From an uncultured Acidimicrobiaceae bacterium (GTDB lineage Bacteria > Actinomycetota > Acidimicrobiia > Acidimicrobiales > RAAP-2): DNA of 64,000 bases. The notes beneath the pieces are model-generated. The model saw nothing but the letters and a program-made list of their open reading frames with translations, had not been told where the DNA came from and ran no database searches. Positions 1 through 64,000 of this stretch are shown here, piece after piece. The DNA is taken from contig CAVRWO010000005.1 of the NCBI GenBank assembly GCA_963724865.1, positions 197,885-261,884 of the forward strand. The letters run 5' to 3'. A program made the translations under genes and the position numbers. The number at the start of each line of letters is the position of its first letter. The first letter of the stretch is position 1.

Positions 1-311
1 GGGAATCCCCGCCGCAGTGAAGAACTCCTTCATGAAGGCCTTTGAGCCCTCGAGCTGGGCACCTAGAGATCCTGGTCCAACGACCAGCTTGCCCTGCGCG
101 CGAAGCTCGTCGGCGAGCCCCGCGACGAGGGGCGCCTCAGGTCCGATCACAAAGAGGTCGGCGTCGAGCTCGCTCGCCGGCGTCGCCACGCAAGAGAGAC
201 CGTGCGCCGCGATGCCAGGGTTGCCCGGCGTGACCACGACGTCCGCACTCTTGGCGAGCGCCCACGCGAGCGCGTGCTCACGCGCGCCCGAACCGACAAC
301 GACGCAGCGCG

Positions 312-1625
<1,314 letters not shown>

Positions 1626-1663
1626 CTACCGTAGGAAAATCGGGCCTTCGTCGGGTGAAACGG

Positions 1664-4152
<2,489 letters not shown>

Positions 4153-4153
<1 letters not shown>

Positions 4154-4542
4154 CAGCGCGACCTCCGTTTCGCGTCGAGTACGAGGGCGAGAGAGCTGGT
4201 GACCGGCACCAGATCGCGTCGGTACTGTCGGTGGGTGAGCTCGAGGGCGGCTCGTGCCTCGTCAGAGCGAGAGCTCAGCTCTTCTCTCAGCGCCGCGAGG
4301 TCGGCCTCGAGCGCCATGATGCGCTTGACGCCTTCAAGGTTCACACCTTCGGTCGTGAGCTCTTGGATGCGTCGCAGCGCCACGAGGTCTTCATCGGAGA
4401 AGCGTCGTGAGCCTCCGCTCGTGCGCATTGGCCGCAAGAGCCCGTTTCGCTCGTAGTTGCGCAGCGTCTGGGGGTGTACCCCCGCAAGCTCGGCGAAGAC
4501 CGAGATCACGTAGACCGCGTGGAGGGGCTCGCGCTCAGTCAC
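4153..4542 (-). CDS. hspR: Heat-shock repressor HspR (MerR family)
   Basis: [37 protein letters not shown]; directly after dnaJ; GTG at 4542 overlapping the dnaJ stop preferred over the track start 4560. Confidence 0.93.
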
Positions 4543-5614
4543 TGACCGTCTCGACTTCATTCAGCGAACTCGCCAGCTGCTCGACGAGTCCTCGTTGCTG
4601 CTTGGTCAGCTTCTTGGGCACCGTGACGTTGAAGGTGACGAGCAGGTCGCCCGCGGCGTTCTTGCCGTTGGCGGGAACCCCACGCCCCTTCACGCGCATC
4701 GTCGTGCCGGGCTGCGTGCCCGCGGGGACTTTGAGCGTCACTGGATCGTCGAGTGTCGGCACCTCGACGGTCGTGCCGAGCATGGCCTGGGTGAGCGGGA
4801 CGCGCACCGTCGTCGTGATGTTGCGCGCCCGGCGGTCAAAGCGTGGGTCGCTCTCGACGTGCACGTCAACGAAGAGGTCGCCGGGCTGTCCCCCGTTCGC
4901 CCCCGCGCTGCCCTTGCCCTTCAAGCGGATGCGCTGCCCGTCGACCACGCCTGGCGGAATGCGAACGTTCACGCGGCGTGCCGACGGCTCGCGACCGGTG
5001 CCATGACACGTGGGACAGGCCTGGGCGAAGTGCCCGCCGCGCCCCTGGCAGACCGGGCAGACGCTCGACATAGCAAAGGGTCCCTGGTCGTCGTTGATAA
5101 CACCGCGCCCCTTGCACCGTTCGCACGTGACGAACTGGCTGCCCGGCGCTCCCCCGGTTCCCTTGCAGGTATGGCACGCCTCGTTGGTCGGCAGGCTGAC
5201 GGTCGTCGTGACACCCTTCACGGCGTCGCGAAACCCGAGGTGCAGGGCCGTCTCCAAGTCCGCACCGCGCTGGGCGCGCTGGCGGCGTGAACCGCCGCCG
5301 AAGAGTCCCCCGAACAGGTCGCCGAGATCGCTGAAGTCGCCCGTTTGAAAGTTGAAGCCGCCCGCTCCTCCGAGCCCGCTCGCGGCGGGTCCGAGGCGGC
5401 GCACTTCGTCGTACTCCTTGCGCTTCTCCGGGTCGCCGAGGACGTCGTAGGCGCCGGAGATCTCCTTGAATTTCTCTTCCGATCCAGGGTGCGTGTCGGG
5501 GTGGTACTGCTTGGCGAGCTTGCGATAGGCGCGCGTGATCTCTTTATCGGTCGCACTCGAGGTGAGACCGAGCACCTGGTAGTAGTCCTTTTCGAACCAC
5601 TCGCGTTCGGCCAT
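4535..5614 (-). CDS. dnaJ: Chaperone DnaJ
   Basis: J domain with HPD, G/F region, four CxxCxGxG zinc-finger repeats. Confidence 0.97.
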   Translation of the reverse strand: MAEREWFEKDYYQVLGLTSSATDKEITRAYRKLAKQYHPDTHPGSEEKFKEISGAYDVLGDPEKRKEYDEVRRLGPAASGLGGAGGFNFQTGDFSDLGDLFGGLFGGGSRRQRAQRGADLETALHLGFRDAVKGVTTTVSLPTNEACHTCKGTGGAPGSQFVTCERCKGRGVINDDQGPFAMSSVCPVCQGRGGHFAQACPTCHGTGREPSARRVNVRIPPGVVDGQRIRLKGKGSAGANGGQPGDLFVDVHVESDPRFDRRARNITTTVRVPLTQAMLGTTVEVPTLDDPVTLKVPAGTQPGTTMRVKGRGVPANGKNAAGDLLVTFNVTVPKKLTKQQRGLVEQLASSLNEVETVSD

Positions 5615-6121
5615 CTAGCCCCTGACTTTCACCATGGCGGGACGTAGAACCACACCCTTCCAGCGATACCCCGCGCGCAACACCTCGACGACGATCTGGC
5701 CCTCTTCGCCCTCGTCGTTGGGCGCGTGCGCGACGGCGTCGTGCACCTGGGGATCGAAGGCCACACCCACCTCGTCGATTCGTTCGAGCCCTTCTTTTTG
5801 CAACGTGTTGAGCATGAGTGAGCGCGCCTGGCTGAGCGCCGTCGCCTCGTCGTCCACGGACCCTTCAAAGTGGGCTTGGGCGTAGTCGAAGGCGTCAAGC
5901 ACAGGGAGCAGCTTGGCGACGATGTCGCCCGCCGCTCGAGCACCGGCGTCTTCGCTGCTGCGCAGGACTCGCCGGCGGTAGTTCTCGAAATCGGCTTGGA
6001 GACGCTGGAGCGCGTCGACGTATTCGTCGCGCTGGCGCTCGGCCTCGGATCTGGCGTCAAACGCTTCGGTGGCGTCGTCTTGGGACGCCACCGACTCGTT
6101 GTCTACGACGTCGTCGCTCAC
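5615..6121 (-). CDS. grpE: Nucleotide exchange factor GrpE
   Basis: [39 protein letters not shown]; lies between dnaK and dnaJ. Confidence 0.96.
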
Positions 6122-7935
6122 GCTTCGTCCACGATCTCCGCATCGACGATGTCGTCATCGTCGCCGGCCGGGGCCGCGGGCTCGTTGATGTTGGACTTCG
6201 CCGCTTCCTCGTAGAGACGCTGGCTGAAGCTCTGGCTCGTGGAGAGCAGCTTGTCCGTGGCGCCCTTGATCGACTCGAGGTCGGTGCCGTTGAGCGCTTC
6301 CTTCAAGCTCGCGAGCGCCTTTTCGACGTCCTCGCGCTCGCTGCCCTGGAACGACTCCGCTTGGTCCTTCAGCAGCTTCTCGGTCGAGTAGACGAGGCCG
6401 TCCGCGTTGTTGCGCACTTCGGCCTCCTCGCGACGGCGACGGTCCTCTTCGGCGTGGGACTCTGCGTCGCGCACCATGCGGTCGATCTCATCCTTGGACA
6501 GCGATGAGCCGCCCGTGATCGTCATCGACTGCGTGGCGCCGGTCGCCTGGTCCTTCGCCGAGACGTGCACGATGCCGTTCGCGTCGATGTCGAAGGTGAC
6601 TTCGATCTGAGGCACACCGCGCGGCGCCGGCGGAATGCCGACGAGCTGGAACTTGCCGAGCGTCTGGTTGTACGCCGCCATCTCGCGCTCGCCCTGGAGG
6701 ACGTGCACTTCGACCGACGGTTGGTTGTCGTCAGCCGTTGTAAACGTCTGGGACTTCTTCGTCGGGATCGTCGTGTTGCGCTCGATGATCTTGGTCATGA
6801 CGCCACCCTTGGTCTCGATGCCGAGTGACAGCGGGGTCACGTCGAGCAGCAAGATGTCCTTCACGTCACCCTTCAAGACGCCCGCCTGGATGGCGGCGCC
6901 GACGGCGACGACTTCATCGGGGTTCACGCTCTTGTTGGGCTCCTTGCCGGTGACCTTGATGACGAGGTCCTGTACGGCCGGGATGCGCGTCGACCCACCA
7001 ACCAAGATGACGTGGTCGATCTTGTCGAGGGTGAGGCCGGCGTCCTTGATCGCCTGGTCAAACGGTCCGCGAAGGCGATCGACGAGGTCAGAGGTGAGCT
7101 CGTTGAACTTCGCCCGCGTGATCTTGATGTCGAGGTGCTTCGGACCATCGGCGGTCGCCGTGATGAAGGGAAGGTTGACGGTCGTCTCTTGCACGGCCGA
7201 CAGCTCAATCTTCGCCTTCTCCGCAGCTTCCTTCAGACGCTGGACGGCCATCTTGTCGTTCGACAGGTCGACGCCCTCGGTGTCCTTGAAGGTCTTGATG
7301 AGCCAGTTCATGACCGCGTCGTCCCAGTCGTCACCACCGAGGTGGGTGTCGCCGTGGGTCGACTTCACTTCGAAGACGCCTTCGGCGATCTCGAGCACGG
7401 ACACGTCGAACGTGCCACCGCCGAGGTCAAAGACGAGGACGGTCTGCTCGGCCGGACCCTTGTCGAGGCCGTACGCGAGTGCGGCCGCGGTCGGTTCGTT
7501 GACGATGCGCAGCACCTCGAGCCCGGCGATCTGGCCGGCCTCTTTGGTCGCGGTGCGCTGGGCGTCGTTGAAGTACGCGGGCACGGTGATGACCGCCTCG
7601 GTCACGGAGTCACCGAGGTAGGCCTCGGCGTCGCGCTTGAGCTTTTGCAGGATGCGCGCAGAGATCTCCTGTGCGGTGTACTTCGTGCCATCGATGTCGA
7701 TGGTCCAGTTCTCACCCATGTGGCGCTTCACCGACCGTACGGTGCGGTCGGGGTTCGTGATCGCTTGGCGCTTGGCCACCTCGCCGACGAGCACCTCGCC
7801 CGTCTTGGAGAAGGCCACCACCGAGGGGGTGGTGCGGCTGCCCTCGGCGTTGGGAATGACGACGGGCTCACCCGCCTCGAGGACACTCACCACCGAGTTC
7901 GTCGTACCAAGGTCGATGCCGACTGCTTTTGCCAT
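6118..7935 (-). CDS. dnaK: Chaperone DnaK (Hsp70)
   Basis: [32 protein letters not shown] signatures. Confidence 0.99.
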
Positions 7936-8008
7936 GAAAACTCCTTAGTTCAGCCTCTGGCGCCGGTCCGTCCGGACCACCAAAGATTCAATTACTCAAT
8001 AATACAGA

Positions 8009-8029
8009 GTTGAGCCTCACCTTGTCAAG
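8009..8029. promoter_or_regulatory. HAIR-like HspR operator upstream of dnaK
   Basis: GTTGAGC-N7-TGTCAAG, 5/7 match in each arm to the CTTGAGT-N7-ACTCAAG consensus, in an AT-rich stretch 74 bp upstream of dnaK; extra half-site ACTCAAT at 7994-8000. Confidence 0.6.
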
Positions 8030-8129
8030 AAGAATTATAAGGCGAGTAATAAGTAAGAATAAACGTGTATTTTATAAGGCTCTGGACCTGCTCTGGGCGG
8101 CTTTTCCCACCAGGACTACGCTTTGAATC

Positions 8130-8885
8130 GTGCCTGACCTGATCCTCCTGCGCCACGGGCGGTCCGAATGGAACGACCTGAACCTCTTCACCGGATGGCA
8201 AGACGTCGATCTTTCCCCTGACGGCGAGGTCGAAGCCCGCGCCGCTGGTCAGCTCCTACGGGCTGAAGCCGATCTCGATCTGCGTGTGGTGCACACGTCG
8301 GTCCTGACACGAGCGATCCGCACCGCCAATATCGCCCTGGACGAGGCCGGGCGCTCGTGGCTGAAGGTCCGTCGAAGCTGGCGACTCAATGAGCGCCACT
8401 ACGGAGATCTGACCGGAAAAGACAAGAAGCAGACCGCAGACGAGTTCGGTCTCGAACAGGTGAAGATATGGCGGCGATCCTTCGATGTCGCCCCACCCAA
8501 GATGCCGCTCGACGACCCTCGCGACGTTCGCCACGACTCGCGCTATCGCGACGTGCCCGAAGACCTCATTCCGCGCAGCGAGTGCCTGAAGGACGTCGTC
8601 ACTCGCACGACCCCATATCTACGCGACGTGATGAGCGAGGACCTGCGCAGTGAAGGTGTGCGCGGCGGCGCCGTGCTCGTCGTCGCCCACGGGAACTCCA
8701 TTCGCGCACTGCGCATGGTCCTGCAGAACATCGGCGAAGAAGCCATCACCGAACTCGAGATCCCCACGGGCATTCCCTACCGCCTCACCCTCGATGATGA
8801 GCTCAACGTGCTCGCAGCTGACTACCTCGGCGATCCCGAAGCGGCCGCGCGCGCTGCCGAGGCCGTCGCCCGCCAAGCGGGCTAG
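8130..8885 (+). CDS. gpmA: 2,3-bisphosphoglycerate-dependent phosphoglycerate mutase
   Basis: LILLRHGRSEWN, LNERHYGDLTG, WRRSFDVAPP, VAHGNSIRAL. Confidence 0.95.
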   Translation: MPDLILLRHGRSEWNDLNLFTGWQDVDLSPDGEVEARAAGQLLRAEADLDLRVVHTSVLTRAIRTANIALDEAGRSWLKVRRSWRLNERHYGDLTGKDKKQTADEFGLEQVKIWRRSFDVAPPKMPLDDPRDVRHDSRYRDVPEDLIPRSECLKDVVTRTTPYLRDVMSEDLRSEGVRGGAVLVVAHGNSIRALRMVLQNIGEEAITELEIPTGIPYRLTLDDELNVLAADYLGDPEAAARAAEAVARQAG

Positions 8886-9024
8886 TCGCTTCGCACCGCT
8901 CGGTTCGCGAACTCGACGGGCCCGCGATCGCTCTCAGCTCACCTGTTTTGTGCCAGTCTTCACGACGTGCTCGTGGTCGCTGCCGCGCAATCTGATCTAA
9001 CGCCCAAGAAGCTGGGCCCGCGCC

Positions 9025-10200
9025 ATGGATGAGACGTCACCTCCCCGCGTGCATCTCGCAGTCATCGCGCGCGAGTGGGCGCGCCTCGGATGCATCGGTT
9101 TTGGCGGACCGCCCACGCACATCACGCTGCTGCGCAAGATGTGCGTCGACGATCGGCACTGGATGGACGCACGCGAGTTTGAAGAGGCCGTTGCCGCGAC
9201 GAATCTCCTGCCGGGGCCGGCGTCCACGCAGCTCGCGATCTACTGCGCCTGGCGGCTGCGCGGCACCGCCGGAGGTCTGCTCGGAGGACTCTGCTTCATC
9301 GTCCCCGGACTTATCGTGATACTCGCGCTCTCAGCGGTCGTGCTGGCTCGACACCCCGAGCACTGGATCGTGGGCGCCGCGAGAGGTTCCGGCGCCGCGG
9401 TGCCCGCGGTTGCACTCTTTGCCGCCTGGCGACTTGTCGCACCGAGTCGGGCACGACTCGAGTCCGAGCGCGACGTGCAGTATCGATGGTTCGCCTACGT
9501 CGTTATCGGTATCGCGACGGCCGCGCTCGCGGGAGAGTTCCTCGTGCTGGCGCTCCTCGGTTGCGGGGTGATCGAGTGGTCGCTTCGCCGCCGCGAACCG
9601 AGGGCGGCGTCCGGGCTGTTCGTCACGAGTTCCGCGCGCGCGCTCGGCGTCACAGGCGCGGGCGCCGTCGGTGGCCTCGCCGGTCTCGCGTGGGTGGCCG
9701 TCAAAGTGGGCGCGCTCAGCTACGGCGGAGGCTTCGTGATCATTCCGCTCATGCAGCACGATGTCGTCACGACCTATCACTGGATGACGGCAGCGCAGTT
9801 CCTCAGCGCCGTCGCGCTCGGCCAGGTGACACCGGGCCCGGTCGTCCAAACCGTCGCGGTCGTCGGCTACGCGGCAGCGGGCGTGGGCGGCGGTCTGTTC
9901 GCCGCCGCGATTGCCTTTGCGCCGTCGTTTTTGTTCGTGATCGGCGGCGGTCGTCACTTCGGTCGTCTCCGTTCGAACCTCGCGGTCCAGTCGTTCTTTA
10001 CGGGCGCGGGGGCGGCCGTGATCGGTGGCATCGCAGGATCGGCGATCACGCTCGGCATCTCGCTGCAGTACTACTGGCAGGTCGCGATTCTCGCGGGCGC
10101 GGTGCTCTGGCTCTTCGTGCTACGACGAGGGGTTGTAAGCGCGCTGCTCATCGCTGGTTTGGTGGGAGTGCTGCTCGCACTCGCCGGCGTCAAGGTCTAG
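9025..10200 (+). CDS. chrA: Chromate efflux transporter (CHR/ChrA family, long chain)
   Basis: Two homologous halves with GCIGFGGP / LPGPASTQ and LSYGGG / TPGPVV motifs; multi-TM. Confidence 0.88.
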   Translation: MDETSPPRVHLAVIAREWARLGCIGFGGPPTHITLLRKMCVDDRHWMDAREFEEAVAATNLLPGPASTQLAIYCAWRLRGTAGGLLGGLCFIVPGLIVILALSAVVLARHPEHWIVGAARGSGAAVPAVALFAAWRLVAPSRARLESERDVQYRWFAYVVIGIATAALAGEFLVLALLGCGVIEWSLRRREPRAASGLFVTSSARALGVTGAGAVGGLAGLAWVAVKVGALSYGGGFVIIPLMQHDVVTTYHWMTAAQFLSAVALGQVTPGPVVQTVAVVGYAAAGVGGGLFAAAIAFAPSFLFVIGGGRHFGRLRSNLAVQSFFTGAGAAVIGGIAGSAITLGISLQYYWQVAILAGAVLWLFVLRRGVVSALLIAGLVGVLLALAGVKV

Positions 10201-10302
10201 CGCCACCTGACCGACTCCGACGCAGCGATCACGGCCTGGCGGAGCTGCCTCGACACTCGGACCGCCACCGAGCTTGAGGCAGCTCCTCCAGGTCGCCCCC
10301 CA

Positions 10303-10641
10303 TTAGAGGGCGTTGGGCCCTCGTTCATTGGTGCGAATGCGCACCACGTGCTCGACGTCGGTGACCCACGCCATGCCGTCACCGACCGTGTCAGTGCGGG
10401 CTGCTGCGACGATCGCCTCGAGCAGCTCATCGACGAGTTCATCGGTGCAGATGATCTCAATCTGGAGCTTGTCAACGAAGTCGAACACGTACTCCTTGCC
10501 ACGAAAGACCTCGATGTGACCGCCGGTGTGGCCGAAGCCGCGCACCTGACTCACGGTGAGTCCCGTGATACCCACGTCCTTCACAGCCTCTTTGACTTCA
10601 TCGAGCTTGAAGGGCTTGACGATCGCGGTGACCAGTTTCAT
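10303..10641 (-). CDS. glnK: P-II family nitrogen regulator (GlnK-like)
   Basis: 112 aa colinear with P-II: AIVKPFKLDEVK, Y51, K58, GDG, RIRT; immediately downstream of amt. Confidence 0.88.
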   Translation of the reverse strand: MKLVTAIVKPFKLDEVKEAVKDVGITGLTVSQVRGFGHTGGHIEVFRGKEYVFDFVDKLQIEIICTDELVDELLEAIVAAARTDTVGDGMAWVTDVEHVVRIRTNERGPNAL

Positions 10642-10649
10642 AACTCTCC

Positions 10650-12071
10650 TTAGACGTTGTCCGAGTGGGTGTGGCTGGGCGTCAAGACCGGTTCACCGAA
10701 GGTCGGCTCGGGGAAGGCCTCTTCCTCGTGGATGGCAATGTCGCCTTCACGCAGCGTCTCGTCGTCTTCTCGTAGTCCTCCCACGAGGAACTTAACCACG
10801 GTGAAGACCACGAACGTGCCAAAGGCCGTCCAGCAGATGATCCAGATCGCGGCGAGGAACTGCTCCCAGAGCTGATGGAACGAGTGACCGTAGAACCAGC
10901 CGGCGACGTGCACGTTCCCGAGCCCCTTATAGTTCTTGCCCTTCACGCCGTACTCCACCATGTTCGGGTCGGCGAGAATGCCGACGAGAAGTCCACCGGT
11001 GAGTCCGGCAAAGCCGTGGGTGTAGACGACACCGAGGGCGTCGTCGACCTTGGAGAAGGGACGGAGCCTCGAGACGTAGGTCCAGGCGATCCACACGATC
11101 GACGCCGCGACGACACCCACGATGATCGCTCCCACGCCGTTCACCCAGCCCGCGCTCGGGGTGATCGCGACGAGCCCGCAGATCATGCCGTTGATCGCGC
11201 CGAGGAACGTCGGCTTCTTTTGCCTCGAGGCAAACATGTCCCAGAACAGCCACGTGAGCAGTCCCGCGGCCGTCGCGACATTGGTGTTGAGCACAGCTGC
11301 GGCGGCGTCCGCGCCGGCGTAGAAGGGGTCGCCGCCGTTGAAGCCGTTCCAGCCGAGCCAGAGGATGCCCGCGCCGACCGCCACCATCATCAGGTTGCTC
11401 GGAAAGGCGTTCTCTCGATCCTGCCAGCGGCGTGGTCCCACCATCCAGGCGCCGACGAACGCCGCGACGCCCGCCGACAGGTGGATCACGTAGCCACCGG
11501 AGTAGTCGACCGCGCCCTTCTGGGCGAAGAAGCCGCCACCCCACAGGAGTGCCGCGTTGATGCAGTAGACCATCGTGATCCACAGCGGCACGATGAGCAG
11601 CCAGGCCTTGAACTTGAGTCGTCCAACGAGCGCGCCCAGGAAGAGGATTGGCGTGATGGCGGCGAAGACGAACTGGAAGTACGCGAGGGTCGCCGTCGGG
11701 AAGTGGAACGGCACGATGGTGTTCGCACCCGAGACCGCCTGACCCTGTTCGGAGCTCGCCGTCGCGAGTGGCTCGAAGTGACCGACGAAGCCGCTCCAGA
11801 ACGAACCCGTCGACCCGAAGTGCGCGAGCGGACCGAAGGCCATGTTGTAGCCCCAGAGCATCCACACGATGAGCGTGAGCGAGAACGCCGAAAAGGTCAT
11901 CAGCATCGTGTTGACAATCCACTTCTTTCGCACGAGTCCGCCGTACAAGACAGCGAGTCCCGGCAGGCTCATCAGGCCCACGAGCGTTGCAGCGACGAGC
12001 TGCCACGTGTTATCCCCCGGGTTCAGCCAACTGGGGTAGGGAATGTTGGTCGCGGCTGAAAGCACGTCCAC
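10650..12071 (-). CDS. amt: Ammonium transporter (Amt/Mep)
   Basis: FQFVFAAIT, DYSGGYVIHLSAG, WLGWNGFNGG, GLVAITP, DDALGVVYTHG; twin His retained. Confidence 0.95.
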   Translation of the reverse strand: MDVLSAATNIPYPSWLNPGDNTWQLVAATLVGLMSLPGLAVLYGGLVRKKWIVNTMLMTFSAFSLTLIVWMLWGYNMAFGPLAHFGSTGSFWSGFVGHFEPLATASSEQGQAVSGANTIVPFHFPTATLAYFQFVFAAITPILFLGALVGRLKFKAWLLIVPLWITMVYCINAALLWGGGFFAQKGAVDYSGGYVIHLSAGVAAFVGAWMVGPRRWQDRENAFPSNLMMVAVGAGILWLGWNGFNGGDPFYAGADAAAAVLNTNVATAAGLLTWLFWDMFASRQKKPTFLGAINGMICGLVAITPSAGWVNGVGAIIVGVVAASIVWIAWTYVSRLRPFSKVDDALGVVYTHGFAGLTGGLLVGILADPNMVEYGVKGKNYKGLGNVHVAGWFYGHSFHQLWEQFLAAIWIICWTAFGTFVVFTVVKFLVGGLREDDETLREGDIAIHEEEAFPEPTFGEPVLTPSHTHSDNV

Positions 12072-12197
12072 TCCTTCTTCTTGTAGAAGAGGGCGACGCT
12101 GACCTCAAGCAGTTGGGATCAGTGTTCCAAGCGAGGATTTCGAAACCGCTAACGATGGGTTTCGGGAGTATGAACATCGCTCCCCATAAGGACTTTC

Positions 12198-14324
12198 TCA
12201 GTTCAGCGACTTCTCCATGACCTGGGAGATGTCCATCACCGATACCTCGTCGCCCTTGCCCTGGGCCTTCACCGCGTCATCGAGCATGATCATGCAGAAC
12301 GGGCACGCCGTAGAGATGATGTCGGCGCCCGTCGCGAGGGCTTCTTCGGTGCGCTCCATGTTGACGCGCTTGCCGATCGTCTCTTCCATCCACATGCGCG
12401 CACCACCCGCACCGCAGCAGAATCCCCGTTCGCGGTGACGGGCCATCTCCACCTTCTCGAGTCCCGGGATTGCGTCGAGCACGTCGCGCGGCTGGTTGAA
12501 GACGCGGTTATGTCGACCGAGATAGCACGGGTCGTGGTAGGTGACCGTCCCCGAGTAGTTGACGCCCGGCGTCAGGCGGCCCTCCGCGACAAGGTGGCTC
12601 AGCAGCTCGGAGTGATGGATGATCTCGTAGTTGCCGCCGAGCGCCGGGTACTCGTTCTTGATCGTGTTGAAGCAATGCGGACAGCTCGCAACGATCTTCT
12701 TCGCACCGACTTCGTCGAGCGTCGCGATATTCACCTTCGCCATCTCTTGATAGAGGTACTCATTGCCCATCCGACGTGCGGGGTCGCCGGTGCAGGACTC
12801 GCGCGGACCGAGGATGGCGAACGCCACCCCCGCTCGATGCAGCATGCGCGCCGTCGAGATGATCTGCTTGCGCCCTCGCTCGTCGAGCGCGCCCGCGCAC
12901 CCCACCCAGTAGAGATACTCAACGTCCTCGGGGATTACGTCCTCCACAACCGGGACCTCGAAGTCCAAAGCGGCGAGCCACTCGGTGCGCTTGGCCGAGC
13001 CCAACCCCCAGGGATCGCCCTGGTTCTCCATGTTGCGCAGCAACAGGCTCGCTTCGCTCGGAAAGCGCGACTCCATCAGCACTTCGAAGCGACGCATGTC
13101 GATGATGGCGTCGATGTGCTCGATGTCGACCGGACACTCCTCCACGCAGGCGCCACACGTGGTGCACGACCAGAGCACGTCCGGGTCGATGGTCGTGGGC
13201 ACCAGTGTCGCGACCTCGCCATTGCTGCTGCCCGAGAGCAGTCGATCGGCCGAGGCGAACATGTTGTCACGCAGCCCCATGATGACGAGCTTCGGGCTGA
13301 GGGGCTTACCCGTCGTCCACGCGGGACAGACGCTCTGGCAGCGCCCGCATTCGGTGCAGGTCGCCATGTCGAGCATCTGCTTCCAGGTGAAGTTCTCGAT
13401 CTTTCCGGCGCCAAAGACGGTGTCCTCGCTCACCTGCTCCATGTCCATGTTGGGCGTCTTGTCGAGGCCGCCGAGTGCCCGGGGCCGACGCGACGTGCCG
13501 ATGTTGATGGGCGCGATGAAGATGTGCAGGTGCTTCGAGTAGGAGACGAAGACGAGGAAGCCCGCGATCACGGCGACGTTCAAGAGCAGGAACACTGCTT
13601 CGAGGACGCTGTTCACGCCGTAGCCGAGCGGAGCGAGCCAGCTGGCAACGATCTTCGACGCGAACGCCCACGAAGACGCGTGCGAAGCAAAGTACGCCGT
13701 CAAATGGCTCGGCGCGATTGACTTGAACGTCACAATGAAGGACGTCGCGTGGTTTCCCGAGTTGCGACCCTGCGGAAAGTGGCTGAACGGAAAGTGCCCC
13801 GTGTTGATCTGGGCTGCTCGATAGAGCAACAGCGTCACGATGACGAGTGCGATCATCCCGAGCACCGCCCACGCGGCTCTCGTGTGGCTGCCGTAGAAGC
13901 GACTCTCGCGCTGCTTCTTGGCCGGCGCGTTCTTTATTCGGATGACCGTGAAGACGCACAGCGACACGAGTACGGCTGTCGCGAAGAAGTCCTCGGTGAA
14001 GCCGAGCCAGTCGCTCTGGCCGATCCAAGGAATGTGAAAGTTCCGATCGAACAGCGAGCCGTAGGCCTCAATGATCGTGAAGAGGAGGAGGATGAAGCCC
14101 CACATCGTAAAGAAGTGCGCGAGACCGGGCACGGTCCACTTGAGCAGCTTTCGCTGACCGGCGACCTCGACGACTTCAGCGTCGGTCACCTTGCGAAAGC
14201 CGTTCCAGCGCCGCGGCGCGGGCTGTCCCGAGCGAATGAGGCGAGACACCCAGTAGAAACGGCGGCCCGCGATCGAGAACAAGATAACGGTGAGGCCGAG
14301 ACCGATGATGATGCGAGCGAGCAC
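12198..14324 (-). CDS. Membrane-anchored Fe-S oxidoreductase (HdrD/FadF/EtfD-like: TM region + 2x[4Fe-4S] + CCG domains)
   Basis: [12 protein letters not shown] and [12 protein letters not shown] ferredoxin motifs, [30 protein letters not shown]; N-terminal TM helices. Confidence 0.85.
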
Positions 14325-14333
14325 TGTTCCTAC

Positions 14334-14915
14334 CTACGCCTTCGGCGCGGGCGGCTTGAAGTTTTCCGAATACCGACTCGGTGTGGGTCCACGCTGGCCG
14401 CGATACTTCGAGCCGAGACCCGACGTCCCATACGGTCGGTCGGCCGGCGTCGTCATCTCAAAGAAGCTGATCTGGCCGATCTTCATCCCGGGATACAACG
14501 TGATCGGCAGGTTCGCCACGTTCGAGAGCTCGAGCGTAATGTGGCCGTCCCACCCGGCATCGATAAAGCCGGCCGTCGAGTGAATCACGAGCCCGAGCCG
14601 GCCGAGCGAGCTCTTACCGTCAAGGCGCCCTACGAGATCGTCAGGCAGCGCGACGCGCTCCGTCGTTGAACCGAGCATGAACTCACCGGGGTGCAGGATC
14701 ATCGGCGTCTCCTCACCCACTTCGATGAGCTCAGTCAGGTCCTCTTGGGCCTCGCGCACGTCGATGACCCGTTGGGAGTGGTTGCGAAAGACGCGGAAGT
14801 ATCGGTCGACGTGGACGTCCACCGAAGACGGTTGTACGCAGTCCTCGCCCAGCGGCTCGATGATCAGTCGACCCTGCTCGAGCGCCTCTTTGATGGACCG
14901 ATCCGAGAGCACCAT
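14334..14915 (-). CDS. dcd: dCTP deaminase
   Basis: [47 protein letters not shown]-like C-terminus. Confidence 0.95.
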
Positions 14916-14981
14916 TAGGAGGTCACGTTACTCGTTTACGCGCTTCAGGACGGGCGAACGCGATCACTTTTTGAATACGAG

Positions 14982-15848
14982 TTAAGAAAGAACTCGTCTG
15001 CGGAAGTTCCGTAGTCCGAGCCACAAGAACCCGGTGCAGAAGCCGAGCATGACCGGATAGATGACGTACAGGTGCATGTGCGGCGCGTTCGTGAACGCGG
15101 CGCGCATCCCCTCATTCACGTAGACGAGCGGATTGATCAAGACCAGGGTCTGCAGCCAGTGGAAGCCGCCGATCTTCACCGGTGCGAGGTGAGTCCACGG
15201 GTAGTACGTCCCCCCGAGGAACGTGATCGGCAGGATGATGAAGCCGAACATGAGACCGATGTTGCGTGGTTCGAAGGACGTGCCGAGAATGAGGCCGAGC
15301 CCCGCCATGGTCACGCACGCAAGGGGCACGAGCGTGAGGATGATGAGCCAGTGCAGCGAGACATCCGCCTTCACGCCGGCCGCGTGAACGACTGAAGCGA
15401 TGGGAAAGACGATCGCGGCAGCGATGAGCCCCTGCACGGCGCCGGAGAGAATCTTGGAGACGGCCACGAGCCAGATCGGACACGGTGCTTGGACTCGGTC
15501 TTCGATCTCGCGCGTGAAACCGAACTCTTGTGCCATCGTGAGGGCGATCGACTGCACGCCCTGGAACATGATCGAGATGCCGACCACGCCGGGCACGAGC
15601 ACCGTTGCGAACGCCGTCGCCCCCGTTCCGTGACCGCCGCCTCCTACCGCTTGACCGATCTTTGGAAACACGAAGAGAAACACGAAGCAGAGGAGAAAGG
15701 GCTGGATCACCGTTCGCAGCACGAACTCTCGAAATGTCTTTTTCAACACGACGAGGTCACGCAGCATCAGTGCGCCGAGGGCGGTGCGGCTCGCGTCAAA
15801 GACCGATCGTGTGGGTGACGTTTCAATGGTGGCAGTAGTGATGGTCAT
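14982..15848 (-). CDS. ABC-2 type exporter permease
   Basis: Six-TM ABC-2 pattern (EFGFTREIEDRVQAP, LPITFLGGTYYP, INPLVYVNEGMR); ATG at 15848 overlaps the ATPase stop; the track's 5' extension to 16409 is not credible. Confidence 0.88.
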   Translation of the reverse strand: MTITTATIETSPTRSVFDASRTALGALMLRDLVVLKKTFREFVLRTVIQPFLLCFVFLFVFPKIGQAVGGGGHGTGATAFATVLVPGVVGISIMFQGVQSIALTMAQEFGFTREIEDRVQAPCPIWLVAVSKILSGAVQGLIAAAIVFPIASVVHAAGVKADVSLHWLIILTLVPLACVTMAGLGLILGTSFEPRNIGLMFGFIILPITFLGGTYYPWTHLAPVKIGGFHWLQTLVLINPLVYVNEGMRAAFTNAPHMHLYVIYPVMLGFCTGFLWLGLRNFRRRVLS

Positions 15849-16807
15849 ACTTCGCGCAACTCCTTGCCGGTGAGATTGATGAAGACCGTTTCGAGCGTGG
15901 GCTCTGCCACCGCGAGGTCGACGATGTCTATCTGCGTCGCTTCGGCGAGGTTGACGACGTGTGGCACCAATCGGTCCGCACCTTCCACCTGCGCCGTCAC
16001 CACGTTTTCGACGACGCGCGTGCTGACGACACCTGGCAGATCGCTCTTCAACGTTTCGGCGAGCTTGTCGCCGTTGCTCGCCACCTTCACCGTCAAGATC
16101 GTGTCGGCACCGACGCTCTTCTTCAGATTCGTGGGCGTGTCGAGCGCAAGGATCCGCCCATGGTCCATAATCGCGACCCGCGCACAGAGCTGGTCGGCTT
16201 CTTCCATGTAGTGCGTCGTGAGCACCACCGTTTGGCCGGTCGCGTTGAGCTCTTGGAGCATGTCCCACAGCGCCAAACGACTCTGCGGGTCGAGTCCCGC
16301 TGTCGGTTCGTCGAGAAACAGCACTGCTGGCGAGTGGAAGATCGCGCGCGCCACCATGAGGCGTTGGGCCATCCCGCCCGAGAGTGCGTAGACCGAGGCC
16401 TTCGCCCACCTTGACAAGGAGAAGCGCTCCAACAACTCGTCGGCACGGTGATGCGACTCTTTGGCGCTGATACCGAAGAGGCGACCGTGAAAGTACAGGT
16501 TCTCCCAGACCGTCAGTTGGCGATCAAGCGTGTTCTGCTGGGAGACGATGCCCGATACTTGCTTCACCAGCGCAGGGTGCTTGCGCACGTCGATGCCCGC
16601 GACGTACGCAGTCCCCGACGTCGGTATCACGCGCGTAGTGAGAATACCGGCCGTCGTCGTCTTACCCGCTCCATTGGGTCCGAGCAGTCCGAAGATCTCA
16701 CCTTGGTGCACTTTGAGGTTCAAATTGTCAACCGCCGGCACATCCATGCCCGGATATCGCTTCGTAAGATTCTCGGTGCGAATGACTTCGCTGTCGTCTA
16801 GGGTCAT
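15845..16807 (-). CDS. ABC exporter ATP-binding subunit (DrrA/NodI-like)
   Basis: Walker A GPNGAGKTT, signature LSGGM, Walker B LFLDEPT, H-loop TTHYMEEA. Confidence 0.93.
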   Translation of the reverse strand: MTLDDSEVIRTENLTKRYPGMDVPAVDNLNLKVHQGEIFGLLGPNGAGKTTTAGILTTRVIPTSGTAYVAGIDVRKHPALVKQVSGIVSQQNTLDRQLTVWENLYFHGRLFGISAKESHHRADELLERFSLSRWAKASVYALSGGMAQRLMVARAIFHSPAVLFLDEPTAGLDPQSRLALWDMLQELNATGQTVVLTTHYMEEADQLCARVAIMDHGRILALDTPTNLKKSVGADTILTVKVASNGDKLAETLKSDLPGVVSTRVVENVVTAQVEGADRLVPHVVNLAEATQIDIVDLAVAEPTLETVFINLTGKELREV

Positions 16808-16968
16808 CGATCTTTTCCGTGTGCGTTGCTCTTAGCAACATTAGGTCCGCACATGACGCGCTCTTGTCTCCTGTCAGTTTCGCGAAAGGTGATGCCAACA
16901 CGCAGGGCGATTACTTCGTTGTCATTCACACCCTGTGGCTACGCAAAACGAACCTCTAGTGTTGGTCT

Positions 16969-17778
16969 ATGACGAAGGGCAACCCCCTCGAGATGAAGCA
17001 CACGCTGAAGACCGAGTGGATCCTCGGCATCGTGGGCGGCGTCGTAGCACTCGCCGCGCTGGGCCTCGGTCGAGCCTTCGGCAAGATCTCGCGCTCTTCG
17101 CTTGACGAGAAGCTCATTGTCTGGGCCGCCGCGTTGGTGCTCGTTGTCGCCGGAGCTTTTGCGATCATGCACCTTTCGAGGGCGATCGGTCGATCCGTCG
17201 CACGCGGCACGACGATCGGCACGGGCGCGAGCGTTCGTCTGATCACGAACGGTGTTGGCTACATCGTCTTAATCTTCGCGCTGCTCACGGTCCTCGGCGT
17301 GTCGCTCGATCACCTCCTCATCGGTGCGGGCGTCGCGGGCATCATCCTGGGCGTCGCCGCGCAGCAGAGCCTCGGCAACGTTTTCGCCGCGATTGTCATG
17401 CTTGTCGCTCGACCGTTTGTCGTTGGCGACATGATTCGCATTCGTTCCGGCGTCACTGGCGTGCTCGACGTACGCGTGCTCGGCATCGGACTCACGTACG
17501 TCACTGTCGACACCGACGACGGCATACTGCGAGTGCCCAACTCACTCATGCTCGCTGCGGGCATCGGTCAGCTTCGTCCCGGTGCGACGCCGATTCCTTC
17601 GCCGAAGCCCGCGCCTCCTCCAAATGCGGTTGCGACACCTCCTTCGAGCGCGACACCAGCAAGCGCCGCGCCGTCAGCGTCAGCAACTGCGCACTCATCC
17701 AACAGTGCATCCGATGCGACCTCGGCCACCTCGGTGAATCCGACGCCTTCGGCGCAGACGGAGTCGAGTGAACGATGA
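16969..17778 (+). CDS. Small-conductance mechanosensitive channel (MscS family) with low-complexity C-tail
   Basis: GVAGIILGVAAQQSLGNVFAAI..ARPFVVGDMI, LRVPNSLML; P/A/S/T-rich tail. Confidence 0.85.
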   Translation: MTKGNPLEMKHTLKTEWILGIVGGVVALAALGLGRAFGKISRSSLDEKLIVWAAALVLVVAGAFAIMHLSRAIGRSVARGTTIGTGASVRLITNGVGYIVLIFALLTVLGVSLDHLLIGAGVAGIILGVAAQQSLGNVFAAIVMLVARPFVVGDMIRIRSGVTGVLDVRVLGIGLTYVTVDTDDGILRVPNSLMLAAGIGQLRPGATPIPSPKPAPPPNAVATPPSSATPASAAPSASATAHSSNSASDATSATSVNPTPSAQTESSER

Positions 17779-17828
17779 GTGACTACGCCAGACCTCTACC
17801 CCTGAAGTCGCAGTACGATAGTGCGCAC

Positions 17829-17902
17829 GCGGGCGTAGTTCAGCGGCAGAACATCAGCTTCCCAAGCTGAGAACGCGAGTTCGATTCTCGTCGCCCGCTC
17901 CA
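17829..17902 (+). tRNA. tRNA-Gly (anticodon CCC)
   Basis: Acceptor GCGGGCG/CGCCCGC + T + encoded CCA; anticodon arm TCAGC-TT-CCC-AA-GCTGA; T arm GCGAG-TTCGATT-CTCGT; 74 nt. Confidence 0.97.
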
Positions 17903-17981
17903 AATGAACGCGGGCACCGGGCCGACAAGGGCCAGCTAACAATTGCCCAAGGTGCGATGACCGCCGTCCGTTCAAAGTTGA

Positions 17982-19226
17982 CTAGGTCCTAAGAAAAGAC
18001 TCGCCCACCGGCTGACCCGCGAGAAGATTCGAAGCAGCGCGTGTGATTTCGACGGGCAGGTCGGGGTGGGCACGCTCGTGGGGAGAGGTGACGCTCGCAA
18101 GATCGAAGACGGCAGTCAGTGTCTCTTCAGCAATGGCGGGCGCTGCATCGAGTCCCCAAGCGAGACCCTCAAATATGAGATTGTCAATTGTGATCGCCGC
18201 ATGACGATACTCTCCAGCGACTGCGAGAGCCATCTCCCCATCGTTCTCCTGATGTGCTTGCGGAACGACGTCATAGGCAGGGGCAAGCGACACTGACCCG
18301 TCCGGCCAATGCAGCATCGAAAGGTTCTTCGCATGTAGGTCGAGATTTCCTATAGCGACTGACATCACGACTAGTTTGAAAAGGCGCTCGAGAGAGTCAC
18401 TGTCGCCTTCGGACGCGAAGACTTTAGCGACACGTTCGAGGCTGACGCGGCCGCCATGCTTTTGGTACTTCTGGGTGCCGGTCGCGCCGAGAATCTGATT
18501 GAAGTCTTCCTGGTGAATGCGGCCCTCCGGCGCCTCAGGAGATCGGTCGTAACGTTCGATAACTACGGCCGATACGCCATCGAACTCCTCGATCCAAGTG
18601 GAGAAGTTCGCGAGTCCGACGGCTCGGGCAAAGCGCGAACCATATTCCTCGTCATAGATCATCGTTGGGTGATCTCGCGACTCGGGTTTCAAAATGTGTG
18701 TGGATGGCCAGCCGTCAACTACGCGATTCCAACCTTCATCGGTTCGGGCCAGCACTATCTTGTCCTGGACTCCGGGCAGAGAGGTCTTCCCGCCAGGGAA
18801 TCGGTTTCCTAATGGGTTCTCTCGCACATGCTCAAGCATGTTGGCGACATCGGTTGTTGACGCTAACTCTTTTGAAGGTTTCTTCGGCTCGCCGGGCACG
18901 TCCAGGTCCCAGATCTGTAACGCGCCAGCGACGTCACGGCCATAGCGACTCAGCAGGCCAATAACGTCGTATTGATCGACTCCCGCTTCTTGAGCTAGTC
19001 GGGTCAGCATTCTTCCTTCGGGAAGTAGTTCCCGGAAAAAATTCTGGCGACGAGCTTTACCAGCGCTCACTGGCACCGCTGTGAGAGGGATGGCAATAGA
19101 AAGGACACGGCTATCGATCCCGAACGTATCGACCGCGGTGGTATCTAGTCGCAGTTCAAACGTGCGCCATGTTCCAGTTAGCGTGCCAATTCGGGTGCCA
19201 TAGAGTTCCACGACTAGGTCAGCCAT
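17982..19226 (-). CDS. hipA: HipA-family kinase toxin
   Basis: N-terminal couple domain; P-loop KTSLPGVQDK, HILKP, IERYDR, HQEDFNQ, GNLDLHAKNLS, LAPAYD. Confidence 0.9.
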   Translation of the reverse strand: MADLVVELYGTRIGTLTGTWRTFELRLDTTAVDTFGIDSRVLSIAIPLTAVPVSAGKARRQNFFRELLPEGRMLTRLAQEAGVDQYDVIGLLSRYGRDVAGALQIWDLDVPGEPKKPSKELASTTDVANMLEHVRENPLGNRFPGGKTSLPGVQDKIVLARTDEGWNRVVDGWPSTHILKPESRDHPTMIYDEEYGSRFARAVGLANFSTWIEEFDGVSAVVIERYDRSPEAPEGRIHQEDFNQILGATGTQKYQKHGGRVSLERVAKVFASEGDSDSLERLFKLVVMSVAIGNLDLHAKNLSMLHWPDGSVSLAPAYDVVPQAHQENDGEMALAVAGEYRHAAITIDNLIFEGLAWGLDAAPAIAEETLTAVFDLASVTSPHERAHPDLPVEITRAASNLLAGQPVGESFLRT

Positions 19227-19464
19227 GATCGGCTCTCGGTGTGATAGTGGCAGTTAACTCCATACCGGTTTCTCGCATCGCAGCGAAGAGGCGATCCATG
19301 AGGATCGAGGGCTTTCCGGCCTCAAGTTCCCAGATGTACTTCTGCGTCGTGCCCAGTCGCCGCGCAAGTTCTCGTTGACTCAAACCAGCAAGTAGCCGGG
19401 CTTGTTGCAAGATGCGTCCAAGTGATTCGGCACTCGTGATCTTTCCTGTGTACGCCATAGCCAT
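19219..19464 (-). CDS. HipB-like XRE helix-turn-helix antitoxin
   Basis: LGRILQQARLLAGLSQRELARRLGTTQKYIWELEAGKPS; overlaps the hipA start by 8 bp. Confidence 0.87.
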   Translation of the reverse strand: MAMAYTGKITSAESLGRILQQARLLAGLSQRELARRLGTTQKYIWELEAGKPSILMDRLFAAMRETGMELTATITPRADHG

Positions 19465-19468
19465 CCTC

Positions 19469-19543
19469 CGACTTTCATATTGACGTCATTCTAGGTGACT
19501 ACAATTTAGAAGTCAATGATGTATGACTACGAAATAGAAGTCA
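19469..19543. promoter_or_regulatory. Three tandem palindromic operators upstream of hipBA
   Basis: CGACT-N10-CGTCA (19469-19488), TGACT-N10-AGTCA (19496-19515), TGACT-N10-AGTCA (19524-19543); 27-28 bp period. Confidence 0.72.
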
Positions 19544-19724
19544 TAGGATTTGCCCTTGGGCAGGCCAGGGGACCCGCGGACTCGATGAGCACTGCCGAGC
19601 ATCGACTACCTCCTCGCGCGGATCTTGCCCATCGCTTGCCCAAAAGTAACGATCCCGGACTTTAACTCATCGAATACCTGTTCTGATCAGATCGTTCTCC
19701 GGGCACGAAAATCGTAGGTACGCT

Positions 19725-19770
19725 GCTTCCCAAGCTGAGAACGCGAGTTCGATTCTCGTCGCCCGCTCCA
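19725..19770 (+). repeat. att-like copy 1 of the tRNA-Gly 3' half (46/46 identical)
   Basis: GCTTCCCAAGCTGAGAACGCGAGTTCGATTCTCGTCGCCCGCTCCA identical to 17857-17902. Confidence 0.97.
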
Positions 19771-19859
19771 CGTGTTCTCGCCGCCTCGACTAGATCGCGC
19801 CTTCAGCGCGACGAGTCGTCAATTGTCTCGAGCGCCGGATTGCCGTAGGTTTGGCGGCG

Positions 19860-20324
19860 TCAATCAGCGGTCTCACGGTCGACGAGGGCACGGAAGGCGA
19901 GTGCGGAACGTTGCTGGGCGCGTTGCACACTTCCTTCGACGGCGTGATCAATCGCGACGCCGATCGGTCCAAACCTTGGCGTGTAGCGGATCGTCATGGT
20001 TAGTTGGGTTCCGTCGCCGTCGGGGTTAAGCGTCAGCTCTAGTGACATGTCCTTCGCCGTCGCCACACCGACGCCCTCGTGCACCTGACGGTGCGGCGGG
20101 TCGAACTCCGTAACACGCCATGTAGTCGTGCTCTTCCACGGACCCGAGATACGGGTGCGCTCTTGATAGGTGGCGCCCAAGCGCGCCGGTCCATCCACGC
20201 GAACCATCTTGAGCGTGCTCTCGACCCATTCCGAGTAGCGAGTGGCGTCGCAGAGGTACTCCCAAACCCTCTCTTGCGGCTGCGAAAGATCGACCGACGC
20301 AACAATTACCTGTTCCTTGCTCAC
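19860..20324 (-). CDS. SRPBCC / polyketide cyclase-like ligand-binding protein
   Basis: ERVWEYLCDATRYSEWV, WRVTEFDPPHRQV pattern; GTG at 20324 with an AAGGAG RBS overlaps the glycosyltransferase stop. Confidence 0.78.
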   Translation of the reverse strand: MSKEQVIVASVDLSQPQERVWEYLCDATRYSEWVESTLKMVRVDGPARLGATYQERTRISGPWKSTTTWRVTEFDPPHRQVHEGVGVATAKDMSLELTLNPDGDGTQLTMTIRYTPRFGPIGVAIDHAVEGSVQRAQQRSALAFRALVDRETAD

Positions 20325-21637
20325 TGTTCTCTCCTTGTTGTTCGCCAACGCGTTGGTGGCGCCGTCGTCGTGACCCCCTCGAGGCTGTCGGCGATGGTGC
20401 CCAGCGCGTTGAGGCGCGTTGCCTCACTAGCGAGTCTGTCCACCGATGCCCTTAGCGCGGCGTTGCCCAGCACCCTCTGCACGGCGGTCGCGATCATCCT
20501 CGAAGTGGGTCGCCCCGTCTCTAGATTCACGCCGGCGCCACTCCAGGCGACCCGCGCCGCGACCTCGGGCTTGTCTTCGCCCTCGCCGGCCACAATTGAC
20601 GGCACGCGGTTGGCGATGGCGAACTGCACGCCGCCGTATCCTCCGTTGGTGATCATCACGTCAACTCGTGGAAGGAGTTGATCGTAGGGGATGAATGGCG
20701 CGACACGCGCGTTGGCCGGCAACGAGACGGGAATCGCTGACGCCGGCGGGCCGCCGGTGGTCACGACGACGAGCAGGTTCTCCCCGGCAAGAGCACCGAG
20801 CGTCGGCCCAATGAGCTTCGAGAAGTCGTCGTTATCGACGGTGCCTTGCGTAACGAGCACGACGGGTTGCGATCCATCGAGGTCGCTCCACCAATCCGGG
20901 AGATCTCCCTTTAGATGCGGCAGCACCGGCCCCGCGAAACTGACGTTCGCGGGTACGTCGCGGCGCGGGTATTCAAAGCCAGGCCCACAGAGCTGCCAAA
21001 AGTGGTCAGCCAACTGGAACCATTCGAGAAAGAAGACCGGCGAGTCAGCGAGTCCCAGTGTTCGAAGTTGCGAGTTGATCTCTCTACGCGCCGCGCGAAG
21101 CACGACGGAGCGAACGAAACGCGTCGAACCTCGAGCGAGCAGCGCACCTCCAAACGACGTGGGCGGTTCGCGTCCCAGTCCAAAGGGGTACGTATCCCGG
21201 CTCACTGCCGACAGCGGCGTACACCCAAGAACGTGGACTGCTGGAGTGTCAATCTCCGACAAGAGCGCGACGAGCGCGCCGCCGACGGTCAGATCGACGA
21301 CGACCCCGTCCGTCGACCCCGCGGCCAGTTCAGCCCGGATGGCGTCGAACTGACTGGTCATCGGTCGAGCGAACAGCTCCAAAATGTCAAAACGCACGGC
21401 CCGAATACCTTTGCGCCCGCGACGACGCGGAAATGAGCGGTTCAGGTAACGATCGTCGTAGTCGGCGTGCGCCGGCCACGGCACGAACGTCAAACCAGCG
21501 CTCTCGATGTCATCGCGGAAGCGCGAACCGGTGATCATCGTGACACGGTGCCCCCGGCGTACGAGCTCTTCGCCCACCGCTCGAACGGGTCCGACGTGAC
21601 CGCCGATCGGGCTACTCGCGAGAAGGTACTTCGCCAC
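20321..21637 (-). CDS. Family 1 (MGT/UDP-type) glycosyltransferase
   Basis: N-terminal GHVGP..GEELVRRGHRV; C-terminal APFIPYDQLLPRVDVMITNGGYGGV..GEDKPEVAARV donor-binding motif. Confidence 0.88.
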   Translation of the reverse strand: MAKYLLASSPIGGHVGPVRAVGEELVRRGHRVTMITGSRFRDDIESAGLTFVPWPAHADYDDRYLNRSFPRRRGRKGIRAVRFDILELFARPMTSQFDAIRAELAAGSTDGVVVDLTVGGALVALLSEIDTPAVHVLGCTPLSAVSRDTYPFGLGREPPTSFGGALLARGSTRFVRSVVLRAARREINSQLRTLGLADSPVFFLEWFQLADHFWQLCGPGFEYPRRDVPANVSFAGPVLPHLKGDLPDWWSDLDGSQPVVLVTQGTVDNDDFSKLIGPTLGALAGENLLVVVTTGGPPASAIPVSLPANARVAPFIPYDQLLPRVDVMITNGGYGGVQFAIANRVPSIVAGEGEDKPEVAARVAWSGAGVNLETGRPTSRMIATAVQRVLGNAALRASVDRLASEATRLNALGTIADSLEGVTTTAPPTRWRTTRREQ

Positions 21638-21666
21638 TTGTCACTCATTTCACTACTATGTTGCAG

Positions 21667-21695
21667 TATTAACCACTATGCTATAGTGGTTAATA
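21667..21695. promoter_or_regulatory. Perfect palindromic TetR operator
   Basis: TATTAACCACTAT-GCT-ATAGTGGTTAATA (13-bp arms) between the divergent glycosyltransferase and tetR genes, overlapping a TATAGT -10 and the A of the tetR ATG. Confidence 0.8.
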
Positions 21696-22393
21696 TGGTA
21701 AAGTCAAGCCGGAGCGAGCCACAAGAACTGGCTCGTAAATACGCCTCGCCTCTTCGGGCCGCCCAAGCCGCCCAAACGCGCCAACGGATTCTCGACGCCG
21801 CTATCGGGTGTTTTTCTGCCGCCGGTTACGTGGGCACGACCCTCGCAGATATTGCTGCTGAAGCCGGCGTTTCCGTCGAGACGGTCCAGACTCAGGGTCC
21901 CAAGTCGGCCCTCTTACTCTCCTCGTTTGAAAAGGCGTTCGCCCTGAGTGAGGGACAAGACTCGATCTTTGATCGCCCCGAAGTCGTCGAACGCACGAAC
22001 CTTCAGACGGACGCCGTGGACTTCGTGCGGGGAACATGCCGATTCCTGGCCCGCGCGGCCGTACGCAGCACGCGGCTCTGGCTCATCTTCTACCACGCTG
22101 CCAGCATGGACTCCGCGATCAGGGCTTCTTACGACGCGTTCACGAGTCGGATGCACGCTGATGCGCTTCGACTCGTCACGATGGTCGCCGACCGTGGCCC
22201 GATTCGCACGGATCGCGCGCGACGAAAGCTGGCCGATGAGCTCGAGGTGCTGTTCTTGCCTTTTCCGTACGAAAGACTCGTCGACGGTGCCGGATGGAAC
22301 CTCGAGGAGTACGCCGACTACCTCTTCGGCAACGCCTGTCGGATCCTCTTTCCTCAGGACGACCAGCCGCCAAAGCTGAACCGTCTGAGATAG
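21695..22393 (+). CDS. TetR/AcrR family regulator
   Basis: RQRILDAAIGCFSAAGYVGTTLADIAAEAGVSVETV HTH; ATG 21695 chosen over the track start 21467. Confidence 0.9.
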   Translation: MVKSSRSEPQELARKYASPLRAAQAAQTRQRILDAAIGCFSAAGYVGTTLADIAAEAGVSVETVQTQGPKSALLLSSFEKAFALSEGQDSIFDRPEVVERTNLQTDAVDFVRGTCRFLARAAVRSTRLWLIFYHAASMDSAIRASYDAFTSRMHADALRLVTMVADRGPIRTDRARRKLADELEVLFLPFPYERLVDGAGWNLEEYADYLFGNACRILFPQDDQPPKLNRLR

Positions 22394-22460
22394 GTGATAG
22401 GCACATCTGAAGTGTCTGGGCCTGCACCCGTCTGAGTTCCCCATTTCGGGGGCACGTCAC

Positions 22461-22742
22461 TCAGTGAGCCGCGACGTACTCTCGCAGCGCCTCGCGAATG
22501 GCTTCCGACACGCTGATACCGCGCTCGCTGGCCCGCAAAATGATCTCTCTCTTGAGCTCTGGCTCCAATCGCACCGACTCGACCGACGAGGGTCCCTCAC
22601 CAAGCGTCGGACGCCCAGTGCGACGTTGGAGGATCTCCTCCACGTCATAACCGCGCTCGGCCTCCTCGGCGAAGGCTGAGTTGTCCCTGAGGTCCTTTGT
22701 GGCTGGACCCTTTTTGTCGTTCGTCGTTCCCATATCACTCAC
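22461..22742 (-). CDS. Ribbon-helix-helix (CopG-like) antitoxin
   Basis: AEEAERGYD..GRPTLG..SVRLEPELKREIILRASERGISVSEAIREALREYV; start overlaps the upstream toxin stop. Confidence 0.72.
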   Translation of the reverse strand: MSDMGTTNDKKGPATKDLRDNSAFAEEAERGYDVEEILQRRTGRPTLGEGPSSVESVRLEPELKREIILRASERGISVSEAIREALREYVAAH

Positions 22743-22981
22743 TTCCGCCCTTCCAGGAGCCTTCGATAGGCCGCTCTCATTGCCATCGCGTGGATCACCA
22801 CTGGTCCAGTTGTCCGATCCAGCACGACCACCTCGAGGAAGTTGCCGGAGGTGTCGACGCCAAGAATGAGAAAACGACTCGGATCCTCGCCGACCTCTTC
22901 GACGACCATTGCGTGCCGTATCGCGTGAAGGGTGTCCGGCTCTTCGACTCCGTGCCTCAGAGCGGATGGCTCAACCTCCAT
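22739..22981 (-). CDS. Putative BrnT/RelE-like ribonuclease toxin
   Basis: 80 aa: SALRHGV..RFLILGVDTSGNFLEVV..VIHAM; toxin-first pair with the RHH gene. Confidence 0.6.
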   Translation of the reverse strand: MEVEPSALRHGVEEPDTLHAIRHAMVVEEVGEDPSRFLILGVDTSGNFLEVVVLDRTTGPVVIHAMAMRAAYRRLLEGRK

Positions 22982-23125
22982 CGGGTTATTGTACTACGAA
23001 ACATCTCTACGGCAGGCGTGTCGATGTTGCCCGCGGAGTGCCCGCTTGAATCATGCGAGTGAGTCCATACGAAATAACTAGAGCCTGACCAGTAGTTTTT
23101 GAACGCCGCGGTTCCGTCAGCACCT

Positions 23126-23154
23126 GCTTCCCAAGCTGAGAACGCGAGTTCGAT
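23126..23154 (+). repeat. att-like copy 2 of the tRNA-Gly 3' half (29 bp, truncated)
   Basis: GCTTCCCAAGCTGAGAACGCGAGTTCGAT identical to 17857-17885, then diverges. Confidence 0.93.
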
Positions 23155-23245
23155 GCGACTCAAGCGAGAGCCTGAGCAAGAGGAACCGTTCAGGGCCCCT
23201 GACGCGGTCCAGGGGGTCCAGGCAGCGTTCGGCAAGACTCAGACA

Positions 23246-23878
23246 ATGCGTTGGAACGATCTCAGCTGGCTCAAGTCGAACCGGCCCCTGCTCATCGCCG
23301 AGATCATTGCTGTCCCGCTTGTTATCGCCTGGTTCTTGTTTTTCTACTTCGACACCCACGACGCCTTTGCCCTGGTCCTGCTGTTCCTGCTCCCCGTGTT
23401 CGCCGTGGCCAACCTGGTGATCCTCAATCGGAGCAGAAGTCGGCTCGCAGACGCTGGCGCGCGGCGAGACTCGCTTACCGGCGACGTGGCCACGCCGAGT
23501 CCAATTCAGTGGTCGCCATCTACTCAGCAGTTGCGATGGACTGGTGCCGTAGACGTTCCGGGATCCATGGGGCGTATGAACGCCAGTGCGCCGCTCGGCG
23601 TCCTCGAACTGACCGGCGGTCGACTCGCACTTCGGGTCCGCCCGACGTTCGTGGCGACGTTGTTTGGGGCCAGGGCACTCGTGGTCACTCCGGCCGATGT
23701 GGAGGCGGTCTTTCCGGCCCGGGCCAAACTTCGTTATCGCGGCATTGGGATCCGACCAATCGGCGAACCCCCTTCCTACTTCATCACTCGAGGTGCGGAT
23801 AGGGGGGCCATTCTGAGCGCAACCGCTGCGGCCGGCTTTCCCGTTCAGTGGGAGGAGCGAAACTATTCGTACAGCTAA
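23246..23878 (+). CDS. Hypothetical membrane protein (2 TM + C-terminal soluble beta-rich domain)
   Basis: Two hydrophobic helices followed by a soluble region; the track's 5' extension runs through the att copy, so ATG 23246 is preferred. Confidence 0.55.
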   Translation: MRWNDLSWLKSNRPLLIAEIIAVPLVIAWFLFFYFDTHDAFALVLLFLLPVFAVANLVILNRSRSRLADAGARRDSLTGDVATPSPIQWSPSTQQLRWTGAVDVPGSMGRMNASAPLGVLELTGGRLALRVRPTFVATLFGARALVVTPADVEAVFPARAKLRYRGIGIRPIGEPPSYFITRGADRGAILSATAAAGFPVQWEERNYSYS

Positions 23879-23935
23879 CAGCCGGACAGCAGAACCCATC
23901 GGATGCGATCAGCGTGCTTCGCAGCACTGGTGCGC

Positions 23936-25489
23936 TTACGCTTCAACACTCGCTATCGAGCGGCTCCGCAAGCCATTGGGGGACGGCCAGATAAAGCTGT
24001 TACCGACCTCCACTCCGACCGTGCTTGGAGTCGTCGCCGGAAGAGCGCTGACGGGCTTTCCGGTCTTCGAGCATCCGGTGAAGACGGGCTCGCTCACTCT
24101 CGAGCCGCTGTCAGCTTCTCCTTGAATAGCTACCACCTTGTAGAACGGCGTCTGTTCGCACCAAAACGTCTCGTGCGGCGGGATTGATGACAGGCGCCCG
24201 TCTTGCACGTCGAGCAGCATCCACTTCTTTGCCTGTGTCTCTATAACGATGTGTGACTCGTTGCTAAACGCCACGTTCGTTCCGACTGTGAGCGCTCTCA
24301 CGTTCGTCACTCGCTGTGACCATGTCGTCTTTCCGGTACTGGCGGAGATGCCGTCCAGGGTGAGCGTGACGCCGTTCATATTTGGTGACGACGTGCCGAC
24401 CGTTACCTTCCCGTTGAAGTTGCACGTGATAAGCGGAGCGAGAAATTGGAGAGACCCGGTGCAGAAGACGGATCCTGGCGCTCGCCACTTCACGTCGCCA
24501 TCGGACGGCACAATGGCAACTGTCTCGAACTGGGAAAATGCTTCGGTCTTTCCAACGGGCGTGACGCCCACCGTTCCAATATCCAGGTTCTTCGTCACGA
24601 GGAAGTCGTAACCGTAGTCGGTGGAGAACTGGCTGCCCCCGAAGAGACTGGCGACCGTGCGGGACCACAATCGCTGGCCGCTTGCTGACGTCTGCATGAG
24701 GGCTCCGGTCGCGGCATCGGTCTGCCACAGGCTAGTGACGTTGGCGGCGCCTGGAACGGCCACGCCCACGTTTCGATAAGGACCTGGCACCACACCCGCG
24801 ATAGCACCCGTACTTGGGTTGACCGCGACGAGATCGGTCGTCGTTGCAGAACTGAAGGCGGGGAAACAGAAGTAGGTTCCGTCACCGCAGACCACGGGCG
24901 CGTCGCTGACATCCACCAACTGTTTGAACGCCCAGAGAACCTTCCCGGACTCGACGTCCACTCCTTCGACACGGACATTAGGGCTGCTCAGCGCGGCCCC
25001 TGGAGAGAGCACGAGCGTGGTACTCCCGATGGCGATGGGCGTAAACGCCGCACCTAACGTGATCTGCGAGGGCGAGTATGGGTGGCTCCACACGACCGAA
25101 CCGTTGGTTGCGTTGACACCTGATATTTCCAGTTCTCGCTGGCTCGTCACATTAAGGACCAGGAGTCGGTTGCCGGCGACGACGGGCCCGCCCACAACAT
25201 GCAGCGTGGAATCACTCCACGCCGGCGAGGAACTCGCGCCAGCGGGCAACACCGCGGTGACGGACATCACCAAAAGGCCTGCGATCGCAGGGCCGATTCG
25301 ACCCCTCAAAGTGTTACGGCAGCCAATGAACTCCACCCTTTTGCCTGGGATCCATGTGTCTCGACGCGCATCACTTTCAGTCGCGTTCATGATTTCCCTT
25401 CGACGTGGTTGGACGCATACTTCGTTCACCCGTCCATTCGCTGGAACGATACCCCCACCCAGGTCCGCATTCTTTGTAAGAGGCTCCAA
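23936..25489 (-). CDS. Secreted PQQ-like beta-propeller repeat protein (start uncertain)
   Basis: Repeated G-x-x-x-W blade ends (TNGSVVWS, ESGKVLWA, ASGQRLWS, SDGDVKWR, STGKTTWS) after a hydrophobic signal-like segment. Confidence 0.6.
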   Translation of the reverse strand: MEPLTKNADLGGGIVPANGRVNEVCVQPRRREIMNATESDARRDTWIPGKRVEFIGCRNTLRGRIGPAIAGLLVMSVTAVLPAGASSSPAWSDSTLHVVGGPVVAGNRLLVLNVTSQRELEISGVNATNGSVVWSHPYSPSQITLGAAFTPIAIGSTTLVLSPGAALSSPNVRVEGVDVESGKVLWAFKQLVDVSDAPVVCGDGTYFCFPAFSSATTTDLVAVNPSTGAIAGVVPGPYRNVGVAVPGAANVTSLWQTDAATGALMQTSASGQRLWSRTVASLFGGSQFSTDYGYDFLVTKNLDIGTVGVTPVGKTEAFSQFETVAIVPSDGDVKWRAPGSVFCTGSLQFLAPLITCNFNGKVTVGTSSPNMNGVTLTLDGISASTGKTTWSQRVTNVRALTVGTNVAFSNESHIVIETQAKKWMLLDVQDGRLSSIPPHETFWCEQTPFYKVVAIQGEADSGSRVSEPVFTGCSKTGKPVSALPATTPSTVGVEVGNSFIWPSPNGLRSRSIASVEA

Positions 25490-25576
25490 TGTTCTTACTG
25501 CGAGCCGGGTACCCGGGCCAAGCCAAGTTGGTACGAAAATCTGAAATTCCCACTATCCAATGATAGGATTCTAATC

Positions 25577-25882
25577 ATGTCAAGAACGACCGTTCGCGCC
25601 AAGGGTCAGATTACGCTGCCCGACGATGTTCGCCGCGCCGCGCACCTGGAGGAGGGCGATCTCTTGGAAGCCGAGATCACGGCGGAAGGAATCCTCCTGC
25701 GGCCCCAGAAAGTCATTGATGCCACACAGGCGTGGTTCTGGGCGCCTGGCTGGCAGATTGGCGAGCTTGAGGCCGATGCCGACCGTGCCGCCGGGAGAGT
25801 CAGCACCGTCAGTTCCGGTGCGGAGTTGCTGAGCACGCTACGCCACCGCCCGAAGTCAGCGGACCGACGAAAGAAGTCGTAG
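25577..25882 (+). CDS. AbrB/MazE/SpoVT-family antitoxin
   Basis: TTVRAKGQITLPDDVRRAAHLEEGDLLE swapped-hairpin motif; C-terminal QAWFW..WQ..E.EADAD..AGRV. Confidence 0.85.
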   Translation: MSRTTVRAKGQITLPDDVRRAAHLEEGDLLEAEITAEGILLRPQKVIDATQAWFWAPGWQIGELEADADRAAGRVSTVSSGAELLSTLRHRPKSADRRKKS

Positions 25883-25888
25883 GCGACG

Positions 25889-26182
25889 TTGCCAACATAC
25901 GCATGGCTGGCCCGCTTCGGCAAGGACTTTGATGGGCTAACTCATGAGCAGCGGGCGCTCTTCCTTTTGGCCGTTGCCCAGTTTGTGGAGGATCTGGAAC
26001 GACGACATGGGTTTTGTAGGGGGCTTCGCGTCAAGAGCGTTAAAGGTGCCTCCGGAATCTTCGAGTTGACCTGGGCTAATGACGGACGCGCGACATTTGA
26101 GTACGGCGAACCAATTGTGCCGAATGAGTTCCACGTGGTTTGGCGTTGCGTCGGTACCCACGCAGTATTCGACACGCCCTAG
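25889..26182 (+). CDS. Putative RelE/ParE-superfamily toxin
   Basis: 97 aa: RFGKDFDGL..LRVKSVKGASGIFELTW..DGRATF..VVWRCVGTH; 6 bp after the abrB gene. Confidence 0.68.
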   Translation: MPTYAWLARFGKDFDGLTHEQRALFLLAVAQFVEDLERRHGFCRGLRVKSVKGASGIFELTWANDGRATFEYGEPIVPNEFHVVWRCVGTHAVFDTP

Positions 26183-26267
26183 GTGTCTTTCTTGCACATG
26201 CCCATCAAGCCGCACAACGTCGATCCCGATCAGCGTCCTTCACCGGTCGTCACGTAAGCATCTCCAA

Positions 26268-26313
26268 GGTTCCCAAGTTGAGAACGCGGGTTCAATTCTC
26301 GTCGCCCGCTCCA
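26268..26313 (+). repeat. att-like copy 3 of the tRNA-Gly 3' half (42/46)
   Basis: GGTTCCCAAGTTGAGAACGCGGGTTCAATTCTCGTCGCCCGCTCCA; 4 mismatches to 17857-17902. Confidence 0.92.
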
Positions 26314-26390
26314 CGCTTGACGTTGCTGGACGACCTCTCTAGCGCCATTCGCCGCCTCGACATCGTAAGTTAGGTTTGCTGTTTGACGAC

Positions 26391-28724
26391 TCAGGCCGTT
26401 GCGTTGCAGGTATTCTTTCCCTTCGCAGTGTTGGCCGAGCCCACGATCCCCGGGCTGTTGTTCTGCAGCTGGCAGTTGCCCCCCGCTGAGTTGTCCTGGA
26501 GGGTCCCGCCGCCGGTGTTGTTCTGGACCTGGATGTTGCCGCTCACGTCATTGCCCAGGCCATTTTCTGCCGCTCCGATTGTCACCGCACCGGCGTTGTT
26601 CTGGACTTGCAGGTTTCCACCAACCGTCAGCGGCGTGGTGCAGTCGGGTGCGGACCCGACGTCAAACGGGGCGTCAGCGCCGTTGTTCTGTACCTGCACG
26701 TTGCCGTCCACGATCGCGCCGCAGAGGTCGTTCGCGCCGGAGGTGTCGCCGACCACGGGCGAACCGGTGGTCTGTTGCACCTGCAGGTTCCCGTGAATGG
26801 TCCCGCCACGAACATCGACGCTGGCAGCGCCATTGGCCTGCACGTTGCCTTGAATGGTCGACGCGGTGTCGAGCAGGCTTCCGCCCTGCTGCACCTGAAC
26901 GTTCCCATCTACCGTCGCATCCACGAGTGTGCAGACGCTCCCCGACGGGACGGTGACGTTACCTGAAATCGTGGTGTCGCTGTACGTGTTCCCCGTGCAG
27001 CTCACGTTCCCGCTCACCGACGCGTTCGTGCCCGGCGTGAATGAGACGCCGCGCACGACGGTCGCGTTGGTGGGCGCCACAACGGTCTGGAAGGACTCGC
27101 TTGTCGGAAGCGACGTTGCGCCAAGGTTGTCAGTGATCGAGACGAGCTCGTTCGGATCCGCCCCCTGGTCACCGCTGCCGCTCACCGTCGAGGTCTCGGC
27201 CCAGATCGTCGCCGTCCCGTTGGGATTGATCTGACCCGTGATGTTGCGCAGGCCCGCGGTGGCCGGTGCCCAGGGAAGCCCCGTCCCGCCAGCACCAGAG
27301 TTGAGGCCGGTCGGGTAGTCGGGCACGGTGTAGGGCTGGCCCAGGTTGAGACCAGACTGGAGGACGTAGGCGAGCTTCCACTCCTGGGTAGACGCGTCAA
27401 ACACCCACTTCTGCAGACCGGCCGTCGTCGACGCGGCAGCAGCTGTGTAGGTGTTGGTAGCCGACGAGTAGGTGTTGTCACCTGCTCCCTCATCGGCGAT
27501 GTACAGCGTCGTCGGGTTGGCAAACCACATCCCGAAGGGGTAGTCGCTCGAGTCGGTGGCGTTCGCCGCCAGGGCAGTCGGAAAGCCCTTCAAGATGCAC
27601 ATGTTCTGGGGCTCGAGACCCGGACTCGGCTTCTTGGTGGTGCCGCCCGCCGTCGGGTCGTAGGTGAACGCCGAGGTCGTCGGCAACGACGCTCCGGGCT
27701 CGGGCAGGCCGACGCCAGTAGTCGGACAGGCCTTGCCGGTGGGGTCGACGAAGTAGACCGTGTCGACGCCGTTGCTGCCGCTGCCCTTCGTGTAGTAGAG
27801 GACGTTGTTGTACACGGTCGTGCCGCGGTAGTTGTCGTCCTTCGCCGCCTTGTCGGTGGGGTCCCCGAGTTGGGCCACGTTAAAGCTCCCGACCGGCGTC
27901 GGAGCGCCGGGAGTCTGCTCGGACTCTGGCAAGCTCGACGGCTGGATGAGCTGAGCGCCGGCCCCGGTGACGACGGCCGGTGGCTCAGGGTTGGCGCCGT
28001 TACCGGCGTTGCCCGCGGCGTAGAAGACGCCCGCGCCCGGCTCGTCGTTCAAGATCGCGGCGCGGCCGTTGTCGCCCGAGAAGGCGCTCGTCTCGGTGAA
28101 GTGGAAGGTTCCGTTCTCACCGAGCTCTCCAACCACGCGGTAGTAGGCGTCGGGGTCGGCGCTCGTCAGGTCAACCTCGCCGATGGAGTTGGCGTTCGAG
28201 ACGTCGGCCTGGTCGACCGGGGCGTTGTAGCCCATGAACGTCACGTACTGTCCGTCGGTCGAAAGGTTGAGCGCGAGCTCGGACTTCGAGGAGAAGCTCG
28301 TCACCATCTGGTCGCTGCTCGACGTTGCTCCAGGCGTCGTGCTGTTCGGCACCTCGATGCTGTTCACGAGCGAGCCCGCGGTCGTCAGCTGGTTGAGCGT
28401 GATCTCAGACGTGACCCCGAAGCTCCCGTCGACGGCGTCGTTGTTAAAGACGTCGGGGTAGTCGCCGTTGGCGACGGCAGTGCCACACGGGTCGTAGGCG
28501 TCACTACCGCAGCCCGGCGGCAGCTGCGTCGACCCGGCAGTGATGTTCGGGTCATTCTGGTACGTGCTCGTCGCAACGAGCAGGTTGCCCGGCACGAGCG
28601 TCGTCGCGGGTGCGGCGCTGCTGCCAAGCGTCGGGGCCTGCAGCGCCACCCCGGCGATAGCAGCGCACATCGACAGGGCGGCGGCGAGCCGAAGGCCTCG
28701 CCGTAAGGTACGAAGTTGTCGCAT
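26391..28724 (-). CDS. Large secreted hypothetical protein with C-terminal GNxQVQ repeats (777 aa)
   Basis: Arg-rich N-terminus and hydrophobic signal; ATG 28724 with a GAGGAA RBS; about eight GN(V/L/I)QVQ-type repeats near the C-terminus. Confidence 0.75.
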   Translation of the reverse strand: MRQLRTLRRGLRLAAALSMCAAIAGVALQAPTLGSSAAPATTLVPGNLLVATSTYQNDPNITAGSTQLPPGCGSDAYDPCGTAVANGDYPDVFNNDAVDGSFGVTSEITLNQLTTAGSLVNSIEVPNSTTPGATSSSDQMVTSFSSKSELALNLSTDGQYVTFMGYNAPVDQADVSNANSIGEVDLTSADPDAYYRVVGELGENGTFHFTETSAFSGDNGRAAILNDEPGAGVFYAAGNAGNGANPEPPAVVTGAGAQLIQPSSLPESEQTPGAPTPVGSFNVAQLGDPTDKAAKDDNYRGTTVYNNVLYYTKGSGSNGVDTVYFVDPTGKACPTTGVGLPEPGASLPTTSAFTYDPTAGGTTKKPSPGLEPQNMCILKGFPTALAANATDSSDYPFGMWFANPTTLYIADEGAGDNTYSSATNTYTAAAASTTAGLQKWVFDASTQEWKLAYVLQSGLNLGQPYTVPDYPTGLNSGAGGTGLPWAPATAGLRNITGQINPNGTATIWAETSTVSGSGDQGADPNELVSITDNLGATSLPTSESFQTVVAPTNATVVRGVSFTPGTNASVSGNVSCTGNTYSDTTISGNVTVPSGSVCTLVDATVDGNVQVQQGGSLLDTASTIQGNVQANGAASVDVRGGTIHGNLQVQQTTGSPVVGDTSGANDLCGAIVDGNVQVQNNGADAPFDVGSAPDCTTPLTVGGNLQVQNNAGAVTIGAAENGLGNDVSGNIQVQNNTGGGTLQDNSAGGNCQLQNNSPGIVGSANTAKGKNTCNATA

Positions 28725-29217
28725 GGGTATCTTCCTCTCGTAGAAGTTGGTGCTAGCGCGAACGTAGCGACGAGAGGTAAAACGCCAGTGATGCGTTCTG
28801 GTACGTCGCGAAAATGTCTCCGCCGATGGCCCGCTTACGAACGCATTGCGTAAATGCCACGTCAGCGCGTCAAAACGCCTCTCGTGCAAACGGCTCCGCC
28901 AGAGCTCGATTGGAAAGCGAGCCATTCATCTTGATCAACGGCCTCGCGAGCTGAGTCATGTAGCCCTGTCTGCCACGGGGCGATGTGAATCCAACGTGAC
29001 GTGTTCTTTTCACAGATGTTGCCTGCACGTTGCCTGAGTCAAAGTGTCGGTGAGCGCGACGCAAGGGGAGGTGATTCTGTGCAGCCGAGAGGCTTTGCCG
29101 GCCGCAACCTTGGTGTCGTACTAGTACTGAGTGGCGCGACCATCCAAGGGATTCGGTTGCTTCGGCACTGGTCGTGGGGCCGTTATGACTCTGACATTGT
29201 GTTTCAACGGCATATCC

Positions 29218-30693
29218 CTACAGGTCGTTGCCGGCGTATGAGAGGTTGAAACTCTTGTTGGCGAGCGGGAAGTCGGGCACGATCGTTTTCGCGAGTGACA
29301 CTGCGAGGGCTGGCCAGTTGAAGAACGAGGGATCGACGACTCGACATCTCGTCAAGGCGCCTGCGTCGTCGAGTTCAACGCGGTAGGCGACGCGGCCTCG
29401 CCACCCTTCGACGAGGCCAAGCCCGCTCGCCGCGGCGCACGCCGTCGGTGGGCTGAGAGAGTCCGTTGCCGCGTCGGTCGAGAGCGAACGAATGAGCCCG
29501 ATCGACGCGCGAATCTCCTCCACGCGCTGATTGAAGCGGGCGAGCACGTCGCCGTTCGTCTGCGTGACGGTGAGGAAGGGAGTTGACGTTGGAGCGAACG
29601 GGTGCTCACGTCGAGCATCGACGATTTCACCGGACGCCCGAGCGACGGGGCCAAGGACGCCCATGGTGCGTGCCTCGGCCGGTGCGAGTACGGCGGTTCC
29701 TTCAAAGCGGTCGATGACCACGCTATGAGTGAGCACGAGATCAACGAGTGCGTCGACGTCGCTCTGGACGCCATCGAGTTGCGCGTTGGTCGGTAGGCCG
29801 CCCAGCGTGGTGCGCCCTGGTGCAATCGCGCCGCGTAGCAGGCGATGACCAGTGATGGATTCGTTCGAGCGCAGGAGCGTTTCGCGGATCACCATGGCGC
29901 GCGCGTGCGCGACGCCAAAGCTCACGTCGTTGCACATAGCGCCCAAGTCACCAACGTGGTTATAGAGGCGCTCGAGTTCAAGCAGCACCGCTCGCGCCGC
30001 TCTCGCCTCATCTGGCACGACCAGACCAAGCGCCTCTTCCACCGCCATGGTGAAGGCGAGTCCGTGTCCAACCGCACTGTCACCCGAAATCTTCTCGGCG
30101 AGGTTCACGGCGTCGGTCGCTGTCATTCCCTCGAACATTCGCTCGACGCCTCGGTGAACGAACCACAGGCGGGCGGTCATCTTGAGGATCGTCTCGCCGA
30201 TCACCGAGAATCGAAAGTGACCGGGCTCAATGAGCCCGGCGTGGATCGGGCCAACAGGGATCTCGTAGACCCCGTCTCCGGCGACTTCGACGAAGGGAAA
30301 CGCCGCCCCGGTTGAGCGCGTCACTGGCAGTGGACCGGCGCCATGACGCATCGGGTGCCAGTCGTCGGGCCAATGGGCATGACGCACGAGGGGCTGCAGG
30401 AACTCGTGACCTTCGGGCACCACGCCAAACAGATCGTGGGCCTCGCGTTCAAAACGCCCCGCCGCAAAGGAGAGGTCACTGAGCGTCGGCACACGAGGAT
30501 CGCGGGTGTCGAGACGCGCCACCAACTCGACGCGTCGGTCCGGATCTCCGGCGACGAATGTGTAAACCATCCGCAGGGCGTCGCCGTCGTCGTGGGCCCC
30601 GATGAGAGCAACCACGAAACCGTCGGCGAGCAGCGCGGCCGCGCGCTGACGCAAGCTCGAGGCGTTGACTTCGGTCGTCACGCGAGCACTCAC
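29218..30693 (-). CDS. hycE: Ehr complex large subunit (HycE/NuoCD-like, lacks Ni-binding Cys)
   Basis: GPIHAGLIEPGHFRF, LWFVHRGVE, LLELERLYNH, EGWRG, VDPSFFNW; EKISGDS and DFPLANKSFNLSY in place of the two CxxC motifs. Confidence 0.85.
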   Translation of the reverse strand: MSARVTTEVNASSLRQRAAALLADGFVVALIGAHDDGDALRMVYTFVAGDPDRRVELVARLDTRDPRVPTLSDLSFAAGRFEREAHDLFGVVPEGHEFLQPLVRHAHWPDDWHPMRHGAGPLPVTRSTGAAFPFVEVAGDGVYEIPVGPIHAGLIEPGHFRFSVIGETILKMTARLWFVHRGVERMFEGMTATDAVNLAEKISGDSAVGHGLAFTMAVEEALGLVVPDEARAARAVLLELERLYNHVGDLGAMCNDVSFGVAHARAMVIRETLLRSNESITGHRLLRGAIAPGRTTLGGLPTNAQLDGVQSDVDALVDLVLTHSVVIDRFEGTAVLAPAEARTMGVLGPVARASGEIVDARREHPFAPTSTPFLTVTQTNGDVLARFNQRVEEIRASIGLIRSLSTDAATDSLSPPTACAAASGLGLVEGWRGRVAYRVELDDAGALTRCRVVDPSFFNWPALAVSLAKTIVPDFPLANKSFNLSYAGNDL

Positions 30694-32147
30694 AGCGACA
30701 CCACGTGTGCGGCAGCGTGCAGGATTGACTGCAGGGGCCAGGCGAGCACGCCCGCTGCGGCGCAGACGCCGAGCGCAGCGACCAGAGGCCACGCCACCGA
30801 CCGCGGACTTCTCTGCGGTGCGGTCGAACCCGCGTCACCAAGCAAGAGGTGCCGCGCGTGGTTGGTCACGGCGACGAAGATGACCGAGAGACCGACGAGG
30901 GCGATGGCGACGACCCACCACAGCCCCACATCCACCTCCGCGCGAGCCATTGAGAATTCACTGACGAAGAGACTGAATGGCGGCAGGCCGAGCAGGGCGA
31001 AGAGTCCGACGCCAAAGACGCCACCGATCAATGGTCGTCGAGCGAGCAACGCGCCGATGCGCGACATCTCGGTTGTCCCCTCTGCGTGAAGGATCTCGCC
31101 CGACGAGAGAAAGAGCACCGACTTGCTCAGCCCGTGGCCGAACATGTGCAAGAGCACGGCGGCGATCGCGAGCGGCGTTCCGGCGGCTGCACCGAGGGCC
31201 ATGAGACCCATGTGCTCGACACTCGAGTAGGCGAGCATGCGCTTCAGGTCTCGTTGGGCAATAAGGAGCGCCGCCGCGACGATGACCGACAAGAGACCGA
31301 CAATCAGAAAGACGGTGCGAGGAAACGTGGGTCCGAGTGCGATGTCAGCAATGGCCTTGAACCGCAAAAGCGCGTAGAACGCCACCGTCAACAGCACGCC
31401 CGACATCAGTGCCGACACCGGCGCCGGGGCTTGGCTGTGGGCGTCGGCGAGCCAACTGTGGGTCGGCGCGAGGCCGACCTTCGTGCCGTAGCCAAGCACC
31501 AAGAGCGCCATGGCCAGACGAACCAGGCCCGGGTTGAGGTGCGGAGCAAGCATCATGAGCGTCGTCCAGTCGAGCGAGGCGGCCTTGGGTCCGGCACCCG
31601 CGTGCAGCGCGGCGAAGTACAGGACGACCGTGCCGAGGAACGCCAGAGCGATGCCGATCGAGCAGAGTATGACGTACTTCCATGACGCCTCGAAGGCTCG
31701 CGCGGTGCGGTGGTGGCTGACGAGGAACGTAGTCGCAATGGTGGTCGCCTCAACGGCGACCCAGAGCACGCCGAGGTTCGCCGCCACGACGGCGAGCAGC
31801 ATGCAGGTGATGAACGCGTGCATGAGGGCCACGTAGTAGTTCGCGTGTCGCGGCGTCGTCGCGTGAGCGGCCAACTCCTGCGCCATGACTCGCGGCGTTT
31901 GAAGCGTGGCAAGAACGGCAACGGTGCCGATCACAACGACCATGAATGAACTGAGCGCGTCGGCGCGCAAGGCGCCGCCGAGGGCGAGCGAGGGGCGGTG
32001 CACGGCGTGCGAGCAGAGTGCGACGCCGAGGACGAGCACCACCGCGTTTGACACCGCACTGAGCCATCCGACCCACGCGCGCCACGGTGTGGCGAGCGCG
32101 ATGAGCCCCACCGTGAAGGGGACGGCCAAGACGAAGAGAATCAACAT
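30690..32147 (-). CDS. Ehr antiporter-like membrane subunit (HyfF/HycQ-like)
   Basis: LWVAVEATTIAT, AFEASWKY, GYGTKVGLAPTHSWLADAHSQAPAPVSALMSG, KRMLAYSSVEHMG. Confidence 0.88.
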   Translation of the reverse strand: MLILFVLAVPFTVGLIALATPWRAWVGWLSAVSNAVVLVLGVALCSHAVHRPSLALGGALRADALSSFMVVVIGTVAVLATLQTPRVMAQELAAHATTPRHANYYVALMHAFITCMLLAVVAANLGVLWVAVEATTIATTFLVSHHRTARAFEASWKYVILCSIGIALAFLGTVVLYFAALHAGAGPKAASLDWTTLMMLAPHLNPGLVRLAMALLVLGYGTKVGLAPTHSWLADAHSQAPAPVSALMSGVLLTVAFYALLRFKAIADIALGPTFPRTVFLIVGLLSVIVAAALLIAQRDLKRMLAYSSVEHMGLMALGAAAGTPLAIAAVLLHMFGHGLSKSVLFLSSGEILHAEGTTEMSRIGALLARRPLIGGVFGVGLFALLGLPPFSLFVSEFSMARAEVDVGLWWVVAIALVGLSVIFVAVTNHARHLLLGDAGSTAPQRSPRSVAWPLVAALGVCAAAGVLAWPLQSILHAAAHVVSL

Positions 32148-32803
32148 CAGTCGCGCAGCTCTGTCATCTCGGCGGGCTCTCGCGAACCTGCCCGGGCGTT
32201 CACGGTGACGACGAGTACCTGAAGGACGACCACGACGAGCAGGACGTCGAGCGCCGAGCCCAGCTCCACGATCAGTGGGACGCCTGACGTCAGGAGGAAC
32301 GTGATCAACGCGATGCCGTTGTCGACGAGGAGAAGCCCGACGATCTGGGAAATGGCCCGTCGGCGCGTGACCAGCATGAGGTAGCCAACGAGGACGGTCG
32401 CAAGCCCGATGGGAACGAGGCGCGTCGCCGGTGACGGATCGATCGCAGTGATCTTCGCGCTTACGGCGTACGCGACGACAATGAGCGCCGCGCCAATGAT
32501 GAGCGAGGCGGGCACGTTGATGAGCGGAGAGGTCTCGCGGCTCTCGGGATTGCGACGGACGACGCGGCGCAGCAGTTCTGGCGCGACGAGGCCCTTTACG
32601 AGGAGGACCAGGATCGCAGTGACGCCGAGGGCGACGTTTCGCTCGTGGACGGCGAGCACTGAGGCAACACCAGCGAGCGCGAGCCCCTGCAAACGAAGCA
32701 ACGAGACGATCGTGCGCACCCGGCGGCGCCAGAGCGTCATGATCGCACAGACGAGCACGGCTCCCGCCGAGAGTTCTAACAGGCTGGCGTAGGACATCGT
32801 CAT
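32147..32803 (-). CDS. Ehr membrane subunit (HyfE/HycP-like)
   Basis: Multi-TM; SQIVGLLLVDNGI, PLIVELGSALDVL; position in the operon. Confidence 0.8.
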   Translation of the reverse strand: MTMSYASLLELSAGAVLVCAIMTLWRRRVRTIVSLLRLQGLALAGVASVLAVHERNVALGVTAILVLLVKGLVAPELLRRVVRRNPESRETSPLINVPASLIIGAALIVVAYAVSAKITAIDPSPATRLVPIGLATVLVGYLMLVTRRRAISQIVGLLLVDNGIALITFLLTSGVPLIVELGSALDVLLVVVVLQVLVVTVNARAGSREPAEMTELRD

Positions 32804-33756
32804 CGCGTCGCCAGCTCGGTGATCACGGCAAGCAGCGCAAGCACGAAGCCGCCCGCCATGAGTTCGGGAACGCGAAACAGGCGAACCTTCGCGGTGTGCA
32901 CCTCGACAAGCGACACGGCGACGGTGAGGACGGCGGCCTTAAGGGCGAGCGCGCCAACCGCGAGCACGAGACCAACTTGTGACGCGCCCGTGTCGATGCC
33001 CCACGGGGCGAAGAGGCTTGCGACGAGGCCGAACAGCAGTCCAAGGCGCATGGCGAGCGCGAGTGTGACGATCGCAAGGTCGCGACCGGCGTACTCAAGG
33101 ATCATGGCCTCATGGATCATCGTCAGCTCGAGGTGCGTTGCGGGATTGTCGACCGGCAGCCGCCCGGTCTCGGCGACCACGACGATCAGCAGTGCGACGA
33201 GCGCGAGGAGCCGGGTCGGCGAGGACGACCACGCCGAGTGCGCGATAGTCGAGGCCACGATCGTCGGCAGATTCGATGTTCCGGCTTGGATGGCGAGCGC
33301 AACCACCGCCACGAGAAGGGCCGGTTCAGCGAGGGCCCCGATAGTGGACGCTCGACTCGAGCCCATGCCCCCGAACGCACTCGCGCTGTCCAGACCCACC
33401 AACGCCAAGGTCACTGACCCCGTGAGCAGCAGGTACACGATGACAAGGGCGTCGGCGCTCGAGCCGAGCAACGGGTGGGTTACGAGGAGCGGGGAGATGA
33501 CGACGGCGAGCGTCGTCGCACCGAGAATGACAAGCGGCGCTCCTGCGAAGATCACGCTCGTAGATGCAGGCCGCAGGGCCTCCTTACCGAACAGCTTGCG
33601 CAGGTCGCGCAAGGGTTGGACGATCGGTGCGCCAACACGTCCTTCGGCGCGGGCACGCACTTTCGACATGACGCCGATCAGTAACGGGCCGCCCAGCGCG
33701 ATGACGACGACTTGTAGAAGCGAAGCTTCGAGTGAGAACCACCACGGCGTACTCAC
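32800..33756 (-). CDS. Ehr membrane subunit (HycD/NuoH-like)
   Basis: RARAEGRVGAPIVQPLRDLRKLF, AEPALL, AETGRLPVDNPATHLELTMIHEAM; GTG at 33756. Confidence 0.88.
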   Translation of the reverse strand: MSTPWWFSLEASLLQVVVIALGGPLLIGVMSKVRARAEGRVGAPIVQPLRDLRKLFGKEALRPASTSVIFAGAPLVILGATTLAVVISPLLVTHPLLGSSADALVIVYLLLTGSVTLALVGLDSASAFGGMGSSRASTIGALAEPALLVAVVALAIQAGTSNLPTIVASTIAHSAWSSSPTRLLALVALLIVVVAETGRLPVDNPATHLELTMIHEAMILEYAGRDLAIVTLALAMRLGLLFGLVASLFAPWGIDTGASQVGLVLAVGALALKAAVLTVAVSLVEVHTAKVRLFRVPELMAGGFVLALLAVITELATR

Positions 33757-35744
33757 GCGAGGACCACCAGGACGATGAGGAGCGCCACAAAGCCAAAGGC
33801 CAGGTAGCGGTGCACGCTGCCGTTCTGCACGCGACGCGCGACGACGCCGACGTGCCGAGTCGCAGCGATGATCGGCTGGTAGACAACCCGTTCGACGACG
33901 TCGTCGACCCGGTGCTGCACGGAGAGCGTCTCTTCGTAGAAGCGCGACTCGTCCACGTGAGTGACTTCGACGTCGAGCTCGGGGCGAAGAACGTCCGAGA
34001 AGACGCGTTGGAGCGGCTCGCCGTAGGACGTAGCGGTGTACTGCATTCGAGCGCTTGGCGGATCGCCTCCGCCCCGCCACGCCGCCACCATGCGCGGTTG
34101 CCGACCTCGTCGCTTCGTCCACATCGCAACGACGAAGATGGCGACGACAAAGCCTGCGAGCAATGCCGCGGGTTCGATCGCACCGCGCTCGTGAGGCAAG
34201 ACCAGACTGAGACCGGGTGCGAATGAGTGGCGAGTGCCGAAGCCGCTGGTTGCAACCGCCCGTTCAACGAGAGGTACGACTTCGCCCGGAACGAGTCCGA
34301 GCAGGAAGCTGGGAAGCGCCAACACGGCCATGGCGACGAGCATGCTGAGCGCAGCCTCGCGCCCAGCGTTCGCGCCGTCTGATCGGGCGCGACCGAGAAA
34401 TCCAACCCCGAACGCCTTCACGAACGCAGCGGCGGTGAGACCACCGGTCAGCGCGAGGGCCGCGATGGCAATCAGCACGACGACGAGAGAAGCAGTGGTT
34501 CGATCGGAGAAGCCGTGGAGCAGACCCTCGAGGAGGACCCATTCGCTCGAAAAGCCACTGAACGCGGGCACAGCCACGATGGAGAGGGCGCCCACTCCAA
34601 AGAGTGCCGTCGTGAAGGGCAGACGGTGAATCAGTCCGCCAAGATGATCGAGGTTGCGCGTGCCGGTTGATCGTTCAACCGCGCCCGCGGCGAGAAAGAG
34701 GCAGGCTTTAAACGCCGCGTGCGCGACCAGCAGAAGCAGCGCACCAAGGAGCACGAGGCGGGCATCACCCGTCCGACCTGACGCGCGCAACGCGCCCGCG
34801 CACCCGACCCCGGTCAAGACGAGTCCGATGACATCGATCGTCGAGTACGCCAAGAGCCGCTTGAGATCGCTGCTCGTCGCAGCTTGAAGGGCTCCGTACA
34901 GAGCGGACGTCGCGCCAACGACGACGACAAGCACCCACCACCAGAGTTCGCCGCCGTGGAGCAAGACCCCGCCCACGCGCAGCACCCCGTAGACCCCGAG
35001 GGCCACCATGACACCCGACATGAGAGCGGAAACCGGGCTCGGCGCTTGGGGATGGGCTTTCGGCAGCCACACGTGCAGCGGCACGGCACCGGCCTTCGAA
35101 GCAAAACCGATGAACGTGAGCACAAACGCGACCGAGCGAACGCCAGAGGAAAGTGTGGATTCGTGCGTCGCGATGGCGCTGAAGTTGAGCGAACCTCCCT
35201 TGGACAACCAGAGCAGCCCGAGCAAAATCGACGCGGCACCGAATTGGGTCATTGCTGCGTACCACTGTGCGGCGGCGCGGGCCTCGGGTCGGTGGCGTTG
35301 TTCGACGAGGATGAGCACTGTCGATGCCAGGGCCATGAGCTCCCAGGCGAACATGAACGTCGCCACGCTTGAGGCAACGGGCACGACGACAAGAGAGAGA
35401 ATGAAGATCGTGTAGAGCGCGAGGAACGTTCGCGAGCGAAGCTCCGCCTTGGCGTAGCCAATGAGGTAGATCAGTGCCGCGAGACCGACGAATGAAGCGG
35501 CCGCGGCGAACAGGGCGCCCAGTGGATCCAGCGTGAGCGAAAGGCCAGCAAGCGGGAGAACCAGGGTCGTGTGAAATGACGACGTGTCTCCTCGCTCGAG
35601 CACCGCGACCGCCGCTACCAGAGTGAGCGCACAACCGACGACTGCCACGCCGACGACGCCGACCACGCGTGCGCGAACGTTCGCGATGCCCGACAGCATT
35701 GAGGACGCGAGGAGGAGAATGAGTCCGACGAGGAAGAGATCCAT
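33753..35744 (-). CDS. Ehr antiporter-like membrane subunit (HyfB/HycC-like)
   Basis: FMFAWELM, SKAGAVPLHVWLPKAHPQAPSPVSALMSG, LKRLLAYSTI, PAFSGFSSEW; ATG at 35744. Confidence 0.88.
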   Translation of the reverse strand: MDLFLVGLILLLASSMLSGIANVRARVVGVVGVAVVGCALTLVAAVAVLERGDTSSFHTTLVLPLAGLSLTLDPLGALFAAAASFVGLAALIYLIGYAKAELRSRTFLALYTIFILSLVVVPVASSVATFMFAWELMALASTVLILVEQRHRPEARAAAQWYAAMTQFGAASILLGLLWLSKGGSLNFSAIATHESTLSSGVRSVAFVLTFIGFASKAGAVPLHVWLPKAHPQAPSPVSALMSGVMVALGVYGVLRVGGVLLHGGELWWWVLVVVVGATSALYGALQAATSSDLKRLLAYSTIDVIGLVLTGVGCAGALRASGRTGDARLVLLGALLLLVAHAAFKACLFLAAGAVERSTGTRNLDHLGGLIHRLPFTTALFGVGALSIVAVPAFSGFSSEWVLLEGLLHGFSDRTTASLVVVLIAIAALALTGGLTAAAFVKAFGVGFLGRARSDGANAGREAALSMLVAMAVLALPSFLLGLVPGEVVPLVERAVATSGFGTRHSFAPGLSLVLPHERGAIEPAALLAGFVVAIFVVAMWTKRRGRQPRMVAAWRGGGDPPSARMQYTATSYGEPLQRVFSDVLRPELDVEVTHVDESRFYEETLSVQHRVDDVVERVVYQPIIAATRHVGVVARRVQNGSVHRYLAFGFVALLIVLVVLA

Positions 35745-35746
35745 GC

Positions 35747-36238
35747 TCAGCGACCGCTGAGACGTCGCAGCGCTTGGGTGATCGCCGCGGGATGTGGCGG
35801 GCACCCGGGAATTGCGACATCAATGTCTACGATCTGATCCACTCGCGACGCGACACCATAGGCGTCACGAAAGATTCCCCCGTCAACCGCGCAGTCGCCG
35901 CACGCGACGACCACCGCGGGCTTCGGGGTGGCGTCCAGGGCACGCTCCAACGGCTCGGCCATATTGCGCGTGACGACACCAGTGATCAGCAGGCCGTCGG
36001 CGTGACGCGGCGACGCCACCAGTCGAACGCCGTAACGTGCGGCGTCATACGACGGCGCAAAGGCCGATGCAATCTCGAGTTCACAGCCATTGCACGAGCC
36101 GGCATCGACATGACGCAGTTGAAGTGATCCCCTGAATGTCGATGCCGTTGCGTTCGCGGGAACTGGTTTCGACCGCGCAGAGGTCGGCTTCGAGAGGATG
36201 GACCTCAGTATTGACTTTCCTGCAGCGCGCGAATTCAC
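35747..36238 (-). CDS. Ehr small Fe-S subunit (HycG/NuoB-like)
   Basis: RHVDAGSCNGCELE, ASPRHADGLLITG, GDC, IPGCPP. Confidence 0.88.
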   Translation of the reverse strand: MNSRAAGKSILRSILSKPTSARSKPVPANATASTFRGSLQLRHVDAGSCNGCELEIASAFAPSYDAARYGVRLVASPRHADGLLITGVVTRNMAEPLERALDATPKPAVVVACGDCAVDGGIFRDAYGVASRVDQIVDIDVAIPGCPPHPAAITQALRRLSGR

Positions 36239-36324
36239 CAGCTTGTCGAATCAGTCAGTGACGCGAGAGCGTGTCGAGACCTTTGTCGCCTCACGGCAGA
36301 TTGTGAGCGGGAAGTGGCGATCGT

Positions 36325-36687
36325 TCATTCCGGACCGACTAGGTCTTCGAAGGTCTGGCGAGCGCGTCCCAGCGTGGAGCGAAGGACTGCACGCGCCGCC
36401 GATAAGAACTCTCCGACGGAAGAGTCCGTAACCCGGTACGTCACGGCGTTGCCTCGTCGATTTGATTCGATTAGTCCTGTGCGCTTGAGCACGTTGAGGT
36501 GTTGAGAGAGCGACGACGGTTCGAGTTGCGTCTCGCGCAGCAGGCTGCTAACGGTCTGCTCATCGGCGACGAGCAACTCAAGCAACCGGATTCTTGCTGG
36601 GTGCCCGAGCGACTTGAACAACTCGGCTTTCGCGACGTACAGGGGCTTGGTGGAGTTCTCTTCAGTCACACTAATAACTATATTCAT
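36325..36687 (-). CDS. ArsR/SmtB-family regulator (Rv0081-like) heading the ehr operon
   Basis: KPLYVAKAELFKSLGHPARIRLLELL..SSLSQHLNVLKRTGLI. Confidence 0.88.
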   Translation of the reverse strand: MNIVISVTEENSTKPLYVAKAELFKSLGHPARIRLLELLVADEQTVSSLLRETQLEPSSLSQHLNVLKRTGLIESNRRGNAVTYRVTDSSVGEFLSAARAVLRSTLGRARQTFEDLVGPE

Positions 36688-36706
36688 GAATTCATAAATT
36701 CATGAA
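36683..36706. promoter_or_regulatory. Palindromic operator over the arsR start
   Basis: TTCATGAATT-CATA-AATTCATGAA, perfect 10-bp arms in an AT-rich stretch. Confidence 0.7.
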
Positions 36707-36829
36707 ATACATCCTCTGCTGTGCCAAGACAGAACGAACATCGAGGGACAGATAGTGCCTTTTGACCAGCGTATTTCCTTCACTTGGCGCCTTCCTTCCC
36801 AAGCCGTCGCACACTCCAAGCGCTTGGTT

Positions 36830-38326
36830 TCAGTGATCGATGCCAGCGATGTTGAGGTACTTCACCTCGAGCCACTCTTCGATGCCGTACCGCGAACCCT
36901 CGCGGCCGATGCCGGACTCCTTCACCCCGCCGAAGGGCACGACCTCCGAGGAGATGACGCCGGTATTGATGCCAACGATGCCGACGTCGAGTGCTTCGGC
37001 AACGCGCCAGACTCGACCGATGTCACGGGAGTAGAAGTAGGCGGACAGGCCGTAGGGGGTGTCATTCGCCAGGCGAACGGCCTCGGCCTCGTCGCTGAAG
37101 CGGATGATTCCCGCGACGGGGCCGAACGTCTCCTCACAGGACATGGTCGCGTCGGTCGTCACGTCCGCGATCACTGTTGGTTGGAAGAACGTGCCACCAA
37201 GTGGGTGTGGCTTCCCACCGGTGACGATCGTGGCGCCCCGCTGGACCGCGTCGGACACGTGGCGAACAACCTTCTCGAAGCCCTGCTCATCGATGAGCGG
37301 CCCCACGGCGACGCCGTCTTCGAAGCCCGACGCGACCTTCAGCCCGGCCGCTCGCTCGGCCAGTTCGGTGACGAAACGGTCGTAGAGGGAGTCTTGGACA
37401 AAGATTCGGTTGGCCGTGATGCACGTTTGGCCGCTGTTGCGGAACTTGTTGACGACGACGCCGTCAAGGGCCGCGTCGAAATCCGCATCATCGAAGACGA
37501 TGAACGGTGCGTTGCCCCCGAGCTCGAGGGAGATCTTCTTGATGCCCGTAGCGCACTGGGCCATGAGCAGGCGTCCGACAGCGGTGGACCCGGTGAAGCC
37601 GACCTTGCGAACCACAGGACTACCCGTGAGCTCCGCGCCGACTGCGGGCGCGCCGTCGCCCGAGGCGGTCACCAGGTTGAAGACGCCCGCCGGCAGTCCG
37701 GCGCGATCGGCGAGCTCGCACAGCGCCAGCGCCGACAGTGGGGTCTGTTCGGCGGGCTTGCACACCATGGTGCAACCCGCGGCTAACGCAGGTGCCGCTT
37801 TACGGGTGATCATCGCAGAAGGGAAGTTCCACGGCGTGATCCCGCCGGTGACGCCGATGGGCTGCTTCAAGACGACGAGGCGGCGATCCGAGGCGTAGGT
37901 AGGTATCGTGTCGCCGTACACGCGCTTGGCCTCCTCGCCGAACCACTCGAGGAACGACGCAGCGTAGGCGATCTCCGCTCGGGACTCGGCGAGCGGCTTG
38001 CCCTGCTCGGCAGTAAGGATCGCTGCGAGGTCCTCAGTGTTCTCGAGCACCAGATCGGCCCAGCGGCGAAGGACGCGGGCGCGGTCCTTTGCGAGGCGCG
38101 ACGCCCACAGAGCGAGTGCGTCATCGGCGCACGCGATGGCCTCACGGGTCTCCTCTGCACCCATGGCCGGCACGTGGGCGAGGACCGTGCCGGTCGCGGG
38201 GTCGTTCACCGCAAAGGTGTCCCCGCTCCTCGCGCTCTGCCACTTCCCCCCAATGTACGCCTCGGCGCGCAGGAGACTCGGGTCGCGCAGTCGGACTGGA
38301 AGGTTGGCTTGCTCAGGTTGGCGCAT
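36830..38326 (-). CDS. gabD: NAD(P)-dependent succinate-semialdehyde dehydrogenase
   Basis: ITPWNFP, KPAEQTP, GFTGSTAVG, LELGGNAP, NSGQTC, EETFGPV, FGGVKESGIGREG. Confidence 0.85.
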   Translation of the reverse strand: MRQPEQANLPVRLRDPSLLRAEAYIGGKWQSARSGDTFAVNDPATGTVLAHVPAMGAEETREAIACADDALALWASRLAKDRARVLRRWADLVLENTEDLAAILTAEQGKPLAESRAEIAYAASFLEWFGEEAKRVYGDTIPTYASDRRLVVLKQPIGVTGGITPWNFPSAMITRKAAPALAAGCTMVCKPAEQTPLSALALCELADRAGLPAGVFNLVTASGDGAPAVGAELTGSPVVRKVGFTGSTAVGRLLMAQCATGIKKISLELGGNAPFIVFDDADFDAALDGVVVNKFRNSGQTCITANRIFVQDSLYDRFVTELAERAAGLKVASGFEDGVAVGPLIDEQGFEKVVRHVSDAVQRGATIVTGGKPHPLGGTFFQPTVIADVTTDATMSCEETFGPVAGIIRFSDEAEAVRLANDTPYGLSAYFYSRDIGRVWRVAEALDVGIVGINTGVISSEVVPFGGVKESGIGREGSRYGIEEWLEVKYLNIAGIDH

Positions 38327-38375
38327 CGCCCTCCTCATACGGCCGCGGATTCAGTGGCGTCCTCATCTCGACCAG

Positions 38376-40055
38376 TTAGACGGGGAGTCGTACCGACGGG
38401 GTCAACTGGTCGGGGTCGACCAGCAGCTCGATGAGCGCGGGCCGGTTCGTTGCGCGAGCCCGTTCGAACGCGGCGGGAAAATCTCGAGTCGCCGTCACCG
38501 TCTCTGCGTAGGCGCCGTAGGCGCGCGCGAGCGCCGCGAAGTCCGGGGTGACGAGGTCGGTCGCGAAGACTCGGCCGGGGTAGCGCCGCTCCTGGTGCAG
38601 GCGGATGGTGCCGTACATGTGATTGTTGACGACGATCACGATGACGTTGAGGTCCTCTTGGACCGCGGTGGCGAGCTCCTGGCCCGACATGAGAAAGCAG
38701 CCATCGCCGGCGAAGGCGACGACCTCACGCTCGGGATGGAGCACCTTTGCGGCGAGCGCCGCCGGCAGTCCGTAACCCATCGAGCCACCGGTGGGAGCGA
38801 GCTGCGTGCGGAACTGGCGGAAGGTGACGTAGCGGTGTATCCACGTCGTGTAGTTGCCGGCCCCGTTCGTGACGATCGCGTCGTCGCCGATGAGACTCCG
38901 CAGCTCGCTGGTCACGACCGCCAGATCGACGTGGCGCTCGTCGTTGATCGCTTCGACGGCACGCCAGTCGAGGTAGTCCTGCCGTCCCTTGTCGACCCAG
39001 TCGGACCACGGGTTCGTCACCAGAGGCTCTAATGCCGCGAGCGCTTCGACGAATGCGGGGATGGCGGCCGTGACGCCGAGCGTCGGGCGAAAGACCCGGC
39101 CGATCTCCTCGGCACCTTGGTGCACGTGAACGAGCGCTTGGTGGGGCGCCGGCGAAAGGATTCGCTGGTAGGCGCCGGTGGTGATGTCGTCGAGACGAGG
39201 ACCGAGGGCAACGAGCAGGTCCGCCTCGGCGAGCCGCGAGGCGAGCGCCGGGCTGACGCCCATGCCGACGTCGCCGATGTAGGTCGCGAGCGTGTTGTCG
39301 TACGCGTCCTGGTAGCGAAAGACCGTCGCCACCGCAGCCTGATTGGCCTCGGCAAAGCGCGCCAACGATTCCGACGCCTGGGCCGTCCATCCGGCGCCGC
39401 CCGCGAGGATGAGCGGACGCTCCGCGACGGCGAGCAGGTCACGTACACGCTCTACGGTGTCGAGCGACGCGACGGCGTCGGCGCGCTCAAACGGAGCGAG
39501 CACGGAAGCCGTGGTCGAATCTCGCAGGACGTCCTCGGGCAGTCCGAGCACCACCGGTCCGGGACGACCGCTCGTCGCGGTCGCAAAGGCCCGGCTCAGG
39601 AACTCAGGAATTCGATCGGCGTCGTCCACGTCGGCCGCCCACTTTGCGATCGAACCGAAGGTGGCATGGATATCTATCTCCTGGAACGTCTCTCTTCCGC
39701 GGACCGAGCGAGCGACCTGTCCCACCAAGAGGAGGAGGGGCGTCGAGCCCTGCATTGCCATGTGCACGCCGTTGGCGGCATGCAGCGCCCCCGGTCCCCG
39801 GCTCACCAGACAGACGCCCGGCAGGCCAGACAGCTTTCCTGCCGCGTCGGCCATGAAGGCAGCTGCGCCCTCGTGGCGAGCCGTCACGAAGCGAATGACG
39901 TCCTGGCGATCGCGCAGCGCGTCGAGCATCGGCAGGAAGCTCTCGCCCGGCACACCGAAGACGGCGGTGACGCCGAGCGCCGCCAGCTGGTCGACGAGCA
40001 GGCGTCCCCCGGTGCTGGTCGAGGGCGCCACCGCGTCGGGGCTCGGGCAGGTCAC
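38376..40055 (-). CDS. ThDP-dependent enzyme (acetolactate-synthase-like family)
   Basis: FGVPGES, RHEGAAAFMA, GPGALH, GSMGYG, GDGCFLM..NNHMYG ThDP motif. Confidence 0.9.
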   Translation of the reverse strand: MTCPSPDAVAPSTSTGGRLLVDQLAALGVTAVFGVPGESFLPMLDALRDRQDVIRFVTARHEGAAAFMADAAGKLSGLPGVCLVSRGPGALHAANGVHMAMQGSTPLLLLVGQVARSVRGRETFQEIDIHATFGSIAKWAADVDDADRIPEFLSRAFATATSGRPGPVVLGLPEDVLRDSTTASVLAPFERADAVASLDTVERVRDLLAVAERPLILAGGAGWTAQASESLARFAEANQAAVATVFRYQDAYDNTLATYIGDVGMGVSPALASRLAEADLLVALGPRLDDITTGAYQRILSPAPHQALVHVHQGAEEIGRVFRPTLGVTAAIPAFVEALAALEPLVTNPWSDWVDKGRQDYLDWRAVEAINDERHVDLAVVTSELRSLIGDDAIVTNGAGNYTTWIHRYVTFRQFRTQLAPTGGSMGYGLPAALAAKVLHPEREVVAFAGDGCFLMSGQELATAVQEDLNVIVIVVNNHMYGTIRLHQERRYPGRVFATDLVTPDFAALARAYGAYAETVTATRDFPAAFERARATNRPALIELLVDPDQLTPSVRLPV

Positions 40056-40726
40056 AGGCTGGTCTCCTCGTCGAGGTAGATGGTGTAGCGCTGATCCTTC
40101 GGCCGCAGTCGATCCTCCTCGTGGACATAGCTGATCGAGCTCTTTCCCTTGAACGCGACCGGTAGCACCATCACGCGCACGAAGGCAGCACCGACGTCGC
40201 GAGAGGCTTCTGCGTACACCGTCGTCGGACCGGGCTCGAACCAGGCGTCACCGGGAACGTAGTCGTGGCTCTCGCCGTTCGTCCGCACGCGCAGCGTGCC
40301 CGAGATCAGGCGACGGATACCGGGGCCTGCGTGCGTGTGCGAGTACGCGATCCCGCCTGGGGGGAAGTCGACTTGGTCACAGCGCAACAGACACGTCGGT
40401 GTGGTGATCGTGATCGCGCGCTCGAGGAGCACCGGGCCGTTCTCGCCGGTGTGCTCGTCGTTAGGTGACAGGGTCCACCACTCGATCGACGCCGCCGCGC
40501 CGCCATCGATGAGGCGCACGGGAGAGCGCTGGACCCAGGCCTCAGGCGTCTGGTGCGAGAGGGACTCGTCGCCGTCATCGGCGATGATCTTGCCGTCGCG
40601 CAGGAAGAACACCGATAGTCCGTGTTCGAAACTCATCTCGCTGCCGGGTAGGAACTCTGCGGCGCCAAGGGTCAGGCGCCAGGCGGTGGTCCCCGTCGGG
40701 TTCGCCACGGGCTGGGACCTGCTCAC
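40052..40726 (-). CDS. Cupin-domain protein
   Basis: DFPPGGIAYSHTHAGPGIRRLISG..GDAWFEPG..VYA cupin motifs; translationally coupled on both sides. Confidence 0.72.
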   Translation of the reverse strand: MSRSQPVANPTGTTAWRLTLGAAEFLPGSEMSFEHGLSVFFLRDGKIIADDGDESLSHQTPEAWVQRSPVRLIDGGAAASIEWWTLSPNDEHTGENGPVLLERAITITTPTCLLRCDQVDFPPGGIAYSHTHAGPGIRRLISGTLRVRTNGESHDYVPGDAWFEPGPTTVYAEASRDVGAAFVRVMVLPVAFKGKSSISYVHEEDRLRPKDQRYTIYLDEETSL

Positions 40727-41058
40727 GACGTCACCGCGTGGTCGTTGCCGATCGGAGAGAACGACGTCGGCACCAGGATCCGGTTTTCCTGGTGGACGAC
40801 GAACGGTCGAATGGTCGCGACGTAGTCCTGCCAGGTGGCATTCTCAAGGAGCTTGGCTCTTCGCGCCTCACGGTCCGCCAGATCGTCGTAGCCCCACAGG
40901 TGCACGATCTGGTTGAGCGTTCCAATCTCGGTAGTGAAGTAGCCGATCAAGTTCCCCAAGATCGCTCGCTGCACCTCGAGGCCGACCTCTTCGTACGCTT
41001 TGAGGTACGCGGCCGACTTGCCGGGATGGAGGGTGTACGTCCTCTCTTCAACAATCAT
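40723..41058 (-). CDS. NIPSNAP family protein
   Basis: EERTYTLHPG, GYFTTEIGTLNQIVHLWGYDDLADREARR; ATG 41058 with a GAAAGG RBS. Confidence 0.88.
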   Translation of the reverse strand: MIVEERTYTLHPGKSAAYLKAYEEVGLEVQRAILGNLIGYFTTEIGTLNQIVHLWGYDDLADREARRAKLLENATWQDYVATIRPFVVHQENRILVPTSFSPIGNDHAVTS

Positions 41059-41155
41059 TGGCGTTTGTCCTTTCAGTTGATCGGTGGCAGCACCGCAGGC
41101 GGCCAAGTAGGATTAGGCGGCTTTCGCGGCAGCCTGGATTGTGTGGAGGATTCCC

Positions 41156-42046
41156 TTGCAACTGCACCAGCTCCGCTACTTCATCGCCATCTGTGAAGAG
41201 GGCAACATGTCGCGGGCCGCGATACGGCTCTTCGTGGCCCAGCCGTCGCTGAGCGAACAGGTCCGAAAGCTGGAGCAGGAACTCGGGACGCCGCTGTTTG
41301 TCCGCCTCCCGCGTCGTCTCGTGCTGACGCCCGCCGGCGAGACCTTTCGCGTGCACGCCACGCGCATCCTCGAGGAGGTCGATCTCGTGCAATCGCATAT
41401 TGACGAGGTGTCCGCCCAGAGCGGCCAGGAGATCCGCGTGGGAGTGCTGCCCACCCTTGGGAGCCGGCTCTTTCCCACAGTAATCGCCGAGTTCCGGCGC
41501 ACCAATCCCGGCGTGCGGATCGAGCTGCGTGAAGAGAACTCCTCGCTCAGCGTGAAGCATCTGCTCAGCGAACGCGAGCTCGACGTCGGGGTCCTGCGCC
41601 TCGACGGGAAGCTGCCCTCGCATCTGGAGGCGAGCTTCTTTCTTCGTGAGCCGCTGGTCGCCCTCGTCGGGCCCGGTCACCTGCTCGCTCGCGGCGGTGA
41701 GGTGAGCCTCGAAGAGATCGCCGAAGAGCCCTTCATCACCTTGAAGGCGGGCTACGGACTTCGCGAGCTCGTCATGAACGTGCTGAAGGAAGCCGGGGTC
41801 ACGCCCAACATCACGGTGGAGGTGAGTCAGCTTGACTTCTTGATCGGCCTCGTGGAGGCGGGAATGGGGATCACCATGCTGCCCCAGCTGGCAGTCGCTC
41901 GAGAGCGTCGGGTAACCCAGCTGCAGATCAGCGACCGCCACGCGTTTCGCGAGCTGTACCTGGTGTGGCGCAAGGACATTCCGCGCGAGAGCAGGACGCC
42001 GCTGCGCACATTCATTGAGATGTTGAGAGCCAACGCCGTTCATTGA
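41156..42046 (+). CDS. LysR-family transcriptional regulator
   Basis: LHQLRYFIAICEEGNMSRAAIRLFVAQPSLSEQVRKLEQELGTPLF; TTG start after GGAGGA. Confidence 0.95.
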   Translation: MQLHQLRYFIAICEEGNMSRAAIRLFVAQPSLSEQVRKLEQELGTPLFVRLPRRLVLTPAGETFRVHATRILEEVDLVQSHIDEVSAQSGQEIRVGVLPTLGSRLFPTVIAEFRRTNPGVRIELREENSSLSVKHLLSERELDVGVLRLDGKLPSHLEASFFLREPLVALVGPGHLLARGGEVSLEEIAEEPFITLKAGYGLRELVMNVLKEAGVTPNITVEVSQLDFLIGLVEAGMGITMLPQLAVARERRVTQLQISDRHAFRELYLVWRKDIPRESRTPLRTFIEMLRANAVH

Positions 42047-42078
42047 GGCGAAGTCTAAGAAGCGTTGCACGAAGCGAC

Positions 42079-42120
42079 TAGAGGCGACTTCCCTATCAGA
42101 CCTCTAGGCGATACCTATGG
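42079..42120. promoter_or_regulatory. Conserved 42-bp motif, copy 1 (3' of lysR)
   Basis: TAGAGG-N7-CCTATCAGACCTCTAGGCGATACCTATGG. Confidence 0.7.
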
Positions 42121-42228
42121 TGGCGCTCTTTCGTCACCGCGCGCAGCGACGCCCTCCATCGCGGGAACGAAGGAGGGCGTCGTAGTGTTGGCCCTTGCGG
42201 CGGCGCGCGAGATGCTCGCGCGAAGCGA

Positions 42229-43743
42229 CTACGTGAGTTCGCCGATGGTCGACTCCTCGTCCTCGACCTCGCACGACGATCCGGTCTGACGCAACAGCGG
42301 CGACTTACGAACCACCATGACCACGAGCAGCACGATGGCGATCCCGGTAGCGGCGATGAAGGCATCGACGAAGACGTTGAGCGGGAACGACGGGTAGGGC
42401 ACGAAGCTCTTGTAGAGCAGGTACGCGAGACCAGCGACGGCGATGAGCGACGCGACGAGCACTGCGGGCGCGTTCGAACCCGCCGAACCGAAGCGCCGAC
42501 GCGCCACCATGACGATCACCGCGACGGCCGTGAGAAGGTACATGAAGATCGCACCGTCGCCGGCGACAGTACCGAAGTTGCCAAAGGCGTTGATCATGTT
42601 GGCCTTCATGGCCGCCACCAGAATGATGCTTCCACCGCACGTGAGCGCAACAACCCACACGGCCACCGAGGGCGTGCCGTGCTTGGGGTGTACGCGCGAG
42701 AGCGGGCGGGGCAGAAGTCCCTCGTTGCTCAACGTGAACAGGAGTCGCGAGCCGACGTTGAAGTACGCGATGATGACCGCGATCATTGACAAGATGATGC
42801 CGACGTCGACGACGTAGCCGTACCATCCCACATTCGAGACATTGGCCGCGGACGCGAGGAGGTTCGAGGTCGTCGTGAAGTTGAAGTGGGTTCCCTGGAA
42901 GGCCAGCACCAACACGTACGAGCAGATCGTGAAGAAGACCGCCGACACCGCCACACTGCCGATGAGGGCGACCGAGATCGTCCGTCGCGGATTGCGCGCC
43001 TCTTGGCCGAGTACGCTCGACGACTCAAAGCCCGAGTAGCAGAACATCACGAGCGGCATGCCGAGCAGGATCGCGTGCCACGATCCGCCATTGAAGGTGA
43101 GCTCGTGGCTGTTGAAGATCGAGCCGTTGTGCTTCAAGAGGATCATGAGCATCAAGACAGTGATCGCGAGCATCGAGAGCGCTTCAAGAACCAGCATGAC
43201 CCTCGCGGAGAGTTTCACGTTGTAGTAGGAGCAGTACCCGCCAAAGCCGATCCCGAGGAGGCCGATGACCAAGCCCGTGAAGTCGTTGTAGGGAATGCCG
43301 ATCGCCGGCAGCGCCAGGAAGCCTCCGAGGAACTCCGCGATCTGATACGTGACCGCTACTGCCGTTGCCATGTAGCAGACGAAGGCCATCCAGGCGATCA
43401 CGTAGCCGAACGACGCACCGCCGGCGCGAGCGGCCATGGCGTAGAGGCCACCAGACGTCTCGAACCGGCTGGTGAGCTGGGTCAGCACGTAGGCGACAAT
43501 GATCAGGACCGCGCCGCCAATGACCCAGGTAACCCAGCTGGCCGGACCCGTGAGCTCGATCACCAGCACCAAGGCTGCACCGACTGAAGCGCTCGGCGCG
43601 ATGCTGCCTACCGACTGTGCAAGGACACCGATTCCCGACAGCGCCGAGTGATGCAGCTTTTTCAGTTGGGCTGCTTCCGCGGACGATGAAGCAGCTGGTT
43701 CCTCGCCGCTTGACGTCCCCATCTCTTTCGATTCAGTTGTCAT
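42229..43743 (-). CDS. APC-family amino acid/amine permease
   Basis: AQSVGSIAP, GGLYAMA, YSGFESSSVLGQEARNPRRTI, SRLLFTLS.EGLLP..VHPKHGTP; about 12 TM; ATG 43743. Confidence 0.9.
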   Translation of the reverse strand: MTTESKEMGTSSGEEPAASSSAEAAQLKKLHHSALSGIGVLAQSVGSIAPSASVGAALVLVIELTGPASWVTWVIGGAVLIIVAYVLTQLTSRFETSGGLYAMAARAGGASFGYVIAWMAFVCYMATAVAVTYQIAEFLGGFLALPAIGIPYNDFTGLVIGLLGIGFGGYCSYYNVKLSARVMLVLEALSMLAITVLMLMILLKHNGSIFNSHELTFNGGSWHAILLGMPLVMFCYSGFESSSVLGQEARNPRRTISVALIGSVAVSAVFFTICSYVLVLAFQGTHFNFTTTSNLLASAANVSNVGWYGYVVDVGIILSMIAVIIAYFNVGSRLLFTLSNEGLLPRPLSRVHPKHGTPSVAVWVVALTCGGSIILVAAMKANMINAFGNFGTVAGDGAIFMYLLTAVAVIVMVARRRFGSAGSNAPAVLVASLIAVAGLAYLLYKSFVPYPSFPLNVFVDAFIAATGIAIVLLVVMVVRKSPLLRQTGSSCEVEDEESTIGELT

Positions 43744-43821
43744 GTTTGTCTCCCCCGTGTGTCGGTGCGCCAGTGCTCCGGTCAATTAGCGCGAAGTTTA
43801 TGAAGTTGATGCTGACGTGAA

Positions 43822-43863
43822 TAGTGGGAACCTTCCTATGTGATCTCAAGGCGATGCCTATGG
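43822..43863. promoter_or_regulatory. Conserved 42-bp motif, copy 2 (upstream of the permease)
   Basis: TAGTGG-N7-CCTATGTGATCTCAAGGCGATGCCTATGG. Confidence 0.75.
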
Positions 43864-44033
43864 TGCGATCGAGTCGTCGACGAACCCGACTGATCGCTCC
43901 TCGAAGCGGGGTTCGGACCTTCGGAAGTTGACGTCGCTGGCGACCGCGCGGACTCGCACTGGTACGCCCAGAACCCCGGCGTGGCATCGCGTCGTGACCC
44001 ACGTAGCATGCCCGCGGTCGTGGACCCGGTGCG

Positions 44034-45434
44034 TCAGGCCATCTTCAGCTCGGCCACGACCTCATCGAAGGCCTTGCGGGTGCCATCGACCATCTCGTCG
44101 ATCTCCGACTCCGTGACGATGAGAGGCGGCGAGAATGAGATTGTGTCGCCCCAGAGCGCTCGGTTGATGACGCCGTGCGCAAGGCTCGCCTTGAACACGC
44201 GAGATCCGAAGTGCACGTCAGGGTCGATGCGGGTGAGCGGCGAGCGGTCCTTCGCAAACTCGACGGCGCCGACGAGACCGCGTCCGCGAACCTCCGCCAC
44301 CAACGGGTGGTCGCCGAAGGCGTCGTGCAGCCGCTGGTTGAGGTAGAGGCCCCGAGCCGCCGCCTGCTCGACGAGATTCTCGCGCTCGATGATGGCGATG
44401 TTGGTGAGCGCGGCCGCGGCGGCGAGGGGGTGAGCGGTGTAGGTGTAGCCGTGCCCGAACACGCCATAGGTGTCGTTGCCCTGCTCGATCACTTTCCAGA
44501 TCGGCTCGGAGATGAGGCACGCCGACAACGGTACGTACGCCGACGTGATGCCCTTGGCCAACGTGATCAAGTCGGGCTGCATGCCGTAGGTCTCCGTCCC
44601 GAACAGCTTGCCGGTCCGCCCAAAGCCGCACACCACCTCGTCGGCGATCAGTAGCACGTCGTAGCGGTGCAGCACCTCGCTGATCGCATCGAAGTAGCCG
44701 TCGGGCGGCACGACGACACCGCCGACGGCCTGCATCGGTTCGGCGATGAAACCGGCCACCGTGTCAGGCCCCTCGGCGAGGATCAGCTCTTCGAGCTCGC
44801 GGGCGAGCACCGCTGAGAACTCCGCGTCGCTCATGCCCGGCTCGGCCTCCCACAAGCGGTGCGGGGCGCGCACGTGGCGAATCATCGGGAGCGGTACGTC
44901 AAAGCCGGCGTGGGCGAAATCGAGGCCGGTGAGTCCGGCTGCCATCACCGAGACGCCGTGGTAGCCGCGCTGACGGGAGATGATCTTCTTCTTCTCGGGA
45001 CGGCCGAGGATGTTGTTGTAGTACCAGATCAGCTTCACCTGCGTGTCGTTGGCGTCCGAGCCACTGCTGCCGAAGAAGACCTTGGACATCGGCACCGGGG
45101 AGAGTTCGATGAGGCGCTGGGCGAGCAGTGTCGCGACGTCGTTCGACATCGAGCTGAAGGAGTGGTAGTACGACAGACGTTCGACCTGGGCCCTCATGGT
45201 CTCGGCCATCTCGGTGTTGCCGTAGCCGATGTTGACGCACCACACCCCGGCCATCCCGTCCAGGTACCGGTTTCCGGCTGAGTCGGTCAGCCAGCAGCCC
45301 TTTCCTTCCACGATCATCAAGGGGCCGGAGGCCTCGTGGTCGCGCAGCGCGGTAAACGGGTGCAGGAGATACTGGACGTCAAGATCGTCCAGCCTCTTCT
45401 TCTCCTGGAGATTAAATGTCTCACTCGATGTCAT
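44034..45434 (-). CDS. Class III omega-amino acid:pyruvate aminotransferase (GABA:pyruvate transaminase-like)
   Basis: [58 protein letters not shown] (PLP Lys), HGYTY; ATG 45434. Confidence 0.9.
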   Translation of the reverse strand: [466 protein letters not shown]

Positions 45435-45489
45435 GTCTGCCCCTTCTTCGTCCGATGACCGGAGTCTAAGGAGCAGGTTGCGCACGAAA

Positions 45490-45531
45490 TAGAGGCATAT
45501 TGCCTATGAGAACTCAAGGCGCGGCCTCTGG
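45490..45531. promoter_or_regulatory. Conserved 42-bp motif, copy 3 (upstream of the aminotransferase)
   Basis: TAGAGG-N7-CCTATGAGAACTCAAGGCGCGGCCTCTGG. Confidence 0.72.
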
Positions 45532-45610
45532 ATCTCGGGGCGCTGCTCGCGACAGCGAGTCCTGCGGCGGCTTCGACCTCACCCAGAACCTTCCCGTCCA
45601 CGGCCGCTTT

Positions 45611-45652
45611 CAATAGGTGTCGCCTTGAGATGCAATAGGAGGAAAGCCCCTA
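45611..45652. promoter_or_regulatory. Conserved 42-bp motif, copy 4 (inverted; upstream of the Mo-hydroxylase operon)
   Basis: Reverse complement reads TAGGGG-N7-CCTATTGCATCTCAAGGCGACACCTATTG. Confidence 0.72.
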
Positions 45653-45863
45653 GTCCCTCTTGGAGACCCTGCTTATACTTCGCCCCAACCAACGCGTTCC
45701 CGCGTGCAACCAGTGCGATACATGGGAACTCGGGTAGATCGGGAGGAGACGAAGTCGTGACTCAGGTGACCTGCGGTGCACGCGGGCCGATCCGCACTCA
45801 TTGTCGGGCCTGTGACCGTGTTCTTTGGCGCGGATCGCCCTTGGTGGCGCGGGGGCTCGGCGC

Positions 45864-46709
45864 ATGAGTGTTTCGCGCTACGTCGCTCCCGACACGTTGG
45901 AGGAGATCCTCGCCGAAATCTGCGAGGAGGAGGGGAACTACGCCTTCATGGCCGGGGGCACGATCGTCCAGCCCCTGCTCACTGCGGGCAGCTGGCTGCC
46001 CCACACGGTCATCGGCCTTTGGCGCGCGCCGCTCGGGACGATCGAACGGGTGAACGGCAGCGTGGCCATTGGCGCCAACGCACGGATGCGTGACCTGGCC
46101 ATTTCGAACCTGCCCGGTGGACTCAGCGACGCGGCGCGCCAGATCGGCGGACCGGCCGTTCGCAATCGGGCGACGGTGGGCGGCAACATCGCTACGGGGC
46201 GAGGCGACCTGCTCGTCCCACTGCTCGCCCTCGACGCTCGAGTCACGTTGATGTCGCCGACTCGCACCATCGACGCGTCGATCGACGACGTGCTCGACGA
46301 AGCGACCGGCGAGGTATCAGGGCTCGCGCGAGGCGAGCTCATCACACGGATACTCGTGCCAGTAGGAGGGCGCAGCGCGTTCGTGGCGATCGGTCGAAAG
46401 GCCTACAACACACCGTGCGTCGCCACCGCCTGCGTCGTTGCGTCCTTCGACCCCGTTCGTCCTGCGGTGGTGGCGAACGTACGCGTCGCCGTCCACGGCC
46501 CCCAACCGTGGTCCGTTCGTGCGCACGCCGTCGAGCAGGTCCTCGTCGGTCACGAGCTCGACGACGCGGTGATCACCGAGGCGGTGGCGGCCCTTCGCGA
46601 CGCCGGCGACGGCTTCAGCGATTCGGTTGCGAACGCGTGGTACCGATCGACGATGAGCGGCGTCGTGCTTCGTCGGGCTCTAGAGAAGGTAGCGGGAGGA
46701 CAGGAATGA
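45864..46709 (+). CDS. Molybdenum hydroxylase FAD subunit (CoxM/XdhB-like)
   Basis: FMAGGT, QIGGPAVRNRATVGGNI; ATG 45864. Confidence 0.87.
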   Translation: MSVSRYVAPDTLEEILAEICEEEGNYAFMAGGTIVQPLLTAGSWLPHTVIGLWRAPLGTIERVNGSVAIGANARMRDLAISNLPGGLSDAARQIGGPAVRNRATVGGNIATGRGDLLVPLLALDARVTLMSPTRTIDASIDDVLDEATGEVSGLARGELITRILVPVGGRSAFVAIGRKAYNTPCVATACVVASFDPVRPAVVANVRVAVHGPQPWSVRAHAVEQVLVGHELDDAVITEAVAALRDAGDGFSDSVANAWYRSTMSGVVLRRALEKVAGGQE

Positions 46710-47212
46710 ATAGGAGCACCACCGTGACGTTCACGGTCAACGGGTACGCGGCGTCGATCATCGTCGATCCGCTCGCCAGCCTGCAGACAGTGCTGCGCGA
46801 AGAGCTGTTGCTGACGGGGACCAAGGCCGGCTGTCGCCAAGGGGGCTGTGGGAGCTGTTCGGTCCTCGTAGATGGCGAGCTCGAGCTCGCCTGTCTGATT
46901 CCGATCGCAGAGATCGCAGGACGCGACGTCGAGACCATCGAGGGGCTCAGCGCCGGCGAGTCGTTGCACCCCATCCAGACCGCGTTCGTCGAGAACTTCG
47001 CGCTGCAGTGCGGCTTTTGCACGCCAGGGATGGTGATGGCAACCAAGGCGCTGTTGGGCGAGAACACCGCTCCGACAAAGGACGAGGTGATCGAGGCACT
47101 GAGCGGCAACATCTGTCGCTGCACCGGCTACGAACCAATCGTGACGGCCGTGCTGGCGGCGGCCAACCAACTCGTCGAGTCTGACGCCGCGAGTGTGGGC
47201 GGCGCGTCGTGA
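46706..47212 (+). CDS. Molybdenum hydroxylase 2x[2Fe-2S] subunit (CoxS-like)
   Basis: GTKAGCRQGGCGSCSV..ACL, QCGFCTPG, GNICRCTGY; ATG 46706 overlaps the upstream stop. Confidence 0.92.
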   Translation: MNRSTTVTFTVNGYAASIIVDPLASLQTVLREELLLTGTKAGCRQGGCGSCSVLVDGELELACLIPIAEIAGRDVETIEGLSAGESLHPIQTAFVENFALQCGFCTPGMVMATKALLGENTAPTKDEVIEALSGNICRCTGYEPIVTAVLAAANQLVESDAASVGGAS

Positions 47213-48561
47213 GCGGCGACACCGTCCTCGTTCCTCGGGGCAACGGCCCGGTGGGGGCGTCGGTCGAGCAGGCTGACGCTCGCTCGCATGTCACCGGGCA
47301 CACCATCTACGTCGATGACGTGCAGTTACCGAGCATGGCCCACATGGTGCTCGCGCGCAGCCCCTTTCCTCACGCACTCATTCGCTGGATCGACCTGAGT
47401 GAAGCGGAGAAGGTCCCCGGGTTCATTCGCGCGCTCACCGCGCAGGATGTGCCAAAGAACATCTACACGATTCTCGGCCTGATCGGCTTCGGCCTCGACG
47501 AGGAGCGTGTCCTTGCCGACGAGCGGGTCCGCTACGTCGGCGAGCCGATCGTCGCAGTCATCGCCGAGACGAGGACCGCGGCGGCCGAGGCGGCCAGCCT
47601 CGTGCGCATCGAGTACGAGGAGTTGCCCGCGGTCTTCGACGTGGAAGAGGCGTTGGCGCCCGGCGCACCGGCGGTGACCGAGTGGGGCATCAACGCCTTT
47701 GACTTCGACGGTCGCCCGTTTCGTCAGGTCCGCTTCGGCGACGTGGACGCGGCGATGGCCCACGTCGATCATGTCGTCGAGGGCCGCTACGAGATGAGCC
47801 CGATCGAGCACGCGCCCGTGGAGACGACCGGGTGCGTCGCCCGGCCCGAACCCGACGGGCGCTTCACGGTGTGGACGAACACGCAGGCGCTCAACATGTC
47901 GCTCGACCTGACAGCCCACATCTTGCAGATCCCCACTCGCCGGCTTCACTTCATCGGCGGCACGGTGGGCGGCGGTTTCGGCGGCAAGGTTGACGCCATG
48001 GTCGAGCCGCTCGCGACGCTCGGCGCGTGGAAGATCGGCCGACCCGTCAAGTACGTCTACAGCCGCGAGGAGGAGATGGTCGTCTCGTCGACTCGAAACG
48101 GCGTGCGGATCTACATGACCGACGGCGTGACCAGCGACGGCCTGATCGTGGCGCGACGGACACGCTCCTACATCGACTGCGGCGCCTACAGCCGGCACAC
48201 GCCGTACGCGGTCCAGAAGCACGCCGCGAATCTCGCGGGCCCGTACTTCATCCCGAACGCTTCTTTTGACATCTACTGCGTGTACACCAACCGTCAGCCT
48301 TCGAGTGCGATGCGCGGCTTCGGCGTCACCGAGGCCTCCTTCGCCATGGAGATACAGATGGACCGCATCGCCGAGCTGACCGGACTGGACCCCTGGACGG
48401 TGCGCTTTCGCAACGCCTACCACGACGGCGACCTCCGTCCCCACCGCAAGCCCGTCGAGGACGCCACGCTCATTGAAGCAATGCAGGCGGCGGCGCATCT
48501 CGTGGGCTACGAGCTGAGTCCCGAGCTGCTGGCGATGTCGTCCAAGCCACGGGAGGTGTGA
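47209..48561 (+). CDS. Molybdenum hydroxylase Mo-binding subunit, N-terminal half (NdhL-like)
   Basis: VTG..IYVDD, RYVGEPI, VGGGFGGK, PSSAMRGFG. Confidence 0.88.
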   Translation: MSGDTVLVPRGNGPVGASVEQADARSHVTGHTIYVDDVQLPSMAHMVLARSPFPHALIRWIDLSEAEKVPGFIRALTAQDVPKNIYTILGLIGFGLDEERVLADERVRYVGEPIVAVIAETRTAAAEAASLVRIEYEELPAVFDVEEALAPGAPAVTEWGINAFDFDGRPFRQVRFGDVDAAMAHVDHVVEGRYEMSPIEHAPVETTGCVARPEPDGRFTVWTNTQALNMSLDLTAHILQIPTRRLHFIGGTVGGGFGGKVDAMVEPLATLGAWKIGRPVKYVYSREEEMVVSSTRNGVRIYMTDGVTSDGLIVARRTRSYIDCGAYSRHTPYAVQKHAANLAGPYFIPNASFDIYCVYTNRQPSSAMRGFGVTEASFAMEIQMDRIAELTGLDPWTVRFRNAYHDGDLRPHRKPVEDATLIEAMQAAAHLVGYELSPELLAMSSKPREV

Positions 48562-48562
48562 G

Positions 48563-49588
48563 ATGTCTAAGGTCCCTGGACGCGGCATGGCCGCGGTCAA
48601 CTACCCCACCGGCATGAACCTCGGTGGTGACCCCACCATCGCCCTCATCCACGCCTCAACGTCGGGGGTGTTCAACATCAGCATCTCGAGCGTAGAGCTC
48701 GGCCAAGGCCTCAAGACCGTGCTCGCACAGATCGGCGCCGAGGCCCTCGACGTCCCCTTCGAGTCCGTCGTGCTCCACAACGACGACACTGACACCGGTC
48801 CGTACTGCACGGGGACGTTCGCGAGCCGCACGACCCATCGCGCCGGCAATGCGATCATCGCTGCCGCCCAGGAGCTGCGCGAGGTGATGTTCGAAGAGGC
48901 CGCCGAGTTGCTCGACGCGGCGCCCGGTGACCTCGTGACCGACGGGAAGGGCAACATCCACGTTCGCGGCGCCTCCGGGCGGTCAGTCACCGTCGCGGAG
49001 GTCTGTTCGGCAGCGCACTTCGTCCACGGCCGGGCCATCGCGGGTCGGGGAATCTTCTTCAAGGCAAAGAGCCCGGTCGACCCCGACACCGGCGCCATGG
49101 ACCCCGACTCGACCGAGTCCCACGCGTGCACGATCGCCGACGTCGAAGTTGACACCGAGACGGGCCAGGTGAGCGTGCTGCGACTGGCAAGCGCCTATGA
49201 GATCGGTCGTGCCCTCAACCCTCGACTCGTCCGCGGACAGATAGTTGGCGGCGCGTGGATGGGCGTCTCGCACACGCTGTATGAGACGACGGCTCCTTAT
49301 TATCCGCTGGTCGAGCACGCGCCGACGAACTTCAGCGAATACCTCATGCCCGGCGCGGCGGAGTGCCCGGTCATCGAGGCGGAGGTCCTCGGCATCGCGT
49401 CCTCGAACGGACCGTACGGGCAAAAGGGCGTTGGAGAGATGACGGCCAACTCCCCGATCCCGGCGATCGTCAACGCGATCTACAACGCGATCGGCATCCG
49501 GTTCTACGAATTGCCCATCACACCCGAGAAGGTGCTGCGGGCACTCGAAGAAAAGCGCGCGGCCGCCGCTGCGCCCGAGGTCGTCTAG
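48563..49588 (+). CDS. Molybdenum hydroxylase Mo-binding subunit, C-terminal half (NdhM-like)
   Basis: ELGQGLKT, TFASRTT, EVDTETGQV, ALNP..GQIVGG..MG, GPYGQKGVGE. Confidence 0.88.
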   Translation: MSKVPGRGMAAVNYPTGMNLGGDPTIALIHASTSGVFNISISSVELGQGLKTVLAQIGAEALDVPFESVVLHNDDTDTGPYCTGTFASRTTHRAGNAIIAAAQELREVMFEEAAELLDAAPGDLVTDGKGNIHVRGASGRSVTVAEVCSAAHFVHGRAIAGRGIFFKAKSPVDPDTGAMDPDSTESHACTIADVEVDTETGQVSVLRLASAYEIGRALNPRLVRGQIVGGAWMGVSHTLYETTAPYYPLVEHAPTNFSEYLMPGAAECPVIEAEVLGIASSNGPYGQKGVGEMTANSPIPAIVNAIYNAIGIRFYELPITPEKVLRALEEKRAAAAAPEVV

Positions 49589-49655
49589 GTCAGCAGTTGG
49601 CCGAGGGTCGCGTCGGCTGCGATCCGCGGCCGTCGAACGAGAAAGGATCATCACC

Positions 49656-50777
49656 ATGCTTATCGGAGTGCCAAAGGAAGTGAAGACGGACGAGTACCGC
49701 GTGGCGCTCACCCCAGCGGGTGTGCGCGAGCTCGTGAGCCACGACCACGAGGTCGTGGTCGAGCACAGCGCGGGCGTCGGATCGTCAATCGGTGACGACG
49801 ACTACACGGCGGCCGGAGCAAAGATCGTCGACAGCGCCGACGACCTGTGGGCGGCGAGCGACATCGTCGTGAAAGTGAAGGAGCCCATTGCCGAGGAGTA
49901 CCCACGCCTCGCGGCGCGAGCGAACCAGATCCTCTTTACCTACCTGCATCTAGCGGCGTCGCGTCCCTGTACCGACGCCCTGTTGGTGTCGGGCAACGTC
50001 GCGATCGCCTACGAGACGGTTCGCCGCAGCGACAACTCGCTGCCCCTGCTCGCGCCGATGAGCGAGGTGGCCGGTCGGATGGCCCCGTTGATGGGCGCGC
50101 ATCACCTCATGCGCACGGGCGGCGGACGAGGAACACTCATCTGCGGCGTCCCGGGCGTCGCGCCTGCCAACGTCGTCGTGATTGGGGCGGGCGTCTCGGG
50201 CACGGCTGCTGCTTCGATCGCGCTTGGGATGCACGCCAATGTGAAGATCCTCGACAAGAATCTCGATCGGCTGAGCCAACTCGATCACCACTTCCAGGGC
50301 TCGGTGGAAACGATCGCCTCCTCGGCCCACGCCATCGAGCAGGCGTGCCGCGACGCCGACATCGTCATTGGGGCGGTCCTTGTCGTCGGAGCTCGAGCTC
50401 CCAAGCTCGTCAGCAACGATCTGGTCGCCCAGATGCGCGCTGGTTCGGTGCTCGTTGACATCGCGGTCGACCAAGGGGGCTGCTTCGAGGCGACACGCCC
50501 GACAACACACTCCGATCCAGTCTTCGAGGTCAACGGCTCGATCTTCTACTGCGTGGCGAACATGCCCGGCGCCGTTCCGACGACGTCGACGCACGCGCTC
50601 GCGAACGCGACGCTGCCCTATCTCTTGGAGCTGGCTGGACGGGGTTGGCGCGAGGCAGCCCGCCTCGATGAGGCACTCGCCGAGGGCGTAAACGTCGTCA
50701 ACGGTGCGCTCACCTACGGACCCGTCGCCGACGCGCACGGCCTCGCGCACACCGACCTGGTCACGCTGCTCTCGTGA
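49656..50777 (+). CDS. ald: Alanine dehydrogenase
   Basis: IGVPKEVKTDEYRVALTP, KVKEP, FTYLHLA, MSEVAGR, DIAVDQGGCFE, YCVANMPG. Confidence 0.95.
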   Translation: MLIGVPKEVKTDEYRVALTPAGVRELVSHDHEVVVEHSAGVGSSIGDDDYTAAGAKIVDSADDLWAASDIVVKVKEPIAEEYPRLAARANQILFTYLHLAASRPCTDALLVSGNVAIAYETVRRSDNSLPLLAPMSEVAGRMAPLMGAHHLMRTGGGRGTLICGVPGVAPANVVVIGAGVSGTAAASIALGMHANVKILDKNLDRLSQLDHHFQGSVETIASSAHAIEQACRDADIVIGAVLVVGARAPKLVSNDLVAQMRAGSVLVDIAVDQGGCFEATRPTTHSDPVFEVNGSIFYCVANMPGAVPTTSTHALANATLPYLLELAGRGWREAARLDEALAEGVNVVNGALTYGPVADAHGLAHTDLVTLLS

Positions 50778-50973
50778 GTGAGGTAACGGGTGCCCCTGAG
50801 TTGTCCGTATGGACTCGATTAGTCCGAAACCCTGTCCATTAGGGACCATTGACCCTATTCACGAACCGTAGTGACCGTAACACTTCAGTGATGGCTACGG
50901 GTTTCATTTCAGGTCACGACGGAGCGTCTCTTGCTTCGAACCCGCGGATTCTCTCTCGGACGGGGGAAGGTCC

Positions 50974-51987
50974 GTGTCTGTAAAGGCGGACAGCGGGGCT
51001 GTGACGCCCACGGGAGCTGTTGCTACCGACCAACCACTCAATCGACCAACGCCCAATCGAAAGGTGAAGACGAGGTCGCCGTCGACGAACGCTCGGCGAT
51101 TTACTCGAGGGCTCTTGGAAGCGGGGCTGCTCGAAGGAAGCGGTGTGACGGGCGTTTATCATCGATCGTTCGAGTTCGAGAAGATCATTCGTGGCATCGA
51201 AACCTACGTCTCGAGCGCCGGTGGAGACGAAAAAAGGCGGCAACTGTTTTGCTCTCCGGTGATGCCTCGCTCAACACTCGCCAAGTGCGGATACTTGGCC
51301 TCCTTTCCAGATCTGGTGGGCGCCATCTCGAGTTTCACGGGGAGCGAGGCCGACCTGCCGACGTTACGGCAGCGAATTGAAGACGGGGGTGAGTGGGCCG
51401 ACTTGCTCACCGCGACCCAGGTGGCGATGTGCTCGGCGGCGTGTCAAAACGTCTATCCGCTCGTGGTCGGTACCCCAATACCGCCCCAAGGCCTCGTGTA
51501 CGAGGTTCAGGCGTATTGCTTTCGCCATGAACCGAGCGACGACCTCGCTCGAATGTTGTCGTTCAGGCAACACGAGTTCGTTTTCCTCGGCACCGAGCAC
51601 GATGCTCGTGAGCACGCTGAGCTGTGGCGCAGCCGCTTTGGCGATCTGTTGGACGGTCTTGATATCTCCTACGAGGTCGTCATAGCGAACGACCCCTTCT
51701 TTGGCCGAATGGGGCGACTGCTCGCCGAGAGTCAGCGTCAGAAGTCGCTCAAGTACGAGTTCGTTGTCCCGATTACGTCAGAAGTTCCCCACTCGATCGG
51801 TTCGGCGAACTTTCACGAGGATCACTTCGGTACGTCGTTCGGTCTGTCGATGTTCGATGGAAGCGTCGCCCACTCCTCGTGCGTCGGCTTCGGCCTCGAA
51901 CGAGTCGCGCTCGCCCTGCTCTTCAGGCACGGTGTGGATAGCGCAACATGGCCCGCACCGATCCGGAGTCTGCTCACACTCGGGTAG
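50974..51987 (+). CDS. Amino acid--[acyl-carrier-protein] ligase (atypical SerRS homolog; start uncertain)
   Basis: GYLASFPDL, SAACQNVYP, FRHEPS..RMLSFRQHEFV, ANDPFFGR, SANFHEDHFG, HSSCVGFGLER. Confidence 0.82.
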   Translation: MSVKADSGAVTPTGAVATDQPLNRPTPNRKVKTRSPSTNARRFTRGLLEAGLLEGSGVTGVYHRSFEFEKIIRGIETYVSSAGGDEKRRQLFCSPVMPRSTLAKCGYLASFPDLVGAISSFTGSEADLPTLRQRIEDGGEWADLLTATQVAMCSAACQNVYPLVVGTPIPPQGLVYEVQAYCFRHEPSDDLARMLSFRQHEFVFLGTEHDAREHAELWRSRFGDLLDGLDISYEVVIANDPFFGRMGRLLAESQRQKSLKYEFVVPITSEVPHSIGSANFHEDHFGTSFGLSMFDGSVAHSSCVGFGLERVALALLFRHGVDSATWPAPIRSLLTLG

Positions 51988-52133
51988 CTGATCGACCGCG
52001 AGCAGACCAACCCCTGCAAGGAAAAGAAGCCTTTTCGTTCCCTCGACGCGCCTTCGATTCTCGCCGGTGCACGGGAGGTCGAACTGTGAAAGGATGCGCC
52101 GAGTCCAAGATGGACTCCTCTCAGGGCGTAAGT

Positions 52134-55100
52134 ATGAAGACTCTCAAGATCGTGACGATGGCGTGTGGTGCGGGTGCACTACTCCTGGCCCTGATGATCA
52201 GCCCCGCCACCACGGCCTTCGCCTCAACCACTGCGAGCGCGGCGTCAACGCAAGTGGTCTCTGCGGCGCCGATCACCGACGGTCCGTCTCGCAGCGAATG
52301 CCTCTATCCAGATTTCGATGACACGGGGCTCGCAGCCCTTCAGGCCGCAATCACGAGTTGGGACACGCTCACGAACTCGACCGTGTCGTGCGTCTCGGCG
52401 TATCTGAATGGTGCGACGACGTGGGCGCAGTGGGACGATCCGTGGATCACTGACTCGTCGTATGGGTACACCTCATGGGTCGCAGAAGCGCCGCACAATC
52501 AGCTCGTGCTGGCGGTGGACCTGATTCCCAGCAGCCTCGTAGATGCGGGGAGTCCGTTGGATTGGGAGACGGCGTGCGCCGCGGGCGACTACGACTCCTA
52601 CGCCACCGAACTCGGCACGAACCTCGTCGCTGCCGGTCTGCAGAACTCGGTCATTCGTCTCGGTCCGGAGATGAACGGTACGTGGGAGACCGATTTCATG
52701 GGCACCACCACTCAGGAGCAGAACCTGTGGGCCACGTGCTTCGCCAACGAAGTGACCGCGATGCGACAAGCCGCTGGGCAGAACTTCCTCTTTGACTGGG
52801 ACCCCAACGCCGGCAAGGGGGCCTACCCGTACGCAAACTTCTATCCCGGCAACTCGTACGTCGACATCATGGGACTCGACCTCTATGACGTCGATAGCAA
52901 CACGCCAAACACATCGGTCACCTTCTCTCAACTCGCCGATGAGCCCTTTGGGCTGGCAGATTTTGAGACGTTTGCGGCGGCACAGGGAAAACCCATGAGC
53001 TTTCCCGAATGGGGACTGTCGACCGTCCCCTCGGGGGACGATCCCGGGTACATCGACGGCATGGCATCAGCCGTCGCCAACGGGAACTTCGCCTTCGAGA
53101 CCTACTTCGACGGAGGAGGCACCGGCTCCAAGGCCCTCGCCCTTGGAGCCAGCACGCCGCTGTCGCTCGACGCCTATCAAGAGTGGTTCGGTACTCCGTC
53201 GACGACCGCCGCGACCATTTCGGGAACCGTCACCGCGGTCGGTGGTGGTGACCTTGCGGGCGTCTGCGTGGAAGCGTTTCTCAACGGCACCGACATCGCG
53301 GCGTCAGCGTCCACGGCTGCCGATGGCACGTACGCGATCACCGGTCTGGCGCCGGGGAGCTACGGCGTCGAGTTCGCTCCGGGGTGCGGCGGCGGGGACG
53401 ACGCAACGCAGTGGTACAACGACACGGCGTCGGGAACGCAGACGGCGCCGGGTACCTTGGTCGCCGTTACGGCGGCCACCCCGACAACAATCAACGCCAC
53501 GATGTCGGCGGGCACCAGCATCTCCGGGACGGTGAGCGCGGCAGTCGGCGGAGCCAACCTTGCGGGCATCTGCGTCAACGCCTTCCCGGTTGGCGGCGCC
53601 ACTGGCGCTGGTACGGCCGGCACCAGTGCCGCCGACGGGACGTACACCGTTGAAGGCCTCTTGCCCGGCAGCTACGACGTCGAGTTCTCTGCGGGGCCGT
53701 GCGGGGGAACCTACGCGGCGCAGTGGTACAACGGCACGCCAACCGGCGCGTCGTCTCTGTCGGGTGCGTTGGCCGTTGCCGTGGCGGTGGGCTCTCCGGC
53801 GAACGGCATCAACGCGGTGATGGCGGTGGGTACGAGCATCTCGGGGACCGTGAACGGAGAAGCGGGCGGAGCGCTCGCCAACATTTGCGTGTCGGCGTAC
53901 CCCGTGGGCGGTGGCGTGGCCGAGACCGCGACAACCGCCGTCGATGGCTGGTACACGATTGCTGATATCGCGGCGGGCAGCTACACCATCGAGTTCGACC
54001 CGAATCCCTGCGGAGGAGGCAACTACGCCACCCTCTGGTACAACGGCACCGCCTCAGGCACTCCCATCTCGGCAGACGCGCTGGGGGTTTCCACGTCGGT
54101 GGCGTCTGCGGCGAACGACATCAACGCCGTACTGCCTGTCGGCGGCACGGTGTCCGGGACAGTGACCGCTGCCGTCGGCGGGTCGGAGGTGGGCGGCGCC
54201 TGCGTGTCAGTGACCTCTACTGATGGCGGAAACAGTGGCTCTACGATCACGGCGGCCAGTGGTACCTACGCCGTCTCGGGACTGGCGGCCGGCTCCTACG
54301 ACGTGGCCGTCGACCCGACGTGTGGCGGTACTGTCACAACCCCGTACGCCTCGCCGCAGCCCGCGTCCGGTGCGGTGGCAGTCACTGCTGGCGGGACGTC
54401 GACCGACAACGTCGGCCTGGTCCTGCCCGGGTCGATCACCGATGTCATCACGCCAACCACCAACGCACCGACCAACGCGGTAGTCGGTGGTGCCACGTAC
54501 TCACCGAGCGCAACCGCGACCTCGGGTGACAACGTGAAGATCACCCTGGATGGCACGTCCACCGGCTGCGCGCTCAATTCGGGCGTGGTGAGCTTTACGG
54601 CGGCCGGTACGTGCATTATCGACTTCAACGATCCCAGTTCCGGCACGAGCGACGCGTACTCGTCGGCCGTCCAAGTTCAGCAGTCCTTCATCGTCGCAGC
54701 ATCGTCTGGTGGCGGTTCTGGTGGCGGTTCTGGTGGCGGTGGCGGTTCTGGTGGCGGTGGCGGTTCGGGCGGCGGTGGCGGCTCGGGCGGTGGCGGCTCG
54801 GGCGGAAGCTCGGGCGGCGGCGGTTCGAGCGGTGCTGGAGGTGGAGGTTCGACCACTCCGCCACCGGCTCCTCCAGCCACTCAATCCGCGCAGGCACCAG
54901 TTCCTCGCGAAACAACGTATGGAACGAATGACAGTGCATTGAGCGCGAGGGACAAGCGTGTCCTCAGCGCGTTGGTGAGAAAAATCGAGCCAGGAGATTC
55001 AATAACGATTACCGGCTTCGCGTATCACGATGCGACCTTGGCTCGAAAGCGGGCATCGGTGGTCGCGATCTTTTTGAAGGCACTCCTCAAGGTAAAGATG

Positions 55101-55160
55101 GCAATCTTGATAAACACGAGTTCAAGGGTGGGCAAGGTGATAGTGACGACGCGCATATAG
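52134..55160 (+). CDS. Secreted modular protein: GH26-like glycoside hydrolase + 4 carboxypeptidase-regulatory/CnaB-like repeats + Gly/Ser linker + OmpA-like C-terminal domain
   Basis: Signal peptide from ATG 52134; IRLGPEMNGTW, IMGLDLYD, PMSFPEWG; repeats ISGTV..C..DGTY...L.PGSY.VEF; C-terminal SALSARDK..ITITGFA..LARKRASVV. Confidence 0.75.
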   Translation: MKTLKIVTMACGAGALLLALMISPATTAFASTTASAASTQVVSAAPITDGPSRSECLYPDFDDTGLAALQAAITSWDTLTNSTVSCVSAYLNGATTWAQWDDPWITDSSYGYTSWVAEAPHNQLVLAVDLIPSSLVDAGSPLDWETACAAGDYDSYATELGTNLVAAGLQNSVIRLGPEMNGTWETDFMGTTTQEQNLWATCFANEVTAMRQAAGQNFLFDWDPNAGKGAYPYANFYPGNSYVDIMGLDLYDVDSNTPNTSVTFSQLADEPFGLADFETFAAAQGKPMSFPEWGLSTVPSGDDPGYIDGMASAVANGNFAFETYFDGGGTGSKALALGASTPLSLDAYQEWFGTPSTTAATISGTVTAVGGGDLAGVCVEAFLNGTDIAASASTAADGTYAITGLAPGSYGVEFAPGCGGGDDATQWYNDTASGTQTAPGTLVAVTAATPTTINATMSAGTSISGTVSAAVGGANLAGICVNAFPVGGATGAGTAGTSAADGTYTVEGLLPGSYDVEFSAGPCGGTYAAQWYNGTPTGASSLSGALAVAVAVGSPANGINAVMAVGTSISGTVNGEAGGALANICVSAYPVGGGVAETATTAVDGWYTIADIAAGSYTIEFDPNPCGGGNYATLWYNGTASGTPISADALGVSTSVASAANDINAVLPVGGTVSGTVTAAVGGSEVGGACVSVTSTDGGNSGSTITAASGTYAVSGLAAGSYDVAVDPTCGGTVTTPYASPQPASGAVAVTAGGTSTDNVGLVLPGSITDVITPTTNAPTNAVVGGATYSPSATATSGDNVKITLDGTSTGCALNSGVVSFTAAGTCIIDFNDPSSGTSDAYSSAVQVQQSFIVAASSGGGSGGGSGGGGGSGGGGGSGGGGGSGGGGSGGSSGGGGSSGAGGGGSTTPPPAPPATQSAQAPVPRETTYGTNDSALSARDKRVLSALVRKIEPGDSITITGFAYHDATLARKRASVVAIFLKALLKVKMAILINTSSRVGKVIVTTRI
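54705..54851 (+). repeat. GGC/GGT-rich low-complexity tandem repeat encoding a (G3-4S)n linker
   Basis: Near-tandem GGTGGCGGTTCT / GGCGGCGGTTCG units. Confidence 0.85.
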
Positions 55161-55258
55161 GGTTGCGGACTGCGTCAAGGCGAGCAGAGAAGCCTAAGAG
55201 CCGTTCGTCAAGGCATGTCGTTACTTCCGACCGATGAGCTTGCGAACGGAGGATGGCC

Positions 55259-58200
55259 TCAGTCGACTTCGCTGCCTGTCACCTGTTCAAGTCGATCGAG
55301 CATCGTCGTGGCCCCGATCTGAGAGAAGATGTCGCGCGCCTCCTTCGCAACCGTGGCGTCGACGTGGTCGCCGCCAAGGACCTGCACCAGATCGAGCTCG
55401 CAGAGACCCAGGTCGAGGACACTGTCAACGGCCCGCCATCGCTCGATCGCGTCAAGGTACGTCGCGGCCGCCTCATCGGGGTGGCCCTCGAGGGCAGCGA
55501 TGCCAGCCTCGGTCGTGCGACGCTGGGCGGCCATGGCTCGCCCCCGTACGCGCTGCATTTGGGAATAGACGCCGCGAAGGTCATCGAGATTACCGAGCCA
55601 CAGTGCGGCTCGCGCCGCGATGCCGAGTGCCACGGCGCTATTGATGCCCATCGGGTCGATTTCCATCGCGCGATGAGCGTCGCGGTACGCTCCCTCGAGA
55701 TCACCGTTCGCAAGCGCCACGCACGCCTCGGTGGTCAGGCGCGTCGTCTGTGCTGCCAATGTGTCGTCACTCATGACGTCGCCGACAGTGAGGAACTCGC
55801 CCGCTCGCGCAGCGTCTCCACTCATTGCGGCGAGCACGGCCTCAAGGCCGGCCATCCAAGTGCTGTGCCACAGACCGAGATCGCGCTGGTGCAGCTCGGC
55901 AATCGCGGCGCGCGCCTCGTCCCAGAGGCCCACGTAGATGGACGTCTCAGCGATGTTTAAGAGGTTCGTGAGCTCTAAGCCCCGGTGTCCCGCCCTGCGG
56001 GCGATCTCCACCGCTTCGAGCGCCACCGCGACCATTCCCCGCGGGTCGTCCGGCAACATGTAGAGGCTGAGTCCGGTGCGCGCGCGCGACTGCTCCGCGA
56101 GTTCGCCCGCGTCGTCGGCGATGACCGCCATCCCGCGGGCCACCATAACCGCCTCGCGGTGGCGACCGAGTGTGAACAGGGCCAACGACCGCGAACCGAA
56201 GGCCCCCGCAAGCAGTGCACTGTCGTCGAGCTCCTCAGCGAGTCCCGCCGCCGTCTCGCACCACTCGAGGGCCAGCTTCGACTCACTGCCGTGCGCGAGC
56301 ACCCAGGCCAGCGCATTTGCCAAACGGGCCCTCACGTCGACGCTTCCGGCATCGTCGAGGAGCTCGTAGAGGCTCTGGCACCTCTCGATCGCCTCATCGC
56401 TCCGGCCTGACATGTGAAGAGAAAAGGCGAGCTCCGCGGTCAAGAGTCCCGACGCTCTGAGATCGTCGCGTGCTTGGTGGATGGCGATGGCCTGCTCGAG
56501 AAGGTCAATGGCGCGCTCTGGCTCTTGACGTCGCATGGCGGCCTCACCGGCGCGCTCCAGCAACGGCGCCCGCAGCGCGTCGTCATCCCCGGCCAGCTCC
56601 AGCGCCTGATCGAAGAAGACGGACGCCTGCTCGGGCGAACCGAGCGAGAGCGCCCGCTGACCCGCGCGGTCGAGCCACTCGAGCGCCTTGGACAGCAACC
56701 CTTCGGTGGCGGCCTCTTCAGGGCTGACCCGGGACGCCTCGAGGAAGTGCGCGGCGATCACTCCGGCGAGCTCCTCTTCGCCGAGTGATTCGGCGTAGTT
56801 CGCGATCGCGAGGTGCTTGGACTTGCGATCGCGGCGGGCCAAGGTGCCGACCGCGACCTCGCGGATCACCCCTTGAACGAAACCGTACTGACCGCGCTCC
56901 GGCGAACGGGGGTCGTTGTCAGCGAAGAGGTACTCCTTGCGCACGAGGTCGCGCAGTTCGACCTCGAGCTCCTCGGCGGGGGTGCCGTTGACGACACGGA
57001 GGCTCTCCATGGAGAAGGTGGAGCCCACGATGCCGGCGTCTTGGAGCAGTGTGCGTTGCCGGGGCGAGAGAGAGTCGAGACGCGACGCGATCAACGCGTG
57101 AAGGGTCTCTGGTACTTCGAGCGTCCCGAGCTCGCCGTCCACCCGGTAGCCATCGCCGGACTCGACGATGACGCCGCGATCGACGAGCATGCGGATCATC
57201 TCGACGGCGTAGAGCGGGACGCCTTCGGCGCGTTCGAGCACGCGGACCACAACCTCAGCGGGCAGTCCTTCGACGAAGCCGTTGAGGAGTTCTTCCATCG
57301 CGGTGCGCGAAAGGGGCTCGAGGTGCAGTGACGTGAAATTACGCAGACCCGCTCCCCACGAAGGACGCCGGTCCATGAGTTCAGGGCGCGAGAGGGTCAC
57401 GATGAATATGGAATAACCCTTGGACCACTCGAGGATCGATTCGACGAAGTCGATCATGCCGGCGTCGGCCCACTGGAGGTCCTCGAACACAAGAACGCAC
57501 ACGCCGCGCGAGGCAATACGTTCGAAGAGCGTGCGCCACGCCGAGAACATCTCCTCGCGGTTCGCGCTCGGGGCTTCCACCAGTCCGAGCAGGTGCGCCA
57601 GATGCGGTTCGATCCACTGGCGCTCCTCAGTCTCGGTGACGAAATCATCGAGCACGCGTCGCAGTTTCTTGAGGGAAGAGGCCGAATCCTCGGTCTCCAA
57701 GATGCCCGCTCGCATTCGCACCATCTCACCGAGCGCGCCGAAGGTAATCCCCTCGCCGTACGCTCGGGACCGGCCCTGGTGCCAGTAGACCGTCTCGGCC
57801 AAGCCGTCCACGTACTTGAGAAACTCCCAGGCGAGGCGGCTCTTGCCGATCCCCGGGATGCCGGTGACCGACATGAGTCGGGCACGTTGCTCACGGCCCG
57901 TCGCGTGCAACGTGTCCTTGATGAGCCGAATCTCCTCTTCGCGTCCGACGAAGGGTGGTTCGAGACGCTCCGCTCGACCGAGGCCCTTGCGCTGGGCCAC
58001 TACGCGCACCGCTCGCCACGCGTTGAGCGCGTTCGCTTTGCCCTTCAGTTCAAGTGCGCCGACGCTCTCAAAAGCAATGGCTCCCGACGAGGCGCGCCAC
58101 GTGGCCTCATCGACGAGGACCGTCCCGGCCTCGGCCGCGCCCTGGACGCGCGAGGCCGAGTTGACGGTGTCACCAAGCACCATTCCCTCGCCCACCTTGC

Positions 58201-58765
58201 CAATCGTGATCGCGACCTCTCCCGTCACGACGCCGCCTCGAGCGCGCAGTCCCGGGTGACCGGTCTCACCGCCCAGTGTCGTGACGGCGGCCACGACGTC
58301 GAGTGCCGCCCGCACGGCGCGTTCGGCATCGTCTTCGTTGGCGACCGGCGCTCCCCACACCGCCATGACGGCATCACCGATGAACTTTTCGACCGTGCCC
58401 CCGTAACGCACGATGACGCGCTGTGCTCGATCGAAGTACTCGCTCAGCAGCTCTCGGACACTTTCTGGATCACGCTGCTCGGCGAGCGGCGTGAACCCGA
58501 CCAGATCGACGAAGAGTACCGAGCACAGCCGGCGCTCGGCAACGGCCACGAGTTCCTCCTCGGTGGGGCCAGAGACGCGAACCGGCGCCACCGGTGAGAA
58601 TCCCGAGGGAACCGGCGCCACAGCGCTGCCACAGCTGGCGCAAAATGGCTTGTCGGCTAGTAACTCTGCGCCGCACGACGAACAGCGCGCTGAGAGAGCG
58701 GCGCCGCAGTTGGCGCAAAACGGCTTGTCGTCCGGCGTTTCACCCTGGCACGACGAGCATCGCAT
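55259..58765 (-). CDS. Class III adenylate/guanylate cyclase with double zinc ribbon, AAA/STAND-like NTPase and TPR region
   Basis: CSSC..CANC..CSSC..CASC; LFVDLVGFT, EKFIGDAV, GDTVNSASR; GIPGIGKSRL, LVFEDLQWAD; helical repeats. Confidence 0.9.
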   Translation of the reverse strand: MRCSSCQGETPDDKPFCANCGAALSARCSSCGAELLADKPFCASCGSAVAPVPSGFSPVAPVRVSGPTEEELVAVAERRLCSVLFVDLVGFTPLAEQRDPESVRELLSEYFDRAQRVIVRYGGTVEKFIGDAVMAVWGAPVANEDDAERAVRAALDVVAAVTTLGGETGHPGLRARGGVVTGEVAITIGKVGEGMVLGDTVNSASRVQGAAEAGTVLVDEATWRASSGAIAFESVGALELKGKANALNAWRAVRVVAQRKGLGRAERLEPPFVGREEEIRLIKDTLHATGREQRARLMSVTGIPGIGKSRLAWEFLKYVDGLAETVYWHQGRSRAYGEGITFGALGEMVRMRAGILETEDSASSLKKLRRVLDDFVTETEERQWIEPHLAHLLGLVEAPSANREEMFSAWRTLFERIASRGVCVLVFEDLQWADAGMIDFVESILEWSKGYSIFIVTLSRPELMDRRPSWGAGLRNFTSLHLEPLSRTAMEELLNGFVEGLPAEVVVRVLERAEGVPLYAVEMIRMLVDRGVIVESGDGYRVDGELGTLEVPETLHALIASRLDSLSPRQRTLLQDAGIVGSTFSMESLRVVNGTPAEELEVELRDLVRKEYLFADNDPRSPERGQYGFVQGVIREVAVGTLARRDRKSKHLAIANYAESLGEEELAGVIAAHFLEASRVSPEEAATEGLLSKALEWLDRAGQRALSLGSPEQASVFFDQALELAGDDDALRAPLLERAGEAAMRRQEPERAIDLLEQAIAIHQARDDLRASGLLTAELAFSLHMSGRSDEAIERCQSLYELLDDAGSVDVRARLANALAWVLAHGSESKLALEWCETAAGLAEELDDSALLAGAFGSRSLALFTLGRHREAVMVARGMAVIADDAGELAEQSRARTGLSLYMLPDDPRGMVAVALEAVEIARRAGHRGLELTNLLNIAETSIYVGLWDEARAAIAELHQRDLGLWHSTWMAGLEAVLAAMSGDAARAGEFLTVGDVMSDDTLAAQTTRLTTEACVALANGDLEGAYRDAHRAMEIDPMGINSAVALGIAARAALWLGNLDDLRGVYSQMQRVRGRAMAAQRRTTEAGIAALEGHPDEAAATYLDAIERWRAVDSVLDLGLCELDLVQVLGGDHVDATVAKEARDIFSQIGATTMLDRLEQVTGSEVD

Positions 58766-58950
58766 AATCCCTCCCTGGCCTGGCAGCATACGACCTAACT
58801 CGTCGACGGCGAAAGGCCTTTGATTCGAGTCGTACGGTACATACAGCGCGACTGACCTACTCTCCGCAGCTCACAGCCACGCCAAGCGGCGAGCAGATCT
58901 GGCGCATTCGGTACGAGACACCTCGCACCTCGGGGGTTCTCACCCAGAGA

Positions 58951-59724
58951 TCAGGCGTGCCCATCGCGAAAGTACCTTGCCGGAGTGATACCGGTCTCGC
59001 GACGAAACGCGGCAACAAATGCGCTCGCCGATTCATACCCGACCTTTCGTGCGACTTCGGCAACGGGTTCACGCGCACCGAGCGCCTCCATGGCACAACG
59101 GAGTCGAACGAGCGCGCGCCAGCGGGCGAATGACAGCCCGGTGTCAGAGAGGAAGGCACGAGCAAGGGTCCGGCTACTGGCCCCGACGTCTCGTCCCCAC
59201 TCGCTTAGCGTCCGGTCGTCGGCCGGGTCGTCGATCAACATCCTCGCGACATGCAGGGCTCGATCATCCGTGGGCATCCGCACGTCAAAGGACAGAGTCG
59301 GAACCGGTTCGAGGAGGTCGACGAGCAGCTGTTCGGCAAGCCTTCGACGAGACGACTCCAGCTCATCACGCTCAAGATAGGTCAGAAGGTCGGCGACGAG
59401 CGGTGTGGTGAGCACCGGAGTACACGTGCGCCACGAGATCGCACACGAGCTCGGTCGTACGTAGGCGGTGCGCATCGTCGCTGCGCTCTCGGACAGCGTC
59501 TCGTGGCGCACACCGGCGGGAATCCAGAGCGCCCGCGTCGGCGGGAGCACCCACGCTTCACTACCACTTCGTACCGTGAGCACACCACTTGCGGCCCACG
59601 CGAGTTGATGGTCTTCGTGAGTGTGCCAGTCGAACACCGTGCCCGCCGGCATGGGGAATGTGCAGACGGCCAAGCCCAGCGTCGCGTCGACCGTACATTC
59701 GTCAGGTTGTCTGTCTTGCGACAT
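58951..59724 (-). CDS. AraC-family regulator (cupin + HTH, NimR/RipA-like)
   Basis: WHTHEDHQL, RALWIPAGVRH, SSRTLARAF..TGLSFARWR, VGYESASAFVAAFRRETGITP. Confidence 0.9.
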   Translation of the reverse strand: MSQDRQPDECTVDATLGLAVCTFPMPAGTVFDWHTHEDHQLAWAASGVLTVRSGSEAWVLPPTRALWIPAGVRHETLSESAATMRTAYVRPSSCAISWRTCTPVLTTPLVADLLTYLERDELESSRRRLAEQLLVDLLEPVPTLSFDVRMPTDDRALHVARMLIDDPADDRTLSEWGRDVGASSRTLARAFLSDTGLSFARWRALVRLRCAMEALGAREPVAEVARKVGYESASAFVAAFRRETGITPARYFRDGHA

Positions 59725-59778
59725 CGATTGTCAGCCTACGGTCTTGGCATCGCGCGTGACGATCCCTACGTTGTTCCT

Positions 59779-60372
59779 ATGAACGAAAACCACGCACAGC
59801 TTTGTCCCAGTCCCGAGTGGGCAGAACACATTCAACAAGACGTGCTGCCGTTTCTCGTCAACATCGCTGTTCTCGGTGACGACATGCTTGAACTCGGTCC
59901 TGGGCCCGGCGCCGCGACGGAGTGGCTGCACCGACGCGTTCGCCGACTCGTCGCGGTTGAACCGGACGAGGCCGCGGCCAAGCTGCTCACCGAGCGATAC
60001 GACGGCACGAACGTGGAGATAGTCGTAGGGGACGCCACGCACCTGGACGTTCCGTCAGACACGTTTGATTCCGTGGGGTCGTTCACGATGCTTCACCATG
60101 TGACGACCTTTTCTGCTCAGCAGCGGTTGCTGCAAGAGGCCTTTCGCGTGCTCAAGCCCGGTGGCGTCTTTCTCGGATCCGACAGCCTCGCGAGCAATGG
60201 GCTTCACCACTTCCACGAAGGCGACGACTACAACCCGGTGGACCCCGCATCTTTTCTCGTTCGTCTACAAGCGGTGGGCTTTGCGCAGCTCACGATCGTG
60301 GTCGATGGGAACGTGAAGTTCGTCGCGCGAAAGCCCGACCCGTCAACTTCAGACGATTGTGAACGAGACTAA
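59779..60372 (+). CDS. Class I SAM-dependent methyltransferase
   Basis: MLELGPGPGA motif I, VGDAT, FDSV, MLHHV..EAFRVLKPGG; divergent from araC. Confidence 0.85.
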   Translation: MNENHAQLCPSPEWAEHIQQDVLPFLVNIAVLGDDMLELGPGPGAATEWLHRRVRRLVAVEPDEAAAKLLTERYDGTNVEIVVGDATHLDVPSDTFDSVGSFTMLHHVTTFSAQQRLLQEAFRVLKPGGVFLGSDSLASNGLHHFHEGDDYNPVDPASFLVRLQAVGFAQLTIVVDGNVKFVARKPDPSTSDDCERD

Positions 60373-60384
60373 GAGGAGCTGCTC

Positions 60385-60885
60385 ATGACACTGCCATACA
60401 ACGAACCACTGACCGTGCGTGCACTTGGAGACCGAGTGATCCCGGAACCACCCCGTCGCGGTGAGCCTGGTGGAGATCCGTGCGGGATCTGCAGCGGTAT
60501 GGCAGCCGCCGCGGTCTGGTCCAATGCCAACTGGTCGCTCCACCCGCCGGTGGGAGGCAGCCTCGTCGGAGCGGTGTGGCTCGCGACCAGAGCACACGTC
60601 GACTCGTTCAAGGATCTTCCAGAACCCGCCGCTGCGGAGTTTGGGCGGGTCGTTGCCAACGTCGAACGGGGAATCCTCTCGCTTGGAGGCGTCGCTCGAG
60701 TTCACCTTTATCGCTGGGGAGACGGGGGCTCACACTTCCACGTCTGGATGCTCCCGCGCCCGCTCGGCATGCTCGAGGCGACGGGCATGATGCTGCCCCT
60801 CTGGGAAGATGTCCTGCCTAACGTCACCGACGATGAGTTGCGGGCGGCAGCAGAAAAGGTGGCGCTCGCTATGGATGTCCCGTAA
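60385..60885 (+). CDS. HIT-like hypothetical protein
   Basis: CGIC near the N-terminus and GDGGSHFHVWMLPRP, resembling a HxHxH-type motif. Confidence 0.55.
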   Translation: MTLPYNEPLTVRALGDRVIPEPPRRGEPGGDPCGICSGMAAAAVWSNANWSLHPPVGGSLVGAVWLATRAHVDSFKDLPEPAAAEFGRVVANVERGILSLGGVARVHLYRWGDGGSHFHVWMLPRPLGMLEATGMMLPLWEDVLPNVTDDELRAAAEKVALAMDVP

Positions 60886-60923
60886 AGCCTGATTGGAGCG
60901 GCTGCACATCTGTTGTTGATGAC

Positions 60924-60954
60924 GTGTAGCATTTCGTAGCCCTCAGTGCTACAC
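60924..60954. promoter_or_regulatory. Inverted-repeat operator of the phd-vapC pair
   Basis: GTGTAGCA-N15-TGCTACAC with a central CGTAGC; overlaps a TACACT -10 that ends 6 nt before the ATG. Confidence 0.6.
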
Positions 60955-60961
60955 TCGCAGG

Positions 60962-61210
60962 ATGACCAAGACCATTGCCCGGCGGGAGTTACGCAACAAC
61001 AACGCCCACGTGATCGACGCCGTGGTGTCCGGCGATTCCTTCATCGTCACGCGCAACGGCGTCCCGGTGGCCGAACTCGGCCCAATTCGCAGCCCGCGTC
61101 GGAACTTCGTCGCGAAAAGTGACCTTTTCGCAGTCGCCTCCCACGGACCGCACATCGACTTCGCGCAGTTTCGATCTGACCTTGACCGCGTCATTGACCA
61201 GGTCCTCTAG
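60962..61210 (+). CDS. Phd/YefM-family antitoxin
   Basis: KTIARRELRNN..VIDAVVSGDSFIVTRNGVPVAELGP. Confidence 0.88.
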   Translation: MTKTIARRELRNNNAHVIDAVVSGDSFIVTRNGVPVAELGPIRSPRRNFVAKSDLFAVASHGPHIDFAQFRSDLDRVIDQVL

Positions 61211-61609
61211 ATGCCTTCTGTCGGTCTGCTCGATACGTCGATCGTCATCGACTGGGATGACCGCGACGTCGTCACGGCGCTCCCAAACGAAATCGCAATC
61301 AGCGCGATCACTCTGGCTGAATTGACCGCCGGTCCCCGCCTGGCTTCGACGAGTGCCGAGAGCGCACGCCGCCAAGCTCGGCTGCAACAGGTTGAAGCGA
61401 CCTTCGACCCGATTCCGTTCGACGCGGGAGCCGCCCGAAGCTTGGGACAAGTCGTGGTCGCGATATCCGACGCGGGCCGCTCTCACCGGAGCCGTATCGC
61501 GGACCTGCTCATCGCCGCCACCGCGCACGCCAATGGGCTCGCGCTGTACACACGTAATCCGCACGACTTCGCCGGTCTCGAAGACCTCATCGAAGTTATT
61601 GGCGTGTAG
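61211..61609 (+). CDS. vapC: VapC PIN-domain toxin
   Basis: LLDTSIVID, SAITLAEL, DLLIAATA, LYTRNPHDF acidic PIN residues. Confidence 0.9.
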   Translation: MPSVGLLDTSIVIDWDDRDVVTALPNEIAISAITLAELTAGPRLASTSAESARRQARLQQVEATFDPIPFDAGAARSLGQVVVAISDAGRSHRSRIADLLIAATAHANGLALYTRNPHDFAGLEDLIEVIGV

Positions 61610-61644
61610 CTGGCACGCGGCGCGACTCTCTACACTCGTCATCA

Positions 61645-62076
61645 ATGAGTTTCAACTTTCGCAGTGACAAGGCGGTGACGCGTGAGGCCACTGCTGACGA
61701 GATGATGCCCGTGCTGAGACCGGGAAACGTCGTCTTCACGTCCTCGGACCCGGAGAGGCTCCGGGAGTTCTGGGCCGCATTGACCGGCTACGAGCCGCGG
61801 CCTCTTCCCGGGACGTTCTTGGGACTGCGCGACCCCTCTGGTCGGGGACCGCACCTGACGTTTCAGCGCTCCGACGTCGATGATGTTCCTGTCGTCGGTC
61901 GGTGTCACATTGACTTCTACGCCGATGATCCTGACGACGTTGCAGAGCGGGCCCTCCAGCTCGGCGGCGACTTCGTGCGCAGAGCGAGCGAAGGTGATGT
62001 CCGTTGGGTAGTGCTGACCGATCCCGAGGGAAACGAGTTCTGCGTCGTCATATCCGGCCCGGATCGAACTCCCTAG
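61645..62076 (+). CDS. VOC/glyoxalase-family protein
   Basis: DPERLREFWAALTG, HLTFQR, HIDF, WVVLTDPEGNEFCV. Confidence 0.85.
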   Translation: MSFNFRSDKAVTREATADEMMPVLRPGNVVFTSSDPERLREFWAALTGYEPRPLPGTFLGLRDPSGRGPHLTFQRSDVDDVPVVGRCHIDFYADDPDDVAERALQLGGDFVRRASEGDVRWVVLTDPEGNEFCVVISGPDRTP

Positions 62077-62101
62077 CGACGGTCCTTCAAAGGATCACGA
62101 T

Positions 62102-62347
62102 ATGAAGCACGCAGGAGAAGAAGCGCTAGACCGCCTTGAACCGTTCTTGAATGAGCTCCGTGCAGTCGAAGGACTGGTGGAGAAGAAGCGAGGCGTCTTC
62201 TATCGAAAGTCGGTCGCCTTTCTCCACTTCCATGAAGATCCCGCGGGCCTCTTCGTCGATGTTCGGTTGGGACCCGACTTTGAGCGCTACCGCGTCGAGA
62301 CGAGCAGCGAGCGTTCAAGGTTGATCAAGATGATCCGGGCGCTCTGA
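62102..62347 (+). CDS. Small hypothetical protein
   Basis: AAGGA RBS, globular composition, coding-like codon pattern; FLHFHED motif. Confidence 0.6.
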   Translation: MKHAGEEALDRLEPFLNELRAVEGLVEKKRGVFYRKSVAFLHFHEDPAGLFVDVRLGPDFERYRVETSSERSRLIKMIRAL

Positions 62348-62379
62348 TCGTGGCTCGTGACGATCAAGGAGGTTCGCAA

Positions 62380-62423
62380 TGCGAGACCGCCGACCACGCA
62401 CGAGAGTTGTCGGCGGTCTCGCA
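62380..62423. terminator. Perfect 15-bp hairpin between convergent genes
   Basis: TGCGAGACCGCCGAC-N14-GTCGGCGGTCTCGCA; no U-tract. Confidence 0.55.
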
Positions 62424-62468
62424 GTCAAGCGCGGCTCGGAAGGTCAGCCGGAGACGAAACGATGTTGA

Positions 62469-63101
62469 CTAGTACGAAATCCCCGAGCTTGGCGGCGACG
62501 TCGTGGTCGTCGTGCTGCCCGTTCCGCCCGTCGAGCCAGTCCCACCGGACGGGCCAGTGGCACCCGTTGAGCCCGAACCACCCGAGCTGCCCGTCCCGCT
62601 TGTCTCCGTGGGCGGCGTATGGGGGCTGACGGGGTTGACTGACCGCCACCGTCCACCGAAGGCAGTGATGTTTCCGTTCACCTGACCCGGCGCCTTGTCG
62701 CCGACGAAGCGGTACAGCGGTATTCCTTCGTAGGTGACCTGGTGCGTCCCGTTCGCGCGCATGATCTCGCCAAGACCCTTCACACCGACACTGTCGGGCG
62801 CCTTCTGCCCAGCGGTCAAGAGCACCGGTGGCCAGTCGACCGCGCACTGCCCGGTGCAGTTGCTCTTGTTCTTAGCGTCCTTCGCGAAGGCGTAAACGGT
62901 GTCACCGTTCTTCAACGTGAGTGTCGGTCCCCACGAGGCGTTCTTCGTCACCTTCAACGTTGTGGGTACCGCGCTCGCGCTGCTCGCGAGCGACAGCACG
63001 GTCGCCGCCAGGACGGCGGCACCACCTACCGTAATGATGGCGACCGCGGTCTTTCGGCGCGAGCGTCGACGACCGCGCACTATTGATGACGTGTTTCTCA
63101 T
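62469..63101 (-). CDS. Secreted protein with Yx(F/W/Y)xxD repeats (COG4315-like)
   Basis: TVYAFAKD..C...C...WPPV and PLYRFVGDKAPGQVNG repeats; signal peptide; G/S/T tail. Confidence 0.78.
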   Translation of the reverse strand: MRNTSSIVRGRRRSRRKTAVAIITVGGAAVLAATVLSLASSASAVPTTLKVTKNASWGPTLTLKNGDTVYAFAKDAKNKSNCTGQCAVDWPPVLLTAGQKAPDSVGVKGLGEIMRANGTHQVTYEGIPLYRFVGDKAPGQVNGNITAFGGRWRSVNPVSPHTPPTETSGTGSSGGSGSTGATGPSGGTGSTGGTGSTTTTTSPPSSGISY

Positions 63102-63299
63102 TCCTTATCGATCTCCTTGTCGCGGCGTCTCGTGTGCGATAACGCCCGAGTTGGAATACTGATGGCTCGCAATTTTGCTCAACGACTTGTCGTCGCCAAC
63201 ATAAGAATTGCGAGTCGCCATGAGGGGAACGTGACGAGCGCTTGATGCAAAGACCGTGCCGTGAGTTGAGGCGTTGTGGGGAGCCGTTCGGGCAATGAA

Positions 63300-63330
63300 A
63301 CAGCCGACCACTCAGAGAGTGGTCGGCTGT
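63300..63330 (-). terminator. Intrinsic terminator downstream of the GH1 gene
   Basis: ACAGCCGACCACTC-AGA-GAGTGGTCGGCTGT stem; on the minus strand the stem ends in T and continues TTCATT. Confidence 0.65.
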
Positions 63331-63387
63331 TTGCTCACATGGTCGAAGTAGTCGCCGGGTGGGGAGAGCACCTTCGCCAGTGATCTG

Positions 63388-64000
63388 TCAGCTACTGCCT
63401 TCAGAAGTTGCGTACTCGACGGAGTTTGACTCGATCGTGTCGCGATACCACTTGAAGCTCTCCTTACGCAGACGGTCCCCCGTGGGAAAGTCCACCCAGA
63501 TGATGCCAAAGCGTCGCGAGTAGCCGTAGGCCCATTCAAAGTTGTCAAGGAGACTCCACACGAAGTAACCCTGGACGTTGACGCCGGCGTCGATGGCGTC
63601 GTGCACGGCCGAGATGTGTTCTTGCAGATAGGCGACGCGATTGTGATCGAGGACGTGACCGTTGGGGTCAACGTAGTCGTCAAACGCGGCACCATTCTCC
63701 GTGATGTAAATGGGAAGTTTCGTGTACTCGTCGCGAATGCGCATCAGCAGCGAGGTGAGTCCCGAGGCGTGGATTTCCCAGTCCATCGCGGTCTTGTCAC
63801 GGCCCGGCGTTTCGAGCGAGCGGATCCGCAGATCTGGGAACTCCTCGCCGGTGGCGACGAAATAGCCCGCGACGCGGGCTTCTGCGGCACGCGTCTCATC
63901 TACAACCGTCGAAGGGAAGTAGTAGTTCACGCCGAGAAAGTCGAGGGGCTGAGCGATCACGCCGAGATCGCCGTCGCGCACGACCGAAAGTCCGGGCTCT
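63388..64000 (-). CDS. Glycoside hydrolase family 1 beta-glucosidase (3' part; starts beyond the window)
   Basis: DFLGVNYY, PIYITENG (nucleophile), GYFVWSLLDNFEWAYGYSRRFGI. Confidence 0.93.
   Translation of the reverse strand, partial: EPGLSVVRDGDLGVIAQPLDFLGVNYYFPSTVVDETRAAEARVAGYFVATGEEFPDLRIRSLETPGRDKTAMDWEIHASGLTSLLMRIRDEYTKLPIYITENGAAFDDYVDPNGHVLDHNRVAYLQEHISAVHDAIDAGVNVQGYFVWSLLDNFEWAYGYSRRFGIIWVDFPTGDRLRKESFKWYRDTIESNSVEYATSEGSS

Follow-up and report, generated by a model that had tools for sequence, protein, structure and literature searches.

Downstream of the tRNA-Gly(CCC) gene of an uncultured Acidimicrobiaceae bacterium, a stretch of approximately 8.4 kb probably consists of three integrative mini-elements in tandem (CIME-like islets) that lack an integrase, were formed by accretion, and are still mobilizable by borrowed integrases, a reading to which we assign a probability of roughly three in four. 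The observations behind it are the copies of the att site, the arm-type sites, the family and layout of the associated integrase, the remnants found in relatives, the variability of the locus across the genus, and the identity of one unit between species. The array lies in a window of 64 kb (the whole stretch of DNA that was analyzed) from a 96%-complete assembly, referred to here as G000, and each of its three units carries one toxin-antitoxin (TA) pair.

The single tRNA at the locus is tRNA-Gly(CCC), recognized by both ARAGORN and Rfam (RF00005, 67.8 bits), and no other Rfam family was matched there. The repeated stretch corresponds to the 3' 46 nt of this tRNA, beginning at the 5' side of the anticodon stem, and the three downstream copies described in the earlier note were reproduced in both their coordinates and their matches of 46/46, 29, and 42/46 (Table 1). 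No additional copies were found in the whole 3.55-Mb genome. The units of 1868, 3384, and 3159 bp were likewise recovered when measured end to end, the start-to-start spacings of the att copies being 1868, 3401, and 3142 bp. Each unit is bounded by tRNA or att copies, in the manner of the attL and attR of an integrative element, with att2 being incomplete. Islands integrated into tRNA genes by tyrosine integrases characteristically end, on the side away from the tRNA, in a direct repeat of the 3' part of the tRNA that starts in the anticodon arm, and such a repeat is found here; the cognate integrase that such an island encodes was found in none of the three units. The profiles of the tyrosine (PF00589) and serine (PF00239) recombinases had no match within the 64-kb window, in agreement with the earlier note, and a tblastn search of contig C5 with the integrases of the array-associated family returned nothing. 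The TA pair occupies the tRNA-distal end of all three units, with 260, 144, and 85 bp separating it from the att that follows, which is the arrangement that had been described (85-260 bp). On the left flank, the MscS-like gene and an upstream ABC transporter are kept beside the tRNA in relatives, and in the relative G009 a homologue (60% identity) of the 844-aa protein of the right flank follows the tRNA-Gly region.

Table 1. Features of the tRNA-Gly(CCC) array and its flanks, in window coordinates.
Feature	Position	Strand	Evidence or remark
MscS-like channel gene, left chromosomal flank	16969-17778	+	Pfam MS_channel_2nd
tRNA-Gly(CCC)	17829-17902	+	Integration target, attL of the array
Unit 1, HipBA islet	17903-19770	+	Order: 80 bp, HipA, HipB, P arm, att1
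HipA-family kinase toxin, 414 aa	17982-19226	-	Pfam HipA_C 7e-42, Couple_hipA 9e-15
HipB-type HTH antitoxin (HTH_3), 81 aa	19219-19464	-	Pfam HTH_3 8e-9
Candidate arm-type (P-arm) motif, unit 1, TTGCCCATCGCTTGCCC	19625-19641	+	Starts 100 nt upstream of att1
att1	19725-19770	+	46/46 copy of the tRNA 3' half
Unit 2	19771-23154	+	SRPBCC, glycosyltransferase, and TetR cargo, RHH/80-aa TA pair
SRPBCC/polyketide-cyclase-like protein, cargo	19860-20348	-	Pfam Polyketide_cyc2 5e-18
GT1-family (EryCIII/MGT-like) glycosyltransferase, cargo	20321-21637	-	Pfam EryCIII-like_C 1e-17 and UDPGT
TetR-family regulator, cargo	about 21695-22393 (start codon uncertain)	+	Pfam TetR_N 2e-7
RHH (CopG-type) antitoxin, 93 aa	22461-22742	-	Pfam RHH_1 1.6e-7
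80-aa putative toxin, unnamed family	22739-22981	-	PDB 9sdc_C "Toxin", E 2.4e-7
Candidate arm-type (P-arm) motif, unit 2, GTTGCCCGCGGAGTGCCC	23027-23043	+	Starts 99 nt upstream of att2
att2	23126-23154	+	29/29, first 29 nt only; 3' 17 nt deleted, sequence diverges beyond
Unit 3, mosaic	23155-26313	+	Membrane protein and PQQ-like propeller cargo, AbrB/97-aa pair; proximal end deleted
210-aa predicted membrane protein, cargo	23246-23878	+	No family match
517-aa PQQ_2/BamB-like beta-propeller protein, cargo	23936-25489	-	Pfam PQQ_2 2.7e-9
AbrB/MazE-type antitoxin, 101 aa	25577-25882	+	Pfam MazE_antitoxin 4e-9; TIGR01439
97-aa AbrB partner, putative toxin, undescribed family	25889-26182	+	Position beside the AbrB antitoxin
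att3	26268-26313	+	42/46; outermost att, end of the array
844-aa secreted repeat protein, right flank	26391-28925	-	ORF

The repeats might also be read as partial duplications of the tRNA, or as chance similarities, with the units being ordinary chromosome, a reading favored only by the lack of a recombinase in the window. It is effectively refuted, however, by the number of copies of the 32-nt att core (three matches with up to three mismatches, against 0.00 expected in 100 shuffles), all of which begin at an identical position in the tRNA, by a conserved arm-type motif in a constant position, at -100 nt, by the variation of whole units between conserved flanks in the relatives, and by the single integrase family that adjoins such copies.

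This family is an actinobacterial tyrosine integrase, the gene of which normally adjoins a tRNA, the usual layout in 80 loci being the integrase, an interval of 50-250 bp, and a convergent tRNA, most commonly tRNA-Gly. Integrases of the family are found inside the tRNA-Gly arrays of the relatives G104 and G033, and a pseudogene fragment lies within a 798-bp unit of G012. A further island in G000, of 6.1 kb, is located on contig C2 at tRNA-Gly(UCC), and contains an intact integrase. The geometry of its repeats is that of the tRNA-Gly(CCC) array, and some 110 bp from its attR, at that end of the island, lies a homologue of the toxin/RHH pair of unit 2.

The attR arm of the C2 island, unit 1, and unit 2 share a motif that is a candidate arm-type site for the binding of the integrase. 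These are the only three strict matches in the genome, and each lies 99-100 nt before an att. In the relatives, the motif is found at -99 to -101 in 12 of the 54 att fragments, versus none of the 12 true tRNAs, the background rate being 0.0095 per 200 nt. In the units of the window, the P'-arm motif is either missing or too degenerate to be clear, so that their attL sides may be defective; integrase-less units in three relatives (G049, G051, and G060) keep both the P and the P' arm sites. The search for a tyrosine integrase specific to tRNA-Gly elsewhere in the genome, which the earlier note had suggested, recovered one at tRNA-Gly(UCC) and none of the clade associated with tRNA-Gly(CCC). This integrase, the only one of the family in G000, belongs to a clade (support 100/99) whose members all adjoin tRNA-Gly(UCC), and to which the integrases of the tRNA-Gly(CCC) loci form sister clades. 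The cognate helper is therefore not visible in G000 (96% complete), and no integrase of its clade was found in the relative G136 (78% complete).

The GC content of unit 1 is 0.53-0.58, versus approximately 0.63 in the genome. The identification of its TA pair as HipBA is borne out by the matches to HipA_C, Couple_hipA, and HTH_3, and the hipB reading frame overlaps the start of hipA, with the antitoxin gene upstream. With its kinase domains and overlapping upstream HTH gene, the pair qualifies, by its sequence, as a type II HipBA module. Homologues of the unit adjoin tRNA-Gly(CCC) in G183 (86% nucleotide identity), G018, and, together with integrase remnants, G048. In G048, HipB-HipA is followed by an integrase lacking its first ~88 residues, and in G183, HipBA is followed by the last ~25 codons of the integrase, then the P'-arm repeats, and then the tRNA; at the corresponding place in G000, a mere 80 bp are left. 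In the comparison with G018, HipA is 76% identical and HipB 83-95%, with flank proteins at 54-62%. Because the relatives retain, where it would be expected, an integrase that is truncated or reduced to its last ~25 codons, unit 1 descends from a small element composed of an integrase and HipBA, the parent being an element of ~3 kb and no large island.

In the case of unit 2, the earlier assignment of the toxin as BrnT/RelE-like did not hold, as the 80-aa protein has no match to the BrnT (DUF497), RelE, or ParE profiles of Pfam or NCBIfam, even at E<=10; a weak match to DUF4258 was obtained (E 0.022). Even so, the two genes are likely to form a TA pair that goes by a different name, given the match to the PDB "Toxin" and the RHH_1 partner, and the RHH and 80-aa proteins are 48% and 38% identical, respectively, to the RHH protein and toxin of the C2 island. 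Over 3434 bp (19725-23154), exactly from att to att, the whole unit matches a segment of contig C6 of G136 at 97.7% identity, which begins at the first base of the att and stops at the att, whereas the flanks of the two genomes share 79.5% and 69.6% of their nucleotides (64-82% in the proteins). The earlier note had proposed checking whether units occur as discrete pieces elsewhere, and unit 2 does. The counterpart is the first unit in G136, a different array position from that in G000, and ends in a full 46-nt att, unlike the truncated att2 of G000. This near-identity in another species, with flanks at 70-80%, indicates that an integrase-less unit moved recently, and the complete distal att and diverged P arm of the G136 copy indicate that it is not the G000 molecule. 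All of the relatives are MAGs (G136 being 78% complete), and a chimeric join across the identical repeats of the tRNA (74 nt) or the att (46 nt) could, in principle, imitate such a transfer; against this, the G136 copy differs by 2.3% and has a complete att. No integrase remnants were found for either unit 2 or unit 3.

Unit 3 is a mosaic, in which the cut of att2 at nt 29 marks a deletion into the integrase-proximal end. A homologue of its 210-aa membrane protein is found elsewhere in the relative G180. The 97-aa partner of the AbrB antitoxin has no match in Pfam, NCBIfam, or the PDB sequences, and its AlphaFold model, which is of low confidence (pLDDT 57), presents two N-terminal helices followed by strands and had no Foldseek match at E<=0.001. 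The RelE-like label of the earlier note was not confirmed for this protein. The family comprises at least 509 homologous clusters, all of them unnamed. The pair is conserved, recurs beside att copies in at least 12 genomes, and forms a cassette of 0.85-1.2 kb in G177 and G055.

The att pattern was matched in 140 of the 194 genomes of the genus, many of which have 3-9 copies, and tRNA-Gly(CCC) is an integration hotspot throughout the genus. The att-bounded units of the relatives range from 0.5 to 12 kb, with hypervariable contents that often include TA modules, and up to 5-6 units are present on single contigs. In G055, for example, five perfect att copies are spaced at 1828, 981, 1278, and 901 bp. 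Unit content varies while the flanks stay conserved, and the comparison of the locus proposed in the earlier note revealed extensive variation of whole units, rather than the same 8.4 kb without unit-level variation, which would have spoken against a cassette array. Several integrase-less units recur from att to att in different species and array positions, and G055 and G109 share an att-bounded DUF4143 unit at 93% identity. The tRNA-distal placement of the TA pair is not general in the relatives.

The array may, alternatively, be composed purely of dead scars, that is, three once-autonomous islands that decayed in situ, with nothing having moved since, and the identity of unit 2 in G136 being due to the homologous recombination of a larger fragment or to an assembly chimera across the tRNA/att repeats. 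That decay took place is shown by the integrase remnants and the truncated att, and the lack of a tRNA-Gly(CCC)-clade integrase in both G000 and G136, the missing P'-arm motifs of the window's units, and the fact that every genome is a MAG are all compatible with this account. It is unlikely, however, given the exact att boundaries of the 97.7% identity between flanks of 70-80%, the separate distal att and P arm of the G136 copy, the recurrence of other integrase-less units across species and array positions, and the arm sites retained on both sides in G049, G051, and G060.

Under the preferred reading of mobilizable islets, the units would have accreted one by one at tRNA-Gly(CCC) by site-specific recombination, through an actinobacterial tRNA-targeting tyrosine integrase. 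Each insertion would restore the tRNA and push aside the former 3' half, running from the anticodon stem to the CCA, which would remain as an attR copy, and the newest unit would be that beside the tRNA. The parent elements were probably small. In order from the tRNA, they would have contained a P' arm, an integrase gene read in the opposite direction, cargo, in many cases a TA pair, a P arm whose arm-type site preceded the core by about 100 nt, and the att. Deletions would then have removed the integrase gene along with most of the P' arm and spared the attR side, the retention of which the TA pairs may plausibly favor by addiction. Any movement would rely on an integrase from another element, either a co-resident one acting in trans or a newly accreted neighbor acting in cis, and a borrowed integrase presumably moved unit 2. 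As their core and P-arm sites are intact, the units may still be movable as discrete att-to-att pieces, and the presence of nearly the same unit 2 in a second species implies that they are not simply dead. The earlier note had set islets mobilized in trans against the collapsed remnants of larger islands, and each alternative proves partly true, with a decay series in unit 1 and att-to-att movement in unit 2. The deletion series of unit 1 and the cut of att2 favor collapse, but the parent of unit 1, at ~3 kb, was not a large island.

The closest described concept is that of the CIME (cis-mobilizable element) with tandem accretion, and the mechanism itself is already known from IME/ICE tandems and from the elements of Streptococcus thermophilus related to ICESt1 and ICESt3 (PMC5704250, which cites Pavlovic et al. 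2004 and Bellanger et al. 2011). Like the units described here, CIMEs have lost the genes for integration and transfer and kept their att sites, and are stacked one behind another at the 3' end of their target gene through integration, decay, and renewed integration. The flanking attL and attR of a CIME have their equivalents here, with the P-arm motif preceding att1 and att2 by 99-100 nt, the distance also seen in the C2 island, and integration genes were not recovered by either PF00589 and PF00239 in the window or tblastn in C5. Decay from an integrase-bearing element is evident in unit 1, with unit 3 presenting a deletion mark at att2 only. CIMEs travel with, or by, an element that supplies the integrase, and it is the identity of unit 2 that suggests the same for these units. 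The present arrays differ from those of S. thermophilus in their host, an uncultured Acidimicrobiaceae genus, and their target, tRNA-Gly(CCC), as well as in their smaller units (0.5-3.4 kb in the genus), longer arrays (three units here, up to 5-6 in relatives), and the many units with TA pairs. The parents also seem to be minimal elements of integrase and cargo, rather than ICEs, and no conjugation genes were seen.

Tycheposons, which are tyrosine-recombinase elements at tRNA genes, build the genomic islands of Prochlorococcus in a similar way, with successive integrations pushing the older elements outward, partial tRNA copies between them, and fragmented integrases and scattered partial tRNAs within the islands, according to the account in bioRxiv 10.1101/2020.12.28.424599. 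They belong to another phylum and have another integrase family, and carry modules of the replication or packaging type, none of which were seen in the present arrays; TA-dominated content is not part of what that account, as consulted, describes. The tandem ssrA-specific islands of Dehalococcoides (PMC3146451) also share a single small-RNA target, direct repeats of its 3' end that bound each island, and strain-level variation, and differ, on the basis of their description, in having the tmRNA as the target and catabolic operons as cargo.

Chromosomal integrons resemble these arrays in their short, promoter-poor, recombinase-less units between recombination sites, many of which are TA pairs. 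In the superintegrons of Vibrio, the TA cassettes of the chromosomal arrays are thought to stabilize the array. The label "integron-like" in the earlier note stands as an analogy only, as no intI, attI, or attC was found; the Pc promoter is also absent, and no integrase adjoins the array. While attC is a folded site, the att copies here are double-stranded cores that derive from the tRNA and are accompanied by arm-type sites, and these units, unlike integron cassettes, derive from integrase-bearing elements. A dedicated platform of this type, with primary cassettes of 1-3 kb that never had an integrase, routinely shuffled at tRNA-Gly by a trans-acting integrase, would account for the very small units between perfect att copies (0.9-1.8 kb in G055), the TA-rich content, akin to that of chromosomal integrons, and the presence of the same units at different positions and in different species. 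It is nevertheless highly improbable, as unit 1 demonstrably comes from an integrase-bearing element, integrase fragments lie within arrays, the integrase family is normally in cis beside the tRNA, no linked integrase, attI-like site, or promoter is conserved beside the array, and the sites form no attC hairpins.

A more tentative, and somewhat doubtful, extension is that tRNA-Gly(CCC) is a cassette platform functionally comparable to the integron, in which integrase-less units of 0.5-3.5 kb, many of them of the TA or defense type, would routinely be cut out, passed from species to species, and inserted again at any att copy, by integrases encoded elsewhere, including those of the tRNA-Gly(UCC) elements. 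If so, the array would be an actively shuffled gene bank, and no graveyard.

The locus provides an unusually detailed view of a tRNA hotspot becoming a store of TA modules in an uncultured, environmentally abundant actinobacterial lineage of peat and soil, and documents minimal elements of integrase and TA, the stepwise loss of the integrase, and what appears to be the continued lateral movement of the integrase-less stubs. With the integrase family, the core site, and the arm motif at -100 nt defined, the recombination system can be tested in vitro, and the unnamed 97-aa family is a candidate new toxin partnered with AbrB antitoxins. These findings add weight to the idea that integrase-less, att-bounded cassette arrays at tRNA genes may be a widespread, under-described counterpart of the integron.

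Three copies of the 3' half of tRNA-Gly(CCC), the only tRNA that ARAGORN and Rfam place in the window, bound the three units claimed by the earlier note (Table), and the repeated stretch is the final 46 nt of the tRNA, which begin on the 5' side of the anticodon stem and continue through the CCA end. A search for the 32-nt core, with up to three mismatches, recovered three matches in the window, where 0.00 would be expected, and no further copies were found in the remainder of the 3.55-Mb genome. The description of the units as integrase-less also holds, given that neither a tyrosine nor a serine recombinase was found within the window, and a tblastn search with four array integrases as queries recovered no integrase remnants in contig C5, to which the window belongs. 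The GC content of unit 1, at 0.53-0.58, is clearly below the genome value of approximately 0.63. On the right flank, a secreted protein of 844 amino acids (aa), which has no Pfam match, contains degenerate C-terminal repeats of approximately 20-29 aa, of the GN[VL]QVQ(N)N type, which correspond to families of 38-nt direct repeats.

Table. Features of the tRNA-Gly(CCC) array and of the other loci discussed (window coordinates, except where a contig or locus is named)
Feature	Position	Strand	Description
tRNA-Gly(CCC)	17829-17902	+	
Unit 1	17903-19770		HipA, HipB (Pfam)
Strict arm motif, unit 1	19626-19641		
att1 (closes unit 1)	19725-19770		46/46 against the tRNA 3' half
Unit 2	19771-23154		SRPBCC, GT1 glycosyltransferase, TetR, RHH antitoxin, 80-aa partner (Pfam)
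Stretch past att1	19771-19860		first ~22 nt match G006 (locus L023, 5766-5790)
Strict arm motif, unit 2	23028-23043		
att2 (closes unit 2)	23126-23154		29/29, then breaks off
Unit 3	23155-26313		membrane protein, PQQ-like propeller, AbrB/MazE antitoxin, 97-aa partner (Pfam)
97-aa protein	25889-26182	+	
att3 (closes unit 3)	26268-26313		42/46, most diverged copy
844-aa protein	26391-28925	-	
38-nt direct repeats	26443-27248		
C2 island	C2:615844-622015		tRNA, 149-aa ORF, 395-aa tyrosine integrase, 397-aa and 249-aa ORFs, RHH (221 aa)/toxin (95 aa), ~45-nt attR
C2 integrase	C2:619590-620777		
Locus L033	G055:C59, 7200-12261		tRNA and four att copies
Locus L146	G048:C92, 2695-6358		HipBA, truncated integrase, Phd-like/PIN pair, 5' of tRNA-Gly(CCC)

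The related loci belong to metagenome-assembled genomes (MAGs) of uncultured Acidimicrobiaceae or Acidimicrobiales from bog, fen, and soil. Across the genus, an ABC transporter, MscS, and the tRNA make up a conserved left flank, and the content 3' of the tRNA, where strings of the tRNA 3' half are also found, differs completely among the relatives. A 41-nt att pattern was matched in 140 of the 194 genomes, with 3-9 copies in many of them and six on a single contig of G012, and the relatives vary in the number and content of the units, which the earlier note had proposed to check. The closest relative (G006, with flank proteins 94% identical), for example, has two units of different content. 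In the most extreme array seen (L033, in G055), the units measure 1.8, 1.0, 1.3, and 0.9 kb (att spacings of 1828, 981, 1278, and 901 bp), with three perfect att copies and one with a single mismatch, and contain a DUF4143 ATPase, an unnamed pair of 99 and 91 aa, an AbrB/97-aa pair, and a pair of 126 and 62 aa, which appears HicB/HicA-like by eye and has no Pfam match. Clustering was rare among the proteins from 45 units of about 20 genomes. Many units contain toxin-antitoxin (TA) modules, including HigB/HigA, RES, HipA, PIN_10+HTH_66, PIN, Phd+ParE, nucleotidyltransferase+HEPN, PemK/MazF, and Fic, and ordinary cargo is also common.

Window positions 19725-23154, which include unit 2, align with the unit nearest tRNA-Gly(CCC) in the array of another species (G136), with 97.7% identity over 3434 bp, from the first att base to a finish in att, while the flanks of the two genomes share 79.5% (ABC transporter) and 69.6% (MscS) nucleotide identity, and 64-82% protein identity. 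The junction adjoining the att is identical in the two copies, which implies that the integrase-less form of unit 2 is older than the transfer. The unit is first in the array of G136 and second in that of the source genome (G000), and its distal att is complete in the former and cut at nt 29 in the latter, so the deletion into unit 3 postdates the split of the two copies. As all the compared genomes are MAGs, a chimeric assembly, joined at the identical tRNA and att repeats, might in principle account for this near-identity, but the G136 copy is distinct from that of G000, with 2.3% divergence and a different distal end. With this caveat on MAGs, the alignment shows the apparent movement of unit 2 between species as an integrase-less unit. 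Unit 2 of G180 is a version of this cargo that lacks the TA pair (84% identity), and the TA pair occurs by itself in G118 and G089, which points to the units being mosaics. Other discrete units also recur, as the earlier note had suggested they might, including an att-bounded DUF4143-ATPase unit that G055 and G109 share at 93% identity, and the AbrB/97-aa cassette, which G177 and G055 contain as a 0.85-1.2 kb unit; this recurrence supports probable mobility at the level of the unit.

The HipBA unit is present in three other genomes, and the four copies form a deletion series. In G048, HipB and HipA precede an integrase of the family described below, from which the first ~88 residues are missing. 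In G183 (86% nucleotide identity), only the last ~25 codons of the integrase (…LRYQHATQECDRVLANAL) are left after HipA, ahead of GGGCAT repeats of the P' arm (the arm after the tRNA) and the tRNA; in G018, the P' arm alone is left between HipA and the tRNA, and in G000, 80 bp remain there. Because of this series, unit 1 can be traced to an integrase-bearing ancestor, which the comparison shows as a putative minimal element of ~3 kb, composed of the tRNA, P' arm, integrase, HipA, HipB, P arm (the arm before the distal att), and att. HipA and HipB are 76% and 83-95% identical to those of G018, respectively, and the flank proteins 54-62%. In G048, the block at L146 sits between MscS and the tRNA, which is the wrong side for 3'-end integration, and suggests a possible inversion or the loss of an inverted att copy.

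The whole of unit 3 was not found in any relative. Its cargo genes are found elsewhere in other genomes, and its TA pair almost always adjoins att copies, usually in the opposite orientation. The proximal end, where a P' arm and an integrase would be expected, was apparently lost in the deletion that truncated att2, and unit 3 fits the role of the older, outermost unit, since att3 is the most diverged copy.

A tyrosine integrase of ~390 aa lies within the arrays of G104 and G033, and a C-terminal pseudogene fragment is present in a 798-bp unit of G012. The layout of this family was profiled in 80 loci returned by a scan of genome contigs, in which the usual order, across the Actinomycetota, is integrase, 50-250 bp, and convergent tRNA, which is mostly tRNA-Gly(UCC or CCC), but also Ala, Arg, and Glu. 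In G104:C179 and locus L067, the integrases directly adjoin CCC-type att fragments, rather than full tRNAs. The genome search for a tRNA-Gly integrase proposed in the earlier note recovered a single intact family member in G000, inside a 6.1-kb island of contig C2 (the C2 island). This island is inserted in tRNA-Gly(UCC), and the ~45-nt repeat at its borders likewise begins at the anticodon stem. The toxin/RHH pair of this island, ~110 bp before attR, has the same orientation as that of unit 2, to which it is homologous (38% and 48% identity). In the maximum-likelihood tree, however, this integrase falls in a clade (support 100/99) whose members all adjoin tRNA-Gly(UCC), with the tRNA-Gly(CCC)-associated integrases in sister clades, which weakens its candidacy as the obvious helper of the array. 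Given this placement of the only family member in G000, no cognate helper for the array is visible in the 96%-complete assembly.

In the C2 island, GTGCCC-N-GTGCCC doublets, predicted to be arm-type sites, follow the tRNA and precede attR. The strict motif has three matches genome-wide, in the C2 attR arm and in units 1 and 2, in which the P arm is kept, and all three begin 99-100 nt before their own att. Since the motif was composed after viewing these three sites, the relatives provide the independent test, and it is found at -99 to -101 nt in 12 of their 54 att fragments and at none of their 12 genuine tRNAs, against a background of 0.0095 matches per 200 nt. Copies of the P' arm are found at +85 to +117 in 7 of 80 sites, among them integrase-less mini-units with both arms in G049 (1.7 kb), G051 (3.4 kb), and G060 (1.6 kb). 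The window units have no clear P'-arm motif, with weak, degenerate similarity only. A possible degenerate site upstream of att3 is ~5 nt off register, and is not claimed as an arm site. The first ~22 nt past att1 match the start of unit 2 in G006 (89% identity, including the att, with different cargo), and may be a conserved P'-arm remnant. The P' arm between HipA and the tRNA in G183:C19 (L145) and G018:C64 (L046) contains, in addition to the GGGCAT arm repeats, a tandem GGTCACTCG(T/C)GGTCAC, with three copies in the former and two in the latter, which could serve as a second binding site for a protein such as an excisionase or host factor.

The toxin names given in the earlier note were less durable. 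The 80-aa protein of unit 2 matches PDB chain 9sdc_C, named 'Toxin' (E 2.4e-7), and the BrnT label was dropped, as Pfam and NCBIfam searches gave no BrnT match. The RelE-like name for the unit 3 toxin was not confirmed, as the 97-aa protein has no named match in Pfam (E<=10), NCBIfam, or a PDB sequence search. Its AlphaFold2 model, built from 32 homologues, reached a pLDDT of only 57, and a Foldseek search of the PDB with this model returned meaningless matches only. The family, which has no Pfam domain or name, comprises at least 509 clusters at the 90% level, almost all exactly 97 aa in length and mostly from Acidimicrobiales and Gaiellaceae MAGs, and this partner of the AbrB antitoxin is a candidate for an undescribed toxin family. 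A TA pair at the tRNA-distal end is not a general rule, given that position and orientation vary in the relatives, with proximal pairs in G104:C26 (Phd/ParE) and G060 (MazF), and an AbrB/97-aa pair whose orientation is usually opposite to that in the window. Among 78 ORFs located no more than 900 bp from a distal att copy, TA families are mixed with ordinary cargo (for example, luciferase-like oxidoreductases, PadR, histidine kinases, and alanine racemase).

Overall, the interpretation of the earlier note is supported: the units appear to be integrase-less derivatives of small integrating elements, as in the deletion series of unit 1, and at least one of them, as the unit 2 copy in G136 indicates, is probably still exchanged as a discrete unit. 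The likeness to integrons is an analogy only, because the defining features of integrons are absent from the array. The closest concept described is that of cis-mobilizable elements with tandem accretion, in which integration is followed by decay, with the loss of the integration genes and retention of the att sites, and by further adjoining integration (PMC5704250). The Prochlorococcus islands built by tycheposons stack in a similar way, with partial tRNAs and fragmented integrases (bioRxiv 10.1101/2020.12.28.424599). The units may be mobilized either in trans or in cis. This kind of mechanism is already known, and the comparative detail added here is the integrase family, the predicted arm site at -100 nt, the deletion series, and the apparent transfer between species.

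Follow-up and report, generated by a model that had tools for sequence, protein, structure and literature searches.

Parts of the locus considered here recall described systems: the E. barkeri nicotinate dehydrogenase genes ndhF-S-L-M, whose four-gene architecture and order it matches (PMC10331938); the furoate pathway, which ends in 2-oxoglutarate and in which the tautomerisation and lactone-opening steps are unassigned (PMC3223595); and the known cyanobacterial route combining a thiamine diphosphate (ThDP)-dependent 2-oxoglutarate decarboxylase with a succinate-semialdehyde dehydrogenase (SSADH; PMC10418658). As a whole the locus matches no described pathway, as a first-pass annotation had supposed. 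The ThDP enzyme reaches 255.7 bits against a cut-off of 620 for Xsc and 244 against 500 for AruI, the transaminase 190 against 506 for GabT (TIGR00700), and the permease 34 against 678 on the GABA permease (GabP) model; the cluster contains neither the enamidase and reductase of the enamidase route nor the hmf CoA ligase and hydratase.

The window, a stretch of 64,000 nucleotides from an uncultured Acidimicrobiaceae bacterium, carries this island at 36830-50777. All 12 of its genes were found by Pfam and NCBIfam profile searches, so that every gene of the earlier list was recovered, although not in the physical order given there: gabD and the ThDP enzyme, cupin and NIPSNAP genes (minus strand) are followed by lysR (plus), the APC permease and aminotransferase genes (minus), and the molybdenum hydroxylase FAD, 2Fe-2S, MoCoBD_1 and MoCoBD_2 subunit genes and ald (plus). 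Overlaps of 4 bp at the NIPSNAP/cupin, cupin/ThDP, FAD/FeS and FeS/Mo junctions suggest translational coupling. A G+C-rich hairpin after the permease stop (42148..42181, unstranded) is probably a terminator: the region 42118-42232 folds at -58.5 kcal/mol (z = -3.3), and none of 200 shuffles was as stable. The island is probably an accessory catabolic unit under LysR control, taking carbon to succinate via succinate semialdehyde.

The regulator gene (41156..42046, plus strand; HTH_1 and LysR_substrate domains, no NCBIfam equivalog above cut-off) diverges from the NIPSNAP operon across a 95-bp gap. Its putative operator is a 52-nt element in four copies, which share 25 invariant positions and an internal ATAG-N11-CTAT box; searching all 3.55 Mb of the genome, with up to 6 mismatches tolerated at those positions, returned the four island copies and no others. 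Three lie upstream of the permease (43814..43865, minus strand, 70 bp from the start), the transaminase (45482..45533, minus, 47 bp from the start) and the Mo-hydroxylase/ald operon (45609..45660, plus, inverted, about 200 bp away), as expected of the shared upstream motif reported earlier. For the NIPSNAP operon that report does not hold in the usual sense, because the remaining copy (42071..42122, minus) sits 25 bp beyond the lysR stop, facing lysR and the NIPSNAP operon; the lysR/NIPSNAP gap has conserved blocks and no operator copy. This position is kept in loci L001, L002, L008 and L009, and relatives carry copies at equivalent places. L004 has no lysR between the motif and NIPSNAP, 70 bp downstream; there the motif stands directly 5' of both NIPSNAP-cupin-ThDP-gabD and the transaminase. 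We infer that the island's LysR protein binds the operator, an assignment made from the T-N11-A form and position only, L004 having the operator with no lysR nearby.

Close Acidimicrobiales relatives, with cupins 69-79% identical, keep the full block in synteny between differing flanks; in L004, a more distant relative (cupin 56% identical), it is rearranged, still linked, and retains the operator. The cluster conservation anticipated at first pass is thus borne out, and with an operator private to the island the block can be read as one conserved, predicted co-regulated catabolic unit. That unrelated operons should have come together by chance, with no common pathway, is accordingly very improbable and already disfavoured: the component families are each common, that of the ThDP enzyme being found in many settings, but the operator is both private and conserved, the block is kept while its surroundings change, and linkage outlasts rearrangement and spans phyla.

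Comparison across 80 species loci (denominators vary by feature) points to an island of two layers, a widespread core and a lineage-specific amine entry. As judged from gene neighbourhoods, the core comprises NIPSNAP, the small bicupin and a ThDP enzyme of the PRK08199 family; a true GabD orthologue usually accompanies these three, and an XDH-family Mo hydroxylase often does. This core is widely distributed, uncharacterised and linked across phyla. The ThDP gene follows the bicupin in 37 of 68 loci, NIPSNAP lies within 2.5 kb upstream of it in 39/69, GabD (at least 55% identity) within 5 kb in 19/55, and an XDH-family enzyme within 10 kb in 13/38, the host genome having two such enzymes only. 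L005, L006 and L022 place FAD, FeS, Mo, NIPSNAP, cupin and ThDP genes in a single operon; two other Actinomycetota families have split-type Mo orthologues (42-46% identity) 6-8 kb from gabD-SDR-NIPSNAP-cupin-ThDP, one of them with CoxD/CoxE and an amino-acid-type ABC importer as well. The predicted amine-entry layer (APC permease, amine:pyruvate transaminase and alanine dehydrogenase) adjoins the core in 2/38 loci, both of this Acidimicrobiales lineage, and is missing from other core-bearing lineages. The core therefore would need no amine or GABA. The linear order proposed at first pass (uptake, Mo-dependent hydroxylation, cupin/ThDP cleavage, GABA, succinate semialdehyde) stays hypothetical.

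Within the amine layer, the permease (42229..43743, minus strand; AA_permease_2 E 3e-38) falls outside characterised subfamilies, its best NCBIfam match of 126 bits being far under the cut-off. The transaminase (44034..45434, minus; Aminotran_3 E 3e-88) is a class-III amine:pyruvate-type omega-transaminase (PRK06105, 591.6 bits; cut-off 517), with omega-transaminases as its top PDB matches, including putrescine/polyamine:pyruvate transaminases and plant GABA:pyruvate transaminase POP2 (E 1e-114). Alanine dehydrogenase (ald, 49656..50777, plus; TIGR00518, 515.8 bits; cut-off 391.85) is the last gene of the Mo-hydroxylase operon, and the pairing of a pyruvate-accepting transaminase with Ald noted at first pass stands. 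One possible, if less probable, arrangement is two independent branches sharing only GabD: a GABA- or 5-aminovalerate-type omega-amino-acid set resembling gabDTP, and an unrelated Mo/NIPSNAP-bicupin-ThDP degradation also ending in succinate semialdehyde, co-regulated because the regulator senses that common semialdehyde. The POP2 match, the restriction of the amine genes to this lineage, the sole SSADH orthologue of the genome lying in the island, and the L004 order of gabD directly followed by the transaminase, as in gabD-gabT, would all fit; but a canonical GabT above cut-off is encoded elsewhere in the genome, the permease has its 34-bit score on the GabP model, ald shares a predicted transcript with the Mo genes and not with the transaminase, the cluster's single transporter fits one imported substrate, and in L004 and L009 rearrangement has not separated the transaminase from the core.

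The end of the pathway is the firmest part. GabD (36830..38338, minus strand; Pfam Aldedh E 1e-166), encoded by the last gene of the NIPSNAP operon, scores 687 bits on the TIGR01780 SSADH model (cut-off 646) and matches E. coli GabD (3jz4) end to end at 676.7 bits; the closest other paralogue in the genome shares 40% identity. Conversion of succinate semialdehyde to succinate, the end step proposed earlier, is well supported on these comparisons, and is the only step to be so graded. Every step before it we infer, since we know of no member with known activity in the ThDP, bicupin and NIPSNAP families used here.

The four Mo hydroxylase genes, all on the plus strand, encode an NdhF/CoxM-like FAD subunit (45864..46709; FAD_binding_5 and CO_deh_flav_C), a 2x[2Fe-2S] subunit (46706..47212; Fer2 and Fer2_2), and a large subunit in two halves, NdhL-like (47209..48561; Ald_Xan_dh_C and MoCoBD_1) and NdhM-like (48563..49588; MoCoBD_2, catalytic Glu in GVGE). 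The top PDB matches of the halves are E. barkeri NdhL (3hrd_A, 214.8 bits) and NdhM (3hrd_B, 165 bits, KGVGE motif aligned), confirming the four-subunit layout described at first pass; the split is kept in L001, L002, L004, L009, G145 and G164, and Mo hydroxylases near the core across loci are either split in this way or furoyl-CoA-dehydrogenase-like. These likenesses raise the question of a pyridine-carboxylate pathway, in which nicotinate or picolinate would be hydroxylated to the 6-hydroxy acid, the ring reduced and opened to 2-oxoadipate or 2-formylglutarate, and glutarate formed via glutarate semialdehyde by the ThDP enzyme and GabD. Glutarate semialdehyde is a further substrate of GabD enzymes of the E. 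coli type, and some genomes have an isochorismatase-family (PncA/NicF-like) gene near the core. The NdhL and NdhM identity is modest, however, Pfam and NCBIfam searches in and around the cluster gave no gene for a 6-hydroxynicotinate reductase or an enamidase and none of NicC or NicX type, and the transaminase and alanine dehydrogenase would be left without a role; we regard this pathway as quite unlikely.

The NIPSNAP-family protein (40723..41058, minus strand; PF07978 E 5e-33) is encoded by the first gene of its operon, followed by the small bicupin (40052..40726, minus), of an undescribed family with a weak Cupin_2 match and no matching NCBIfam model, whose gene overlaps each neighbour by 4 bp. 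It has 632 metagenomic relatives, and its invariant residues include R115, D117, H130, H132, R138, E164, R184 and K210. The AF2 model (pLDDT 92) has two barrels, and its closest same-size folds are the 2-oxoacid isomerases AerE and BacB (TM about 0.6). The full metal-binding motif is not present, and the cupin seems closer to an isomerase or tautomerase than to a dioxygenase that cleaves rings, contrary to the cleavage role first assigned to it. The acetolactate-synthase-like ThDP enzyme (38376..40055, minus; three TPP_enzyme domains) belongs to PRK08199 (NF006052, 778.9 bits; cut-off 539); its best PDB matches reach only 235 bits (BbmA, AHAS), and its relatives are publicly named only 'thiamine pyrophosphate-binding protein' or 'acetolactate synthase large subunit'.

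An improbable alternative likens this enzyme to IolD and cyclohexane-1,2-dione hydrolase: it would cleave a 1,2-dicarbonyl or acyloin as a C-C lyase or hydrolase, with NIPSNAP (LsrG-like fold) and the bicupin (IolB/KduI/BacB-like) as ketol isomerases and the Mo enzyme as an aldehyde oxidoreductase; an open-chain or alicyclic amino- or hydroxy-keto acid, for example of 5-aminolevulinate/4,5-dioxovalerate type, would give succinate semialdehyde and a C1/C2 fragment. In 28 loci an SDR gene separates NIPSNAP from the bicupin, and in Thermoleophilia lactonase, Zn-ADH, HIBADH-type and xylose-isomerase-type genes flank the core, arrangements that resemble the logic of inositol catabolism (ThDP enzyme, cupin, aldehyde dehydrogenase); KdgF (E 4e-4) is the bicupin's only sequence-level PDB match, and archaeal glyceraldehyde dehydrogenase is among the best NCBIfam matches of the FAD and FeS subunits. 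Against this, IolD-type models are absent from the ThDP enzyme's top NCBIfam matches, the nearest match of the Mo large subunit, nicotinate dehydrogenase, is an enzyme that hydroxylates a heterocycle, and the core repeatedly adjoins hmf-like heteroaromatic clusters: L075 has an hmfABCDE-like set about 5 kb away, and in Bordetella bronchialis genes for an FMN 2-hydroxyacid dehydrogenase and for a ThDP enzyme (54% identical) come after hmfABC-D-F-G-E. The RidA and isochorismatase-type amidase genes flanking the core in some Thermoleophilia likewise point to N-containing ring-opened intermediates.

Together with the Burkholderiales neighbourhood (bicupin-AraC-Mo hydroxylase-CoA ligase-UbiD), these hmf-like and RidA/amidase contexts may link the core to a chemistry in which hydroxylated five-membered rings yield a 2-oxo acid, and we count them for the best explanation, a two-layer route from a heterocycle or imine via a 2-oxo-dicarboxylate and succinate semialdehyde to succinate, at a probability of about 0.42. 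The Mo enzyme would hydroxylate a small amino-acid-like heterocyclic carboxylate or cyclic imine at the carbon adjoining the heteroatom, much as furoyl-CoA dehydrogenase hydroxylates furoyl-CoA, here on the free acid (the hmf parallel is by analogy only, the island being without a CoA ligase or hydratase). NIPSNAP and the bicupin would carry out enol/keto tautomerisation and ring opening to 2-oxoglutarate or a close analogue, which the ThDP enzyme would decarboxylate to succinate semialdehyde, the substrate of GabD. Since a normal 2-oxoglutarate dehydrogenase E1 is encoded in the genome, plain 2-oxoglutarate decarboxylation would be wasteful, and the keto acid actually used may be an analogue. 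In the amine layer, the permease would take up an amine or omega-amino acid, the transaminase move its amino group onto pyruvate, and alanine dehydrogenase restore pyruvate and free ammonium; the resulting carbonyl would be either the precursor of the Mo-enzyme substrate or a direct entry at the semialdehyde node. Two further points count against the two-layer route: no single amine can be named that uses all twelve genes in line, and PRK08199 is a very large family whose members also occur in unrelated settings, for example in Paraburkholderia beside serine dehydratase and glycine-cleavage genes.

Whatever its substrate, the island is built around a widespread yet unstudied enzyme set: a Mo hydroxylase, a NIPSNAP protein, a double cupin, a thiamine enzyme and GabD.

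Every gene named in the first-pass annotation lies at 36830-50777 in the window (ORF listing with Pfam and NCBIfam scans), although the physical order differs from that in which they had been listed. Four minus-strand genes form one operon: NIPSNAP (40723-41058; Pfam/NCBIfam), a 224-aa cupin (40052-40726; ORF/Pfam), a 559-aa thiamine diphosphate (ThDP) enzyme (38376-40055; Pfam/NCBIfam) and an aldehyde dehydrogenase, gabD (36830-38338; Pfam/NCBIfam), the first three connected by 4-bp overlaps. Divergent from it, on the plus strand, is lysR (41156-42046), beyond which stand minus-strand genes for an APC-superfamily permease (42229-43743) and a class-III aminotransferase (44034-45434), all three identified by Pfam. 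A plus-strand operon of five genes encodes the FAD (45864-46709) and 2Fe-2S (46706-47212) subunits of a Mo hydroxylase, its molybdopterin-binding halves MoCoBD_1 (47209-48561) and MoCoBD_2 (48563-49588), again from Pfam, and alanine dehydrogenase (49656-50777; NCBIfam). The flanks are arsR with Complex-I/hydrogenase-like membrane subunit genes on one side (29218-36687) and, on the other, a stand-alone amino acid-[acyl-carrier-protein] ligase homologue (50974-51987) just below the NF005479 cut-off (343 bits against 357); relatives of the island keep neither. A scan of the stretch for consensus promoters and terminators gave matches no more numerous than chance.

The reading of these genes as one cluster is borne out by comparison. 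In relatives whose cupins are 79% and 69% identical, all twelve genes recur in unchanged order, and because the genes beyond gabD are different in each, the block acts as a self-contained unit. Among named relatives, the closest are Acidimicrobiales MAGs. A more distant locus, L004 (cupin 56% identical), has split Mo genes and a second aldehyde dehydrogenase, with NIPSNAP-cupin-ThDP-gabD followed by the transaminase. The island is accessory. Among 400 sampled Actinomycetota genomes, which took in one member of the genus and 20 members of the order to which the window's genome belongs, only four have an orthologue of the split-type Mo enzyme (42-46% identity), and these four lie outside both the genus and the order. 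At E <= 1e-130, a threshold probably too strict to be informative, no transaminase match turned up outside the window's own genome. No bicupin relative was found in the plasmid collection.

The shared upstream motif of the first-pass annotation is likewise real: repeat search and alignment give four 52-nt copies with 25 invariant positions, each with ATAG-N11-CTAT followed by CTCAAGGCG-N3-CCT. T-N11-A is the classical LysR-type box. Scanning the whole 3.55-Mb assembly with up to six mismatches at the invariant positions returned only these four copies, so the motif is private to the island. As expected of a LysR-type operon, the motif with its box precedes two start codons by 47-70 bp and another by about 200 bp. 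The end of copy 2 is 70 bp from the permease start and that of copy 3 is 47 bp from the transaminase start; copy 4, inverted, is about 200 bp before the Mo-hydroxylase operon. Copy 1 (42071-42122), 25 bp beyond the stop codon of lysR, is directed towards lysR and the NIPSNAP operon, with a strong hairpin between it and the permease 3' end. The close relatives' loci (L001, L002/L010, L008, L009) have all four copies at the same places. The form and position of the operator make the island's LysR the putative regulator acting there.

In the 95 bp that separate lysR from NIPSNAP there are conserved blocks and no motif copy. In L004 the motif (L004:4746-4797) is 70 bp upstream of NIPSNAP and recurs 48 bp upstream of the transaminase, with no lysR between motif and NIPSNAP or nearby. 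Because it stands directly upstream of both there, the NIPSNAP operon is predicted to be a member of the same regulon as the other operator-linked units. In the window's lineage, an opposite-strand regulator gene stands between that operon and its operator. Given that copy 1 faces back through lysR, and given the arrangement in L004, an induced transcript may cross lysR in antisense; alternatively, the leader may have received lysR as an insertion. On the strand opposite to lysR, an open frame of 340 codons (41048-42070, minus strand) begins right at copy 1, where the putative antisense transcript would also run; given the strong domain matches of lysR, this is probably a shadow frame of high-GC DNA. 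A private, conserved operator with one copy behind the regulator gene, facing back through it, is of secondary interest for gene regulation.

How much of the island is kept elsewhere? An alignment of cupin relatives matched 341 genomes, from which 80 species-representative loci were fetched and scored with the window's proteins, the denominators being loci with enough flank. A ThDP gene (45-57% identical) is directly downstream of the cupin at 37 of 68 loci, NIPSNAP within 2.5 kb upstream at 39 of 69, and a GabD of at least 55% identity within 5 kb at 19 of 55. An XDH-family large subunit is within 10 kb at 13 of 38; for scale, the window's genome has only two XDH-family enzymes in 3.55 Mb. 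The transaminase is near the cupin at two of 38, both Acidimicrobiales. Three loci (L005, L006, L022) have a single operon, FAD-FeS-Mo-NIPSNAP-cupin-ThDP. An independent start from the split Mo subunit led to orthologues in two further Actinomycetota families, with gabD-SDR-NIPSNAP-cupin-ThDP at a distance of 6-8 kb; the island of one such genome (G164) includes, in addition, genes for a Liv-type ABC importer, an IclR regulator and the maturation proteins CoxD/CoxE. Among cultured bacteria, Microbaculum marinum KCTC 52363 carries a Mo hydroxylase together with gabD, NIPSNAP and the bicupin. The locus counts, the single operons and the split-Mo neighborhoods together argue for a core of Mo hydroxylase, NIPSNAP, bicupin, ThDP enzyme and GabD, to which permease, transaminase and alanine dehydrogenase are an addition specific to this Acidimicrobiales lineage. 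We also considered whether, as entry enzyme, an SDR fills in other lineages the place of the transaminase here; operons that lack both, and the co-occurrence of SDR and Mo genes, led us to reject this. Four Burkholderiales loci (L040, L048, L059, L080) place NIPSNAP-bicupin-ThDP beside a gamma-glutamyltranspeptidase, a Cys/Met-type PLP lyase or a CoA-binding-domain gene, no single locus having all three neighbors; this context is very unlike the Mo-hydroxylase ones.

The Mo enzyme has the gene order FAD, FeS, MoCoBD_1, MoCoBD_2, its large subunit being split. The best PDB matches of the two halves are NdhL (215 bits) and NdhM (165 bits) of E. barkeri, and the catalytic Glu motif is kept. Nicotinate dehydrogenase of E. 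barkeri has the same four genes in the same order, ndhF-S-L-M, with a molybdopterin subunit split into parts of about 450 and 340 aa (PMC10331938); at the level of gene order and PDB matches the island enzyme shares this four-subunit build, although the similarity is only moderate. None of the downstream nicotinate-fermentation genes is in the island: the twelve genes and those directly flanking them include no amidohydrolase, flavin/FeS reductase or B12 mutase that could stand for 6-hydroxynicotinate reductase, enamidase or the 2-methyleneglutarate branch. Just one other XDH-family enzyme is encoded in the genome (G000:C20:535752-541888), next to its only XdhC genes; the island enzyme has no adjacent maturation gene, unlike those of L004 (XdhC, MobA-like) and G164 (CoxD, CoxE).

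At the other end of the putative route the assignment is firmer. The aldehyde dehydrogenase scores 687 bits against TIGR01780 (cut-off 646), aligns end to end with E. coli GabD (3jz4; 676.7 bits), and is the only succinate semialdehyde dehydrogenase (SSADH) orthologue in the genome; on these matches it qualifies as a true GabD, and the predicted final step, succinate semialdehyde to succinate (possibly also glutarate semialdehyde to the diacid), is the one reaction that we regard as well supported. Its neighbor, the ThDP enzyme, passes NCBIfam PRK08199, a family named only “thiamine pyrophosphate protein”; it falls short of the models for Xsc (NF005713; 255.7 bits, cut-off 620) and for the 5-guanidino-2-oxopentanoate decarboxylase AruI (NF005712; 244.4 bits, cut-off 500), and in PDB comparison is no nearer to any solved enzyme than to generic acetohydroxyacid synthases. 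Identities as IolD-type enzyme, Gcl, Xsc, AruI, GabT and GabP were all ruled out within the island on curated HMM cut-offs. PRK08199 had no member above cut-off in any of 14 control genomes, is also found in unrelated contexts, and includes thousands of relatives of about 55% identity whose public names are only “thiamine pyrophosphate-binding protein” or “acetolactate synthase large subunit.” The literature on BbmA and CsmA, the enzyme's best PDB matches, yielded nothing useful. An ordinary 2-oxoglutarate dehydrogenase E1 is present in the genome, which led us to reject a TCA bypass as the main role of the ThDP enzyme and GabD; it also makes plain 2-oxoglutarate an odd decarboxylase substrate, and the true substrate could be a 2-oxoglutarate analogue.

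The cupin matches no NCBIfam model. Its AlphaFold model (pLDDT 92) is a small bicupin. Of the usual metal ligands, its conserved C-terminal barrel retains just H130 and H132, both of motif 1; in the alignment of relatives, the motif-1 Glu position is I or R and the motif-2 His is replaced, so that the full site of metal-dependent cupin dioxygenases (HxH...E of motif 1, H of motif 2) is absent. The barrel also has several invariant Arg, Lys and Asp residues and an invariant Glu, E164, which could be a third metal ligand. BacB and AerE, enzymes that isomerise 2-oxo acids, are the best structural matches of the same size, and KdgF is the only PDB match at the sequence level. Fold matches to YlbA-type bicupins had prompted a purine/allantoin reading (XDH, AllE-like bicupin, Gcl-like ThDP enzyme), ruled out by the lack of uricase, allantoinase and allantoate genes and by the low similarity to Gcl. 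We know of no biochemical function for bacterial NIPSNAP, this bicupin family or the very large PRK08199 group. In some Burkholderiales MAGs (L011:9917-20555, also L013 and L021) the bicupin has no ThDP or NIPSNAP gene with it and directly precedes genes for an AraC regulator, a Mo hydroxylase, a CoA ligase, a UbiD decarboxylase and an NMT1-like binding protein.

Within the added amine layer, the transaminase is nearest to amine:pyruvate omega-transaminases, including putrescine/polyamine:pyruvate transaminases and the plant GABA:pyruvate enzyme POP2, and is far below the GabT model (TIGR00700; 190 bits, cut-off 506.65). The permease scores 34.1 bits against the GabP model (TIGR01773; cut-off 678) and matches no characterised NCBIfam subfamily. 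With the alanine dehydrogenase (TIGR00518, 515.8 bits), the transaminase makes up a taurine-type deamination pair at the family level only. A second transaminase/aldehyde dehydrogenase/alanine dehydrogenase cluster (G000:C31:308065-312780) has an alanine dehydrogenase 76% identical to the window's, so the pyruvate-recycling deamination design is used at least twice in this genome.

The transaminase may act either before the Mo enzyme or beside it. If it acts upstream, one imported amine would be the sole substrate, which agrees with there being one permease and with ald lying in the Mo operon. If it acts in parallel, on a GABA-type omega-amino acid, it would share only GabD with the core; this agrees with its lack in other lineages and with gabD preceding the transaminase in L004. 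A canonical 2-oxoglutarate-dependent GabT elsewhere in the genome (G000:C5:517395-518636; 573.6 bits, above cut-off), about 275 kb from the island, counts mildly against GABA itself as the amine.

The first-pass annotation knew of no described pathway with this gene set, and this still stands: literature searches gave nothing relevant on the combination, and the island falls outside gabDTP, taurine, arginine transaminase, E. barkeri nicotinate fermentation and hmf pathways because each fails on a tested defining feature. Like E. coli gabDTP, it has in one regulon a GabD orthologue (677 bits), a class-III transaminase and an APC-superfamily permease, but the transaminase is pyruvate-type rather than GabT (190 against 506 bits) and the permease is not GabP (34 against 678). 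Like the taurine Tpa-Ald-Xsc set, it combines an amine:pyruvate transaminase, coupled to alanine dehydrogenase, with a clustered ThDP enzyme, but the last is well below the Xsc cut-off, and phosphotransacetylase and sulfite exporter are absent from the cluster. Riboflavin catabolism uses the ThDP decarboxylase LumK/LumL and the xanthine-oxidase-type LumJ in consecutive N-heterocycle steps (PMC12746152); it was set aside, together with its cupin LumY, as an analogy only, LumK/LumL being a split two-subunit enzyme annotated only as thiamin-pyrophosphate-binding whereas the island's is single-chain and AHAS-like, and the reaction order and substrates differing so far as they are defined.

The island is a catabolic island built on a molybdenum hydroxylase, a kind already known. 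In function it would be closest to the furoate pathway, as a cousin independent of CoA that is linked to a 2-oxoglutarate-decarboxylase/SSADH pair and has a taurine-style transaminase/alanine dehydrogenase deamination cycle attached. In the furoate (Trudgill) pathway, hmfABCDE of Cupriavidus basilensis, a Mo hydroxylase attacks C5, the carbon next to the heteroatom of a five-membered 2-carboxylate, and two keto-enol tautomerisations and a lactone opening, “spontaneous or catalysed,” lead to a 2-oxo-C5 diacid, 2-oxoglutarate (PMC3223595); a similar course is proposed here. The window cluster differs in lacking CoA ligase and enoyl-CoA hydratase/thioesterase: for furoyl-CoA synthetase and 2-oxoglutaroyl-CoA hydrolase, Pfam found no AMP-binding or ECH gene in it, although such genes do adjoin bicupin and ThDP relatives in other genomes. 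Its Mo enzyme, moreover, is split and only about 31% identical to hmf-like large subunits, and NIPSNAP, bicupin, ThDP enzyme and GabD have no assigned place in the known pathway.

Bicupin or ThDP relatives repeatedly lie within or beside gene sets resembling furoate/HMF clusters: a bicupin-AraC-Mo hydroxylase-CoA ligase-UbiD decarboxylase set in Burkholderiales, and Mo large-FAD-FeS-CoA ligase-enoyl-CoA hydratase, the hmfABCDE order, about 5 kb from the core in an uncultured actinomycete. The cultured Bordetella bronchialis (L135:1-9674) has a full furoate/FDCA-like hmfABC-D-F-G-E operon (Mo large subunit fused to a COXG domain, FAD, FeS, CoA ligase, UbiD, UbiX, enoyl-CoA hydratase) that runs on into an FMN-dependent 2-hydroxyacid dehydrogenase and a 54% identical PRK08199-type ThDP enzyme, two extras absent from the described pathway. 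In some Thermoleophilia, a RidA-family protein and an isochorismatase-type amidase flank the core; in the Rut and aminophenol pathways such proteins convert ring-opened enamides to 2-oxo or aldehyde acids. A route from 2-oxoglutarate through a ThDP decarboxylase and SSADH is established in cyanobacteria, where an acetolactate-synthase-like enzyme (sll1981 / SYNPCC7002_A2770) is paired with SSADH (A2771), as in the island (PMC10418658). The island pair differs in its setting, a presumably inducible accessory island that also encodes NIPSNAP and bicupin, and in the genome's possession of 2-oxoglutarate dehydrogenase; Synechococcus elongatus has no protein above the PRK08199 cut-off. What the island shows is the adjacency of the ThDP gene to gabD, a candidate counterpart of the cyanobacterial pair.

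On the basis of the furoate/HMF-like neighbors, the furoate chemistry, the RidA/amidase flanks and the cyanobacterial pair, the core may work as follows: the Mo enzyme would hydroxylate a small heterocyclic acid or cyclic imine next to the heteroatom; NIPSNAP and bicupin would carry out tautomerisation and ring opening to a 2-oxo-dicarboxylate; ThDP-dependent decarboxylation would give succinate semialdehyde, and GabD would oxidise it. Another model that we keep alive has the ThDP enzyme cleaving a diketone or acyloin and the two small proteins acting as ketol isomerases; it draws on the SDR in many core operons and on lactonase, alcohol-dehydrogenase, HIBADH-type or xylose-isomerase-type genes near the core. 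For the hydroxylation and ring-opening model in its full form, in which the core with its free-acid NdhFSLM-type Mo hydroxylase is an undescribed CoA-independent route from five-membered heterocyclic 2-carboxylates or cyclic imines (of the furoate, pyrrole-2-carboxylate or pyrroline-carboxylate type) to succinate, we would give odds of only about one in five.

The conserved NIPSNAP-bicupin-ThDP trio is widespread and wholly uncharacterised, carried by soil and groundwater bacteria of several phyla. It is tightly linked and translationally coupled, often near Mo hydroxylases, and since it adjoins an enzyme whose product, succinate, is confidently assigned, the function of all three families is directly testable. 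If the proposed route is true, tautomerase and ring opener would be the first catalytic roles known for bacterial NIPSNAP and for this bicupin family, and more than 300 species would have a catabolic ThDP 2-oxo-dicarboxylate decarboxylase. The trio could fill the unassigned tautomerisation and ring-opening steps in furoate-type pathways; alternatively, it could represent a new breakdown route for N-heterocycles or amines in uncultured Actinomycetota.
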